Shown piece after piece: positions 1 through 64,000 of a stretch of 64,000 nt of DNA. The DNA is taken from the NCBI GenBank assembly GCA_951406725.2, contig OX597833.1, forward strand, positions 73,098,001-73,162,000, read 5' to 3'. Position 1 is the first letter of the stretch; each line of letters starts with the position of its first letter. The translations under genes and the position numbers were made by a program. Source of the stretch: Octopus vulgaris (Eukaryota). The notes beneath the pieces were generated by a model that saw nothing but the letters and a program-made list of their open reading frames with translations, had not been told where the DNA came from and searched no databases.

Positions 1-797
1 AAGGAAGAGATGAAAAAACAAGCCCAGAAGAAGAGCAAAGAAGAATGGGAAGAAAAACCGATGCATGGCCGATACCCATGTAGAGTGAACAAACCAGACG
101 TAGAAAAATGAGACACTCATGAATGGATGAAGAGCTCAGGACTGAAGGCTGAAATGGAAGGTTTTATCATAGCAGCACAAGATCAAAGCTCGGCAACCAG
201 GGCTTACCACAACAAAATAATGAACGATGGCACTGACCCGAAATGCAGGATGAAACAGTGGACCACATCTTAACTGGATGCACAGCGCTTGCAAAAACCG
301 AATATATTCATAGACACGATTGAGTAGCACAGTATATCTATTGGAAGATATGTAAACACTACCAGCTTCCAACTTCAGGAAGATGGTACCAGCATAAACC
401 TGAAGCTGTGACTGGAAAAGATGATGTAACAGTAATCTGGGACATGCCAATCAACACCGATAAAGAAATCAAGGCAAACAGGCCGGATATAATCATCAAA
501 GATGGGAAGAATAAGAAATGCTTAATGATAGATGTGACAGTACCATCAGAGAGAATTGTGTCCATTAAAGAAGTTGAGAAGTCATTTAAGTACAAAGACC
601 TAGAAATAGAAGTGACCAAGATGTGGGGAATGAAAAGCAGCATAGCACCAGTGGGGATTAGAGCATTAGGGCTAATTAAAAAGGACCTTGATAAGCAGCT
701 CAACAAACTCCCTTGCAGTGTTAACGTGGGAGAACTTCAGAAAATAGTGTTGCTAGATTCAGCACACATTTTACCACGTGTACTCTCCATGAGATGA
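1..797 (+). mobile_element. Decayed 3' part of an R4/Dong-like non-LTR retrotransposon (zinc-knuckle region plus restriction-like endonuclease)
   Basis: Translation gives SSGLKAEMEGFIIAAQDQ, then WDMPINTDKEIKANRPDIIIKDGKNKKCLMIDVTVP...KYKDLEIEVTKMW, typical of REL-endonuclease LINE C-termini; frameshifts and stops lie upstream of ORF 408-797. Confidence 0.85.
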
Positions 798-2026
798 GGA
801 CCTGCTGTGACCCTAGGGTCAAGGGATGACTCCGGTTCAACAGAAGACAATGGACCATATTTTATTTAAAATAAATCCTTTCTGCTATAGGCCTGAAATT
901 TTTGTGGGTGGGGTCTATTCAATTACATCAACCCCAATGTGTAAGTGGTATTTATTTTATTAACCCTGAATGGTTGAAAGGTAAAACTAAGATGGATGAA
1001 ATGGCTTTGTCCGGCCAATGATTCTGTCAGGTGGCTGCCTTCAACTAAATATTAATAATTGTTAGCATACTGATTCACCTATTCTGAAGTGGGTCTCTAG
1101 TTTGGCTGAGAGTGTAGTTTAGATGTGTTTGAAAACAAAGACAAAAAAAGGCAAAACAAACAATGGCTTGAGGGCAGCTGATATAAAAGTGGGGGTGGGA
1201 CTGATGATGAAACTGGGGGGGGGTAGCAGCTGTCCTAGATATTTCTTTGTATGATTATACACCATCATCATCCTCATTTGGCTGTTGGCATTTTAAAAGG
1301 ACATTGAATGAATTACGTGACTGTAATGTATGTGTGTGCTAAATGCACACACACACACACACACACATATCTATTTAGCTATTTATTTAAATCAGTGCAT
1401 TTAAATATAACAAAGCATTGCTGTTAGTGAAATAATGTAAGCACATTCCTTCTGTGCTTTGGTGTACAGAAATTATGTCTACTTGTGTGTGTGTGTGTGT
1501 GATTAATTTCATTCAAATGAAACTAAAGCTTCATACATTGAATATATTTTTGCAGTTGTTTGTGTATCTAAACCTAGACAAAAGCCAGCCCTAGAAACAG
1601 GACAGATTGATTGTCAGGGACATTGATTTATCTTGCATTATCAGTGAAGAATTTATCATAAATTAGGGATTAGGTTCATGAGAATAAGACTAAACAGACC
1701 CAAAGGTGCAGAGTAAGCTTCAAAGGGAAGACAAGGAAGCAGAAAAACCCCTTGGCTGGGGCCCAGGTTCAAAGGAGGAAATGGTAGGAACCTGTATCTT
1801 GATCATCTGGGAGTTTCTACAGGCACAAGAATAAAGTTCATAGCTCCTCTTCTTCCAGAGGGTCTAGTGGTTGGTCTGAACTTCGATGAAGGAAGGTATA
1901 GCCCCTTAGGTATAATTCCATGTAAATCCAGGCAGTATTTTGAATGTTGCATTCATGTTGAAGGAATAGAATTAAGTCAAGGAAGGAATAGAATTTATAT
2001 ATATATAAAATCATCGGTTAACATCC

Positions 2027-2072
<46 letters not shown>

Positions 2073-2082
2073 CTTCTTCTCC

Positions 2083-3465
2083 AGTCACTATCAGAACTGG
2101 AGGAGAAGTTTCAGGTGTGGAGGCAAGGATCAGAATTGAAGGGCCTTAGAGTCAACCTTGCTAAAACCAAAGTCCTAATAAGTAGGAAGGTAGACAAATC
2201 ACAAATGCCTTCAGGTAGATGACCCTGCTCGATCTGTAGAAAAAGTGTAGGTAGAAACTCTATAAGATGCACCAAGTGTAAGCTATGGACACATAAGAGG
2301 TGCAGCAATGTCAAAGGAAAGCTAACTAGGAAGATAGTTTTTGTATGTGGCAGATGCTCAGGAGCAATAAACACTGAAAATGCTCTGAGACCAACTTCCG
2401 CCACTTTCCAGGGAGAAAAACTAAAAGTAGTTGATAGCTTCCGTTACCTAGGTGACTAAGTCAGTAGCGGGGGCGGGTGTGCTGAAAGTGTAACTGCTAG
2501 AGTAAGAATAGCCTGGGCAAAGTTCAGAGAGCTCTTACCTCTGCTGGTGACAAAAGGCCTCTTGCTCAGAGTAAAAGGCAAACTGTATGACGCATGTGTA
2601 CGAACAGCCATGCTACATGGTAGTGAAACATGGGCCGTGACTGCTGAGGATATGCGTAAGCTCGCAAGAAATGAAGCCAGTATGCTCCGATGGATGTGTA
2701 ATGTCAGTGTTCATACCTGACAGAGTGTAAGTACCTTGAGAGAAAAGTTGGACCTAAGAAGCATCAGTTATGGTGTGCAAGAGAGACGTTTGCGCTGGTA
2801 TGGTCATGTAGCGAGAATGGATGAAGATAGTTGTGTGAAAAAGTGCCACACCCTAGCGGTTGAGGGAACCTGTGGAAGAGGTAGACCCAGGAAAACCTGG
2901 GACGAGGTGGTGAAGCACGACCTTCGAACATTAGGTCTCACTGAGGCAATGACTAGTGACCGAGACCTTTGGAAGTATGCTGTGCGTGAGAAGACCCGGC
3001 AGGACAAGTGAGACCATAACTCGTGGCCTCTACCTGGGATGTAGCCAGCCCACTTATGCATACCTTTCCTTCTTGGGACACAAAACTCTGCTTGCGAAGA
3101 CCTGTTGAGGCAAGTGAAATCGAAATCGATCAAAATCAATGGAAATTGTAGTTGTGATACCAGTGCCGGTGGCACATAAGAGAACCATCCAAACATGGCC
3201 GTTGCCAGTGCTGCCCCAACTGGCCTCCGTGCCGGTGGCATGTAAAAAGCTCCAATCGATCGTGGCCGTTGCCAGCCTCGTCTGGCACCTGTGCCGGTGG
3301 CACGTAAAAAGCACCCACTACACTCACGGAGTGGTTGGCGTTAGGAAGGGCATCCAGCTGTAGAAACACTGCCAGATCAGACTGGGCCTGGTGCAGCCTC
3401 CTGGCTTCCCAGACCCCAGTTGAACCGTCCAACCCATGCAAGCATGGAAAGCGGACATTAAACAA
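2083..3465 (+). mobile_element. 5'-truncated RTE-clade LINE (RT C-terminus plus 3' UTR)
   Basis: One frame: GLRVNLAKTK...FRYLGD...MLHGSETW...RLRWYGHVARM...RGRPRKTW, with three in-frame stops and no frameshift; the 3' UTR carries the ggttggcgttaggaagggcatccagctgtagaaa motif shared by many copies in the window. Confidence 0.92.
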
Positions 3466-3871
3466 TGATATATATATATATATAATCATCATTTAATGTC
3501 ATATGTATAAAAACATTCATTACATAATTGCTGTTCCCTTGTCATTCATTTAATTTCACATAAAAGGATCCAAAAAAAGAATTAAGCACATTTTTAATGA
3601 CCAGTTCCAACAGTTTCTGTACCACCGAGTCTTTAACACCATTCACGCAAAAGTTCAATGAGGGAGGTTACGTAATATTTACAGTTTTAAACAGTCGAGT
3701 GACACATCATCAGACTTGCATCAAAAGATGTACTCTTACACTGTGCGTCTGCCAAGTGTTGTATTTTGCTGTTAGGAGGAAACAAGAAATATAAATAAAG
3801 ATAAAAATAAAGTTGTAAAATGATGGACACGATAGACAATAGCAACACCATAACAGATAAGCATACACATA

Positions 3872-4364
3872 TGTGTTATAAGATTAAAGAATATATTTAA
3901 GTCGTTATGTTAGAAAAACGTTATAAAATTATGTGTACAGTAACATAGTTTTTGGAGAAATAACCAGTTTCGTATTTTCTTTTCAAATTTCTCAAATTTC
4001 TTTACCTACATGTTGTCATGTAGCGAAGACATGACACGATGTAGGTCAAGAAATTTGAGGAATTTGAAAAGAAAATATGAAACCGGTTATTTCTCCAAAA
4101 ACTATGTTACTATATCACGGAGATGTACTTGCATAGCAAGTGACCTGATCTGAGATCGTGTGCTGGAACGAAAACAATTTATAAGCCATTTAAGAAACAC
4201 ACAAAAACCATTAGATTCACTTCAACATTTAAATTTAATTTGTCAAAATCTTAATTGGCTTATAAACACCTTCCACGCTGCAATTGTTTATGTTACTATA
4301 CACAAAATTTTATAACATTTTCCTAACATAATGACTTAAATCTATTCTTTAACCTCATAACACA
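3872..4364. repeat. Long imperfect palindrome (arms about 150 bp, centre 4022-4028) interrupted by a 174-bp insert
   Basis: 3872-4021 is reverse-complementary to 4029-4114 plus 4301-4364; tatgttactata is duplicated at 4103-4114 and 4289-4300; a diverged single-arm relative lies at about 16370-16530. Confidence 0.85.
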
Positions 4365-4554
4365 AGCCTTCTGTATTTTTTTCACTCTTTTTTTAATTTT
4401 ATATATATATATGTGTGTATATATATATATACACACACACACTTTTACATATATTTGTAACTATTTATATATATAGATATTTGCATACATATATAACTAT
4501 AGATAATATATATACGCATACACGCGTATATTTATATGTACACACATACACACA

Positions 4555-5313
4555 CACACGAATGTGAGTCGGTGTGGATGCGAGAATGAATCTAAGAATG
4601 CTTTGTGTGCCTCGAAACGTCGTCGGAGCCGGGGGGTGTGATGCTGAATACATCTCCACCCCATCCTCTTTCGCAACTTAAAAACAGTGTCGGATGTGTT
4701 GGGGATGCTGGTGAACGATGGATGATGACAGGATTAACCGCCAACTCGTGATTTCATTTCTCTAGAAACTATGCGCAGCGATGGCGGGTGATGTGACTCT
4801 GCCAGATATTTAAAGTGTTGGATGAAAAGCTGCCATCATCTTTCACCTCCCCTTCTCATCACTCACACTGCACCTCTCTCTCTCTCTCTCGCCTGCTCTC
4901 CCTCCCTCCCTCTCATTCGCTTGTATTGTTCGCAGCCTTAATACATTCAGTCAGTGCGTGGCTCTTGTTTTTGTCTTATTTCGTGCTGCTCTATTTCTGC
5001 TCGTCTTCCATTCTGGATATATATACACGTATATATATATACCAGATCTTATCGTCTCACGGCCAGCCAGCCTCAAACGTCGCTGTCTGTCCCTGTGTAA
5101 CACCTTGTCATCACTCCACATGGCTACGTCCGTATTATAAATGCATAATATGTTGTTATGTATAGACACATAAATAATGTAAATCTATGGATGTGTATAA
5201 AGTGTGTCTGCCTGAGAATGTGTGTGTGTGACAATGTGTGTTAGCTTCTGCTGTGATAAGATAAATACAACCCAAGGAGTACCTTCGTTAAATTAACCAG
5301 TTTTTCAGCTGGG
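4555..5313 (+). promoter_or_regulatory. Putative promoter/5' UTR region of the CLC gene
   Basis: Locally CpG-enriched sequence with CT-rich tracts directly upstream of the proposed start codon in an otherwise CpG-poor window; the TSS cannot be placed from sequence. Confidence 0.45.
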
Positions 5314-5416
5314 ATGGCCACCTTCGGTGGTAATGATGGCGAAGGTGGTGGTGGTGACCACGAAAACGATGACTTCAGCTCCATTCAGGATATTATGTCG
5401 AATGTCAAAGGTTACG
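5314..5416 (+). CDS. CLCN3: CLC exon 1 ([34 protein letters not shown])
   Basis: ATG in good context (gggATGG), open frame to a phase-1 donor G|gttagt that matches the phase of exon 2; no homology support for this N-terminus. Confidence 0.7.
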
Positions 5417-5907
5417 GTTAGTAAATTCTATTAAATTCTAAAGCCTTCATCCCTTCTCCGCTTTTGGCTGAAGAGAAAATCGCAAGTGTGTGTGTGTGTG
5501 TGTGTGATTATCGAAGGAAGTGTCCGAAAGTTCTTGTCTTTTTGTAGTTTTGTATTCAAATGTCGCCGAGACCAGCTGAACCTTTCGTTCTTCTTGGGTC
5601 GATAGAATAAGGGTCAAGGAGTGGGGTCGATGTAACAGGACCACCCCGAAAATTGAGTCAGAAACGACGGTTGTTATTGTTACTAGATCCACCTTCTTTT
5701 CTATCACTTCTGTCTCTGCTCGAATTTAAAATCGCTGTTGTTAACTCTAAACCTTCCTTCCTTCCTTTTTTGTGGTCTTCTAAATCTGAGGATACATTTT
5801 AGAATATTAAAATAGTAAATGAATGTTTGGTCGGGTGAGAGGAGTCAGCTCCCACCAAAAGTGAGTGTGCCTCACTAATAATGTATCAGTTGAAAGATCT
5901 CTCTCTC

Positions 5908-5970
<63 letters not shown>

Positions 5971-8900
5971 TTACGTCTACTTTTTCGTACTTGTATGGAT
6001 CAGATGGGATTGACACAAACTTAGGTCTTTCGATTGACCAGTTCCTGCCGAGCCACCTCTGCACATGGAAAATGTGCGTTGAATGGTGATAGCGTGCGTG
6101 TGTGAAGCATGAGTCTGGCATTGTTGTAAACTAAGAATCCGACCATGGGGGACTTGTCTGACCCTTCCTAGCATGTGTCGAACATAAAAATCACACACAC
6201 ACGCACGCACATGAGTGCAGCTGACCCCTCTCATAATTGCCATTCTTCTAACGCACGCATGCAACATGCAAAAGCAGATGTGTGTGTGTGCGTCGACCTA
6301 AAAGCTCAGAAGTTGTCGAGTGACGACGTTTGGACTGACATTTATGTCATTTAAGAAAACTGGTTCATATTATTTATTCTCTCTTATCTTCCTCTCTCAC
6401 CTGTTAGGTTTTTCCCTCTTTATGTAAGAGCAGTATTTGATGTTTACTTAAAACATAAAAAGTCTCCGTATTGTGATTGTGTGTATAAATTGATGTTTAC
6501 ATAGGAATATTAGTTGATGAGACAGGGCTGTGTGTGTATGTATGTATATATATAATTTGTATGTAGATAGATAGATATAACAGCACACAGTCTCACATGT
6601 TGCTTTTCATATTTGCTCACAATGTGTTTAAACATGGAATGCATGGGCAGCTGTGTGTGTGTGGGGGGGACATTCCTTACGTTCACGTATGTTTAGGTTC
6701 TTGAGGTTGCAAAAAATAACCTTTTATATTTTATCAATTTTAAAGCAAAAAGTGTCTCGGATTTTAACCGTGTGAAGGTTGAGTGTGTTTTCTGAATAGA
6801 TTTTTATTGTTTTAGCCATTTCTGGCCTGAGCTTTATTGTAATATTGGGAGATGTTTTGAGAAACTTGTTCAATTACCTGATAGTTGAGAAAGCTTACAG
6901 CGGATGTTTGGGACGATTGAAATGTCTGTGAGTATAATTGTTTCCTTCAGCGTGTGATAGAGGTTGGAAATGGAAATGGAAAAGGGCCAAAGTAGTGTTT
7001 AACTTAGTGAGATGGACGTCAACAGTTATTTTGCTAACTTAAGTCCTTGCAAAAACTTCAGTTGCACATGGATTAATGCTGTTTAGGATTAAGAGATTAT
7101 CATCCTGCAACATAATTTACTCTAATATTTCTTTGCAATGTGGAACATCTTTTGCCTTAGATCCCCTTAGCATGAAACACAGGCAAACCTCTTCTCTCTG
7201 CCTGTGTGACCTTTATTTTTTTTTCTTGCAACATGCCACCAATCTTTGACTCCTTCTTCCATTCTTTCCTGGCTTTTCATTTAGTTTCAATGGCTCCACC
7301 CATGCTATTAGTCAACCATCATGTTGCCCTTGTTTACTTGTATCTCTGCCACAGATCCGATCTGGTCTGTAGCTTTCAGCAAACTATTTCATTGAAATAA
7401 CCTGTTGTCTTCTGTGTTATACCTTTTTTTATCTTCTCGTTTCATCTTTCTTCTTATTCGTCATCCAGAACCACTCTGAACATAAATACAGCAAAAGAGG
7501 GCTTTGCACCGTCCTTCTCCAAACTATCTTTTTGTCTCTCTGCCCATCCAACTCTTATTCTGAAGTCACTAATTAGTTGGCCATATTGGGTCACTGGAGG
7601 AACTGACTTCATATTTCCAACTATCAGTCTGTTTTGTATCCAAATGAAAAGGAAATTTATCTGGCTTGTATGTTCACCTGATTAGAAGGTGATTAATTAG
7701 CTGGCTGGTTCATTTGCATTTCAGGTCTCAAGGTGCTGCTCAATATGTTACCAGCTTTGATAATGATGTCACTGTCATGTTAACAAGGTGATTCTCCAAA
7801 AAGCTTCATAGAAATGGTTCTTTTGCTCGTTAGTCAGTCCCAATTGTGGTGCTTAAACTGCCATTGTCTTGTCTAAGCTTAATTATTCACTTACTCTTCT
7901 TCAGCTTCATTATTTATTTTTCAGCAATCAATATGTCTACTAAACCAGCCTTATTATCTATTCAGAAGAATTTGTTCCAATGTTCTTCACCTGTGAGAAG
8001 TTGGAGTCCCTCTTCCATCTTACCTCTTGCACACAGCACACTTCTGCTAGCCCCTATTCTTACATCCCTGTAATTCCCACCAGACCTAACATTAATAGTT
8101 GCAGCCTTGAAAGAGTTTTTTTTTTTTTCACTTTATCAGATTATCCCATAGCGAGAGGGGTTGATGCACAATGTCTGTTTCCTGTGCTTGAAATGGAATG
8201 TCAGTCGAGGGGTTCTCGTACATATCTGTATGTTTCCACTTAACTACTACATACACCACTGGCATGGTGAGTGTTAGTCCTGTATACACAATTAGCGTTT
8301 GTCATTAGTCACCAGTGCATCTGGTTTTATGGAAATCATACTGATGTTGGGGTGAGATTTAATGTGTTGGAGGTTATCATTGTTTATAACTGTCTCCAGC
8401 GAGAGTCTTGAAGCAGCAGTAGTTGGTTAAGTTACCTTTCTTGGGCAATGCACCAGTTATTAACCTGAAATTTGCCTTTTGGGGGAGCAGGATACACTTT
8501 CATGCATTTCCAATGATTGAGGAGATCCCTGTATAGCAAGAGGGAGGGAAGAGTTTGGTGCATTATTTGAAGTTAATGGGAGGAGTAGCATCAGGACTGG
8601 AAACCTTGTCGGTTTGAATTGATTGAAGATACTTTAGCACTTGGCATATGTGGGGATGGGAAGGTGGCAAGAGATACAGTTGGAAGCTATTTACCATCTG
8701 CATACAGTGTGGAGCTGGTTGCAAAGTGAGCAGCAATGGTGGGGGGCTTTCTCCGTAGGTTTATTGTGTAAAGAACTATCCTTATTGTAGAGGGAAAGAG
8801 GATTCTGCAAAATTAGTGGAAATCAAAAGGACCAATTGCAATTTGGAAGATGAGATAACCTGAGAGTAATGTGATACATAAAGTCTATCTTTTATGGTTT

Positions 8901-11900
8901 GGATAATGTCCTTGCAGTTGTTGCTTTGCTGAATAACCTAGGATTGCAGTTAGGCTTTTGTTGTGTGGGGTGCATGGTGAGACATACTTAAAGGGACAGG
9001 GTTGGACTTGCACTTAACTGTTTCTGAGGAGTCAGAAGTGAAGTACATATGCTACCGGGAGTTGTTGGTATAAAATTGTAAAAACTGATCAGCCATGAGC
9101 TTGATGAAGCATAGGGTGCAAGAAGTATGGGGTGCTCTTGTAGTAAATGGATAATAGGTGTGGAGAAGGTTGCAGTTTGGTATAGATATGGAAGTTAAAA
9201 AGAGATGAATTTTGTGTGGGTGTTGATCTGGAATGTATGTGGCGGAGGATAAATACAGTTGGAAATAAGCACCTCTGTCATATAATGCCATTCCTTTCCT
9301 ATAGTTTGTTTAAAACTCATCTGGCCATAGGGAAATATTATCTTTCTTGGAAATTGGTGAGGATTGACATCAACAAGGACAAATGGCAATGGAAAATCTA
9401 CTTCAATACACATCGTCTGATCCATAAAAAAGCAAGGAAAAATTGATGCTCAGACAATAATGACGGTGTTTGTGTGTATATATATATATAGAGAGAGAGA
9501 GAGCGAGAGAATTTAACTAGCATACAGTGATAGTGGATACCTACTGCTGATGAAGTGCAAACCTGCTGAAATCATGTAATCTAACAGTTCCAACACTGGA
9601 GCTGGATATGTTTGTCCACTGCTGTTCTATGCTTTTTACCACTATGCATTTACACAAGATGCTTTCTCAAAACAGATATTATGGTTTATGGCATTCTTAA
9701 AGTATATCTACATTAAGTAAGATATAAACATTGCTATTCAGTTCCAATTCTGCTTCCATTAATAATTGTGTGTATGTATGTATACACACACACACACAGC
9801 TGTGTATGTATATATGTGTCTCTGCATATATGTGCTTGTGTCTTGCTATTTCATCATCAACACTGTCATCATCAGTCTGTTTGACACACAGTGGGGTCAG
9901 TTAAGGAGGCGAGTGTAGGTTCCATCCAACCGCCTCTCAAAGAAGCTTGAGAGGCGGTTGGATGGAACCTACACTCGCCTCCTTATGAGAGCTCAAAATC
10001 TCTCGTGGAGGCGCCATCCAACTAAAATGCAAATATATGGGAAATTACCACCTGTGTCATCTCTTGTGAAAGGTAGGAGAGTCCAGTTTGCTGGACATTG
10101 TTGTAGAGCTGAAAAAGAAGTAATTTCTATTCTCCTCTGGAAGCCATCTACTCGCAACACCAGAGGGCGCACACTCTCCTACCCTGATGTAATCTCCAGG
10201 GATACAGGCATCCAGCAACAGGACCTCCGTAATGCTATGATGGACCGTGAAGTCTGGCGCAACATGGTAAATTCCATTGTCTCGACCACGGTCGAACAAT
10301 GATGATGATGGGGTCAGTTGCTACATGCTTTTTGCCCCCCCCCCAAACATGGAGGTGAACAACATCTTACTATATGTTGGGTGGGTAGGTGTATTGAATA
10401 ATGGTTTGATTCAGGTCAGTATGACATAGGATACATCCATCTCATCAAATATCAGAAGAAAAGTGACTTCTGCAGGTCAGCTCAGGTCATGTGCTAATGC
10501 TGTTGAAAGAACACCTATTATTTTTGTTATTTTTAGGCCCATGCGCTCGGATAGGATATTGTCAAAATGCTAGCAATGTTTGGATTCACTAATAAGTTCA
10601 TATATATGGAGGATACTCTATCCTCAGACCCAAAGATTGTCAGAAAGAGAAAGATACCTGGCTCAATCCCTCATTCAACGTAGAAGTTTCTGCTAACAGT
10701 CACTAATTAAGACCATTTCCCTGGAACTCATAGGTATTATAAACTCTTCAACACCCACAATATTATGGTCAGTTACTCCTGCCTAGACACCATCACTCAC
10801 TACAATAGATCCAAAGACAACATATATAGTCTCCAATTTGCACCCCCAGCATAAAACTGATGAAATCTTACCAACTGCCCACTGGGAGGATCCTGTAGAG
10901 TCACCTTCACATGATCAGATAGAAACACAAGACACTACATCAACAAGACAATCATTGATTTTTAAGAGAAGGTATACATAGCACATGCACTCCTTCAGCT
11001 GCAGGTATAGAGAAAACTTCATTTCCCTGTTTCACTACCTCTGGAGACTTTGTAACCATCAGAATGACTTCCTCAACATCAAATGGAATATCACTGATAA
11101 GGCTCACCCCCTTACTCACCTGGGACTTGGATTTGCCAACTCTGTCTCTACAAGAAACTATATACACTCCACTGACCTGTAGTATCTGTCAACAGGAAGA
11201 ATGAACTATTTCGTTATTATCACCAGATGTTTGCCCTGTTAACGGCTGCTGGTGGCTTGAATTTCATGTCACTGGCAGCTGACAGTCTGAATAGATTATC
11301 TTACACCCAGTTGGCCCATGCACAAGAGCAGGATATTTAATCCCTACCACCTATATAAACACATGGGTTAGAGAATAACTGGTGTTGCTTTCATAGCATT
11401 AACACTATGCGACCTGAGCTGACCAAAAGTAACTTAATACCTAGAAACCATCTTGAACCTCTTCCTCTTCTCCCAATGTCTGATGAGAAAAACCTGTCCT
11501 TTGCACCCGCAAAACATTGAGCTTTTAGCATTCCAATCTCAGATGTAAGGCTTATTTAGTCACATTGGTTTGAATCATTCGTTATGTTGTAGCTTTGAGA
11601 TTTTGATGATGTCATTGTTCATTTGTAGAATGATAGTGTAGGGTAGGTGTGATAGGCAGGATCTGGTCAATTTGAACATAAAACTGGTAGAATATTTAGG
11701 TCAGCTAAGACCAGTTTAAATGCTAAAAGCTTAAGAAATCATTTGGTGGGGTGAGTCAGACGGTTGTTAATCATTTATGCAACTCTTACTAATATCTCCT
11801 CAGCCTGTAGAAGTCTCGTGTAGGTGTTCCAAAGCTTATACAGTCTGTTTCTCACTAATTCCAAGCAGGTGTTAAGAACTAAGCTCTGTTCGTGGTGAGG

Positions 11901-13796
11901 TTGGGGGGGGGGAGGATTATGTGGACTGTTGTTGTTATTGTTTTTGTCTAGGTTGCTAAACTGTTCATTAAACAAAACTCCCTTATTTATCCTTTCTCCA
12001 TCTAAGCTGTAGGGGGGGGGGGGGGCAGAGATGAGTTAGGTCTGCTCTCCCTGTCATTGGTTGCTGTTTTAGTACTGGTTGCTTTTTATTGGGAACTAAC
12101 AGACATATGAACAGATAGACACACACACACACACACTGGATCTGTCTCTCTACATTGTGTGTATGTGTGTGTGTGTGTGCGCGCATACATGCACAGAGAA
12201 AAAGAAAGAAAGATGTAGACAAATAAAAGATATTGATAAACTGACACACGCCAGTGCTTCACAATCCTTTACTGTGGTCATCCATTTTTGACAAATCAAT
12301 AACCATGTTTGACACTTTTCTTTTGGCTGCTCTTAACATTCCATACATTTCTCATACTAATATTTGTTAGTTTTTGTTTACATTAAATGTTGTGTTGTGG
12401 CCCTTATGCCTTTCATGGCTGATTGTACAGCATGTTTATGAATATTTGATATTTTATGAAATATTTCAAAAGCGTAAGATTTTTGTCTTCATAGCTCTCT
12501 CAGAATTGTGTCCAGCCAAATTCCATGGCTATTTTGAAAACTATAAAATTGTTGAGTTTTGAATTTGTATGTTTTCCTAAAGTATTTGATTATTAAAATG
12601 GCATAAGTTCCACATTGGTAGCAGTGAAGGAGAGAATATCCTTTAAAACTCTATTATTTACCTTATACTTGCCATCTCTTCTCCTTCATGAGTTACAGAA
12701 TTATTGAAGTCAAGTGAATGCACCCTAAGAAGAGCCCTATACAATTGTGTAGTGAAGAAACACTGGTTCCCTTCTCTTTGCCTTTTCATTGGAATTATAA
12801 GGATTATACAACAAAAGCTTTAAACACCCTTAACTATGGAATGCAATTAAAGACCCAAACCACACTATTCTGCCATGGTACAACTGTGTTGGTGTTGCTT
12901 TGACAGATCAGAATAGACCCTACTCATCCCCGTTTTTATATTTGAAACAGAAATGCATAAAACATGATTTGAACCCCTGGTTTTTGTGACCAAATCACTG
13001 TTGCTGCCCAACTGAGCTGTGGATTCTTAACCAAAAATATGACTGTGTGGATACAGGTTCTTTGAGGAAGTTGAGCAACTGCATAGTGATGCTTTTCAAA
13101 GTGGGTAGTACTATACACTGTCAGTGGAAAAATTTATATGGATCCTGGGACAAATTGGGCAGGAGAAGATGACAAATACGTGTGTCCTGTTTCTCCTTTT
13201 TTTCTTTGTGTAGTCTTTGCCTCCTGTTTATATATTAACTTTCAAAAGAAATCAAAATTATAAACTGTTAGTTACAAGAATGATGACAACATTATCAATG
13301 ATAAGACTTTGTAATTTTAAATCATAAATGAAGCTGAATGCATCCCATTTACATGCATAAATTATGGTACCTTGGGCCGTAGTCTAAACGAAGCCTTGAG
13401 AGCAGATCTGGTAGATTTAACTTCAGTCTCCCATGCAAGTTGGACTGGACAGAATTCATCTTCTTTGGCATGGGGAACTTCTATTTTGCATGCTAGCATG
13501 GATTGGACCGTTTGACAGGATCTGATGGGTTGGAGCACTGCATCATGGCAAGGTTTCTAAGGCTTCCATTTTACATACGTGTATGTGTAAAAATGGTTTC
13601 TGATTTCAGAAGTAGAGGGCATTAACTGATTCCATGAACTCCTTTCCTCAACTGGTGATTCACTTCTTCAGTTTATTGTTGACGAAAGCTAAAAGTTCAC
13701 TTTCAGAATGTAAAAAGCCAAAATAAATTACACAGCCTTTTTTTTTTTTTTTTTTTTTTTTTTGCTCTAATGATTTTGCTAGCTTTTATGTATGTA

Positions 13797-13838
<42 letters not shown>

Positions 13839-16293
13839 ATGATTCTATATTTACATAGCATATTTCATTTACTGTACCCTAACACATCAGTTGTCTGTAA
13901 GGTTATACAATTTTTGAGTCGGTAACATCTGGGTTATTTTTTTTTTATCTTAAATATTAAAAAACAAAACAAAAAGCTTCTGTCTAAATTTCAGAGGGAA
14001 AAAACTCAGTTTTCATTTAAATTGATTTTGCATCAAACCCAAATGTCCTAAATCTCATTTCCTGCTACTTGAATAGTTTATTTATTTATTGCTCTCTTTT
14101 TGGGGTTAGAAATAATTATTATTCAATTTAAAGAATGGGGCCTTGTTTTGCCTTGGGGCCTTCAGCTCTGTTGTATCATAAAGTCTATCTTGGGTAATAT
14201 TATGTCTCACAGATACCATTCATCTCTAGTCACCACAAAGGATTTTTTAGAAAGGAGAGAAAGAGAGGGAAGAAGAGAAGAAATGGATATAGAACTGGTA
14301 TTTCATTTATTGATGTTGAAAGAATGAAAGACACACTTAATTCCATTGTATTTGAACTCAGGATGTTGAGTGCCAGAAACTGTACTGCTTGGCAATCTCT
14401 CCAACACTTTACCCACCTAACCCTAGCTCTGTGTTGAAAGAGATGAGATTTCAAATCCACTTAAAGTGTAGTCTTCTGTATTGTATTTATCTGAAAGACT
14501 TTTTTTTTTCTGCCATTGTTTATATTTAGCTTTATTGCAGATCAAAAGAGTACAAGTTCAAATCCAGTGAAAGTCTGCCATATCATTGTTTCTTTTCCCT
14601 CCCACCCTCCATAAGAGATGTTTCAACACCTTTATAATTCATCAGAACAGTTAATGAATAATTTCATTCCTGTTCAGACACCGTTCTTGTTGATCCAGGG
14701 ATAGCTTTGACTGAAGTGATACAACCAGCTTATTGCAATATTGCTGTGTCTCTGTCCTCTTAACTCAATCGACCTGGCATGTTGTGAAAGGGGAAGTTGT
14801 TCTCCACTGTTAAAATACATCAGTGATTAGCATTTTCATGTTCAGATGTGCCAGAGTATATTATCAGTGCACGCCTGCTTCATCGTTTTGATTCCCACTC
14901 TCCTCTCTGTCCATCATGATTGACTTATTTATCATATTTACATAATATATATTATTAGCAAATTCGAGTGAGGGTTAAACTTTTTCCGAATTGCCCATAT
15001 AAACCATGGTTGTACAGGAAAAGAAATAAATTTAGCAAACTTGAGGAATGAACAGACATCTATGGTCCATCAAACTCAATTGGATTGCTCTCTCATGAGG
15101 CTTCACACATTAGCACATCCACAACACTTTCCTTCATTTTGTTCTTTACAATAAATAATCACTTCTACAGGAATACAACACTTTCATATGTTGCCTCTTT
15201 GTCCAAGGCACTCTTTCAATTTTGTTTTCATTTTGTTGGATGCTGGCAGTATGAGATGCTTTTTGTTTCCCACCAACAGCTAATGTTTTCAGAGGACATC
15301 ACTTCAGAAGATTAGATTAGCTTCATAACATGCTACAGCATTCATCCTATCATTAACTCTACAATGATCGTCTGTGACAGTCTGGGCTCCATAAATGAGG
15401 CATAGTCTATCAAGGGCCATATTGTCTACCATTTTTAAGATGGTGAAGTATAAGTTCTGGGAGATTCCCATCTGTTTCTAGAAGAGTGAAAGGTAATGTG
15501 TGTTGTGAACTTTCTAGAATAAAGTTCCTGATTATGAATTGTGCAAATGTTGTTGCTTAGCAACTCAGCCAGCCCCGATCTTCAGTTGCTATGCCTCCTT
15601 TCTTTATATCTCTATCTTTGTCTCTCTTCTTATGCCTCTCTCTCTCTCTCTCTCTCTGCATCTTTCTTTGTCTTTCTCTTTCTAGCCTATTTGTCTTTCC
15701 TTCACCATCTCTCTTGAGTCCTCCACATTATGGAAATGTTTCTGATTTATTAATTTATATAACTGAGAAAAAAGAACATGAGGATGAAAACCCTTCAAGA
15801 TAAGGATATTCCCATTCCTAAACTGAAACATCCAACTTTATTTATTTGTAAAAAGAAGGAAACAGAGCAAATTGTAGAAGAATTTCATTTGCTCCATAAC
15901 TTGCTGGCCATCAACGTTACTTTATTAATCTTTGTTTTTCTTTCTCTTCCCTTTTTATTCCAGGGTCCACAAATTTGATGGACACCCTTGATGACCTGCC
16001 ACCAGGAATAGGACAGTATGATGATTTCCACACCATTGACTGGTTGCGTGACATTGCACGGGACCGCATGCGACATCGCAACATCATCAAGAGAAAAGCC
16101 GAAGGATTGTGGGAGAAGATCAAGAGTGCTCACGACGCATGGTCAGGCTGGGTTTGTGTGCTGCTAGTTGGAGTGGCTGCCGGTCAGTTCTCGAAAATCT
16201 TCTAAACTTTTACAATGTTTATTTTCTCTTGTTTTCTGTCATTTCTTTTACTTTGTTTTTGGCTACCTAAGTGTGTGTGTGTGAACGTTTTAA

Positions 16294-16330
<37 letters not shown>

Positions 16331-16532
16331 TAGATAAGAAAGTTGGTTTAGAACTCTTCTCAACATAAACATAACGACGTAAGAAATTTGAAAAGCTAAA
16401 CGCGAAACTGGTCTTCTAAACTATGTCATTGTAAGAAAAAAATTTATAATATTCTTCAGACATATTGACTTAAATATATATTCTTTAACCTTTTAAAACA
16501 AGCCTTCTGTAGTTTTTTCACTTTTTACTATT

Positions 16533-16571
<39 letters not shown>

Positions 16572-16652
16572 CACTTGCTAATATCAAGCAGTGAGAATGT
16601 GTGCTCACAACCATATTAGTAGATAATCCAAAAATATAAAAAAAGAAAAATG

Positions 16653-16693
<41 letters not shown>

Positions 16694-19600
16694 CTGTATG
16701 GTTAAGAAGTTTGTTTCCTATTCATATGGCTTTGGGCTCAGTCTCACTGCATGGTACCTCGGACAAGTGTCTTCTGTGATAGCCCCAAGTCAACCAAAAC
16801 CTTGTGAATGTTTGTGTGTGTTTGTTTGTTGTTGTCTCCTTGTCATGACATTACTTAACGATAGTAAATAAGGATCACTATCAAACAAGTACTGCCCTTC
16901 ACTTCCAATCCTCTATGAAAACATGTCCAGCCAAGGGGAAATATAACTTTGGAGCTGAATTCCCATTTTATTTCTCCTCTCACCATCTTCAACATGGTGA
17001 AACAGTGATTGTCCATTTGGAAAACCTACAACCAAAGCTATAAAAGCTATAAAAATCTTACACTTTATTAGAATTAAGTTACTCTACACAGTAATGACAT
17101 ATGGATCTTTATATATATATATATACTATATACATACATACATACATATATATATATATATCTTAATAATACTAAAACTCTAAGAGTTGTTTGTGTGTAC
17201 CTGAAATCTCTGAGAAATAGTATATTTTACCTTAATTGCTTTTGCATATTTATTTTCATACTTACCTTCGGCAGTGCAGTTCAAGTATTTGATGATATTT
17301 GAACCTCTATTTATTAATCATCATCATCATCATCATCGTTTAACATCTGCTTTCCATGCTAGCATGGGTTGGACGATTTTGACTGAGGGCTGGCGAACCA
17401 GATGACTGCACCAGGCTCCAAACTTGATCTGGCAGAGTTTCTACAGCTGGATGCCCTTCCTAATGCCAACCACTCCAAGAGTGTAGTGGGTGCTTTTACG
17501 TACCACTGGCACAAGGGCAGTACTGGCAGTACTAGCAACGACCTCGCTCAAATCTTTTACACATGCTACCGGCACAGGTGCCAGTAAGGTGATGCTGTTA
17601 ACGATCTCGCTCGAATGGTGTCTTTTACGTGCCACTGGCACGGAGGCCAGATAGCCACTCTGGCAACGATCACACTCGAATGGTGCTCTTAACACCCTAC
17701 TAGCATGGGGCTCGAGTGCCAGTAAGGTGACGCTGGTAACGATCACACTCGAATGGTGCCTTTTATGTGCCACTGGCACATAAGCCGGTGAGCCACTCTG
17801 TCAATGGTCACACTCGTATGGTGCTCTTTGCATCCTGCTAGCACGGACGCCAGTCATCGAATTTGATTTTGATTTCACTTGTCTCAACAGGTCTTCACAA
17901 CCAGAGTTTTAGTGTCCAAAGAAGGAAAAGGTACGCATAAGTGGGCTGGTTACGCCCCTGGCATAGGCCACGAGATTAATGAAAACGATTAAACACAATT
18001 TTTGTTTGTTATTTCTTGATGAAAAATCATAGCTTCTATGACATCAACACACATACATATAATGAATGTCATGGCAAGTCAACATAAACACACATCCACA
18101 ATCTGTGACATATACATACACATAGTCTTCACACTCTAAGAAAAAAACAAGTTGACTTTTTAACGTACGCAATATTTTAATCATTTGGAATCATTTTTAA
18201 GTGAATGTGATTTCCAAAATGTAAGTTGCTTGTACAGTAATTATTTATATTTTAGCTTTCTTTAAACAGACAATATTTCAATGTCTTTTTTAATTATTTT
18301 CAAGTGAAAGATGTATGTATGTGTATATGAAATGGACGTGTGTGTGTGTGAAAGAGAGAGAGAAAGAGAAAAAGATAAAGTGAGTGAATGAAACAGGTGT
18401 GTTGTCATATATATATACATACATCAATACATATACATACATCTTTTTTGTATATACATGTGTATGTGTGAGAGAGAGAATGAATGAGTGGACATATGTG
18501 TTCTCATGTATAAGTGGTACTCTCTCTCTCTCTCTCTCTCTCTCAGACACACACACATGTCCATTTCATATACAACTTCATACATCTTTCACTTTAAAAC
18601 AAAAGTAAAATAAATTTTTACAATAATTAATGAACAAAATCAGTTCTGAGAGTCAAAGCGAAAGATCGCCCCTAGGGAATATACCTTTGCAAAAAATTTT
18701 TTGAGTGCATTCAACATATTTGGCTGCTATTTCTAGCACACCCTGCTACCACATAACAGCTATTTGCGATAAAGGACCCGAAATACCTGTTACATGGTAG
18801 CAGGGTGTGCAAGAAATAGCAGCCAAATCTTTCCTTTTCTGGGGAAAGGAGCTGTTTATGCATGATTTCAATGTCACATTTGTTGAAAGCATGCAAAATA
18901 ACCTGGAAAAGAAAAAAAAACCACCAAACAAAACTCTGTTGCTGGGGAACTCAGACTTTCCAGGTGACCCATCATGTTGTGGGTAGTTTAGCATCTATCT
19001 ATCTATGTATATATTTATATATATATGTGTGTATGTGTATATATAGCTGCTTCCAGTTCTCCTCCTGGCTTTTTGTTGATTGACAAGAAGATTATTTTCT
19101 CATTTGGTGGGGGTTGGGAGAGGAAGGGCATCATCTGGCCAGAGAAAAATTGCCTCAGTAAACTCTGTCCAACTCGGGCAAGCATAGGATAGTAAATATC
19201 AAATGATGATGATGATGTTGATTGTTTAAAAATCATTAATTATGCTAAAAGGAATCATGATTATAAAACAAACAAACAAACAATAACAGGAGTAATGCGT
19301 AACACACTCACACACACACAACAAACACATTTCAGGTAATTTTTTATTTTTATTAGTTTAAAAATAAATTTATGATTTTTATCAAAACCATTTTAAAACA
19401 TCTTTCAAGTATTTCCCTGGCCCCACCCTGCCTGGGTCCATCGTTCAATGAGTGCTGTTGTTGTTGTTGTAAAGTCCTGTCTTAAAAAGAGTACTTTCTG
19501 TCCAAGCTAGTCCTAAGATGAAGTCAGGCAGCTGTGTAGTAGACTTAATCCATTTCTTGGGTTTTGTGGGGTTACTATAGTAACCTTCTGTTCGTGGTTT

Positions 19601-21013
19601 GATTGCCTTGGTTCCTACATTTGCCCAATCTCTTTGATTGCTACCATGACCAACCTGCCTATTATTTAGACACAGTACATCCAGGACCATTTTGTCCAAT
19701 GTATTTTTCATTTTCGTGGGATGTGAGGGAGATTTGGTTGCTTTTTCTAGCAATGAACAACACCATTGTGGCTTCTACACTGGTTCTATGTCAGTAGATT
19801 TATGATAAATTTTTTTTAGTCTTAACTGGTCAGTGTAACCAAACAAACCTCCAACAACAGACCCCTACTGTTTTAGAAGAGGTTCCATAGCTTTCTATGT
19901 GAATGTTTTCCCTACAAAAGTTTAAAACTTCCCTTAAAGTTAAAAAGGATCAACAAGAAACTCCTCTGACCTTATTCCTGGTTCTCTGTGGTAGGAAAGA
20001 TGGAAATTGTCCTTCATTAGTGACCCGGTCTGAATACTTGCAACAGACTGACCAGGTGGTGGTGAAAGGATATGTTTACCATGGAGATGTTTGACCTTAA
20101 TGTGCAACCAAACTCACCATTTGAGAAACACCCTTATGTCCTTAAAAATAGAGACTGGATCCCCTTAAAATTTGAATCCAACATAATTCATGAATAAAGA
20201 GCAGCAGTGGGAGGAAGGGAGCAGCTAAATAATGAAGTCTAAGCTAGACTGCTACAGCTGGCCAGTTCCACACAGAGAGGCTTGACAAAGTGATTAAGAA
20301 GTTTGCTTTGTGATCATAAGGTGCAAAGTTCAATCTCACTGTATGGCATCTTGAAGACGTGTTTGTTACCCTAGCCTTGAATCAACCCAAACCTTGTAAA
20401 AAGAAAACTGGGTGGAAGCCTGTTGAATGGCTGGACTGCAGCCTGTAATGCAAAGGGCTGGCCTCGTCACACACTCTGTCCAGTTGGTTTCAGTTGGGGA
20501 TTACATAAAAAAAGAAACATGAAACGTTTCGGGAATACTCAGCCATTTAAGCAATTAATCAATTGGTCGGTCGATTGGAATGCTTAATCTTGAAAATTCA
20601 TTGTCGATGCATTTGCTTGATATTCCTTGTTGTTGGATGTCTTAGAGATGTTCCGTGGATTTGAACTGTTCACCTCTTGCATTGGCAAAAGAGAAAATTC
20701 CATTGTTTTGTATAAATTTTGAACTTGTGAAACAATGCTAAACCCATCTTGTGTGCCTCCTCGTGACCCCTACCCCACCACCCAGAATTCATCAGCCATT
20801 TTCCCTGACTCATGCTAATACTTGATAGAAGTTCTTTTTGTTTTTCCCAGGTGTGTCAGCTTTTATGTGGGATACTTTCTGGCATTTTTTCTTTTTAATG
20901 TAAAGATACATAATTATTACTTTTCATGTTTTTATGTTTCACATCAAAGGATACGATTCTACAGCTCTCTCTCCCCTCATGTTCTCTCTCTCTCTCTCTC
21001 TTTATATATATAA

Positions 21014-21050
<37 letters not shown>

Positions 21051-24000
21051 GATGGTGTGTTTGCAGACCTTGTTATTTAGTTTACATAGTATTTTTTGTA
21101 TAGAGAATCTCGTGTGAGTAATAATAACTTGTGGAGGCTGAAGCTACAAACACCTCTGAGTGAAGTTCATCTCTAGCTCTGAAATAATTTCAACTAATTT
21201 TATTTTCTTGAAAACAAAATAAACTTCTCACCTGAAGTAGTGGAGTTGTACTGGGGCCTCTATAGATTGCAGCAGGAAAACGAGTGTTGTTAAGAGGAAC
21301 TTTATGATTAGATAGAGTATCATTGCCGTGGGCAGTCCAATGGCAAGGAGCAAGTGGAAGTGCTGTACCATTATCACAAGAAGAAAAGAAAAGAAAAAGA
21401 AAATGGCTTTAGGCTCTTGATGAAAGAAAATGTTTTTAAATTCTTGAAAAAATAACTGGAGTGGGATCAGCAAATGGCTCAGAACATCTATTTTCAGGAA
21501 ATGAAAACGAGGATTTTACGCTAATCATAGACCAGCAGGTGGAGTGAGTGCATAGTCCCTGCCATCATTGGGCATGCTTAAGTTGAAGATGTCTCTGGTT
21601 AAATGCAATCAAATATTGATGTTGGTAGGGTTCAGTACAGTTTCAGTCTCTGTAATGTTTAATTGCTGCTTTTATTGTTGTTGTTGTTGTTTAACCCCAG
21701 GTCAGCTGTCCTGATCAAGCAGACGTAAGATCAAAAACATTCCAACTGTGGCTATCCAGTCTTTTCATGCAGTTCATCTCAGCCTAAGATATATAACATG
21801 TCTTTTCTTTAGACACTGAGAAGATTTGACTGCTATTACTAGCATAAAAGCTTCCTCATTGGTGGTGGTTTTAGTTCTTGTTCCAAGATTGGTGGAAAAA
21901 AAATCTCAAGTTATTTAATTTCTTTGTTCTGAGTTCAAATCCTGTAGGAAATTGATATTTATCTTTTGTCCCTTTTGGGATTGATGAAGTACCAGTAATA
22001 CACAGCGTCTGGGAAGGGTTCAACACAGATGATCGCTTTAATCAGTTGTAAATTTTTCTTCATGAACTTTTGGCCTTGTGCTTCAACACTGGATATTATT
22101 GTGGATGATGTTGTCGTCGTTGTTGTAGCTGTTGGGTGCTGGTGAAAATGGCTTCCTTACAGTCTTCCTTACAGTTGCTCTAATTGATGAGAAAATACCA
22201 CCACCATTGTTCCCTCCTACCACTTTCACCTCCAACTAGCCCCCCCCCCCCCCGCCTCCACAACAACAACAACCAACACTTCCCTCCAGCCACGACCCAC
22301 CACCCTGCAACTATTAAGTTCCCTTCAGAACTTCACATTCATAAATATATTCTGATTGTTTAGACGGGATCATGTGGCTAAATTGACAGCAGCAGCAACA
22401 ACAATAATTTTTTCTTGATGACGGTGGTGGTGGTGGTGGTGGTGGTGGCAGTGGTGGTGGTGGTGGTGGCGGTGGTGGTGGTGGTGGTGGTGGTAATTAC
22501 ACTGTAGTCCTTCTGTCATCTGGCACTGCTTTTTTTCTTCTTTGTTTCCACCTCAGCATGTGACACACACACACACACACACACACACACATCTTGGAAG
22601 TGTTAACAACAGTTATTGATCAAAAAAAGATAACCTCTGCATGCTTTCTTGCCCTGACAGAAATAACACCCAAATTTTCCTCAAATAATAATAACTAGCA
22701 GAACCAGTGAATATTTCATGCAATTAATAATAAACCTCTTGGTTATTCCTGAAATCTTCCTCCAAAAAGCCTGAAAGCGTAGCCTGTGTTGTGTTTGTAT
22801 CAAAAGAGAGTCACTCATCTGCTGTTCATTGAAAAGTGAAGGAAATTGGAACAAGATGATTACTTAATGCACTTTCTATACTTTATGCACAATTTTATTG
22901 ACTTAGTACACAGCACTCATAAAATATATATTCACTCTTATTTTTCCATTTTCCCCATAAACAGAAAAAATTACATTTTAAAATATACGTATTCACAATT
23001 TCATATCTAGAAAACAAAAATTTTATAATAAAAAATATTAATTTTGTAAAATATGGGGGTCACAATTTTACAGGGGTAAAAATTAAAGCAATGTGACATA
23101 CTCTGAAAACCCCATCAATAAGTGAAGGTGATGGTTCAGAGCCAATCCATATTTCATTTTGCATCCACCTTTCAATCCAATTCTTCTCTGCAGACCCTGT
23201 TCTTTGTGCAAGTTCTCCCTCTTCTTTACCCTTGTTTGTCAGTGTTGATAACTTTGTCTCACATCAATTTGTGAGCCCTTGAGAATGCAACATATAGCTG
23301 ATTATGGCTAAATACAGGTTCAGCCAAGGACAGCCCCACTTATCAAATGTCTGCCCTTGTGATTTATTGGTAGTCATTGCATATGACAGGCAAATGGGAA
23401 ACTGTTTTCTTTCTAAAGTGAATGGCAACTTTGGGATGCTCATGTGTTTAGTGATGACATAAAAAGTTCAGTTTAAAAAGAATTACTTTCCACTATGTAC
23501 TCAACATCACCACCACCACCACCACTTATTTTTTTCCTCTCTGCCTTTCTCTATTCTCACCATCAGAACATCACCCTTCTGCTAAAATTATATTCCTAAC
23601 TCTCTATGTCACTACTTTCAACTAACTTTTTTAACCACGTAACATCACATTCTCCCCATCACATGTCATGGATGCTTCTCTCTCCTTGTTTTTCTTTCTC
23701 CTCTTTTTCTCTCTCCCTTTTCTTTCTCTTATTCTCTCCCTTCAACTAGTCATGTGAAAGCATTACAATTATGTTCTCTCTACCTCACATCATGGCTGCT
23801 TCTCCCTCCCTCTTTTTCTCCCCCCCCCCTCTTTTGCTCTGATTATGTGAAATCATTACCAATGGGCTAATTAACATTATGACAAGTGGAATTATGATAA
23901 TGATCCTTTCTACTATAAGCACAAGGCCTGGCATTCTGGTGGAGAGGTTCAGTTGATTACAACAACCCCAGTAATTAACTGGTAGTTATTTTATCGACCC

Positions 24001-24118
24001 TGAAAGGATGAAAGGCAAAATTAACCCCAGCGGAAATTGAACTCAGAACAAAGCAGCTGACAAAATATGGCTAAGCATTTCACTTGGTGTGCTAACGATT
24101 CTGTCAGCTTGCTACCTC

Positions 24119-24151
<33 letters not shown>

Positions 24152-27100
24152 CCTTTCTACTATAGGTACAAAGGTTGAAATTCTGGGAGAGGAGTAATTT
24201 GATTCCATCAACTTCCAGCGCTCAACTAGTATTTATTTCAGTAACCCCAAAAGGATGAAAGGCAATGTCAACCTTTTCAGAATTTGAACTCAGAATGTAA
24301 AGGCAGACGAAATGCTACTAAGCACTCTGCCCAATGTGCAAGCTTGCTGTGTGTATAGAGTGAGTGCAGTAAAGCTTGTTGAAAAGGGGTCAATGAGGGG
24401 ACAGAAAGCAGCAAGAAGCCCAGAACGAAAGCCAAACACAGAAATAGATAAGACAGAAGACAAGAAGACAGGAAGCTGGGCCATAAAAAAAGGCTATAAA
24501 GAAGAAAGGAGATAGATAGGTAGGGGGAGAAGTAGTGTGGGTGGATTTGGGGAAGGAGGGAACTTTTAAAGGCTGTAGTGTCCTGACAATTAGCAACTAA
24601 TGTGGGGGGGGGGATAGTTTATTCCAGGTTTTGACAATTCTGTAAAAACATGTTTTAAAAAGTTATGAGTGCTCTGCTACTCTTTCATTTTATAAATGCC
24701 ACATTTACATTTTAAAGAATCAGGGAAGACCATATTTAATAATAATAATGAAATTATTGTGTACAGTGCTCAGGTGCACTCTACCACTCATCAGAGGTGC
24801 ATGTACAGTACACAGAATGATGTACAAAAGTCAGGAAAGTGAACGTGTCCTGATATACATGTGTGCATGCATATGGAGGGGGGTATCAGGTGTAGTGTTG
24901 GCGAATTTCAGGAAACATGGAGGTTTTAAAGGATGCAATGTCTCAGCAACTAACAACTGATGCAGGTAGTTTGTTCCATGCTTCAGCAACTCGGAGCGTG
25001 AAAAAATGTTTCCAAAAGTCATGGGAGCTGTGCTGTTTTCTGATTTTGTAGGCATGCCCACATGTGTTAGACACATGGAGCTCAAAAAGGTGCTCAAGGT
25101 GGTTGTTGACTTGATGGTCAATAATTTTGTGAATGTTTACCAAGTCAGTTGCCAGAAGTCAGAGCTTCACTGTATCTATGCCCAGGGAAGCAAGGCATCC
25201 AGAGTATGGTAGATGCCTGAATGAGGGTATTCGCTTGGTTGCACGTCTCTGAACAGTTTCCAGGAGGTCAGTGTTCTGAGCAAGATAGGAGTTCCATACT
25301 GGCGATGCAAATTCCAAGTGTGACCACAGCATAGCCATATACAGCATTGAATAGATAGTTGGAGAGCAGCTGACAAAGATCTTGCTGAGTGATGCCAAGA
25401 CATTCTCGGCCTTCTTCACAATTTAGGGATGGGCTTTGTCCAGCACAAATCATTGCTGACAGCAATGTCCAGGTCACATTCACAAGAAGACTTCTTGTTA
25501 TTAGTGTTGTGGAGAGAATACTGCAAAAACCTATGTAATTTACACCCTTTTTTTTCACAAAAATAAAAATAAACTTTAGCGGGTGCATAAATTATATGAG
25601 TAGATCATTTCCAGAATTATTTTTGAAATTTTTTTTGTTGAAAAAGTCGTACAAAAAGTAAGCATTTGTACCAGAAGTTAACTCATTTAATGTCAGAATA
25701 AGTTTTTACAGAAAAAAATAATGGCTTAAGTACATATAGTGAAGTTGACTTTTATTTATGCTGGATGGTATAATGCTTAAGTTTTCTGTATAAATTTACT
25801 AAAACCATTAAATGGTTAATTACTTTTTGAAGTCTGATGTTCATGCTCGTAAACACAATCCGGGCCATATTTTACATTGCTTGGAGTTTCTACCTATCGC
25901 AATTCATCACCACTGACATACATAGTGATATGGATATTCCTGACTGGAAAAAGATGTAATGATATGGATAATCTTGATTGTATGGTTTTATTTTTGTCTC
26001 TTCATTACCAGGCACAGTTTTAAGTTTGTCCTACTGTTTCTGCCAATTTCAAACATTGGCTTCATTAACATTAAAATGCCTTCCAGCAGCTCTATTTCCA
26101 CATCCAAATGCTTATTCAACATATTTAATTTCTCCTTTGCAGTAAACGATTCACAAGTTCTGCCCATTCTGACAATAACGGTAATGACAAATTTTAAAGT
26201 TTGCTTGACATTTTACAAGTGTGATAGGGATCAAAATTTCAATACTCCAAATCAAAGATTCTGACAAGGATAGGCAGAAAAGAATCCTGTTTACATAATC
26301 AGTTTGATCGGTTACCTTCCTCTGTCGGTTGAGTAAAGTGTCATCCAAGACGATGTTTATTGGTAATTAAACTTAATTTGCAACACCTGTGCATATTTAT
26401 CAGCTTTGTTTTTGTTGGTAATTCTTATCAACAACTTTTCCTGTGATCATGATTTGAGAAGACATACAGCAGTAAGCTAAAGATCGGACATAATCTCTTG
26501 TGGGCAAGAAATGTGAAATAAAGTTTATGATAAACAACACAAACACTTTGTAATTTAATAGCTTTCAATGTGATACCTGTTAAGCAGAAAATATTTTTAT
26601 TTAATGAAAATTTAATAAAATCTGATCATGAGCAAGTGAAATTATGCTAAATACAACTAAATTAAAAACCTTTTTCCCCTGGCTATATCAGCAATTCTGA
26701 ATTTTACATGAGTAGAAGCTTTTTTTAGCAAATTTTATCCTGAAAATCACCTGCATAAATTCCACAGGTGTGCAAATTTCATGGGTTTTTATGATATGCG
26801 GATGCTGTGTTTTTCCTCCCAGAATTCATAGTTGTACACTTGTCCACAGCCAGCTTGAGTTACCAGTCCATGATCCATTGTTGCATTGTGTCCAGGTTCA
26901 ATTGTAGGAAAGATCTATTGTGTTTAGGATCTGTCCTTTTTATCTCAAGGTACACCTTGATATCATCTGCATATTTTAGCACTGTGGCTTTCTTTAAGTT
27001 GGTATCTATGTCATTGTGTGCAGCAAACAAAAAGGGACCAAGAACAGATCCCTGCACTACACCAGATGACATCTCATTGGGTGAAGAATGCTGTCTTGGA

Positions 27101-27935
27101 ACCATGACCTCTTTTCGATTGAGAATGACAGACTCCAACCAGTTAAAACGATCATCTTTCACACCCATTGCAGAGAGTTTTGCCATAAGCCTTTTGTGTG
27201 GCACAGAATTAAAAGCTTTAGCAAAGTCAAAGTAAGCAACATCCACCCATGGCCTGAGTGGTGTCTTCAAGAAACTCGATAAGTTGATCACAGCAGCTGG
27301 AGTTTGGAATAAATCCAAATTGCAATGGCCAGATAAAGCTGTGAGAATTCCAAGAGATCCAAAATGTTTCACTGCCACAGGATTCCATCAGTTTGGCAAT
27401 GCAGCTAGTAAGACTGACCAGACGATAGTTTACAGGCGATATGAGATCACTGTTTTTGAACAGAGGAATGACACTGGCAGTTTTCCACTGCTCCGGAGTA
27501 GCACCATTAAGACAGAACTGAAAGAAGAGTGAAAGCTGGTGCAGAAGAAAGTAGCCACCAGGTTTGAGAAGCAGGTATGCAACACCATCAAGACCAGGAG
27601 AGGCAGAGTAGCATGTATTCCTAAGGTGATGTCACAGGATTTGGTGTCAGAGGCGGTAGAGACTGTACATTTTGGTTTTCAACGGTAAAAATGCCTGCAT
27701 AGCATTCAGCAATGAGTTCTGCACATTCTTTGGGATCATCAGTAATCTAGCCTTTGTGGGGATTGTGAAGGGGACCAACTGGAGAGTATGCGTGTGTGTG
27801 TGTCTATTCAGTTGTAAAGTTGCATAAGTGAGTGAAAAAGCTGACAGTTTCATGCAAACAAACAAAATTTTGATGAGTGCAGTGTATGGAACCCTCAGCC
27901 CTTGAGTTACTTATGTAACTTTACAGCCAAGTAAG

Positions 27936-27975
<40 letters not shown>

Positions 27976-30219
27976 CTTATGTAAGGCTTTAGAATTGAGT
28001 TTTGTTGAAATATTGACATGAAAGTAACTTGTATGGAGTAGTGTGTTTGGGGGGGGGGGGGCTTGTTTATGTTTTTTCTCCTCCAAAAGGAATACATGAT
28101 TTGTTTGTTTATAGATTTTCTTGAATAGCGCCAGGTTGGCAATTTTTTTTTTTGAGGTCCCAGGTGAGAAAGAAATATAGAGGACAAGATATGTGTGTGT
28201 GAGAGAGAGAGAAAGAGCAAGCAAGGTGTAACTTGTAATGTAGGTTACTCTCGTTAAATGACAGTAATTATTTCAGATAATTATAGACATTTCTCATCTC
28301 TGTTTAATTGCTATAGCAGACATCCAGGTTGGGCTGGTGTCCTGTCCTCACACATGGATTTCATCTCTTGTTGTTGTTGTTGCTGCTGCAGCAAAATCTC
28401 AGTGGTTGAGACATAATAAACCTGTTTAATAAATGTTCAATTTATTAGAATCTCCAACTCCCTTTTTCAACATTTAACAATTCTCTTTCTACAGATATCA
28501 AGGATGGGTTTCTGTACATTTAATCAGCAGAACTCCTTATTTGTTTTCTCATTGTGCAAGTGACTGAGTATTCTACTGACTGATGTATCCATCATGTAAT
28601 CCTTAGGGACACTCTATGATACTATGGCTGCTCTATATCTTCATCTTAATATCCACCTAGGCTGAAATTTGATGTAGATTTTCACCCTTCCTGTTGCCAA
28701 CTCTCACCTCTTTACAAGCAGTATACGCATACATATATCTTCTTTATACACACACACACACACACTCACACACACACATATATATTGGGTCATCTCACAA
28801 ATAATGCGATATTTTCAATTGCATGAACTAAAAGTCAGAGGGGGATGGAATAAACAACCTGCATCAACTTGCTATCAAAGCAGGTAGTAATTCTACCTTA
28901 TCCTTATTCATAGTGCAAGTTCTGAAGAGTGCAGTTCGATTTTAACACTCAGGTTTTCAAAACTGTAATGGAAGTGACAAAGGAGCATATTCAGCATATT
29001 TTGCTTTATGAATTCAATAAAGGCAACAATGCAACAGAAAGTGCAAGGAATATTATTGCAGTCTTTGGGGGTTGGATAATAAACGTAAGCCAGTGTCAAC
29101 AGTGGTTCTAGAACTTCCAAGCCAGGAACTACAGCCTAGAAGACGGGCCTCATCCTGAAAGATCTGTAGAGCTTGATGAGGACGTCCTGCAAACCATGGT
29201 GGAACAAAATCCCATCGTAACAGTTGAGGAACTAGCAGAGAAGCTTGCATTTGGTCATTCAACCATTCATTGGCACCTGTGTGCCATTGGAAAAATCAGA
29301 AAATTGGGTCAACGGGTTCCTCACAAACTTTCCAAGTTCAGTCGTGCGCAGAGAGTGAATATGTGCTCTTCTTTGCTATCATGTCTCACCAATGAACCGT
29401 TTTTTTGGACTGAATAATGACTGTTGATGGGAAATGGGTTCTCCACAAAAATGTCAAGCGCCGAAGACAGTGGGGTAGGGGAAGGAGAAACACTGGCACC
29501 CCAGGCTAAAGAAAGTCTACACCCACATAAGATGTTGTTATCTGTTTGGTGGGATATGAAAGGTTTAATCCACTTTGATCTTTTAAACCCAGACTTAACA
29601 ATAACAAAGGAGATCTACTGCGAGCAGCTTGAGCGGCTCAAGTCAGCGCTAGAAGAAAAATGACCATCTTTGGTTTCAAGACAAAAGGTATTCTTCCATC
29701 AGGATAATGCTTGGCCACATACAGCGAGGACAACATTCCAAAGGCTGGAGCAGTTTGAATGGGAAATGATACCCCAGCCACCATATTTGCCAGACATTGC
29801 CCCATCTGATTATCATTTATTCCATAGTCTTCAAAATCATTTGGACAGAAAAAATATGAATTCTGTAGAGGAGGTCAGAACAGTACTGGAGGAGTATTTT
29901 CAGCACTGACAAGTGAATTTTGGAAGAGAGGCCTTGCAAGTCTACCAGATAGATGGAAGAGTATTGTAGAAAATGAAAGAGAGTATATTTTAGATTAAAA
30001 AAGAACTTTGTTTCTGTTGTGTCTGAGGAGAGTCATTCTCTTTTTGGTGCCTTATAATTTAACACACTCACCCGTAACATTTCCATTCATTTCCTTCTTT
30101 ATTTTTCTAAAATTTTCATTACATCTTGCAACTTTTTCAATAGTTTTGACTCTCTTAATGTTTATCTTAATTTTGAAAAATAAAAGAAGTATAAAAACTG
30201 CATTATTTATGGGATGATT

Positions 30220-30266
<47 letters not shown>

Positions 30267-30327
30267 TTTAAATATTTGTTGTGCAAGATTTATTGGCTAA
30301 ACTGGCAATATGACCATTCCGAAATAT

Positions 30328-30362
<35 letters not shown>

Positions 30363-30668
30363 ACCCTCTCTTTATAAATGTTCTGAAATGTTTCACAGCC
30401 TTGGATTTTTATCTCATTCTGTTAAATTTTTTTAATTATACGTTTGCCAGATAAGACTGGAGCCTGGTGCAGCCTCCTGGCTTCCCAGATCCCCGGTCGA
30501 ACCGTCCAACCCATGGTAGCATGGAGAACGGACGTTAAACGATGATGATGATGATATATATCATTTGCATAATCATCGAACCTGGAGCTTAACTCTGGTC
30601 TGTCCATAGCACTTACTCAGCATTACCTGACACCTTTGGGTCTCAATGACACCATTACCTCTCATAAG

Positions 30669-30723
<55 letters not shown>

Positions 30724-33700
30724 ATCCAAACATGAACAAAGAGAAAACACAACAATTCGAGGACATGGAACAAGTATAGTGTTATTGGACACTCAGGAAA
30801 GGAAAGAAAGAAGGAGGATTTAACGGTTCGAGCAGAGCTCTTTGTCAGAAACATAGAAAAAGGAAAGGTCCAAGGAAGGGAAGATGGAGAAAGAAAATTG
30901 CCAATGATACACACACGGTCATATATATATATATATATACACGCACTTACACACACATACGTATGTGCATAAACACACATATGCCCCAGCAGTGTGGGTG
31001 AAAGCTGGTTCTTTTGATTTTTGGTGTAATGGTGGGGAATGCTGAGAGGGTGGCGGGGTTGATTTTTGTGCTCATGTTAGTGTTGAAAGGAGGGGTGGTG
31101 TTGGTAATAGTAATGATGGTGTGATGATGATTATGATGGCAACACATGGTAAAAATGGTGAAGCTAAAGATGACAAGTAAAATGCTGCTGCATTTATGGT
31201 GGTGGTGGTGGTGGGTAGCAGGGCTTCAGTTCCTCCTCCCCTCACACACACACACCACACCACATCCTAAAACCCACCTAAACAGTTCCAACAATAAATA
31301 CATCTTTGATCCCAAAATTGTTTGGTCATTAAGTTATAACGAGAGAATGATTTCTCCAGAAAAACCACCGACATGTTCTTCATATAAACAGGCTTTGGCA
31401 GTGGTTTTGATCTGCGGTTTTTATGGCAGCAATCAAAGACGGACGACACACTCTGCTCAGCAAGAAGGCATCAGGACCCAGCAGAAAATCAAAACTCTTT
31501 CATCATTTTCTTTGTTGTTGATGCTTTTTTGCCAAGATCATTTATTCATTCACTGATTTCAGTCAATGGATTCTGACCATGCTGGAGCACTGCTTTTGCC
31601 TGAAATGCAGAAACTAATTAAAAGATTGGAAAATGCATGTACACACACACACACACACACGCAGTTTTTGTCATTGGGTTGCAGCTGTGATAGACAATTA
31701 CTTTCACTGAAATTGCAGAAGAAAAGATTGCATTGACTTTTTATTTATTCTCTGCGCTTCATATATGTGTCTGTGTCTCTCTACATGTGTGCATTTATAT
31801 ATATATATATATATTCTTTTACTTGTTTCAGTCATTTGACTGTGGCCATGCTGGAGCACCGCCTCTAGTCGAATCAAATCGACCCCAGAACTTATTCTTT
31901 GTAAGCCTAGTACTTATTCTATCGGTCTCTTTTGTTGAACCACTAAGTTACAGGGACCTAAACATACCAGCCTCAGTTGTCAGGCAATGTTGGGGGGACA
32001 AATACAGATATACAACGCATGCACACACACACACATATACATATATACGATGGGCTTCTTTCAGTTTCCGTCTACCAAATCCACTTACAAGGCTTTGGTC
32101 AGCCCGAGGCTATAGTAGAAGACACTTGCCCAAGGTGCCACACAGTGGGACTGAACCTGGAACCATGTAGTCGGTAAGCAAGCTACTTACCACACAGCCA
32201 CTCCTGTGCCTATATATATGTATATATACACCAACATCATCATCATCATCATTCAACATCCGTTTTCCTTGCTGGCATGGGTTGGACAGTTTGACAGGAG
32301 TTGCCCAGCTGAAGGGCTGCCCAGGCTCCATGTCTGTTTTGGCATGCTTTCTACAGCTGGATGCCCTTCTTAACATGCCAATCACCGTACAGAGTGTACT
32401 TGATATTTTTACGTGGCACTGGTATGAGTCCTTTTCCCATAGCACTAGCACCCTCAGCAGCAGTGTTAAGCTCCCCCCCCCTTAAGTGGGTGAAGCGGAT
32501 TGGCCTGCAAGAGTCCTGTGCCACTCCTACACAAAAAGCACTCGGGTTTGGTGACGACCACAATTTCACTCAGTTCAATGTGTCTTCTCAAGCCCAGCAA
32601 CTTAGCAGAAATCTCAGTCACTTGTCGTTGCCTTTGTGAAACTCTCCATCTGAAGATTGCATTTCATCCCATCATCCTACATTTTCTTGGGTCTACCTCT
32701 TCTAAATGTTCCTTCCCCAATTTGTGATTGGCACTTCTTTGCGCCTCTGTCCTCATCCATGCGTATCACTACCCAAACGCTGTTTTACGTGCATACTGAC
32801 AGTGCTGCACATCCAGTGGAACATTCTGGTTTCATTAATTTCAAGCGTTTGCATGCCCTCAACAGTAACAGTCCATGAGTCACTGCCATGTAGCATGGCT
32901 GTTCACGCACAGGCATCACACAATCTGCTTTTCACTCTGAAGGAGAGGCCCCTAGTTACCAACAAAGGTACAAGTTCTATGCACCTTACCCAGCCCGTTC
33001 TTATTCTAGCAGCTGCTCTCTCAAATATCTGCCTCCATTGCTGACTTGGTCATCTACGTAATGGAGACCATCCACCACTAAGGGTCACTCCAGGCATCGG
33101 ATGAAGACTATTTTCTGTTCATTCCCAGTGTTATTTACCTGCACATCTCCCCCCCCCAGGCTACTTTCTCTGTTAATCTTCCTCTGATTCTGCTGCACCC
33201 CTTATGTAGCCATAACTTGCCCTGGGTTCACCTTATGGACTACATCCAGCACCAGGTATTGGAAGTCCCAGAATCCAGACAGTCAGGCTGCCCCTGCTGT
33301 GTGACCTGACCTGTGATCAGTATGGAGTGATGTGTAAGTTCTTTGCAGGCCTTGGCAACCAAACACGAGATGTAACTTTGAGTAAAATGGCTTTAGGAAG
33401 TAATCTTATTCTTTCACAATTAAATTCCATTATATATATGTGTGTGTGTGTATAATTGCAAACTGTTGTTTATATAAATTTTATACACACACACACACAT
33501 GTATATATTGCTACTGATCGTTACCCTGTTGCATTTCTGATGACCTCTCATCAAAGATACATAATCAGTTATTTTGAACCCCTGTTAGTTATTCTATCGA
33601 CCTCCAAGGGAAGAAATGTCAAATGATCATGGACAGGATTTGAACTCATGATGGAATGGCATACAACAAACTACCACAAATAATTTTGTTCAATGCTCTA

Positions 33701-34012
33701 CCAATTCTGTCCTTCACTTACCATATGGATGGCTGCTTCCCAAACTCTCCCTTCTACATCTGCAGACATATTCTCTGCTCAAAACTGTTATTTAATTGCA
33801 GTTTCTGTTTCAAAAGATTTTCACCACAACCTCTTTCTCTCCCCCTACTCCCTCCATCTCTCTCTCTCTCCCTCTCTTCCCCTTCTCCCTCCATCTCTCT
33901 CTCCCCCTTCTCCCTCCATCTCTCTCTCCCTCTCTCCCCTACCCCAACTTTGGTTCTCACTCTTTCATTCACTCAATTTCTGTCTTTTAATCTCTCTCTT
34001 TCTTTTACCTAT

Positions 34013-34064
<52 letters not shown>

Positions 34065-37000
34065 ATAATTATTTACCAACTTCTTTCCACTTTGGAGCAG
34101 CTTCAGGATATTTCAGATATTTCTGTCCACCAGTTTCCTGCTGACACCCCCCACCCCGTTGCTATCCTCGACAGCCAACACTGACCAACACTGCCTGCTT
34201 CACTGCATCTGCTGCTCTTCATTCACTGCACCAGGCGCAGTTGCTGCGCTTGCAATATAACGACACTCAAATTAGGTGTCCATTGTGTGAGTCTGTTGTT
34301 ATTAATGGCGGCGGCGGCTGATGTATGGGTGGGCATGGCTGGAGGAGGAGGAGGAGGCATTTGGGAAGGGGGGGAGGGCGACAACAGCCTCATTATTTCA
34401 TCCATGCTATTGAAAATAACTTTGATATCTCTTTCTCTGTCCTCTCTCTCTCTCTTTCTCCATGTATATATATATATATATATATATATATTCATGCTAT
34501 AAACTAAATTATATGAGCATGAAAGTAGAGTGCTCAATACAGTTGTAGAGTAAGAAGTCAGTGCATGAACTAAGCACATTGTTACTAGTAGTTTCATGTT
34601 TGTTAAAAATCCAATCAACCATCCGACGACCATCTCAGCTGGTTTCTCTTGAAGGTCATGTCTGTGTGTGTCTACACACAAAGCATTTCCAGTGTTTATT
34701 TTCTTCAAGAAGAGTGTTTGTGTGCAACAAGATCTTGAAACACATTTAGAATTCAGTGACCTGAAGTGATGCATCAGGAAGAAAAACGTTGGGGGCGTGT
34801 GTGTGTGTGTGTGTTTTCCTTGTTTCAGTCATGTGTGGCCATGCTAGGGCACTGCCTTAAATTTATTTTTTCTATGAACCAATCCTAGTACTTTTTTTTA
34901 GAGCCTGGGGGACATAAACACATCAACACTGGTTGTCAATCAGTGGACAGACATAGAAATACACATGAAGATATACGATGGGCTTCTTTCAGTTTCTGTC
35001 TTCCAAAAACACTCACAAGGCTTTGGTCAGCCTGAAGCTATGATAGACATTCACTCAAAGCACCGTCCAGTCAGACTGGCCTTGGAGCCATGTGGCCGAG
35101 AAGCAAGCTTCTTACCATTCTCTACCAAGAAGTAAAATCCTTTTTTTTATTTATCAGGTTGTCGTAAAAGTTCTTGTGGAATTTTTAATTTTGTCTTTAA
35201 ATGATGTTTTTTCAAATTAATTTTCATTAAATTACTTTGACTTTATGTATCATTTTAAAGCCCTTTTTTCGGTCAATTACATCAACTCCAGTGTTCAACT
35301 GGTACTTATTTTATTGACCCCAAAAGGATGAAAGGCAAAGTCAACCCTAGCAGAATTGGAACTCAGAATGGGAAGATGGACAAAATGCCACCAAACATTT
35401 TGTCCAGCATACCAAGGAGTCTGCCAGTTTGTTGCCTTTTTATTATAATAATAATAATAATAATAATAGTGGCGGCGGAGATTGCTTCTTTCTAATTTTG
35501 ACACAAGGTTAATTTTTAGGGGAGTGGGTAGTTGATTACATTGACCCCCAATATTCAACTGCTACTTATTTTATCAACCACGAAAGGAGGAAAAGTAAAA
35601 ATGGCAGGTCAGCATTTAAACCCAGAAGAACTACTGCTACGCATTCTCTCCAGTTTGCTATCAAATCTACCAGCTTGATGCCTTAGGAATAATAATAATA
35701 AGGATTTCCAATTTTGGCACAAGGCCAGCATTTTGAGGGGGGAGAGCTAGTTGCATACATTGATCCCAGTACACAACTGGTACTTATTTCATCGACCCCG
35801 GAAGGTTGAAAAGCAATGTCAACCTCAGCAGGATTTGAACTAATTTCTTTGTTTTTAATGTTTGTTGCAGGTTTGAGTGCTGGCATCATTGATATTGGGA
35901 CAACGTGGATGTCAGATTTGAAAGAAGGTATTTGTTTAGACGCTTTCTGGTTGAACAGAGAACAGTGTTGCTGGTCAGTGGTCAACACCACATTTGATGA
36001 AGCTGCAAACTGTTCACAGGTCAGTTGGTCATTTTCATCTTGCTGTTGTTGTTGTTCTTCTTGTTATTTATTCTTCTTACTCAACTTTTCTTGTGTCTTT
36101 TGTGGGTGAAAAGATCAGGTTACTTCCAATGCCGAAAAGCAAGCAACTGTGAAGCTTGTAAAAGCAATCTCCTGTAGTATTGTGGCTGAGGGAAGAGAAG
36201 ACCTGCTGTGTTTACATTTGCAGCCTGCTGTGCATAAAACAGTCTGCTTCCAAAGCACATGATTTCTGGTTTGCGACATCTGAGGCTAGTATCTTCTACT
36301 AGGACCCTGGTCCAATCAATGCCTTGTGAGCGATTTGAGAGATGGAAAGTGAAAGAAACCTCTCACAATATATGTTTATATACATGTGTGTGGGTGTCGT
36401 CTATGCCAGTGCATGTGGCTGTCCTATTTACTCTCGTCTTTCCATGTGTTGCTGGTTGTAAACAATGGCTTTGCTAACAGTGTTGTTGTTGTTGTTTGCT
36501 TGAAGCCCACTCGGAAAACAGACTTAGGCTTCGTGGTTAATTGATGTGTGTGTGTATATATACACACACACATACACTTTTATGTTTGTAAGTGTATGTG
36601 TATATGTCTGTATATATAAAATCTTCCTTTGTATCCTTCTAGTGGTACACCTACGCCAAATTATTCGGGATAACCAACAGCCAGGGAGCTGGTTCCTACA
36701 TTGTTGAATACATGTTATATGTTGTTGTGGCATTAACACTTGCTGCCCTTGCTGCAATGTTGGTGCGTGTGTTTGCTCCATATGCCTGCGGTTCAGGTAT
36801 TCCTGAGGTAAGTCAAAGTTGCTCCTTTATCATTGATTCTTGGCTCAATACAAAGATCTTTGTTGCTTTTTGCAACACAGAATTGATCTCATTTAAAAAT
36901 CACTGAACCCCTTCGCTATCTTCCTCTGCTCAACTTCATTGCCTGACAACAGATGTTATTGTAGGAAGGATTGTCTTCCATTGCACCCTTTCCACAATGT

Positions 37001-40000
37001 TTTTAATGCAATTATCTGCACTGCAGCTTTGCATGGTGCAACATTTTATCTTTTAGTATTTTTTAAAAGTCTTCTATTTGCTAAAAATTATGATTTTGAA
37101 AATTTAATTGTTGAGATGATTAACTTCATCTTTAGAAATAATGTTCCAACTTACACACCATCAATACTTGGGAGCTGTCCCACAACTTTATTTAGACAGC
37201 TATTTTCAAACCTTTTGTCACTTCTGATGAAGGTTTTCAGCTCTATTAACCAAACCGTTTCACATTTTCCCAACCAAGGCCTTCTCTTGCTATTGTCACT
37301 ATTACACAAGTGTTGTGGTACCGTTATCAAGTCCATTGTCACCGTTATCAAGTCTTCTACCAATTTTAACCAAGTCATCTTCCATTGTTAACATTTATCT
37401 TTAGAGCTGATAGATGTGTAGATGTAAAAGCAAAACATCTTTCCTCTTCAAAGATAGTCTGAAAAATGATGTGATTAACTCAGACATTTAGACATGTAAT
37501 AACCATTTTTGTACAAGTAGAAAGATATATTTTTTCAACGTGTAAGTACTGATATAGAATAAAATCCTTACAGAGCAGAAAAATCTGTCAGCAACCAACC
37601 ATGAGACTTGAACTCACATCCCTTCTTGTACTACATTTCAGTGCTTCAAAAACAAACCGATGTTTGTTTACATATGACATAACTGTTTTTTTTTTTTTTT
37701 TTTTCAATTCTTTCTTTTGCAGATAAAAACTATTTTGAGTGGCTTCATTATCCGAGGCTACTTAGGGAAATGGACATTAATGATCAAATCAGTTGGGATG
37801 ATGTTAGCTGTATCTGCAGGCCTTAGTCTTGGTAAAGAAGGCCCCTTTGTTCATGTAGCATGTTGTTGTGGGAACATTTTTTCCTACTTGTTTCCGAAAT
37901 ATGGGAAGAATGAAGCCAAAAAGAGAGAGGTAAGGATAGCATTTTTCCTTCCACTTTTATATTTTTATTGCCTGCCATTATTTGGCTGTGCCAATTCATG
38001 GGTGCTGATTTCAAGAGTTTTATGCGAGGAAAATGACCCCGTCTTTCTCTGTAAGGTAGAATTGTGAAGGGAGTAACCAGAACATAGCCAAATATCACAA
38101 AGTATTCTTGTTCACTGCACCAGTTCTGCTATGGCACAACACTTATTACATAAAAACATACAACACACAGCTTGGTCTGTACGTCACATCCATAGTTGGG
38201 GTTTTAAGCACCTAGATCTGGTATAGACCCCATGATAACCTCTATAATTTTATTTATTTATTACTTGGACTTTATATTACATTTATTTTAGAATGACTAA
38301 GGGAGCACCTGTGAAACACTGGCAGAACAAACAATACAAGCTTATTTTGTTTGGAAGTCCTGGTTTATCTCTTTCTTGCCACGTCTTATCATCATCCTTC
38401 AATCGACCATGGTTGGTCAGAACACCATTGATAATCCCTTTCCACATTTCATGGTCCTGCATTGCTGGGTTCAGATCTCTAATCTCCAACCCTGAGTTCC
38501 AAGATTTAGTGCCTGGAAATGTCAGTTTCCTGGAGAAAACACTTCCAGAGGGATGGTCATGGCCAGAAAATTGTAGCCGTTTCTGCTTTGGCTTGAAGGA
38601 TATTTGTATTAGATTTCTGTAGATGTTACTAAGTGTTGGGTGTCATCTCTAATTGGTGTTTTGCATCTTTCTGAGCAAGTTGGTATACGTTCCATCTTCT
38701 TTTTCTAAGACAGCCGATAAGGTCCAGGTTTCTGATCTATTGAGAAGGACCGGCTCAATCAGTGTTTCTAAATATTTTAACTTTTAACATGGGTGGAAGG
38801 CTTGAGTGCCAGATCTTATCAAGTCTATTACATGCACCCCAAGCAAGAGCTTTGCAGATGCGAAAGTCCTTTTGGGAGTCTACTGTGATCCAAGATATTT
38901 GAAGTTAACGTTTTTGATTGGTATATTATTGAGTGATTTAATACAGTTCTATATTTAAGAGATGAGGAATTATGTACATTATTTTTGGTTAAGTACTTTT
39001 CCCGCAGTTGCCTCACTAGGAAGACAGCCTCAGCAGTGCTTCATCTCATCTAGGCTAACTCTAGAAGACACTTACTCAGTGACACCCTCTGCATCGTTGT
39101 GAAGCAAATTTCTTAACAAGCTGACCCTGTTTTCCTTCTTTTCCCTAGCAACAGTCTCAGGGACCTGATTCAACAGACCTATAATCAAAGCACATTCCAC
39201 TCTGTGACCATGCATTTAGTTACTTGTATTGTTGTTTTGCCCCTGGTCAGTCCTGATTCAACAGACCTATAATCAAAGACATTTCACTCTGTGACCATCC
39301 TGTCTATCATTGTCTTTGTTTTGTAAGATGACCGGGTGCAGTTTGAGGAAATTTGCCTGAATCTGTAGCATGATGTTTGAGGGCAGAGGTTTCTTTGGTG
39401 CCTGCTGTACTTCTGTGGCAGTGTACTCTCTCGACTTCTGTACTTTTTGGAATGCCAGCTCTTGCATCATCATCATCATCATGTTCTTTACCATTGTCAA
39501 TATTATCATACAACCATTGTGACATCTTGTTACATCTGGCTTTCTTTTTTCCTATGAAGGTCCTATCAGCTGCTGCTGCTGCTGGGGTCAGTGTAGCGTT
39601 TGGTGCCCCAATTGGTGGGGTGTTGTTCAGTCTAGAAGAGGTAAGGAAATTGTTTATTTTAACTCTTACTACAACTTCATATTATATTTAACTCTAAAAA
39701 CTTCTTTGTTTCAGATGTGTGTGTATATATATATATATATATTTATATGGCTGTGTGTGCATACATATATGTGCACATAATGCAATGTGTATGAAACTCT
39801 TGGCCATTGGGCCACTTATGTACCTTTTGCAGCCAAATAAAATGTGTGTGTGCCATTTACCCCTCCTGCAGACATCCTCTCTTCCCCTTTCTTCTCTCTC
39901 CTTTCTCTTTCTTTTTCTCCTCTCACTCTCTCTCTCTCTCTGCTGTTTATCATTACACGAAAAAAATTATTAGGAAATATAGGCTTGTGTACAAAGACAG

Positions 40001-43000
40001 TGTACACAATCCTTATATTAAGATGTGTGAAACATTTGGCACATCACATACACACACACACACTGCTTTCATATTCCATCATCTCAAAAGAAATGCTTTC
40101 CATCCTACAAAACTTACGCTTGTATTCAGTTCTGGAAGTTATTAGCTGGAATTTGGTACAAAAGAATCCAAATACAATGGAACTTTGGCTTACAAATCCT
40201 TTTCATCATAAATGAATCAGTTTATGAACAATTTTACAAACCTAAATATACATTTCAAGTAATGAATATATGCAAGATGACAACAAGCTGGGGGTGTCAG
40301 TCGCTTTCATTCAGGGCATAGCCCTGCTCAAATTCACCATGCTTTCTCTTGAATTTCCTTTGGGTAAAATAATTTCAGCTTATGAACATTTGGGTGGAAA
40401 ACAGCCTTCAGGAAAGAATCAAATTCATAAACCAAGGTTCCACTTTACCTGGTCTTCACTTTCACAACAGTTTGCCAGTTATTAGTAATTTCCAACATTT
40501 CCTAACAATGTGCTAGGAATTGTGAGAAAGGTTTGTGCTGAATTTAATTGGCGATGGTATGTGATGGTATTTATTTAAACGATCTTGGTTGGAATTGAAT
40601 GTGAAGGGACATAACTGAGTATTGTAAAATATTTTATCCCAAATTATTCTGGTTGTCACTGACCGTCCTGAATGGAATGCACCATCATCATAAGGTCTCC
40701 ATGCTGGTGGCATGCTTGAGATGATTTGATAGGAGATGACCAGGTTTCATTTCGTCCGTTTGAACATAATCTCTACAGCCGGATGCCCTTCCTAACGCCA
40801 GCCACGTTACCTGTGTGCTGGGTGCCTTTAACATGGCACCTGCTTGGGTGCTTTTACACAGGTCTGGCACAGGCACTTTTACCTGGCGCTAGCAAAGGTG
40901 CTTTTATGTTCACCAGCCCCCATATGCCCACAAGACAAGAACACACAGAGGACATGCCTGTATATATGGTGGACGGCCATAATTTTACTTGGTTGGACAT
41001 ATATTCTCAAGCACAGCAAACCACCAGAAGACTTAGTCCCTTGTCATCCTCTCTCTATATCTGAAGCACCTTTCTCACCATTTTGTCCCATTCTTCTTGG
41101 ATCTACCCTTTCCACACATTCCTCGTACAATCAGAAATCAGCACTTCTTGGTGCAAATGTACTCATCCATAAGCATCTCATGACCATTCCAGTGCAGTCT
41201 CCTTTCTGGCACACAACATCTGATGCCTCTTATACTTCACGGTTCTCTCAGCTCATTTACAATCTGTTGTACGTGTACACTGACATTACCCATCCAGTGG
41301 AGCATGCTGGCTTCATTCTTTTAGGCCTTCCCATGTTTTACTGCCATGTAGCATAGCTAGTCACACACTGGCTTCATACAATCTGGAGGAGGGGAGATAA
41401 GTGAAGAAGAGATGGGGGTGTATGAAATGTGTAATTTTCTTTTGAGAAATGTTTTCTTTTCTCCTTTACTTCGACCATCCGTAATGCTTTTGCATGATTA
41501 CTTGAAAAGAAAGGCAAAGTGTTGAAGATGTGAGAAACAGTTGGTAATGCAAAGAGGGAGTGTCGTGTATGAAGTCTGCAAAATTGTGCATAAAGTGCAT
41601 TTATAAAGTGCATTAAGTAATCATCTGATTCCAGTTTGCTTCCATTTTCAATGATTAGCGGATGAGTGACTCTCTTCTTTCATACAGACACTACACAGGT
41701 TACGCTTTCAGGGTTTTGGGATAAAGTTTTCAGAAATAACCCAATAAGTTTACCATTAATTCTGTATAATATCCACGGGTCCCACTAGTCTTATAATAAT
41801 TCTTTCTAATTTTGGCAGAAACTCAGCAGTTTTAGGGGTGGGTATAAGTCAGTTGAATCGACCCCGAAAAGAATGAAAGACAAAGTCTAGCTTTGCAGAA
41901 TTTGAACTTAAACCATAATGAATTGGAGGAAATGCCGCTGGGCGTTTGGTCCAACATGCTAACAATTCTGCCCAATATAAAGATTTGGAAATAGGGGTCC
42001 CCAGACAACAAACATGTGATGTCAAGACAGGGAAATATGAGCAGGCACAAGTCTTCTTTCAGTTTCTGTCTACCAAATCTACTCACAAGGCTATGGTCTG
42101 TCTGGGGCTATAGTAGAGGACCCTTGCTTATGGTGTCATGCAGTGGGACTGAGCCCTTAACCAAATGATTAGGAAGCAAGCTTCTTGCCGCATGGCCACA
42201 CTTGCACCCATCATTATTCTTTATTCTTATATTGCTGCTGCTGCTCTGTCTCTTGAAATCTCTCTCTTCTTTCACTGACTCCAGAATTATTTTCTCTCCT
42301 TTCCATCTTCAGGTCAGCTACTATTTCCCATTGAAGACCCTATGGCGTTCCTTTTTCTGCGCCTTGGCTGCCGCCTTTGTCCTTCGTTCGCTGAATCCAT
42401 TTGGCAATGACCATCTTGTCATGTTCTACATAGACTACAATGAACCATGGTACCTTCAGGAGCTCATACCATTTATACTTCTTGGAGCATTTGGTGTGAG
42501 TTGATTTCTCTTTTTCCCTCTGTGAAATTTCTTCAGTTTTCTTCCTCCCCCTCCTATCACCTGTATTCCCCCTTCCTTCTCTATTCTATCTCCTCTTCCT
42601 CCTCCCTTCTTTCTCTCTTATCTTCTCTATTCTCTGCCTCTGTCTTCCCCTCTCAGACCCTCCTCCTACACTCATCTCTCGCTTCTATTTCCAGGGATTG
42701 TATGGCAGCTTCTTTATAAAGTTCAATATTATGTGGTGCAGATATCGCAAAACTTCCAACCTGGGCAAATATCCAATTGTTGAGGTAAGTCGTAACTTGA
42801 CCAATCCAAATCCCTACCTGATCACTCGATCTGCTTTAAAATAAGGACACATTGGACAGTGTAATCCTTGATAAACATAGATATAGGTTGAGCGTGATTG
42901 GAGTGCCTTTTATGCCATATTTCTGCTCCATCAGGAATGTCCTGGGGTTCAGCATCAAAGCCAAATGAGGAAACTCTATTTGAGGATTCAGCTTGCTAGA

Positions 43001-46000
43001 AATAACAGTCAAATCTCACTGAAAACTCGCCTTATCTTAAAGGATGAAAAGAAGGGATGGAATGGCTTCAGCTGGAACCGTTTTTATCCCGTTGCCATGA
43101 CATTCTATGACTGTTGTAAATGAGTGTCATCCAAACAACGACCTTCACTTTTTACAGTCTTCTGTGAAAACGTGTCTGGCCACGGGGTGGGGATTAGTAT
43201 CAGCTTGCTTGGAAACACCTGAAGTTTCATGTTAAGAAGGGTATCTGGTTGCAGAAAACCTGCTTCACCCAATTCTGACGGATCCATGCTAACGTGGGGA
43301 AGTGGTGGATGTTAAAACAGTAATGATGATCTATCAATCCAAGTTGCGTACAGTGGGACTGAACCCCCAACCACACTGTCACGCCTGTCTCTTGTACCAT
43401 CAGTTTGCACCCCCACCCACCCTCTGCACCCAAACATGTATCGATCCTCCACTCAACCATTTTATCTTTGTTTTCTTGCAGGTTTTGGTTGTTACATTCA
43501 TTACGGCTCTTCTCAGTTTCCCAAATCAGTATACAAGGTATGTAGCAGCACACATTTTCAGCTATTAATGCATTAATGAATTACATTCTTGTGAAAAATA
43601 ATGCTGTTGGTTCCAGGTTTTTAATGAACCAATCTGGTTCACTGTATTTCTGACAGTGAGAGGGATGGGTAGGGGCCATTGCCACTCATTAGGTAATTCT
43701 GGGCCTTGAGTGCTAAAACACAGCAAACAGTGGGTGTTGACTAGATTCTCCACAGCTTAAACAAAATTTCTTAAGCCAAAAGAGAAGTCTCTGACAGAAA
43801 AGAGGAGAAGGGGGTACAAGTAGGAGAACAGGGTACAAGTCTCTTACAGAAAAGAGGAGAACAGGGTACAAGTAGGGCAGGAGAAGTGAGTCAGCCATGG
43901 GATGCTATGAAGCAGTAAGAGACAAAAGAAATTCACTCACTCTTTGCAAATGCACAAACACTGCACTTTGGTGCAAATTTTACTAAAGCTTTGAATAAAT
44001 TAAATTACATTTGACTCAAGATATAATGTAATCCAAATAAAGTGGTACAGGAAAACAAAACAAGGTATGAAATAAACTTGTATGCACATGCACGTTCCTT
44101 CCCTCAGGAACTGGCTTATGTTTCTTGCACATACCATCATCATTTACCATCCATGCTTCATGCTGGCATGGGTGGAATGGTTTGACCGGATCCGATGGGC
44201 CTAAGGATTGCATTGTGCTCCAGTGTTTGCTTTAGTATGGTTTCTGTGGTTGGATGTCCTTCCTAATGCCAACCATTTTACAGTGTTTCTGTTTTTCTTT
44301 CACGCCACCAGCACTAATGAGGCCCCCGCTTGGTTTGCAAAGACTACAAACCCTGAGGGGGGAAGCTTTGTATGAAAAGATGAGGGGTAAAATTATGATA
44401 GAAGGGACCAGACCAGAACAGGTTTCTTGCTGTCGAGGTGCTACATGACTTCTTATATTTAAGAAGGTTGGGAGTGAAGGTCTGAAGTGGGTGGGGATGA
44501 ATGGGGCAGAGGGCAGAAAGTGAGTGAAGAGTAGATGACTGGCAGTGTGGAGCAGCAGAAGAGTAATGATGAAGCAGTAGACAGGAGAAGGATGAGAGAA
44601 CAGAGATGATGTTGGGTAGGGAAGGGAGAAGCAAATGTATGAAGAAGGTAAGAGATAGGTGGTGGTGGTGGTGGTGGCTCAGTTGTGGAGGTGAAGATGA
44701 GGAGACAAGCTTCTTCTTGGAGAACTGTGAAATGTCAATGGACATCAGAACAAAGAGCTCTTGTTCTTTGTGTTCTGAGTTCAGATCCCATCAAAATCAA
44801 CTTTGCTTTTCATCCTTTCAGACTTGATAAGCTCACATACCAGCCACGTATTGGGGTCAATGTAATCAACTGGTCTCTGCTCAGAATTGCTGATCTTGTA
44901 TCCAATTCAGAAACAGTTATTTTAATATATACACTTGAAACTGTTTTAGATAAAAAAAAAAAGTCTATATAACTGTGTCACACAAATGGCACCTGTGCCG
45001 GTGTTATGTAAAAGCACCAATTACACTCTCAGAGTGGTTGGCATTAGGAAAGGCATCCAGCTGTTGAAACCATTCCAAATCAGACTGGAGCCTGGTGCAG
45101 CCTTCCAGCTTGCCAGCCCTGGTCAAACTGTCCAACCTATGTCAGCATGAACAATGGACGTTAAATGATGATGATGATGATGATAAGATTGATATTGTAA
45201 CATGAGAGCTAACATTCAAATTCCACTGAGGTTAACTTTGCCTTTCATCCTTTCGGGGTTGATAAATTAAGTACCAGTTGCGGACTGGGGTCAATCTAAT
45301 TGACTGGCCCCCTACCCCAAAATGTTAGGAATAACTCTAATTGTAATTTGGTTCCTCAGAGAAAATTTCTTAAAGAAACTTGTGAGAATCCAGCCACATT
45401 CTGAGGACATTGCCTGTTTCTTTGAATCCACTGTCATTGGTGTTTGGCTTGGACGCTTGCTTCCTAACCACATGGTCTCCGGTTCAATCTCATTGCCTGT
45501 TTCTTTGAATCCACTGTCATTGGTGTTTGGCTTGGACGCTTGCTTCCTAACCACATGGACTCCGGTTCAATCTCATTGCCTGTTTCTTTGAATCCACTGT
45601 CATTGGTGTTTGGCTTGGACGCTTGCTTCCTAACCACATGGTCTCCGGTTCAATCTCATTGCCTGTTTCTTTGAATCCACTGTCATTGGTGTTTGGCTTG
45701 GACGCTTGCTTCCTAACCACATGGTCTCCGGTTCAATCTCATTGCCTGTTTCTTTGAATCCACTGTCATTGGTGTTTGGCTTGGACGCTTGCTTCCTAAC
45801 CACATGGTCTCCGGTTCAATCTCATTGCCTGTTTCTTTGAATCCACTGTCATTGGTGTTTGGCTTGGACACTTGCTTCCTAACCACATGGTCTCCGGTTC
45901 AATCTCATTGCATGCTTTATTTAATAAGTATTTATTCTTGTTTCTATTTAGAATGAATTCCAGTGAATTGATCCGTCTTCTCGTTAACCGCTGTGGACCA

Positions 46001-46773
46001 GAAGGAACTCGAGAATTATGGTAAGTTTGTTTTATTTTTACTTCTATGTTATTTATACTTTTTATTTTTAATTTCTGTAAAATTAAGTCATTTTTAGTAT
46101 TTTCCTGTCATTTATTTTATAAGCAGAAATCTCATTGGTTACAGTTTTTCCAATTGTCCAGTCACTGGCTTGTTGCATTTCTGATAGTATGAGTGTGAAG
46201 GGAGTACCTATGCAACATGGGCAGAATTAATAGCACAAGGTATTTATCATCTGGATTAACAATGGCAGCATAAACATCATTAATCTAATCTGTTTGTTTA
46301 TCTCGTTGCAGTGACTATAACCGTAGTATAACAAATGTGAACATCTTTGGAGGAAGTGCCGTCGCTGGTGACGGGGTCATCCGGGCAGTTTGGCAGTTAT
46401 GCTTGGCGCTACTCTTTAAATCTATCATCACTATCTTCACTTTTGGCCTTAAAGTGAGTGAAATGATTACACATCCTGCTCTCTCTCTCTCATCGTAACT
46501 GAATGCATGATCTATTTCAGTAAGGTGTGTGTGTGTCTACTTGGTGCAGTTCATTATATTTGAGCGCATATGCACTAGGACTGTGTGTGTGCTTGCAGTG
46601 TATATGTGTACATTTTGGTTGTGTGCATGTGTATGTATGTACATAGTGTGTTTGTGTTGTAAAATACAATGGTGTTGATAGTGTGTGTGTATGCAGAACA
46701 TTGGAGGACCCTGCTTGCATCCAGGTGGCACTCATTTACAACTGTCAAATGATGTCAAGGCAAGGAGACTATT

Positions 46774-46814
<41 letters not shown>

Positions 46815-49800
46815 TGCTTATCTTCCTACACCTCAGTCGAACCGTCCAACCCATGCCAGCATGGAAAATGGACGTTAAACGATGACGATGATCATCCTCA
46901 TCCTCATTATTTCCATCATTGAATGTCTGTTTTCCCAGCTGTCATGGCTTGGATAGTTTGACAGGGTCCAATGAGCCACACACATGGAGAGAGGCAGTTT
47001 GTATGTTTGAGCTATGTGATATGTGTGTGTAGAATTGTATGTTCTCAATAATGTGTGTTTGTGTTGTATTAATGTTTATTGAACATCTGAACGTCCAAGC
47101 AATGATGAAGTGGATGTCTACACACAGGACACATCTACACCAATGGTGTGTGTGTGTGTGTGTGTGGTTCATGATGCTATTTATTAAACACTTTTGCACA
47201 TTATTTCTCAAACTTCCCTTTAGTCAATGACTGCAGTGTTTGAATTGTTTTCTTTTTCCAGGTGCCATGTGGTCTGTTTATTCCTAGTATGGTTGTTGGT
47301 GCCATTCTTGGCCGTATAGTTGGTATTGGCACTGAACAGTTAGTTGTGTAAGTTATTTCTCTCTACTTTGTTTCCCTTATTTTAATAGTAAATTCAGGAA
47401 GGAAGTGATGGCACTCATGACCTTTAAAAGAGGTTTTCCCATCCTCATAATCATCCTTTAATATCCGTTTTCCATGCTGGCTTTGCTTGAAGGGTTTAAC
47501 CAGAGCTGACAAGCTGTGGAGCTACACCAGGTTCTAGTTACCTCATGCAGGTGGAATTGATGTGGCTCATGTTCAGCTTGACATCTGGAAGTCTGTGACT
47601 GTGGGGAAAACATAGCCATATTTTCAGATGGCAAAGTGTGATCTTGGGAGATTTGGCTGCTATTTCTTGGGTATTATCTACCATTACATGATTTAATGTT
47701 AACGCCAAATCTCCATGGTGTACGATGGAGAGTTGGGCGTTATATCTAGCAGGTTGAATGACTTCATGGAGGTTCCCTTGTCAGATTGTCATCACCTTGT
47801 GTGTGTGTGTATGTATGTTTTAATATGACAAGGGCCATGCAGTGGGAATCTGATGTTTGCTTTGAATTCCTGTTTCATTTTCCCATTTTGTCACCTTGAT
47901 TGCATTGAGATAAGTATTGATCTTTGACTCTTTTTCCCTTTTCAAACTTTTTAAAAAGCTTCCTTAGAGGGACACTGCTCATGAACCTATCCAAAATCTC
48001 CACTCAGAAGAAAGTGGGGCCTGACTTGAATCCTGCAACTGACTCAACTTCACTACAGGCATCCAAGGGTCAGGTGTTGGGGCTAAACTGGGTGATAGAT
48101 TTAGTTCATCATCTGTCATCTAACAACAGAAACTGTCCCTCTGACAGACTTCCATATAGATTCTGTCTGCTAAATTTAACTCAGAGGGCTTTTGTTACAA
48201 GAAACATGTTCAAAATGGCATGCACTGAAATTGAACCTCAGAAACACATAGTTGTAAAGCTCACTTCTTAACCTCATAGTCTGACCTGTGCACTGTCCAC
48301 TCTTTACTGCATAGTTCTGACCATTATGCTAATTAATGAAATAAATAGATCTTCCCTTTCTCAGTAAAATGGTTTATCGGTGTGTCTGAGAAGTTAGGTG
48401 GGCAATTAAACTCTTTGCATATACAGTTGGCGATGTGGGTTCGAATTCCACTTGGTCTGCCTTCTTTTCTCCATTCCTTGAACTCATAATTTCTAGTTAG
48501 TAAAGCTCAGCTGTTTTCCAGTTGGCCTAAACTGAATTGCTGCTAACCGTTTACACAAGGACAATACCTTCAATCAGTGACCCGACCTCCCACTGATCTC
48601 TTATGAGCCACTCAACAGTTTCATCTTATAAAGCAGTGTAATGCTTGACTACAACGGAACCTTCTGACTTTCTTCCACTCATTGACCACCCTCTCTCTCT
48701 CTCTCTCTCTTCCATAAACCTGCTTAAACAGGTCTGACCAGAGCTACACAATATCTATCTTAACTTAATAATCTGATCGCTAAGGATTTTATCACAGGTT
48801 TTTGGTAAATCTTTCTCTTCATTCCCATTTCCCCCACAAACGAAACCTACCTGGTCAGTAGTGACACACACACACATCATTTTATAAAAATCCTTCACCA
48901 ACTTCATACTCTTTGTAGAGGAAGTGAAATTTAGAAGGTTACTGGAATACTAAGTAAGATGGTTTGGGTTAAATTGGTCAGAATTTGCTTCTTATTATTT
49001 CTCTACACAATATTTCAAGACCTTTTTTTTTTTATCTTTATTTTACAGGGCAAATAGGGATTCCTGGTTTTTTTCCAATATGTGTACATCTCAGGAGATG
49101 TGTACAGTTACTCCAGGTCTGTATGCCATGGTTGGAGCTGCTGCAGCACTTGGAGGGGTGACAAGGATGACAGGTAAGGGAAATAAAGTTGCTTCATCAA
49201 TTCTCACACACAACAAATACCATCTTCCTATTCGAGCAGAAAATAGAAACTTTAATTCTTTGTCACTGTACATTCAGAAGAAAGTGAAATTATGCTAAAT
49301 ACAACTAAATTGAAAACCATTTTTCCCTGGCTATATCAACAATTCTTGAAACTTTTAGGCGTGAATTTTACATACGTAGAAGCTTTTTTTTAACAAATTT
49401 TATCCTGAAAATCACCTGCCTAAATTACATAGGTGCACAAATTACATGGGTTTTTACAGTAATATGATATATTGTCTCCATGAAGCATAAATTTACTTCA
49501 CTTCCACTAATAAAAAATATTTCCCACTTTGCAAGATGATTCTCTCCCTTGCAATAGAAACAACCAACCAATAACACTGGTCAACGAAATGAAACTTTTT
49601 TTAATGATCAGAGTTTCCGACTGACTTTTCTGGGTTAATTTTTGATGTTGATTACGAATCTGAAGTCTGATTTTCTCTATCAGGTCACATTTTCATGTTA
49701 ATGATACCTGCTGTTTTAACTCATAGGATACGTAAAGTATGTCTATATAAAGTATACTGAATACAAGATACGATAATTTCATGGCTTTTTATTGTACAAA

Positions 49801-52446
49801 ATTTAAATTATTGTGTACAAATAAGTTAGAATACACTCAAATGCATAACAACTTAAAATCTTTGGGATTTGGACTTTCTATGGTGTTTTGTCTCAGGTTC
49901 ATCCCTATATAACATCCAACAGTAGTCAGCTAACATTCCTGCATTCCAAAATCCTTGATATTGTTGTTCCATCGATGCAATATCTTGACGAATGCGTTCC
50001 CCCTTGCTCATCAGACACTACTCCAAAGTTCTCTGCAAAAAAGTCCAGATGTGAATCAAGGAAATGGTCTTTTAGTGACATCCAACAGCCCATTGCAGTA
50101 TAGGAGTCTAGAAGACACTTCACTCCATTTCTGAACTCTAGAGATCTCTTGTTGCCTAGGAAATTTTCACAGAGCCATTTGAAGGATTCCCAGGCTTTAA
50201 GCTCAATCTCATCCAGTGCTGTGAGGAAGTGGTTGTCCTTCAGGAGTTGACCAGTGTAATTGAACATCTTAAGATACAACAAAAATTTGAACTGAACAAC
50301 TGTAACTGTTGTTCATTAATGTATGACATTGGTTGTGAGTTAACTTCTTGCTGAGACCTGTATGAAGAAAAATGTTGATAGAAACTTCATAAGAAATGGC
50401 AACACTTCAGTGTCTTCCACTTATGGCAGCTTCCCTGAGAGACACCCTTTGATACAACTGCAACGGTTATTTTCATAAATTGGAACTGTTTTAGTCTAAA
50501 ATAAATTGTTCTTAAGGCAGGATGGCATGGTCATGGCTAGAATGTCTTTAGTCATTCTTCTGTTCACTCGGAGCCAATGGTGGCTCGTAGATAAAATTAG
50601 TTGGGGTGCTGCTTCAGAAAATTTTTAGTGTTTTTTTAATATTGTGTAAAAGGAAACAAATATATAAAAAGAAAATTTATACATAAATTTGATCAGTTCA
50701 TGTTTCTGCCACTGCCAGGTGGTGTTTAATTTGTTCACTGAACACAGGCACAAATTCCCCCTTGTTTTTAAAAAATCACCCCTAAATCACAAAATAAGGG
50801 GGAAAATCTGGCAGCTACACTGAAGCTGGAAGCAGGATAACAATCTAATTCTACACTGTATCACATTCAAGACTATAAACACGTTTTTAAGCACAACACA
50901 TGTAGAATCAAAAGGAAACCCTACCTTTCACCAACACACCAGGGTCAACACTGCATGAAGCACAGTGCTCTCTCTCTCTCCCTAGCATGCAGCTTTCTAT
51001 CTTGGACATATGAGCATGTGCACAACTGCCAAACACTGCATCACTGGAACTGTGAAGCACACAGTTCTATACAAGGATTTTTGTATTTATTTTCATGAAC
51101 TCGGGAATGGCTACTGGCATTAAGCTTCAGGATTAAATAATGTCAAAGTATAGAGAAAGCATTAAAAAGGATTCATTATATTGAACGTTATTGATAATAT
51201 CGAGTGGAAATAGGGGGTGCCGCAGTACCTGTACACATGCCACCACTGCTTAGAGCTAAGCAACATTGACAACAGTTCCACTCATGATATTACTTTTGTT
51301 CTGCAGTTTTGTTTATCACAGCCATGGTCATACTGGAGCACTGCCTGCTGTTAGCATTTCGTTTTATATATTTTTTCCTGTACCTTTAATTTTAAAAATT
51401 ATTTGAAAAAATGTTTTTTATTAAATTCTATTTTCAGTGTCTTTGGTTGTGATAATGTTTGAGTTGACAGGTGGGCTGCAGTACATCGTACCTATGATGC
51501 TTGCTGTAATGACAAGTAAATGGGTCGGAGATGCTCTTGGCAAGGAAGGAATGTATCCTTTTTCTCAAGTCTGAAATTAAGAGTTTTATGTGTTTAATTT
51601 TTCCATTTAGTTGCAGGAAGATGAAGGGTGAAGATGGGTCTTGTGGGAATCACCTCACACTGTTGAGATCAATTCAGTATTTATTTTGAATTGTGGTTGT
51701 GAGGGAAGCCTCTGAAGGTTGGCCATATTGTTTTACTGCATAGATTTGTTGCATTGGGGAGTGCAGAACCGAAGAGTGGAGATGTTAAGAAGGGGCACGG
51801 ACAGGTGTATTGGGCAGCTTACAAGAGTAGGATGGGGGTCGGGGGTTATGCATGGCTTGTGTGTTCACGTGTATCTGTGTATGTTATCGATCGTGTTGTG
51901 AGAGTTTCTCATTCCTTCTTTAAATGTTCTTTATGCACAAAAGTATGCATATCTCACTCTAGTATGAGATTGCACCAGCATGGCCATGTGGATAGGGCAT
52001 ATACAAACTATTGGAATGAAATGTCTGTCAAAAGACCAGCGAGTCACATGGACTGAAGTGAGACATTACTGCAGTGTTTGGGATCAGCTCTTTAAATGAC
52101 TTTCAGGGCCCAAAAGTTATTTCAAGATACCAGACTAGGAAAGAGTAATCATAGGCACAGCAAGGGGTCGGACTCTGTAAGGAGCAGACAGCCACCATGT
52201 ATGGGTGTGTGTGTGCATGTGTGCGCACTGACGTTTACTGATCTGATCCATGCAAGCATGGAAAAGCATTAAAACGAAGATAATATTTACACACGATGTG
52301 TGGCTAAGAAGTTCATTCCCCAGTGTCATATGATTTTGGGTTCATTCTCACTGGGTAGCACCTTAGTTAAGTGCCTGCTGCTACAGTCCCAGATTGATCA
52401 AAACCTCGTGAGAGCATTTGGGGATGGAAATTGAAAAAAAGGCTAT

Positions 52447-52482
<36 letters not shown>

Positions 52483-55399
52483 CACACACATATATACATA
52501 CATAAACAGGGGTTGAACAAAATAATGGAAACACCTTAAATTTTCAAACAAATTAATTTTAATACTGGGTAGGACCACTTTTGGCCATAATTACAGCTTG
52601 ATTTCTTCAAGGTATGGACTCGTATCATAAATGTTCAGTAATATTGAGATCTGGGGTCTGTGGTGGCCAGATAAGATGTTCAACTTCATTAGAATGTTCC
52701 TCGTGCAATTAAGTAACGACTTTAGCTGTGTGCATTGGTGCATTCTCATCCTGAAAGATTGCATTTCCCTCCGGAAACAGTTCCGCAACCATAGGATGAA
52801 TTTGATCAGATAAAATGCTTAAATAGCCTTGACTCTGCCATGAAAGGAAACCATTGGGCCAGCGGATTTCCAAGATATAGCCTCCCCCACCCTTGCCTCA
52901 GATCATCACAGATCCTCCTCCATGTTTAACAGTTGGAAGAAGGCAGTCTGTGTTAAATGCTTATTTTGGCTGTCTCCACACATATACTCGGCCAGTAGTC
53001 GGAAATAAGATAAAGGATGACTCGTCCAAGAAAATAACATTGGTCCACTGCTCTAGGGACCAATTCTGTAAGTTTTTACTCCACTCTAAACACTTTGCAA
53101 CGTTTGTTTTTGAAAGTAGTTGTTTTCTGATTGCAGCCCTTCCATGAAATCTGGCTTTGTGCAGCTCCTGGCAAAGAGCTTTTGTGGAAACTGGGTTCTC
53201 GAGGTGGTCATTAAGCTCTGCAGTTATTTTGGGGGCTGTACTTTTGTGATCCTTTCTAACAATTCGCATAAGAGTCTGACGGTCCCTATCTGAAAGTTTT
53301 GATTTTCTTCCGAAGTTTTGTTTTGTTGAGAAGGTTTTTCCCTCTTTCTCAAAGGCTGTCATTACTTTCGAGACAGTACTTCGGGATACACCAAACATTT
53401 CAGCTGTTTTCGTTATGCTAGCACCTGCCATACGAGCACCAACAATTTGACAACTTTGAAAGTCTGATAGATCTGTCATTTTAATGAACTTGAATTATCT
53501 TTTTCTGATGATATCTGAAAAGAAACAGCAATTTTAGCAAAACATATTAAGCAACACTAATAATAAATCAAAAACATAAAAATAAACAAGCTTTTGATGG
53601 TTTTATAGATATTTCAAAATTATGATGCTAAGTGTTTCCATTATTTTGTCCACCCAACTGTATACCTCTTACTTTCTTTTACTTGTTCCAGTCATTTGAC
53701 TGCAGCCATGCTGGAGCACCGCCTTTAGTTGAGCATATCAACCCCAGAACTTATTCTTTGTAAGCCTAGTACTTATTCTATCAGTCTCTTTTGCCAAACC
53801 ACTAAGTTACGGGGACGTAAACACACCAGCATCGGTTGTCAAGCGATGTTGGGGAGACAAACATTGACACACAAACATATACACACACACATACATACAT
53901 ATATTTATATATACATACGACAGGCTTCTTGGTCGGCCCGAGGCTATAGTAGAAGACACTTTGCCGAAGGTGCCACGCAGTGGGATTGAACCTGGAACCA
54001 TGTGGTTGGTAAGGAAGCTACTTACCACACAGCCACTCCACTCCGACGTATGTATATATATATATATATATCACTCGAAAAGAAACTCCAACCTTGTCCA
54101 ACCTTCACATTTCATTCACAATCCTGAAAGGAAACTCTCTAAAGAATGGAGCTGTGCAGTATGAAATCACTAAAGTCTGGTCAGAGAGGGACCAATGGTT
54201 TCACATCCATGAAGCCACAGCCTTGTGGACAGCTCATAAGACAAATTGAACTCATCAGCTCTTGGAGGTACAGAAACGCTGTCAATTTGTCATCAGAGAA
54301 AAAAAAAAACGTTAGTGGACATAGGTTGTCTCCCCTTGACCAGCGATTCATTGGATGTGATGGAGAGTGGAATTCGTTTTTGTCTAATTTGATGAGTTGG
54401 CCACAAGGCTGGTCACTCTATGACTAGACTTTAACTTTACTGATTTAATACTCACACACAGGCGTAAATATTGGGCTTTATATGTGTGTGTGTGTTTGTA
54501 ACTCCTTTGTCTTGACATCATGTGATAGTTGCAAATGGCCATCACCACCATAAAAACTATGATTTGGAAACATTTATAGTTATATGTCTACACAAACACA
54601 CAGACTAGGGAGCAGCCCCAGACTCACCTCTGTTTATTGTCTAAAATATGCGTGTGTAATTATATATAATCATCATTATTTCCCATCCATTTTCCATGCT
54701 GACATCGGCAGGTTGGTTCCACAGAAAGAGGCAAATCAGAAGACACCAGCAAACTCTGTCCTCTGCTTTGACCTGGGTTTTCTGGTTGGATGACCTTCCT
54801 AATGCCAACTGTTTTCCAGTGTGTGGACTGGGTGCTGAGGTCAGCAGGGAATTTGCAGGACAAAGAGGCCATCTACTGGAGTGTGGGGTGAGTATTGAGA
54901 GGCAGAAAGGTGTCTTCCATTAGAAGACAGACATGGTTTCCTCAGAGAGAGCAAGAGGAAAGATGATGTAAGCAAGTGTCGGGTGCAGGGGTCATACACC
55001 CAAGCTGCAGGGTGAGGCATATAGTAGGGGGAACCAGGAATTTTGAAAGGTGAGTGGAAACTAGAGATGGGGGGGGGATTTAACAGGGACATAGTGTGTG
55101 CAGGTAGATAAGTAGGTGGATAGGTGATGGGGAATGAAAGAGAGGGAGGGGGGAAAAAGTAGTGGTGAGCATGGGTGGGTTGTGGGAGATGGAATGGGTC
55201 GGGTATATGGCTTCTACTTTGCTGGGTGGGTCTTCTGAAGCGCAGCATATCTTCAGTTGTCTCAAACCATTGAATTATGAAACTCCTTGACATTACTCCT
55301 CAGCTATGATGCCCATATACGACTGAATGGTTACCCTTATTTAGACAGCAAGGAAGAATTCACCCACACAACAATGGCAGCAGATGTGATGCGGCCTCG
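5314..55399 (+). CDS. CLCN3: ClC-3/4/5-like H+/Cl- exchange transporter, spliced CDS span (15 exons, 3'-incomplete)
   Basis: Exons join in consistent phase with GT-AG boundaries. The protein has [29 protein letters not shown] (gating Glu), GGVLFSLEE (proton Glu), GLFIP, GIY (central Tyr) and DVMRPR (start of CBS1). The symbol denotes the ClC-3/4/5 subfamily, not strict 1:1 orthology. Confidence 0.96.
9903..10308 (+). mobile_element. 5'-truncated RTE LINE (second family) with (TGA)n tail and 11-bp TSD
   Basis: [20 protein letters not shown]...[11 protein letters not shown]...AMMDREVWR; tggggtcagtt at 9892-9902 and 10309-10319. A diverged minus-strand relative lies at about 38385-38830. Confidence 0.9.
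10820..11240 (+). mobile_element. Degenerate Penelope-like element, GIY-YIG endonuclease region
   Basis: Frameshifted fragments [49 protein letters not shown] and NRKNELF follow the order of the PLE endonuclease pattern CPLxGxC / HxxSF / LSxYIW / IKW / CxLCLxEK / LNxRxE. Confidence 0.65.
15964..16182 (+). CDS. CLCN3: CLC exon 2
   Basis: ttccag|GG...GCCG|gtcagt; [29 protein letters not shown]...DAWSGW; phase 1 to 1. Confidence 0.96.
17318..17975 (-). mobile_element. RTE 3' UTR fragment with internally expanded tandem subrepeats
   Basis: Reverse complement of 3020-3465, with a (CAT)n tail and repeated tgccactggcac and cactcgaatggtg units. Confidence 0.85.
22423..22494. repeat. (GGT)n microsatellite, representative of many (TA)n, (CA)n, (CT)n, (CAT)n and (TAA)n tracts in the window
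   Basis: Seen directly; other examples are (CT)n 5898-5965 and (TA)n 30223-30264, 30672-30719 and 61063-61102. Confidence 0.95.
23903..24345 (-). mobile_element. Two tandem copies of tRNA-derived SINE family B
   Basis: Minus strand shows A-box-like and B-box (gagttcaa) motifs, a core ttcatcctttcggggtcgataaa..aagtaccagt and a (TTA)n tail; other copies at about 873-1040, 21925-22095, 41795-41975, 44770-44915 and 45213-45320. Confidence 0.85.
24740..27700 (-). mobile_element. CR1-like LINE ORF2 remnant, split by a pogo insertion
   Basis: Minus strand: [36 protein letters not shown] (26860-27378), then [19 protein letters not shown] and [14 protein letters not shown] (24943-25419). Confidence 0.9.
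25521..26794 (-). mobile_element. Internally deleted pogo-like DNA transposon
   Basis: Imperfect TIRs (ctgcaaaaacctatgtaatttacacc / ggtgtgcaaatttcatgggtttttatga) with flanking TA; minus-strand remnant SFTAKEKL...[16 protein letters not shown] resembles a pogo N-terminal DNA-binding domain; a second copy of one end lies at about 49282-49461. Confidence 0.75.
28785..30222 (+). mobile_element. Near full-length decayed mariner transposon
   Basis: TIRs ttgggtcatctcacaaataatgcg / tgcattatttatgggatgattcaa in TA context; transposase pseudogene about 28968-29997 with [22 protein letters not shown] and [14 protein letters not shown] motifs, carrying stops and frameshifts. Confidence 0.93.
30721..30920 (-). 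mobile_element. Short non-autonomous repeat between (TA)n tracts carrying a degenerate hammerhead-like motif
   Basis: Minus strand gtttCTGACAA-A-GAGC-tct-GCTC-GAACCGTTaaat at about 30818-30852. Confidence 0.5.
31815..32210 (-). mobile_element. Full-length tRNA-derived SINE family A
   Basis: Minus-strand head gtggctgtgtggtaagtagcttgc...ggttcagtcccactg (A/B boxes), central gccttgtaagtggatttggtagacggaaactgaaagaagccc, 3' ctccagcatggccacagtcaaatgactgaaac; other copies at about 34818-35118, 42050-42200, 53675-54040, 60270-60385, 16690-16810 and 52300-52440. Confidence 0.88.
32236..33260 (-). mobile_element. Old, deleted RTE LINE copy
   Basis: Reverse-complement similarity to 2083-3465 (tail motif, and ACVxTAMLHGS and LPLLVT regions); a similar copy lies at about 40683-41360. 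Confidence 0.75.
35270..35841 (-). mobile_element. Three tandem SINE family B copies directly upstream of exon 3
   Basis: Three repeats of caactggtacttattt...gaaagg...gtcaacc. Confidence 0.85.
35871..36019 (+). CDS. CLCN3: CLC exon 3
   Basis: ttgcag|GT...CAG|gtcagt; [34 protein letters not shown]; phase 1 to 0. Confidence 0.96.
36643..36807 (+). CDS. CLCN3: CLC exon 4
   Basis: ttctag|TGG...GAG|gtaagt; ends [12 protein letters not shown]. Confidence 0.96.
37723..37929 (+). CDS. CLCN3: CLC exon 5
   Basis: ttgcag|ATA...GAG|gtaagg; [15 protein letters not shown]...[12 protein letters not shown]...NEAKKRE. Confidence 0.97.
39560..39640 (+). CDS. CLCN3: CLC exon 6
   Basis: atgaag|GTC...GAG|gtaagg; [27 protein letters not shown]. 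Confidence 0.97.
42313..42495 (+). CDS. CLCN3: CLC exon 7
   Basis: cttcag|GTC...GGT|gtgagt; [15 protein letters not shown]...[12 protein letters not shown]. Confidence 0.97.
42695..42784 (+). CDS. CLCN3: CLC exon 8
   Basis: ttccag|GGA...GAG|gtaagt; [30 protein letters not shown]. Confidence 0.95.
43482..43537 (+). CDS. CLCN3: CLC exon 9
   Basis: ttgcag|GTT...AG|gtatgt; [19 protein letters not shown]; phase 0 to 2. Confidence 0.94.
45408..45911 (+). repeat. Minisatellite: 6 near-identical copies of an 83-bp unit
   Basis: Units start at 45408, 45491, 45574, 45657, 45740 and 45823; only two substitutions seen. Confidence 0.97.
45952..46020 (+). CDS. CLCN3: CLC exon 10
   Basis: atttag|A...TG|gtaagt; [23 protein letters not shown]; phase 2 to 2. 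Confidence 0.93.
46312..46453 (+). CDS. CLCN3: CLC exon 11
   Basis: ttgcag|T...AAA|gtgagt; DYNRS...[23 protein letters not shown]. Confidence 0.95.
47262..47347 (+). CDS. CLCN3: CLC exon 12
   Basis: ttccag|GTG...GT|gtaagt; [27 protein letters not shown]. Confidence 0.96.
49049..49173 (+). CDS. CLCN3: CLC exon 13
   Basis: ttacag|G...G|gtaagg; [23 protein letters not shown]; phase 2 to 1. Confidence 0.96.
49575..50256 (-). mobile_element. Chapaev3-like (CMC) DNA transposon, internally deleted
   Basis: 11-bp TIRs cactggtcaac / gttgaccagtg with taa on both flanks; minus-strand [16 protein letters not shown]...[27 protein letters not shown]. Confidence 0.8.
51438..51552 (+). CDS. CLCN3: CLC exon 14
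   Basis: tttcag|TG...AT|gtatcctttt; [39 protein letters not shown]. Confidence 0.96.
51553..55303 (+). other. U12-type (minor spliceosome) GT-AG intron
   Basis: 5' splice site GTATCCTTT; branch site TCCTTGAC at 55284-55291, with the branch A 13 nt before the intron end; no real polypyrimidine tract. Confidence 0.92.
52507..53660 (-). mobile_element. Tc1-family transposon (decayed), inside the U12 intron
   Basis: TIRs cagggggttgaacaaaataatggaaacac-like at both ends; ORF 52961-53479 [19 protein letters not shown]...[12 protein letters not shown], and a downstream [10 protein letters not shown] motif. Confidence 0.92.
55304..55399 (+). CDS. CLCN3: CLC exon 15
   Basis: cctcag|C...CG|gtaagt; [32 protein letters not shown]; phase 2 to 2. 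Confidence 0.96.
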
Positions 55400-57779
55400 G
55401 TAAGTACTTAAAAAAATGCAGCAGCCCTCAATCACCAATAAAACATTTCTGTTTGCTAAAGTCGTTAAGCTGCAAATTGCTGATGTATCTAATGAGAGAA
55501 GTTTGAGTGAATATCACTGGAATTTGTCAAATTTCTGTGAAAGAATGTTTTTTTCTTTTTTTTTTTTCTTTAGGTGGTGTGGTTTCTCATCTGAACCATT
55601 TCCTCATCCAATAAATATTTCTGGTTTCATTTTTGCCATTAATATACCTATATAAACAGAATTTGAGACTCTCCCCCCCTCTTTCTCCTTGCTCTGTTTC
55701 TGTCTTCCTCTTTCTCTCAAACATTCCCCCATCCCTATTTGTTCCTACATTACAGAATCTTATTCTATAGTAAAGGTGATATCTTTAATCAAGATGGTAT
55801 TTGGACCTCACTATTTTAGTCACTAACACAGATGCTGTAATTCACTCATAATAATTGGTGCTAATTCTCAACTAAGAATTCCTGTTTTCCTAAACTTACT
55901 GTTGAGGTTTTTGCTTGCTCTGATAGCAAAACTTTTGCATGCCTTGTCACTCCTGCTTCATATAAAAACCATTTTCTCTGTGTGGAGATGGGTGACAGTT
56001 ACTCAATTTTACATACAGTGTTTTCTTACCCTGTGGTCTAGGTTGTACATTCATCTAGTTTACAGTTTGGAATCAAAAATATGATTGAAGGTTAAATTTC
56101 TTTGCATGGAGACATGATAAAAAGATTTCTTTCTTATTCAAGATTACAACCATGTTCAGTCAAATTCTGGAGTTCTTCTGTCAGACATAAACAACAGTGT
56201 CCACAGAAGCCGTTCTCTGCTACGTTCCAGGCGGCAGCTCTTGATTTTATCACTTTGATCTATGGTTGCTGCCACTCCACTATTTTTTTTTGTTAAGAAA
56301 TCAGATATATTTTGAAAGGAATTTTAATTTTCACTTATTTTTGAACTTAAGGAATCTTAGCCTTAAAGATGTTTTGAGTTAACCTATCAGGTTCGATGTT
56401 TTTACTGTACAGTCTTCCAATTCTACATCTTCTGTTTATGCTATTATTTTGACAGACATTTCCTATTCAAAGACCCCATTGAGCTGTCTCTGAAATTGTA
56501 TTTGGTTTTGGTTGGTTGTTCCATGTTTATAGACTTTTGGCTTTAGAGATTCGTAATTCTGTGTCACCCACACAGCTTCTGTTGATAATTAGGAAGACTT
56601 TTGTTGTAGATCTTCTGACACCCGCATAAAGTAAGAAAGTGCAGAGTGATTAAAATGAGCAAAGACCATGCTGGTTAGTTTTGTGGCTATTTTCAAACTC
56701 TTTTGGGAACTAAACCAGAAAATATTTCCATTTAATGCTGGGCCTTGCTTTTATTTACTTTCAACATTTCGGTTATGAATTAAAACCACACATCTAGCAA
56801 TGGGTCTGTTAGGGCAGTTTTGTTGAATATTTTCTATTTGATCATTGGTTAAATATGAACCAACTAACATTTCCTGTGATGTGCTGTATAATCATGGGTG
56901 TGTGTGTGTGTGTTCTCCATTGACCTGACCATAAAGTTGGTATTTGTTGATGTTTAGGTTGAGTTTTGGAAATTTCCTATCTTCAAGTTACAAGAATGAA
57001 GATAAGTTTCTATGTTAACTTAATACATTCTTCATCATAATCGTACATTCTTCTGCACATATTTCTTTAAGGAAAATATGTTCTGTAAAAGTATTTCTTC
57101 AGTCAGATTACATCAACTCACCAGAGATTGTATAACAAACAAGCAAAAATTCCTGCCTTAAATCACTTGACAGAAACATTGTACAGAATCCAACAGGTGT
57201 AGGGATCAAAAAATTTCATTAAATACCTTAAAAGGTGAAAGTTTCTTATCATCATGTAGGTGTGTCTGTTGTAATGGATGAAGACAAATCTAAAATATCA
57301 GATGTCAAAACTAATAATGATCTGTTATTTTTATTTGACCACACCTAGGTAATTAAAACATTGACTTTCACATAAGCTGTGGTAAATATAGTTGAACATA
57401 CATAGAACTGATGGAAATTAAGACAGAATAAGCTTCATCAATCCATGTTTGATGGTGCAATCTGATAGGAAGAGATTTCTGAGAAGTTAGAGTTTAGGGC
57501 AGCCCATAGGCTGGAAATTTTGATATGGAATTTGCTTAGTTAACGCTTTGCTGATGTCTTGAGCAACAACATTGCATTCATGGAACTTGTTTCAGTCATT
57601 GGACTGTGGCCATGCTGGGGCATCTCCTCTAAGAGTTTTATTGAACAAATCAGCCCCATTACTTTAAGTCTGGCATTTATTCTATCAGTCTATTTTGCTG
57701 AACTTCTATCTGACCCATGCAAGTATGGAAGAGCAAATGTTAAAGAAAGGATTAAAAAAAATGATTTAATTAGGAAAAG

Positions 57780-59045
57780 AGGGCTTGAATTTTGAGATAA
57801 TAATACAAGGAATGTGTCGTTAGTGAAGTGAAAGTTGGTAACAAGTTCACTGTGGAATTTAGAGTATCCTCAAGAGTTTATCGAGACTTGGTTCTTAGCT
57901 CACCTCTTATCGTTGTTCTCTAAGCCATAATCAGAAAGTCTCAGACCAACTTCCATGGAAATTTCTGTGTATGGATGAGCTGAGTTTTATAACTGAAAAT
58001 GTGGAAGGTTTAGAAAAGCAATTCCAAATGTGGGAAGAAGGGTCAGGACAGCAAAGGGCCCTCAGGGTTAACTGAGCAACAAAGTAAAAATTTTAATTTC
58101 TAGTAAGAAAGACAGAATCAAGGAAATGGCCCTGTTTGATGTGCTGAAAGACTAGAAAAGAATTCTATTTGGTGTCCATGTACCCAATTTAAAATAGAAA
58201 TGTGCAAGAGATGCAGTGGGATGCATGTGAGAGGCAGATTGGCAGAATAGAAATGAGCAAAAGTTGTTAGCAATAAAAGCACCACTGAAAACTCCAAAGA
58301 AGCAGTTGACAATTTCTGTTACAAAGCTGACTTCACCCTTCTGATGTCATATTCCTCCTGGAATACACTTTGTTTGTCTGAATTAATTTTGAAAATAATT
58401 AAGAGCTTGGTAAAATTTCATCCATTAGTAATCTGGTGAGTGGAACATGAAATGTTAATGAATGGTTTTAATTAAGTTTAATTTGAAACAGGAAATCCGA
58501 ATCACAGAACTGTCAGTCGCAGGTATTTTGGTATCAAAGGAGTTAATTAGCTGTGGGGAGGAGTGGGGCACTCCATAAACAGAGCTATGAGAATAAGGAC
58601 AAGGTGGATAAAGTTTAAGGGGCTATTACGTAGACCAGCAACACTTGAATTCTGTTTGAGAGAGGAGGAAAGGTAGATTGTATGAAGTGTGATGATGCCT
58701 GATGTAGAGGCAGGAAAGAAATGAGGAGAAGCTTCAATACACTGAATGTGTAATGTTAATGTGCACGGAGGAGATTGAGGTGAGTTGAAAGAAAGAGTAG
58801 ATGTAAAAGGAATCGGATTTAGAACAGGTGTGTAGTGATTATGGATGATTACAGGTAGCAAAGTGTCAGGAGATCTAAATAGAAAGAAGATACAGCAGAG
58901 AAAGACTGGGCAAGTCATAAGCAGGGAGAAAGGTGAAAACTGATTTCATTGTGTTGAACCATATAAAAAAGACAACAAAGAATCCTACAATGCCAAGAGA
59001 CAGGAACCATCTAACCCATGCAACCATAGGAAAATGGACGTAAGA
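57780..59045 (+). mobile_element. Highly decayed RTE LINE copy
   Basis: Patchy similarity to 2083-3465 (aagggccctcagggttaact, ggaaatggccctgt, tail aacccatgcaaccataggaaaatggacgtaa). Confidence 0.65.
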
Positions 59046-60377
59046 AATTATGTGTGTGGATGTCTATGACTACACTGGTATGTATTTAGTTGTTTATATT
59101 GCATCCTTTTATATCCTGTAACTTAGTCGTTTGACAAATAGGGAAGAATGCAAATAAGAACTGGTCTGAAATAAGTACCGAGGTTGATATGGTTAACTGG
59201 CAGTACCCAAGTATGGCTGCAGTCCAATGAGTGAAACCAGTAAAAGAATGCCTGTGTGTTTGCAAAGTATGTATTTGTGTGTTTTTGAGTCTGTTTGGGT
59301 GGCCATTGGTGGAGAGGGTTTTACGGGTCCGAATGCAAGTCATACCTCAACTGCTTTTAGATTTCCTCTGTTATGACTCACAGAGGAAATGCTGGGTCTG
59401 TTCTTTAACATGCCAGTCCCCGTCTTGCTCAGTAGTTGTGAGACTTGAACAGTGTCTGGGACCCTTAGGGGTCATCTGAATGGTTTTGGGTCTAGGATTG
59501 TCAAATGGGATTTCATATCCAACCAACCATACTCAAAAACTGGGATGCTGTTTGTTATGATTCAGGTAAATCAGCTAAGATTGTTTGGTTGTGTTGCTTG
59601 CTTTTCCTCTTTGGATCCTGCATAATCATTTTCTTTTCTCTGAGGGTCCAGCTGGGTGAGGGCTTGCATTGGTCAGCCATGGGGTTATGACAGATGAAGA
59701 AGATGGGGACTGGCTGGGATGCTGCTCAGACGCTTGCCTCAGACAACCTGAGCAACAAATACTGAGAAATGGCAGATACAGTAACAGGCAGCCATGGTGC
59801 ATGCCCCTCCATACTTGGATCGTCACCTGTAAATGCTTGGATGTCTGCTTCTCTTATTATTATTCCGGCTATTTTAAAGCAAGTTTTAGCAGAGACATGC
59901 ATTTCAACATGAACAGGTACATGCATGTAACAACTCCTGTTTACAGGTGCCAAACATACAGACATCTTTCATCCATAGATACACACACACACACACACAC
60001 CATGAAATCCTTAAATGCATACCTGTACATTAACACACCAACATTGCCCTTTGTCCTATTCAGGTTAATGAGCTTTCAACTCAGTTTTTTATGCAACATT
60101 TTCCCTGCTCCCACCGTCACATCCTGGATGTTTTGTTGGATCAAAATTAGGGAGAGGATCCGTGTCAGCTTGTGAATATGTATGACATCTAAAACCATTA
60201 GTGGAACATGGTACCTGCCAATACCAAATCATTCTTGATTGCAAGTAATAGGGTGATACACACACACACAGTAGGCTTCTTTTAGTTTCCTGCTACCAAA
60301 TCCACTCACAAGGCTTTGGTCAACCCAGGGCTATAGAAAATGCTTACCCAAAATACTGTGTGGTTGAGGAGCAAGCT

Positions 60378-60419
<42 letters not shown>

Positions 60420-60873
60420 TGGATGAATTTTGTTAAAAGCTAAAAGCCTGATTGCAAAGAAGCAATAAAGACCGAAAGAGCTGCGAACATTGGACCGAAA
60501 TAATACTTGGTAATAATGTTGATAATGATTACCTCATCATCATCATCATCATCATCACCAGCAACAACAACAACAACAACTACAGTAATGAGCATGTGTG
60601 GGAGCCTCTACACATTCACCCAACCATCCAGAAATAACATTCAACTCTCCCTCAAACCAAATCCTACCATCTTGTGTATGAACTGATGTAGACAAGATGG
60701 TCACAGCTGGAAAGTCATTCATCATAGGTCTGTTCAGTCAGGGTTCACTTGGAACTAAACAGCGACTGACACCACCACCACCACCACCACCACCACTTCA
60801 TGTTTATCCATTTTAACAGTTTGTTTGTTTTTTTATTTTTATTTTTTTTTTGTTTTTGTTTTTGCCTCCCAAG

Positions 60874-60897
60874 GTACTGGCGATATGGACTGGGCGT
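60874..60897 (+). CDS. CLCN3: Candidate 24-nt alternative microexon of the CLC gene (R-YWRYGLG-V)
   Basis: About 50-nt T-rich tract, tgcctcccaag acceptor, consensus gtaagt donor, length a multiple of 3, no stop in the phase-2 frame. Confidence 0.65.
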
Positions 60898-61023
60898 GTA
60901 AGTGTTCTCTTTTCCAATACTACTGAGTCTCGCTCTCATCTCTCAACCTCTCTCTTAACCCCACCCCCCAGTGCTGCCTTTGTAGAATGCTTCACCATTT
61001 ATTTATTTATGTGTGTGTCTCTT

Positions 61024-61106
<83 letters not shown>

Positions 61107-61580
61107 ACATACATATATATGCATGTGCATACATGATATATGCATATATATATATGTATATATACATAGATGCATGTGCATATATATATATATACATATA
61201 TATATATGCTTATATCATAAAAAAAACGACTCCTTGGTTGCTTGAACTTTTCTTGTTGCTCTAAAACTTCTGTGTCTTTTTTTTTTATTTGTTTTTGTTT
61301 TTATGGGTTTGTTTGGTAGTTTGGTCATTTTCCTCATAATTGCTATTAAGTCTTTTTGGTGTTGCTGTTGGTCTTGTTGTAGTTGTTCACTGTTGTTTTA
61401 AACTATATTAGTTTGCTGTCTCTTTTATTGGACTGTTAACTTCTGATTAAAGTCACTCATGCACTCATTTGAAAAGAAAGCCATTATTATTACTATTATT
61501 ATTATTAATATTTTTTCACCTGCCTCTGTCATTACTCATTCATGTCTGATCTGTGTGTGTGTGCATACATAAGTATACCT

Positions 61581-61631
<51 letters not shown>

Positions 61632-62699
61632 TATATATTATTGTTATCATTTTAATACCAACTTTTCTATGCTTGTGTGGGTCAGAAGGAATTTATTATG
61701 ACAGATTTTCCATGGCTGGATGCCCTTGCTGTCACAAACCTTCACTTGGTTCCAAGTAAGCTGCTATTCCCCCATCTCCATGGCCAGACATGTTCTTGCA
61801 CAGCAATGGAAATGAACAACAGTGCTGGAATGGAAGTGACAGTCGTTTTGCAACTATTAGACAATATCAAGGCAAGGAGACACATGCTTACAAGTATGTG
61901 TGTGTATGCATATATGGTTCTGTGTGTGTGCTCGTGCACACATATATATAGTAAGTCTGTTTTGGGTAAATCCCAATGTGTTTTTTTATTCAGTATTTAT
62001 TACAGTTCAGATACTTACACACCAGTTTCAAACCACTTTACATATAAATGATTTTGTGTAATATAATCCACGATGTCTGTATACATTCAGCCATGGTTGA
62101 ATAGGCTGGAGTGGAACCTCTTCCAAAGAGCAGCACAGGCTGCTACTTCTAGACATGGTGATTAGTAATAGCAACAGGTTGGTTCTAGTGCAATGAGGTG
62201 CCACTCCAACCTCTTTAACCGAAGGAATTCATGCAGGTTGTGTGATTTTATACACAATGCAGTTTGAAACGGGTGTAAAGACAAACTTGTGCCACATTGG
62301 TTGCATTCTTGGACATACACGGATACACATCAGTACAAGCTATCCGTAGCTTTCGCATCAATGGTAGTGAAGATGGTGCTGTTGTCGATGAAGATGGTCA
62401 GAGGTCTGTTGGCATCAAACTGTACCCCGCTTCATCTGTCAAAAGCCTGCTGCACGATGGAGTCAGTAACATTGAACAAAAGAGGGCAAAGCACATCTTG
62501 TTGAAGCTTGTCTTGATGGCGAATGCCTCAAAGAGATTGTCTCTGATCTGGACCAGGCTGGTTGAACCAACAGAAACTAAACATAGGAGCACAATTGATC
62601 TTGTGAAGCATTTAAAGGCGGTGCTCCAGCATGGCCGCAGTCAAATGACTGAAACAGGTAAAAGAGTAAAAGAGTAACCTTTATAGGGTGATCCCAGTT

Positions 62700-63305
62700 G
62701 ACAAAGAATATAAAGATCTTCCCAGTGATGGAGAAGAAGCTAATACCCCAGTAGTTTTTGCATTCTCTGCTATTACCTTACAATGGGAATGATGATGGCT
62801 TTCTTCCATACGGACCAAGCTCCATCTTTTTTGTATGCTGGTTCTGTCTGTCTTCCTCTACAGCACTGAGATCTGGACCATCCTCAAACAGGACCTGAAC
62901 AAGCTCAAAGTGTTCCAAATGCAGTGTCTTTGTCAAATCGTTGGTGTCTCTGTCTGTGACTGAATCTCAAGCAAAAGCATGTGAGAACCATGCCAGCAGC
63001 AGTCTTGGACCATTGTAGACCAAGTCCAGCAGCGCTGGCTCCGGTGGTTTGGCTACATCTACAGGATGACCACTGGAAGACTGGTCCTTGCACTGGAGGA
63101 TCCAGTGCAGCACACCAAAGGAGACATGGGTTTTTGTCAAATTGAGGAAGGCCTGAAGTCAAAGTGCCTCAGTCTTAAGCATGCTAAGGCCAGCACCATG
63201 GATTGGAAAACGTGGATTGATATCCTCACTGTAGCCCATCGTCCAGCAGCATGTTGGTTGAGAGGACAACGCCCCCCCCCCTTCCAGTTGCCAGCTAAAG
63301 AATAA
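62700..63305 (+). mobile_element. RTE-like LINE 3' remnant (third family)
   Basis: VLSVFLYSTEIWTILKQDLNKLKVFQMQCLCQIVGVS followed by an LRWFGY-type motif. Confidence 0.7.
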
Positions 63306-64000
63306 AGAACAATTAGAACAAAGTATGTATGAATAAATATATATACATGTGTGTGTTATATATTGCAACCTACTGCATTATACACCATAAAACAGTGCTA
63401 GGTAAGAAAATAGTAACAAAAACCACTTCCATACTTTATAGAATATTGCATGTTCCATTGCTTCTGGGAGTCATTCTAGTAATCTACCCTTGCACCCCAA
63501 GTCTGCTCTTAACATACAACTTGCATAGATCCCAGAAGTGAATTTGATAACAAAGCTTTAATGTTCTGTCGTATTCTGGTGTCAACATAAGCTGTCCACT
63601 ATAATAAGGAACAGGGCAGTTGCTAACACTACTCCACATCCTGAAAATAAGGTTGAGATAGCTTGGAAGGGTTGATCAAAGTGAATTTGGGAACTTTATT
63701 ATTCCAAATGAACAATAAAGTTTAGACATGCAGGTATTTAAAAAAATTGAGATAAAATTGGGCCACAACCTTGTTGGTCAGTTTATCATCTTCAAAGAAA
63801 AGTTATTTCTTAAGCACACAAACATACTTATGCCTCCTCCTCCTCCTCCTACTACTACTACTACACACACGCATAAATGAGTGTGTGTGTGTGTGTTTCC
63901 TTTTGTTGACATCATGCAATGGTATTTGGGTGTCATTTGTTGCCAAGTTGTCTGACCCTGGGGAAACAGGTGAGGCTTGGTGACAGGAAGAGCATCCCCT

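Follow-up and report, generated by a model that had tools for sequence, protein, structure and literature searches.

Why does the gene for a chloride/proton exchanger of Octopus vulgaris carry one intron of the minor (U12) type among its major-type introns, and why does that intron split the codon just ahead of the chloride-coordinating tyrosine? A preliminary description of the locus, made on a stretch of 64,000 nucleotides (contig OX597833.1, positions 73,098,001 to 73,162,000; hereafter the window, to whose first letter all coordinates refer), had proposed that expression of the exchanger depends on the minor spliceosome. It missed the more informative point, which is the age of the intron and its losses. 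The reading that we hold with considerable confidence is that this intron, whose minor-type signals are perfect, likely undergoes constitutive removal through the minor spliceosome and likely goes back to the animal ancestor.

Host gene and exon model

Octopus ClC-3/4/5 proteins were found by searching with the exon at 37723-37929, and exact blocks between these proteins and the window gave 16 exons. The 16-exon join has 636 codons and no stops, and it equals P0130 (Octopus sinensis isoform X4) at 636 of 636 amino acids. The gene, the minor intron and its two neighbouring exons are placed as follows.

5314..60897, forward strand: host gene, encoding the octopus Cl-/H+ exchanger ClC-3/4/5; the window contains 16 exons, and the CBS exons are beyond it
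51438..51552, forward strand: coding exon 5' of the minor intron; ends ...K-E-G plus the AT of the Ile codon; exact match to P0121, P0124, P0130 and P0131; corresponds to ClC-3 residues 592-628
51553..55303, forward strand: GT-AG U12-type intron, 3,751 nt, phase 2
55304..55399, forward strand: coding exon 3' of the minor intron; begins with the C of the Ile codon, then Tyr598 (ClC-3 Y630), and runs to ...VMRP

The gene has 15 complete introns in the window, the minor intron being number 14. On P0121, a Voltage_CLC domain (PF00654, E=3e-89) was found together with two CBS domains (PF00571), and the best solved match of the host protein is ClC-3, with residues 35-795 aligned at 1,173 bits. GSGIPE, GKEGP, the gate Tyr and the CBS domains are the features that the octopus protein shares with the endosomal Cl-/H+ exchangers ClC-3, -4 and -5. 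Octopus Ile597 and Tyr598 align with ClC-3 I629 and Y630, in agreement with the earlier claim that the split codon is the one just ahead of the chloride-coordinating Tyr. According to the available text of PMC10669864, exon 10 of human CLCN5 spans amino acids 512-645 including helix R, so that there is no intron at this site (PMC13088963 follows a different scheme of exon numbering). Where human CLCN5 has this single exon, the octopus gene has three introns and a microexon, and is thus the more intron-rich of the two in this region.

Splice signals of the minor intron

The U11/U12 di-snRNP pairs with a GTATCCTT donor and a TCCTTGAC branch site, and the first AG past the branch is used. The corresponding elements of the octopus intron are these.

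51553..51560, forward strand: U12-type 5' splice site GTATCCTT, 0 mismatches to the RTATCCTT consensus
55284..55291, forward strand: U12-type branch site TCCTTGAC, 0 mismatches to TCCTTRAC; likely branch A at 55290 (position -14)
55301..55303, forward strand: 3' splice site CAG, the sole AG between 55257 and 55335

At the 51552/51553 boundary the exon ends ...GAAGGAAT, coding GGC AAG GAA GGA AT, and the intron begins GTATCCTTTT. On the acceptor side, TCCTTGAC at 55284 is followed by ATTACTCCTCAG to 55303, and the exon resumes with C TAT GAT at 55304. The split codon is AT/C (a slash marks the intron position here and below), the Ile of G-I-Y, and the phase is 2. The coordinates and the two motifs of the preliminary description therefore proved exact, and its placement of the intron in phase 2 within that Ile codon is borne out by the 636/636 amino acid model. 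G-I-Y-D is read across the junction in 14 of 14 annotated proteins of the octopod cluster, these annotations being gene models.

Introns were typed by consensus mismatches and a Markov estimate. The donor octamer taken by itself was rejected as evidence, since it occurs at chance level: there are three matches in the window against 1.79 expected, and 29 of 100 shuffles reach three. Two other candidates were likewise taken as chance, namely GTATCCTT at 36631, which sits in the acceptor tract of intron 3, and ATATCCTT at 12636 with CCCTTAAC near 12828, which lacks both a suitably spaced AC and an exon. The branch site at 55284-55291 is the only TCCTTRAC on the forward strand of the whole window. 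For a donor match at a true exon end to coincide with a fully matching branch octamer at the corresponding acceptor, an order-2 Markov model gives a probability of about 1.3e-7 per intron. The combination of U12 donor and branch octamer was found in one of the 15 complete introns; the other 14 have at least four of seven mismatches to TATCCTT and at least two to the branch octamer. The earlier statement that the remaining complete introns have U2-type donors holds in so far as these donors are unlike U12, but their number is 14 and not 13 when the count takes in the alternative first exon as well as a 24-nt microexon.

The acceptor lies 12 nt after the branch octamer and 13 nt after the likely branch A; the optimum for U12-type introns is given as 11-13 nt in the available text of PMC3584512. 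With a T fraction of 0.38 and a T run of 2, the minor intron ranks lowest of the 15 in both respects. It had been described as having no pyrimidine tract, which is correct for an extended tract, but pyrimidines occupy seven of the nine nucleotides between the branch site and the CAG. The signals are canonical U12-type. With the GT-AG U12-type introns described in the available parts of PMC3584512 and PMC7367187, the octopus intron shares the RTATCCTT donor, the TCCTTRAC branch site, a short branch-to-acceptor distance and the lack of an extended pyrimidine tract, as well as a T at -1, a non-zero phase and its situation as one minor intron among major ones. It differs from them in nothing of kind; it is apparently without a human counterpart, and human-centred catalogues consequently miss it.

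Probable dependence on the minor spliceosome

Retention of the intron leads to an early stop.

51572..51574, forward strand: in-frame TGA reached on intron retention

In translation this stop comes 19 nt into the intron, so that full-length octopus ClC-3/4/5 likely needs the minor spliceosome. The retention product would break off within helix R and have neither CBS domain, and the retained mRNA would likely be removed by surveillance. Since TAT is in frame at the donor, AT/GTAT (51551-51558), as well as at the acceptor-exon, AG/CTAT (55301-55307), translation of a retained transcript still passes through the Tyr ahead of the stop; this survival of the Tyr is a coincidence.

For a congener, Octopus bimaculoides, tables S4 and S7 of PMC11347168 list genes for U11, U12, U4atac and U6atac and count 401 introns out of 114,266 as minor. 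With a minor-type share of about 0.35%, one more such intron is no surprise. No minor snRNAs were found in the window with Rfam. Our reading is that the minor spliceosome would remove the octopus ClC-3/4/5 intron constitutively, and that AT/C joining would rebuild Ile597 ahead of the gate tyrosine. The canonical signals, the snRNA genes of the congener and the early stop on retention together lend good support to the proposed dependence of the exchanger on the minor spliceosome. The accompanying suggestion that this splicing step is rate-limiting did not fare as well: nothing indicates it for octopus ClC-3/4/5, and the general claim is disputed in print. The available text of PMC3584512 reports the proposal that minor introns are rate-limiting, whereas that of PMC7367187 holds that their excision rates do not differ enough to matter.

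A regulatory role could also be imagined, in which the amount of exchanger is governed by minor splicing that is slow or regulated, and the intron is kept by selection for that effect. Such a model is in print (PMC3584512 and PMC6865273, in their available parts), and both the very long conservation of the minor intron and the early stop on retention would suit it. However, human CLCN5 and the insect-like and decapod-like sequences described below manage without the intron, and no conserved intronic element is shown besides the splice signals. In addition, the rate effect is disputed by PMC7367187, and a largely neutral evolution is argued for in the accessible text of PMC10639083. We therefore regard a regulatory role as unlikely, and prefer constitutive removal. 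Nor is there support for a functional link between chloride binding and the nearness of the intron to the Tyr. In the available text of PMC11303396, chloride density is seen near ClC-3 Y630, which is called a gate, and larger currents are reported for Y630A.

Probable age and losses of the intron

The preliminary description had proposed a comparison of intron position and type across ClC-3/4/5 orthologues, and we ran it by translated read-through. A frame called on unspliced DNA continues past the exon end into intron sequence; AT/GTATCC then gives M-Y-P after Gly, which served as a proxy for age. The donors of relatives are thus read from amino acids, such that G-M-Y-P fixes GTAYCCN only and the branch sites of relatives are outside the proxy, and the assignment to taxa uses about 31 residues in an exon that is very conserved.

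With a query bearing GMYPF, 118 of the best 120 of 164 matches were kept after two vertebrate-like frames were left out; 99 read GMYP, nine GMYL, three GMYS, three GLYP and four GIYD or GVYD. Because this query is biased, an exon-only query was added, for which 109 of the best 150 of 672 matches were kept, 41 vertebrate-like matches being left out. GMYP-type (U12-type) tails were present in 66 of these 109 and 15 ran through, the rest being 11 GR[EQ]/V, three GIY/G, two GI/V, two G-M-stop, one GMYA, six other and three without anchor; since both hit sets favour short frames, these fractions are not lineage frequencies. Past GMYP the tails are intron-like, with 8% identity to the spliced continuation (n=54) and a median of nine codons to a stop.

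U12-type tails were found after cores identical (31/31 residues) to those of Pomacea/Aplysia, Crassostrea, Mercenaria and Mytilus, and also of Lamellibrachia, Paralvinella, Glandiceps, Diadema and Hydractinia (GMYL). Others follow cores matching Nematostella/Rhopilema and Stylophora at 30/31 residues and a spider at 29/31. U12-type tails also follow cores that agree at 30/31 residues with a protein showing 98% identity, over 165 aa, to an entry from Geodia barretti; in the Geodia-cluster proteins themselves, however, the frame continues as G-I-Y-D. Run-through frames resemble insects, decapods, isopods and Ciona, and one matches Mercenaria and may be a transcript. Molluscs, annelids, chelicerates, hemichordates, echinoderms, cnidarians and probably sponges would accordingly share this donor, placed at an identical base, and vertebrates, tunicate-like and many pancrustacean lineages would have lost the intron.

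In the human U12 table, CLCN6 and CLCN7 are listed and CLCN3, CLCN4 and CLCN5 are not, as judged from a search of four supplement files of PMC6800510 (one not searchable). As the vertebrate-like matches were left out, vertebrate loss is read from papers only, the exon map being that of CLCN5. Taken together, the GMYP tails across animal cores, a human CLCN5 without the intron and a human U12 list without CLCN3/4/5 suggest, at the level of sequence comparison, that animals likely had the minor intron ancestrally and that vertebrates and many arthropods lost it. We take the minor introns of human CLCN6 and CLCN7 to lie near the 5' end (about intron 5) and not in helix R. These introns resemble that of octopus in being U12-type and in the same gene family, but they belong to another CLC clade; they are retained in RNU4ATAC patients, according to the available text of PMC6800510. 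In an insect U12 list, no CLC gene was found under the terms searched.

Two public gene models, P0047 (Tegillarca) and P0295 (Actinostola), are mis-spliced exactly at the minor-intron site, as expected if the predictor misses a minor intron. Frames P0284, P0387, P0389, P0390 and P0216 are nearly the same in their exon cores, each of which has a GMYP or a GIYD tail, and P0387 shares a 90% cluster with GIYD members. These mixed tails may reflect transcript versus genome, or presence and absence of the intron in close relatives.

Persistence of the minor type and implied shifts of intron position

A G at -1 favours U1 binding. Conversion from U12 to U2 type has been proposed to need such a G (PMC7367187, in the available text of section 14). 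In 161 of 163 long proteins (154 with Ile), the residue ahead of the Tyr is one whose codon has T in second place, which fixes the -1 base. The octopus intron may thus have stayed minor-type because its phase-2 -1 base is a T, the second letter of the conserved Ile codon, and cannot become G. In this way the Ile codon would hinder in-place conversion to U2 (an 'Ile lock'), and the link of the intron to the Tyr is likely an indirect one, via the Ile that fixes -1T. Two G-M-stop frames (P0463 and P0501; 2 of 109 exon-only frames kept from the best 150 of 672) fit an in-place U2 donor, so the lock is not absolute; these frames suggest that in-place conversion is still possible, or that contigs were cut. 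In the published pattern, loss by deletion outnumbers conversion (PMC2831892 and PMC10639083, in part).

Several frames break close to the minor-intron site. Eleven insect-like frames (P0462, P0465, P0467, P0471, P0472, P0475, P0480, P0484, P0489, P0490 and P0492) break at GR[EQ]/V, which implies a GT intron in phase 0, immediately ahead of the Gly and 5 nt upstream from where the minor intron sits; three of them continue V-S-K, as GTAAGT would. The implied intron is 5 nt downstream in the pancrustacean-like GIY/G frames P0445, P0448 and P0477, and 1 nt downstream in the fungal-like GI/V frames P0457 and P0500. The -5 site, after a Glu or Gln codon and before Gly, has the common AG/G context for insertion. 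Because of this context, and because a 5-nt slide needs matching changes at both intron ends, loss followed by gain is more likely than sliding to explain the shifted introns, whose positions could be independent gains as far as the translated frames go. Should sliding be true, it would offer a naturally replicated example of U12-to-U2 conversion coupled to a slide, and this at a functional residue. That a minor intron can be replaced via a nearby cryptic site has been proposed (PMC3291851, in part), and U12/U2 twintrons with nearby cryptic-site conversion, as in Drosophila Urp (available parts of PMC2831892 and PMC3291851), offer a route that fits the -5, +1 and +5 nt positions elsewhere; no such twintron was seen in octopus. 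A more far-reaching reading, that the G-I-Y position is older than animals, that it got away from the minor spliceosome several times by moving, and that lineages shedding minor splicing, with in-place conversion blocked by the Ile codon, either deleted the intron or put a major-type intron a few bases away, seems to us quite improbable, and we retain an intron inherited from the animal ancestor.

Major-type splicing and recent insertion as alternatives

The intron might instead, or in addition, be spliced by the major spliceosome at hybrid or cryptic sites, given its GT-AG ends, the pyrimidines at seven of nine positions ahead of the CAG and the 13 GTRAG motifs that it contains. We consider this very improbable: with -1T and TCC at +4 to +6 the donor resembles none of the 14 U2 donors, the branch site matches its octamer fully, no other intron of the 15 is as poor in T, and 14 of 14 annotated octopod proteins use the 51552/55304 junction.

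Three repeats lie inside the minor intron.

52283..52469, no strand assigned: dispersed SINE-like repeat, degenerate; three further places in the window match it at 70-77%
52507..53660, reverse strand: dead Tc1/mariner-type element, 1,154 bp; TIRs and a Tc1-type transposase N-terminus
53674..54066, reverse strand: dispersed repeat, SINE-like; aligns with 31814-32228 at 80% (421 columns), with partial copies elsewhere

The inverted arms of the Tc1-type element (52511-52534 and 53632-53655) are 24 nt long with 92% identity, and its flanks are TA on one side and AA on the other. The transposase frame (52961-53494) is open for 177 aa before stops and a frame change set in; its N-terminus matches PF01498 (E=3e-10), while the DDE part is broken and its 62-aa piece is without a Pfam match. 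We presume that the dispersed repeats at 52283-52469 and 53674-54066 are SINEs; ARAGORN and Rfam gave no tRNA-like head or RNA-family match for them. A Tc1 element and SINEs had been reported in the intron: the Tc1 element is real but broken, whereas one SINE-like copy is clear, the second is degenerate, and the label itself is presumptive. Over 700 nt separate the repeats from the donor and at least some 450 nt separate them from the acceptor, and the earlier remark that dependence on the minor spliceosome persists even though transposons were absorbed carries no weight; they would be passengers. A recent insertion, specific to cephalopods or derived from a transposon and with only chance agreement of its motifs, is hardly credible, for although the intron contains Tc1 and SINE-like repeats, is missing from human CLCN5 and has a donor octamer that by itself is at chance level, the repeats are far from both ends, the joint motif chance is about 1e-7 and the same read-through extends from sponge-like to echinoderm-like exons, so that a recent origin is contradicted.

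Significance

A literature search that covered few subscription papers found no paper on a ClC-3/4/5 minor intron or on cephalopod minor splicing. Octopus genomes are included in two published surveys, so the intron is probably a database entry already and may be listed in online minor-intron databases. The ClC-3/4/5 clade would join the ion-transport genes with an ancestral minor intron, in this case an intron overlooked in human-centred lists. The octopus intron offers a clean test case for the -1 model of phase-2 minor introns resisting conversion, and the nearby intron positions in lineages without the minor intron make sliding versus parallel gain testable with public genomes.

Other features of the locus

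The first exon of isoform X4, one of several alternative first exons, lies within the window at 5314-5416; those of isoforms X1-X3 and X5 were not found within the window. Intron 2 of the gene (16183-35870) measures 19.7 kb. The 24-nt alternative microexon at 60874-60897 has an AAG acceptor and adds YWRYGLGV (eight residues, in annotated isoforms) directly ahead of CBS1; it is present in P0121, P0124 and P0130 and missing in P0131 and in solved ClC-3. An 83-bp tandem repeat at 45408-45911 (6.1 copies, 99% match), partly built of a SINE-like head, ends about 40 nt 5' of the acceptor of the exon at 45952-46020.

What the first reader, a model, noticed from the sequence alone, without database searches (positions are those of the whole stretch)
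60811..60903. Candidate neural-type 24-nt microexon inserting a peptide into CBS1 of the ClC exchanger
Seen: a ttttaac branch-like site at 60811-60817, a roughly 50-nt AG-free T tract, TGC at -11 to -9 of an AAG acceptor, a 24-nt unit GTACTGGCGATATGGACTGGGCGT and a consensus GTAAGT donor. It enters and leaves in phase 2, matching exon 15, without stops, giving DVMRPR-YWRYGLGV. Two TGCATG (RBFOX) motifs lie at 61120 and 61171, though in low-complexity DNA. Established: a long pyrimidine tract, a UGC close to the 3' splice site, a strong donor and frame preservation mark SRRM3/4 (eMIC-domain) neural microexons, and ClC CBS domains bind nucleotides and modulate gating and trafficking. Inference: a neuron-specific isoform of this endosomal/vesicular exchanger, which no listed ORF captures in the correct frame.
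Basis: partly seen in the sequence, partly recalled or inferred. Interest (0 to 1): 0.85.

Follow-up and report, generated by a model that had tools for sequence, protein, structure and literature searches.

The report
Mollusc microexon beside ClC-3 ATP pocket
An octopus chloride/proton exchanger gene has an optional 24-letter exon, shared with snails and clams and already present in automatic gene models, that adds eight amino acids beside the predicted ATP-binding site and is likely switched on mainly in neurons, where it would retune the transporter.

Summary
60874-60897 is a real 24-nt, phase-2 cassette exon of an octopus ClC-3/4/5 gene. With it, 20 mapped exons translate letter for letter to a database protein. 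Octopus models exist with and without YWRYGLGV. An orthologous [YCS][WA]RYG insert stands in models of 31 named cephalopod, gastropod and bivalve species, and in none of the chiton, nemertean, brachiopod, arachnid, crinoid or vertebrate models seen. So it is already annotated, though I found no paper on it. The insert starts three residues after the arginine matching mouse ClC-3 R659, which holds the adenine of ATP. Neural, eMIC-driven inclusion is likely (about 0.6) but untested. For it: this acceptor alone of 20 has a TGC at -29..-6, and the genome encodes the eMIC motif. Against it: the runs carried no tissue labels, and oyster records show inclusion often (73 of 196 contigs). The RBFOX motifs are microsatellite-embedded duplicates and carry no weight. 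Verdict: new member of a known kind, notable for its age and position.

The parts
60874..60897 (+). 24-nt cassette microexon, phase 2/2, adds YWRYGLGV after DVMRPR
   Evidence: exon chain translates to P0121, 762 of 762 positions incl. stop; inclusion and skip isoforms, orthologous inserts
60811..60817 (+). branch-point-like TTTTAAC; presumed branch A at 60816, 58 nt before the exon
   Evidence: sequence; use as branch point is inferred from consensus, not tested
60820..60871 (+). 52-nt AG-free tract, 74% T in the last 50 nt (highest of 20 acceptors in the gene)
60863..60865 (+). TGC (UGC) at -11..-9, candidate eMIC/SRRM enhancer element
   Evidence: 1 of 20 acceptors has TGC in -29..-6; function inferred
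60871..60873 (+). AAG acceptor
   Evidence: 3 of 20 acceptors in the gene are AAG
60898..60903 (+). GTAAGT donor of the microexon
55304..55399 (+). upstream exon (YDAHIRL...DVMRPR), carries the Arg matching mouse ClC-3 R659; donor GTAAGT at 55400
   Evidence: covered by spliced contigs in 4 of 4 runs
51553..55303 (+). intron before the upstream exon, U12-type by sequence (GTATCCTTT donor, TCCTTGAC branch-like site near the AG)
   Evidence: joint 51552-55304 GT..AG in 4 of 4 runs; minor-spliceosome class read from recalled consensus
15963..51552 (+). 13 further coding exons of the ClC-3/4/5 gene (15963-16182 to 51438-51552); five more lie beyond the window in L004-L005
   Evidence: Pfam Voltage_CLC and CBS
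61120..61176 (+). two TGCATG in a microsatellite; not counted as evidence

Best explanation
This is a conserved 24-nt cassette exon of the octopus ClC-3/4/5 exchanger gene that adds YWRYGLGV three residues behind the arginine matching the ATP-holding R659 of mouse ClC-3; it is likely included mainly in neurons through the eMIC form of Srrm234, and it would change how cytosolic ATP potentiates the exchanger. Shown: the exon, both isoforms in gene models, conservation in cephalopods, gastropods and bivalves, the alignment position, and eMIC-coding exons in the genome (about 0.97). Inferred: the distal branch site, long U tract and weak AAG acceptor keep the tiny exon skipped by default; eMIC-bearing Srrm234, acting at the UGC, helps U2AF/SF1 define it in neurons (about 0.6). 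Inferred and weakest: the aromatic, basic insert extends an exposed loop at the rim of the nucleotide cleft and shifts nucleotide binding or its coupling to transport, not the ion pathway itself (about 0.4).
For: Exon chain translates to P0121. Skip and inclusion models in O. bimaculoides and O. sinensis. RYG insert in 83 of 344 protein records fetched, from 31 named species; 118 records have no insert, 12 another insert, 131 did not match the pattern (fragments or diverged loops) (species counted). R-Y-G is invariant in those 83. Unnamed assembled-transcript proteins carry it too (4 of the 14 Logan members of one cluster). Contig laying: exon piece lengths fit inclusion in 1 of 4 runs and skipping in 3 of 4 (indirect, with 37). 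TGC at -11 is unique among 20 acceptors. UGC between branch point and AG is found in 74-79% of SRRM3/4 microexons (10.1101/2024.09.17.613571); fly eMIC exons have long AG-free zones, UGC, long pyrimidine tracts and are rich in ion channels (PMC8797185). SRRM_C match over cut-off in G000 C25 and the following ARKRPVPY exon. Insert lies between mouse ClC-3 R661 and R662; R659 flips to hold the adenine and is among residues whose mutation lowers ATP potentiation (PMC11303396). The loop tolerates inserts of 2 to 45 residues in scallops and other lineages.
Against: No tissue-labelled data were seen, and the microexon joint was not among the 15 of 115 joints printed. In Pacific oyster records, inclusion proteins were seen on 73 and skip proteins on 123 contigs among the five listed members with Logan sources (15 of 54 members listed); oyster libraries are mostly non-neural by my recollection, so inclusion there is probably not neuron-only. 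TGC test is 1 of 1 against 0 of 19, weak. The AG-free zone is ordinary for this gene and the UCUC-type element is absent from the tract. Fly eMIC exons have weak donors, this one has a consensus donor. No structure model was obtained. [quoted passage not shown]
Confidence: 0.55

Rival explanations
1. The exon is real and conserved but its inclusion is not neuron-specific or not eMIC-driven: it is enriched in another tissue (muscle, gill or other ion-transporting epithelium) or partly included everywhere.
For: Oyster records show inclusion on 73 of 196 contigs. Most annotated isoforms in many species carry the insert. Recurrent tissue-specific exons also occur in muscle (10.64898/2026.09.05.749416). 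The cis evidence rests on one trinucleotide.
Against: Size, frame, distal branch site, U-rich tract and the unique TGC match the published eMIC code; eMIC is encoded. The oyster peptide is the most diverged and may have changed regulation; contig counts are not inclusion rates.
Confidence: 0.3
2. Splicing is neural, but the peptide works as a binding or sorting surface (adaptor, TMEM9 tail, ClC partner, membrane or phosphoinositide) that changes trafficking or inhibition, and leaves ATP sensing alone.
For: Invariant R-Y-G with a nearby aromatic residue looks like a short linear motif. CBS1 carries the docking face for the inhibitory TMEM9 tail (PMC11962092). Scallops place two more alternative exons in the same loop, as expected for an exposed interaction loop.
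Against: The TMEM9-sensitive CBS1 residues named (R710, T713, S718) lie about 50 residues from the insert site. The peptide has no clean YxxPhi motif: the first Tyr is Cys or Ser in many species (motif recalled).
Confidence: 0.3
3. The AG|GT at the exon start is a recursive splice site that helps remove the 14-kb intron; the 24-nt piece is the by-product exon of that process.
For: The exon begins with GT, so joining it to the upstream exon rebuilds a GT donor; the first inserted residue varies only among Y, C, S, which can all start with T.
Against: The rebuilt donor GTACTG is poor; peptide conservation with an invariant core across three classes means selection on the protein.
Confidence: 0.05
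4. Chance splice-like motifs in T-rich intron DNA, or an annotation artefact.
For: The region is low in complexity.
Against: Same peptide at the same place in 31 species and in assembled transcripts.
Confidence: 0.01

Closest known systems
eMIC-dependent neural microexons (vertebrate SRRM3/4, invertebrate Srrm234; PMC8797185, 10.1101/2024.09.17.613571)
   Same: 3-27 nt, frame-preserving, long pyrimidine tract, distal branch site, UGC near a weak acceptor, ion-transport gene; regulator motif encoded in the genome
   Different: Neural enrichment and eMIC dependence untested here; no UCUC element; consensus donor as in mammals, unlike flies; conserved over three mollusc classes, whereas fly eMIC exons turn over fast (nine shared with three other insects)
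Vertebrate ClC-3/ClC-4/ClC-5 exchangers and their CBS nucleotide site (PDB 8JEV, 9DNW, 2J9L)
   Same: Orthologous protein (1176 bits); residues matching R659, Y689/N690 region and K798 region align; the skip isoform has the same loop length
   Different: None of the vertebrate models seen has an insert here; octopus has His in place of Y689
RefSeq/GenBank octopus 'H(+)/Cl(-) exchange transporter 5' isoforms (XP_029647365.1, XP_014783627.1, CAI9738054.1)
   Same: They already contain this exact peptide; X2 isoforms lack it
   Different: Automatic models only: no tissue pattern, regulator or function attached
Drosophila ClC-a eMIC-dependent exon (PMC8797185)
   Same: eMIC-regulated exon in a CLC family gene
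   Different: ClC-a is another branch of the family; the one ClC-c row in table S2 is a 204-nt high-inclusion exon

Membership tests
Coding microexon | 3-27 nt between canonical AG and GT, frame kept, no stop | tested here: met
Coding microexon | present in transcripts, with skip and inclusion forms | tested here: met
   gene models and assembled-transcript proteins of both forms; direct joint not printed
Coding microexon | conserved at the orthologous position | tested here: met
   31 named mollusc species, at protein level; splice-site DNA of other species not available
eMIC/Srrm234 neural microexon | UGC between branch point and AG | tested here: met
   TGC at -11; 0 of 19 other acceptors in -29..-6
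eMIC/Srrm234 neural microexon | long AG-free zone, strong pyrimidine tract, distal branch point, weak acceptor | tested here: inconclusive
   present, T content highest in the gene, but 8 of 19 other acceptors have a longer AG-free zone; branch point not mapped
eMIC/Srrm234 neural microexon | UCU/CUC element upstream of the UGC | tested here: not met
   the tract is T with scattered G and A; no C between 60820 and the TGC; an enriched feature, not an obligatory one
eMIC/Srrm234 neural microexon | eMIC domain encoded in the genome | tested here: met
   SRRM_C 32 bits over cut-off 27, G000:C25:37317492-37317626, and next exon at 37341780; its expression not tested
eMIC/Srrm234 neural microexon | inclusion enriched in nervous tissue | not testable with these tools
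   runs are coded and carry no tissue
eMIC/Srrm234 neural microexon | inclusion depends on eMIC | not testable with these tools
   needs minigene or knockdown
RBFOX-enhanced exon | downstream TGCATG above background or conserved | tested here: inconclusive
   two copies of one 13-mer in a microsatellite; 46 sites on + in 104 kb, 14 next to dinucleotide repeats; conservation not testable
ClC-3/4/5 exchanger | Voltage_CLC plus two CBS domains, closest to ClC-3 | tested here: met

The most novel reading that the evidence does not exclude
A single eMIC-controlled microexon, born in the ancestor of shelled molluscs and kept for about half a billion years, gives molluscan neurons their own ClC-3/4/5 with a rebuilt ATP-sensing lid, doing by splicing what vertebrates do with three paralogues: a natural switch that uncouples or sharpens energy sensing in neuronal endosomes.
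Probability: 0.25. Interest if true: 0.7.

Novelty: new member of a known kind. Interest (0 to 1): 0.42.

Why it matters
Neural microexon programmes are mapped in vertebrates and insects, but hardly in molluscs, the group with the largest invertebrate brains. A 20-species survey with one octopus found only about 3% of neural exons of its outgroup species conserved elsewhere. An exon kept across cephalopods, gastropods and bivalves is a ready marker to test whether molluscs have a deep conserved programme of their own. It is also a natural eight-residue variant at the nucleotide site of the ClC-3/4/5 family, whose ATP regulation is of current structural and clinical interest, and it can be tested by patch clamp on two isoforms. 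The exon itself is not a new discovery: automatic annotation has it.

Tried and rejected
Tissue test: the look-up of sequencing runs listed 24 runs, no RNA holder listed as on record, no tissue shown. Four runs laid on 51300-60990: intronic repeats filled the tables; 15 of 115 joints were printed, the constitutive joint among them, the microexon joint not; counts of joined forms in other runs were not given. No structure model was obtained, so the loop geometry rests on alignment and papers. RBFOX argument rejected. A 78-nt extension from the AG at 60818-60819 was considered and rejected: two bases behind the presumed branch A and in none of the proteins seen. Other microexons in this intron like the scallop ones: a loose scan gave 5 candidates, this exon, its extension, two with stops and one 39-nt open piece with no match among the inserts seen. 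Literature: eight searches (microexon+octopus; microexon+CLCN, 14; microexon/eMIC/mollusc, 17; ClC-3/TMEM9/CBS1, 31; cephalopod+splicing+neural+SRRM, 43; microexon with mollusc names, 50, too loose to be useful; ClC-3+mollusc+splice variant, 54; octopus splicing, 59) showed no paper on this exon. The 2019 eMIC paper is not held. Supplements of the 20-species preprint are closed and may list this exon with its tissue pattern. The supplement search of PMC9699675 covered little text and skipped one file. Earlier findings of this scan: none.

Full report
Observation. TTTTAAC lies at 60811-60817, an AG follows at 60818-60819, then 52 AG-free bases, with one TGC at 60863-60865 and an AAG acceptor. 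The 24-nt unit is 60874-60897 and the donor is GTAAGT. A strict scan for this architecture gave 2 hits on both strands of 154 kb, one of them this exon; without the TGC condition there were 4.

The host gene. The window holds most of a ClC-3/4/5 gene of an octopus. I mapped 20 exons from 15963 to the stop, five of them beyond the window in L004-L005. With the 24-nt exon the chain translates letter for letter to database protein P0121 from GSTNL onward. The exon splits a 14.1-kb phase-2 intron between 55399 and the next exon (L004:5528-5586).

It is real, alternative and old. Of 14 members of the octopus protein cluster, 9 carry YWRYGLGV and 5 lack it; O. bimaculoides and O. sinensis have both forms. 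In a cluster of mostly unnamed assembled transcripts that also holds a cuttlefish model, 4 of 14 Logan members carry it (9 of 28 contigs). Over all 344 protein records fetched, 83 carry an insert with an invariant R-Y-G, 118 have none, 12 have another insert and 131 did not match the pattern (fragments or diverged loops). Records are not independent. By source names the insert occurs in 31 species: 3 octopuses, 12 gastropods (limpets, abalones, Gigantopelta, caenogastropods, pulmonates) and 16 bivalves (mussels, scallops, oysters, clams, a unionid). It is absent from the models seen for a chiton (3 of 3), two nemerteans (9 of 9), Lingula (4 of 4), and the arachnid, crinoid and vertebrate models. 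Several molluscs (Argonauta, Aplysia, Babylonia and others) showed only skip models, so absence from models is weak evidence. An origin in the ancestor of these three classes, roughly 500 million years ago (date recalled), is the simplest reading; no tree test was run.

Four coded runs, all contigs and RNA only by guess, were laid on 51300-60990. All four show the spliced joint 51552-55304. The microexon joint was not among the 15 of 115 joints printed. An indirect sign remains: the piece on the 96-nt upstream exon is 97 letters long in X4, X7 and X14 and 95 in X1. Skipping adds one matching G from the next exon (97); a joint to the microexon placed at its leftmost position removes one (95) (flanking letters). 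That fits skipping in 3 runs and inclusion in 1. It is my inference from the tool's conventions, and no tissue is known.

Is it neural and eMIC-driven? Published features of eMIC exons are a long AG-free zone, a long pyrimidine tract, a distal branch point, a weak acceptor and a UGC near it (PMC8797185, passages; 10.1101/2024.09.17.613571, passages and section 10: UGC in 57 of 73 and 51 of 71 microexons, helpful but not strictly needed). Within this gene the microexon acceptor alone has a TGC between -29 and -6 (0 of 19 others) and the highest T content, but 8 of 19 others have a longer AG-free zone and the UCUC-type element is missing. The regulator motif is encoded: SRRM_C scores 32 bits (cut-off 27) at G000:C25:37317492-37317626, and the continuing ARKRPVPY exon lies 24 kb downstream in matching phase (the continuation motif was recalled). 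In invertebrates eMIC is restricted to neurons by processing of Srrm234. Against strict neural use: for the Pacific oyster, inclusion proteins were seen on 73 contigs and skip proteins on 123 among the listed members with Logan sources (15 of 54 members listed). Most oyster libraries are not ganglia by my recollection. The two TGCATG are copies of one 13-mer in a microsatellite and add nothing. I put neural, eMIC-linked inclusion in octopus at about 0.6.

What the peptide would do. Aligned to mouse ClC-3, the insert falls between R661 and R662. R659 is named among the ATP-binding residues; its side chain flips to hold the adenine, and mutants of these residues show less ATP potentiation (PMC11303396, passages; the paper lists R659 under CBS2, though by sequence it precedes CBS1's first strand). 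The loop accepts long inserts in scallops and short ones in other lineages, so it is probably exposed. The CBS1 residues that matter for inhibition by TMEM9 lie near 710-718, away from this site (PMC11962092, passages); the passages seen of PMC12403049 name no residue of this loop. The best guess is that three aromatic residues and an arginine next to the adenine-holding arginine change nucleotide binding or its coupling. A binding or sorting role is nearly as likely. No model was obtained, so this step is inference only.

Comparison and novelty. It works like an eMIC-type microexon; membership is open because the two defining tests, neural enrichment and eMIC dependence, could not be run. The sequence is already in RefSeq and GenBank models. 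Eight literature searches showed no paper on it. In 10.64898/2026.09.05.749416 (abstract, passages, section 10) CLC genes are not mentioned in the main text, but its closed supplements cover O. bimaculoides and may list the exon. PMC9699675 (passages, supplement list, one limited search) reports the highest splicing in octopus neural tissue without naming it. In table S2 of PMC8797185 the only ClC-c row is a 204-nt high-inclusion exon. The 2019 eMIC paper was seen only as a citation.

Verdict. Observation confirmed; interpretation partly supported. New member of a known kind, interest 0.42: an ordinary class of element, made worth a look by its conservation across three mollusc classes and its place at the rim of the ATP site.

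Noticed in passing
window 51553-55303: Intron with U12-type signals (GTATCCTTT donor, TCCTTGAC branch-like site close to the AG, short pyrimidine tract); spliced at these ends in 4 of 4 runs. It directly precedes the exon that flanks the microexon.
   Followed up: partly
window 5314-5416: Alternative first coding exon (MATFGGND...VKGY) of the ClC gene, matching the O. sinensis X4 model; at least three other N-termini start outside the window.
   Followed up: partly
proteins P0013-P0015, P0162-P0175, P0208, P0217, P0263: The same intron holds further alternative pieces in other molluscs: a 9-residue and a 28-residue exon in scallops, 4 residues in Biomphalaria, 11 in Mercenaria. The CBS1 entry loop is a hot spot for new exons.
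   Followed up: partly
G000 C25 37301295-37341950 (L008-L013): Srrm234-like locus: RS-rich exon, then the eMIC motif split over two exons 24 kb apart. Whether an alternative last exon restricts it to neurons was not examined.
   Followed up: partly
window 21701-21724: A second 24-nt AG...GTAAGA unit without TGC in a phase-1 intron of the same gene; it would bring an in-frame stop. Chance or poison exon.
   Followed up: no
window 60875-60877: The first inserted codon TAC (Tyr) would read as Cys if edited A-to-I, the residue that limpets and several bivalves have there; no reads were available to test this.
   Followed up: no
window 53570-54200, 57560-57730, 60270-60340: Highly abundant interspersed repeats (SINE-like and transposon pieces) in these introns drew very high contig depth.
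   Followed up: no
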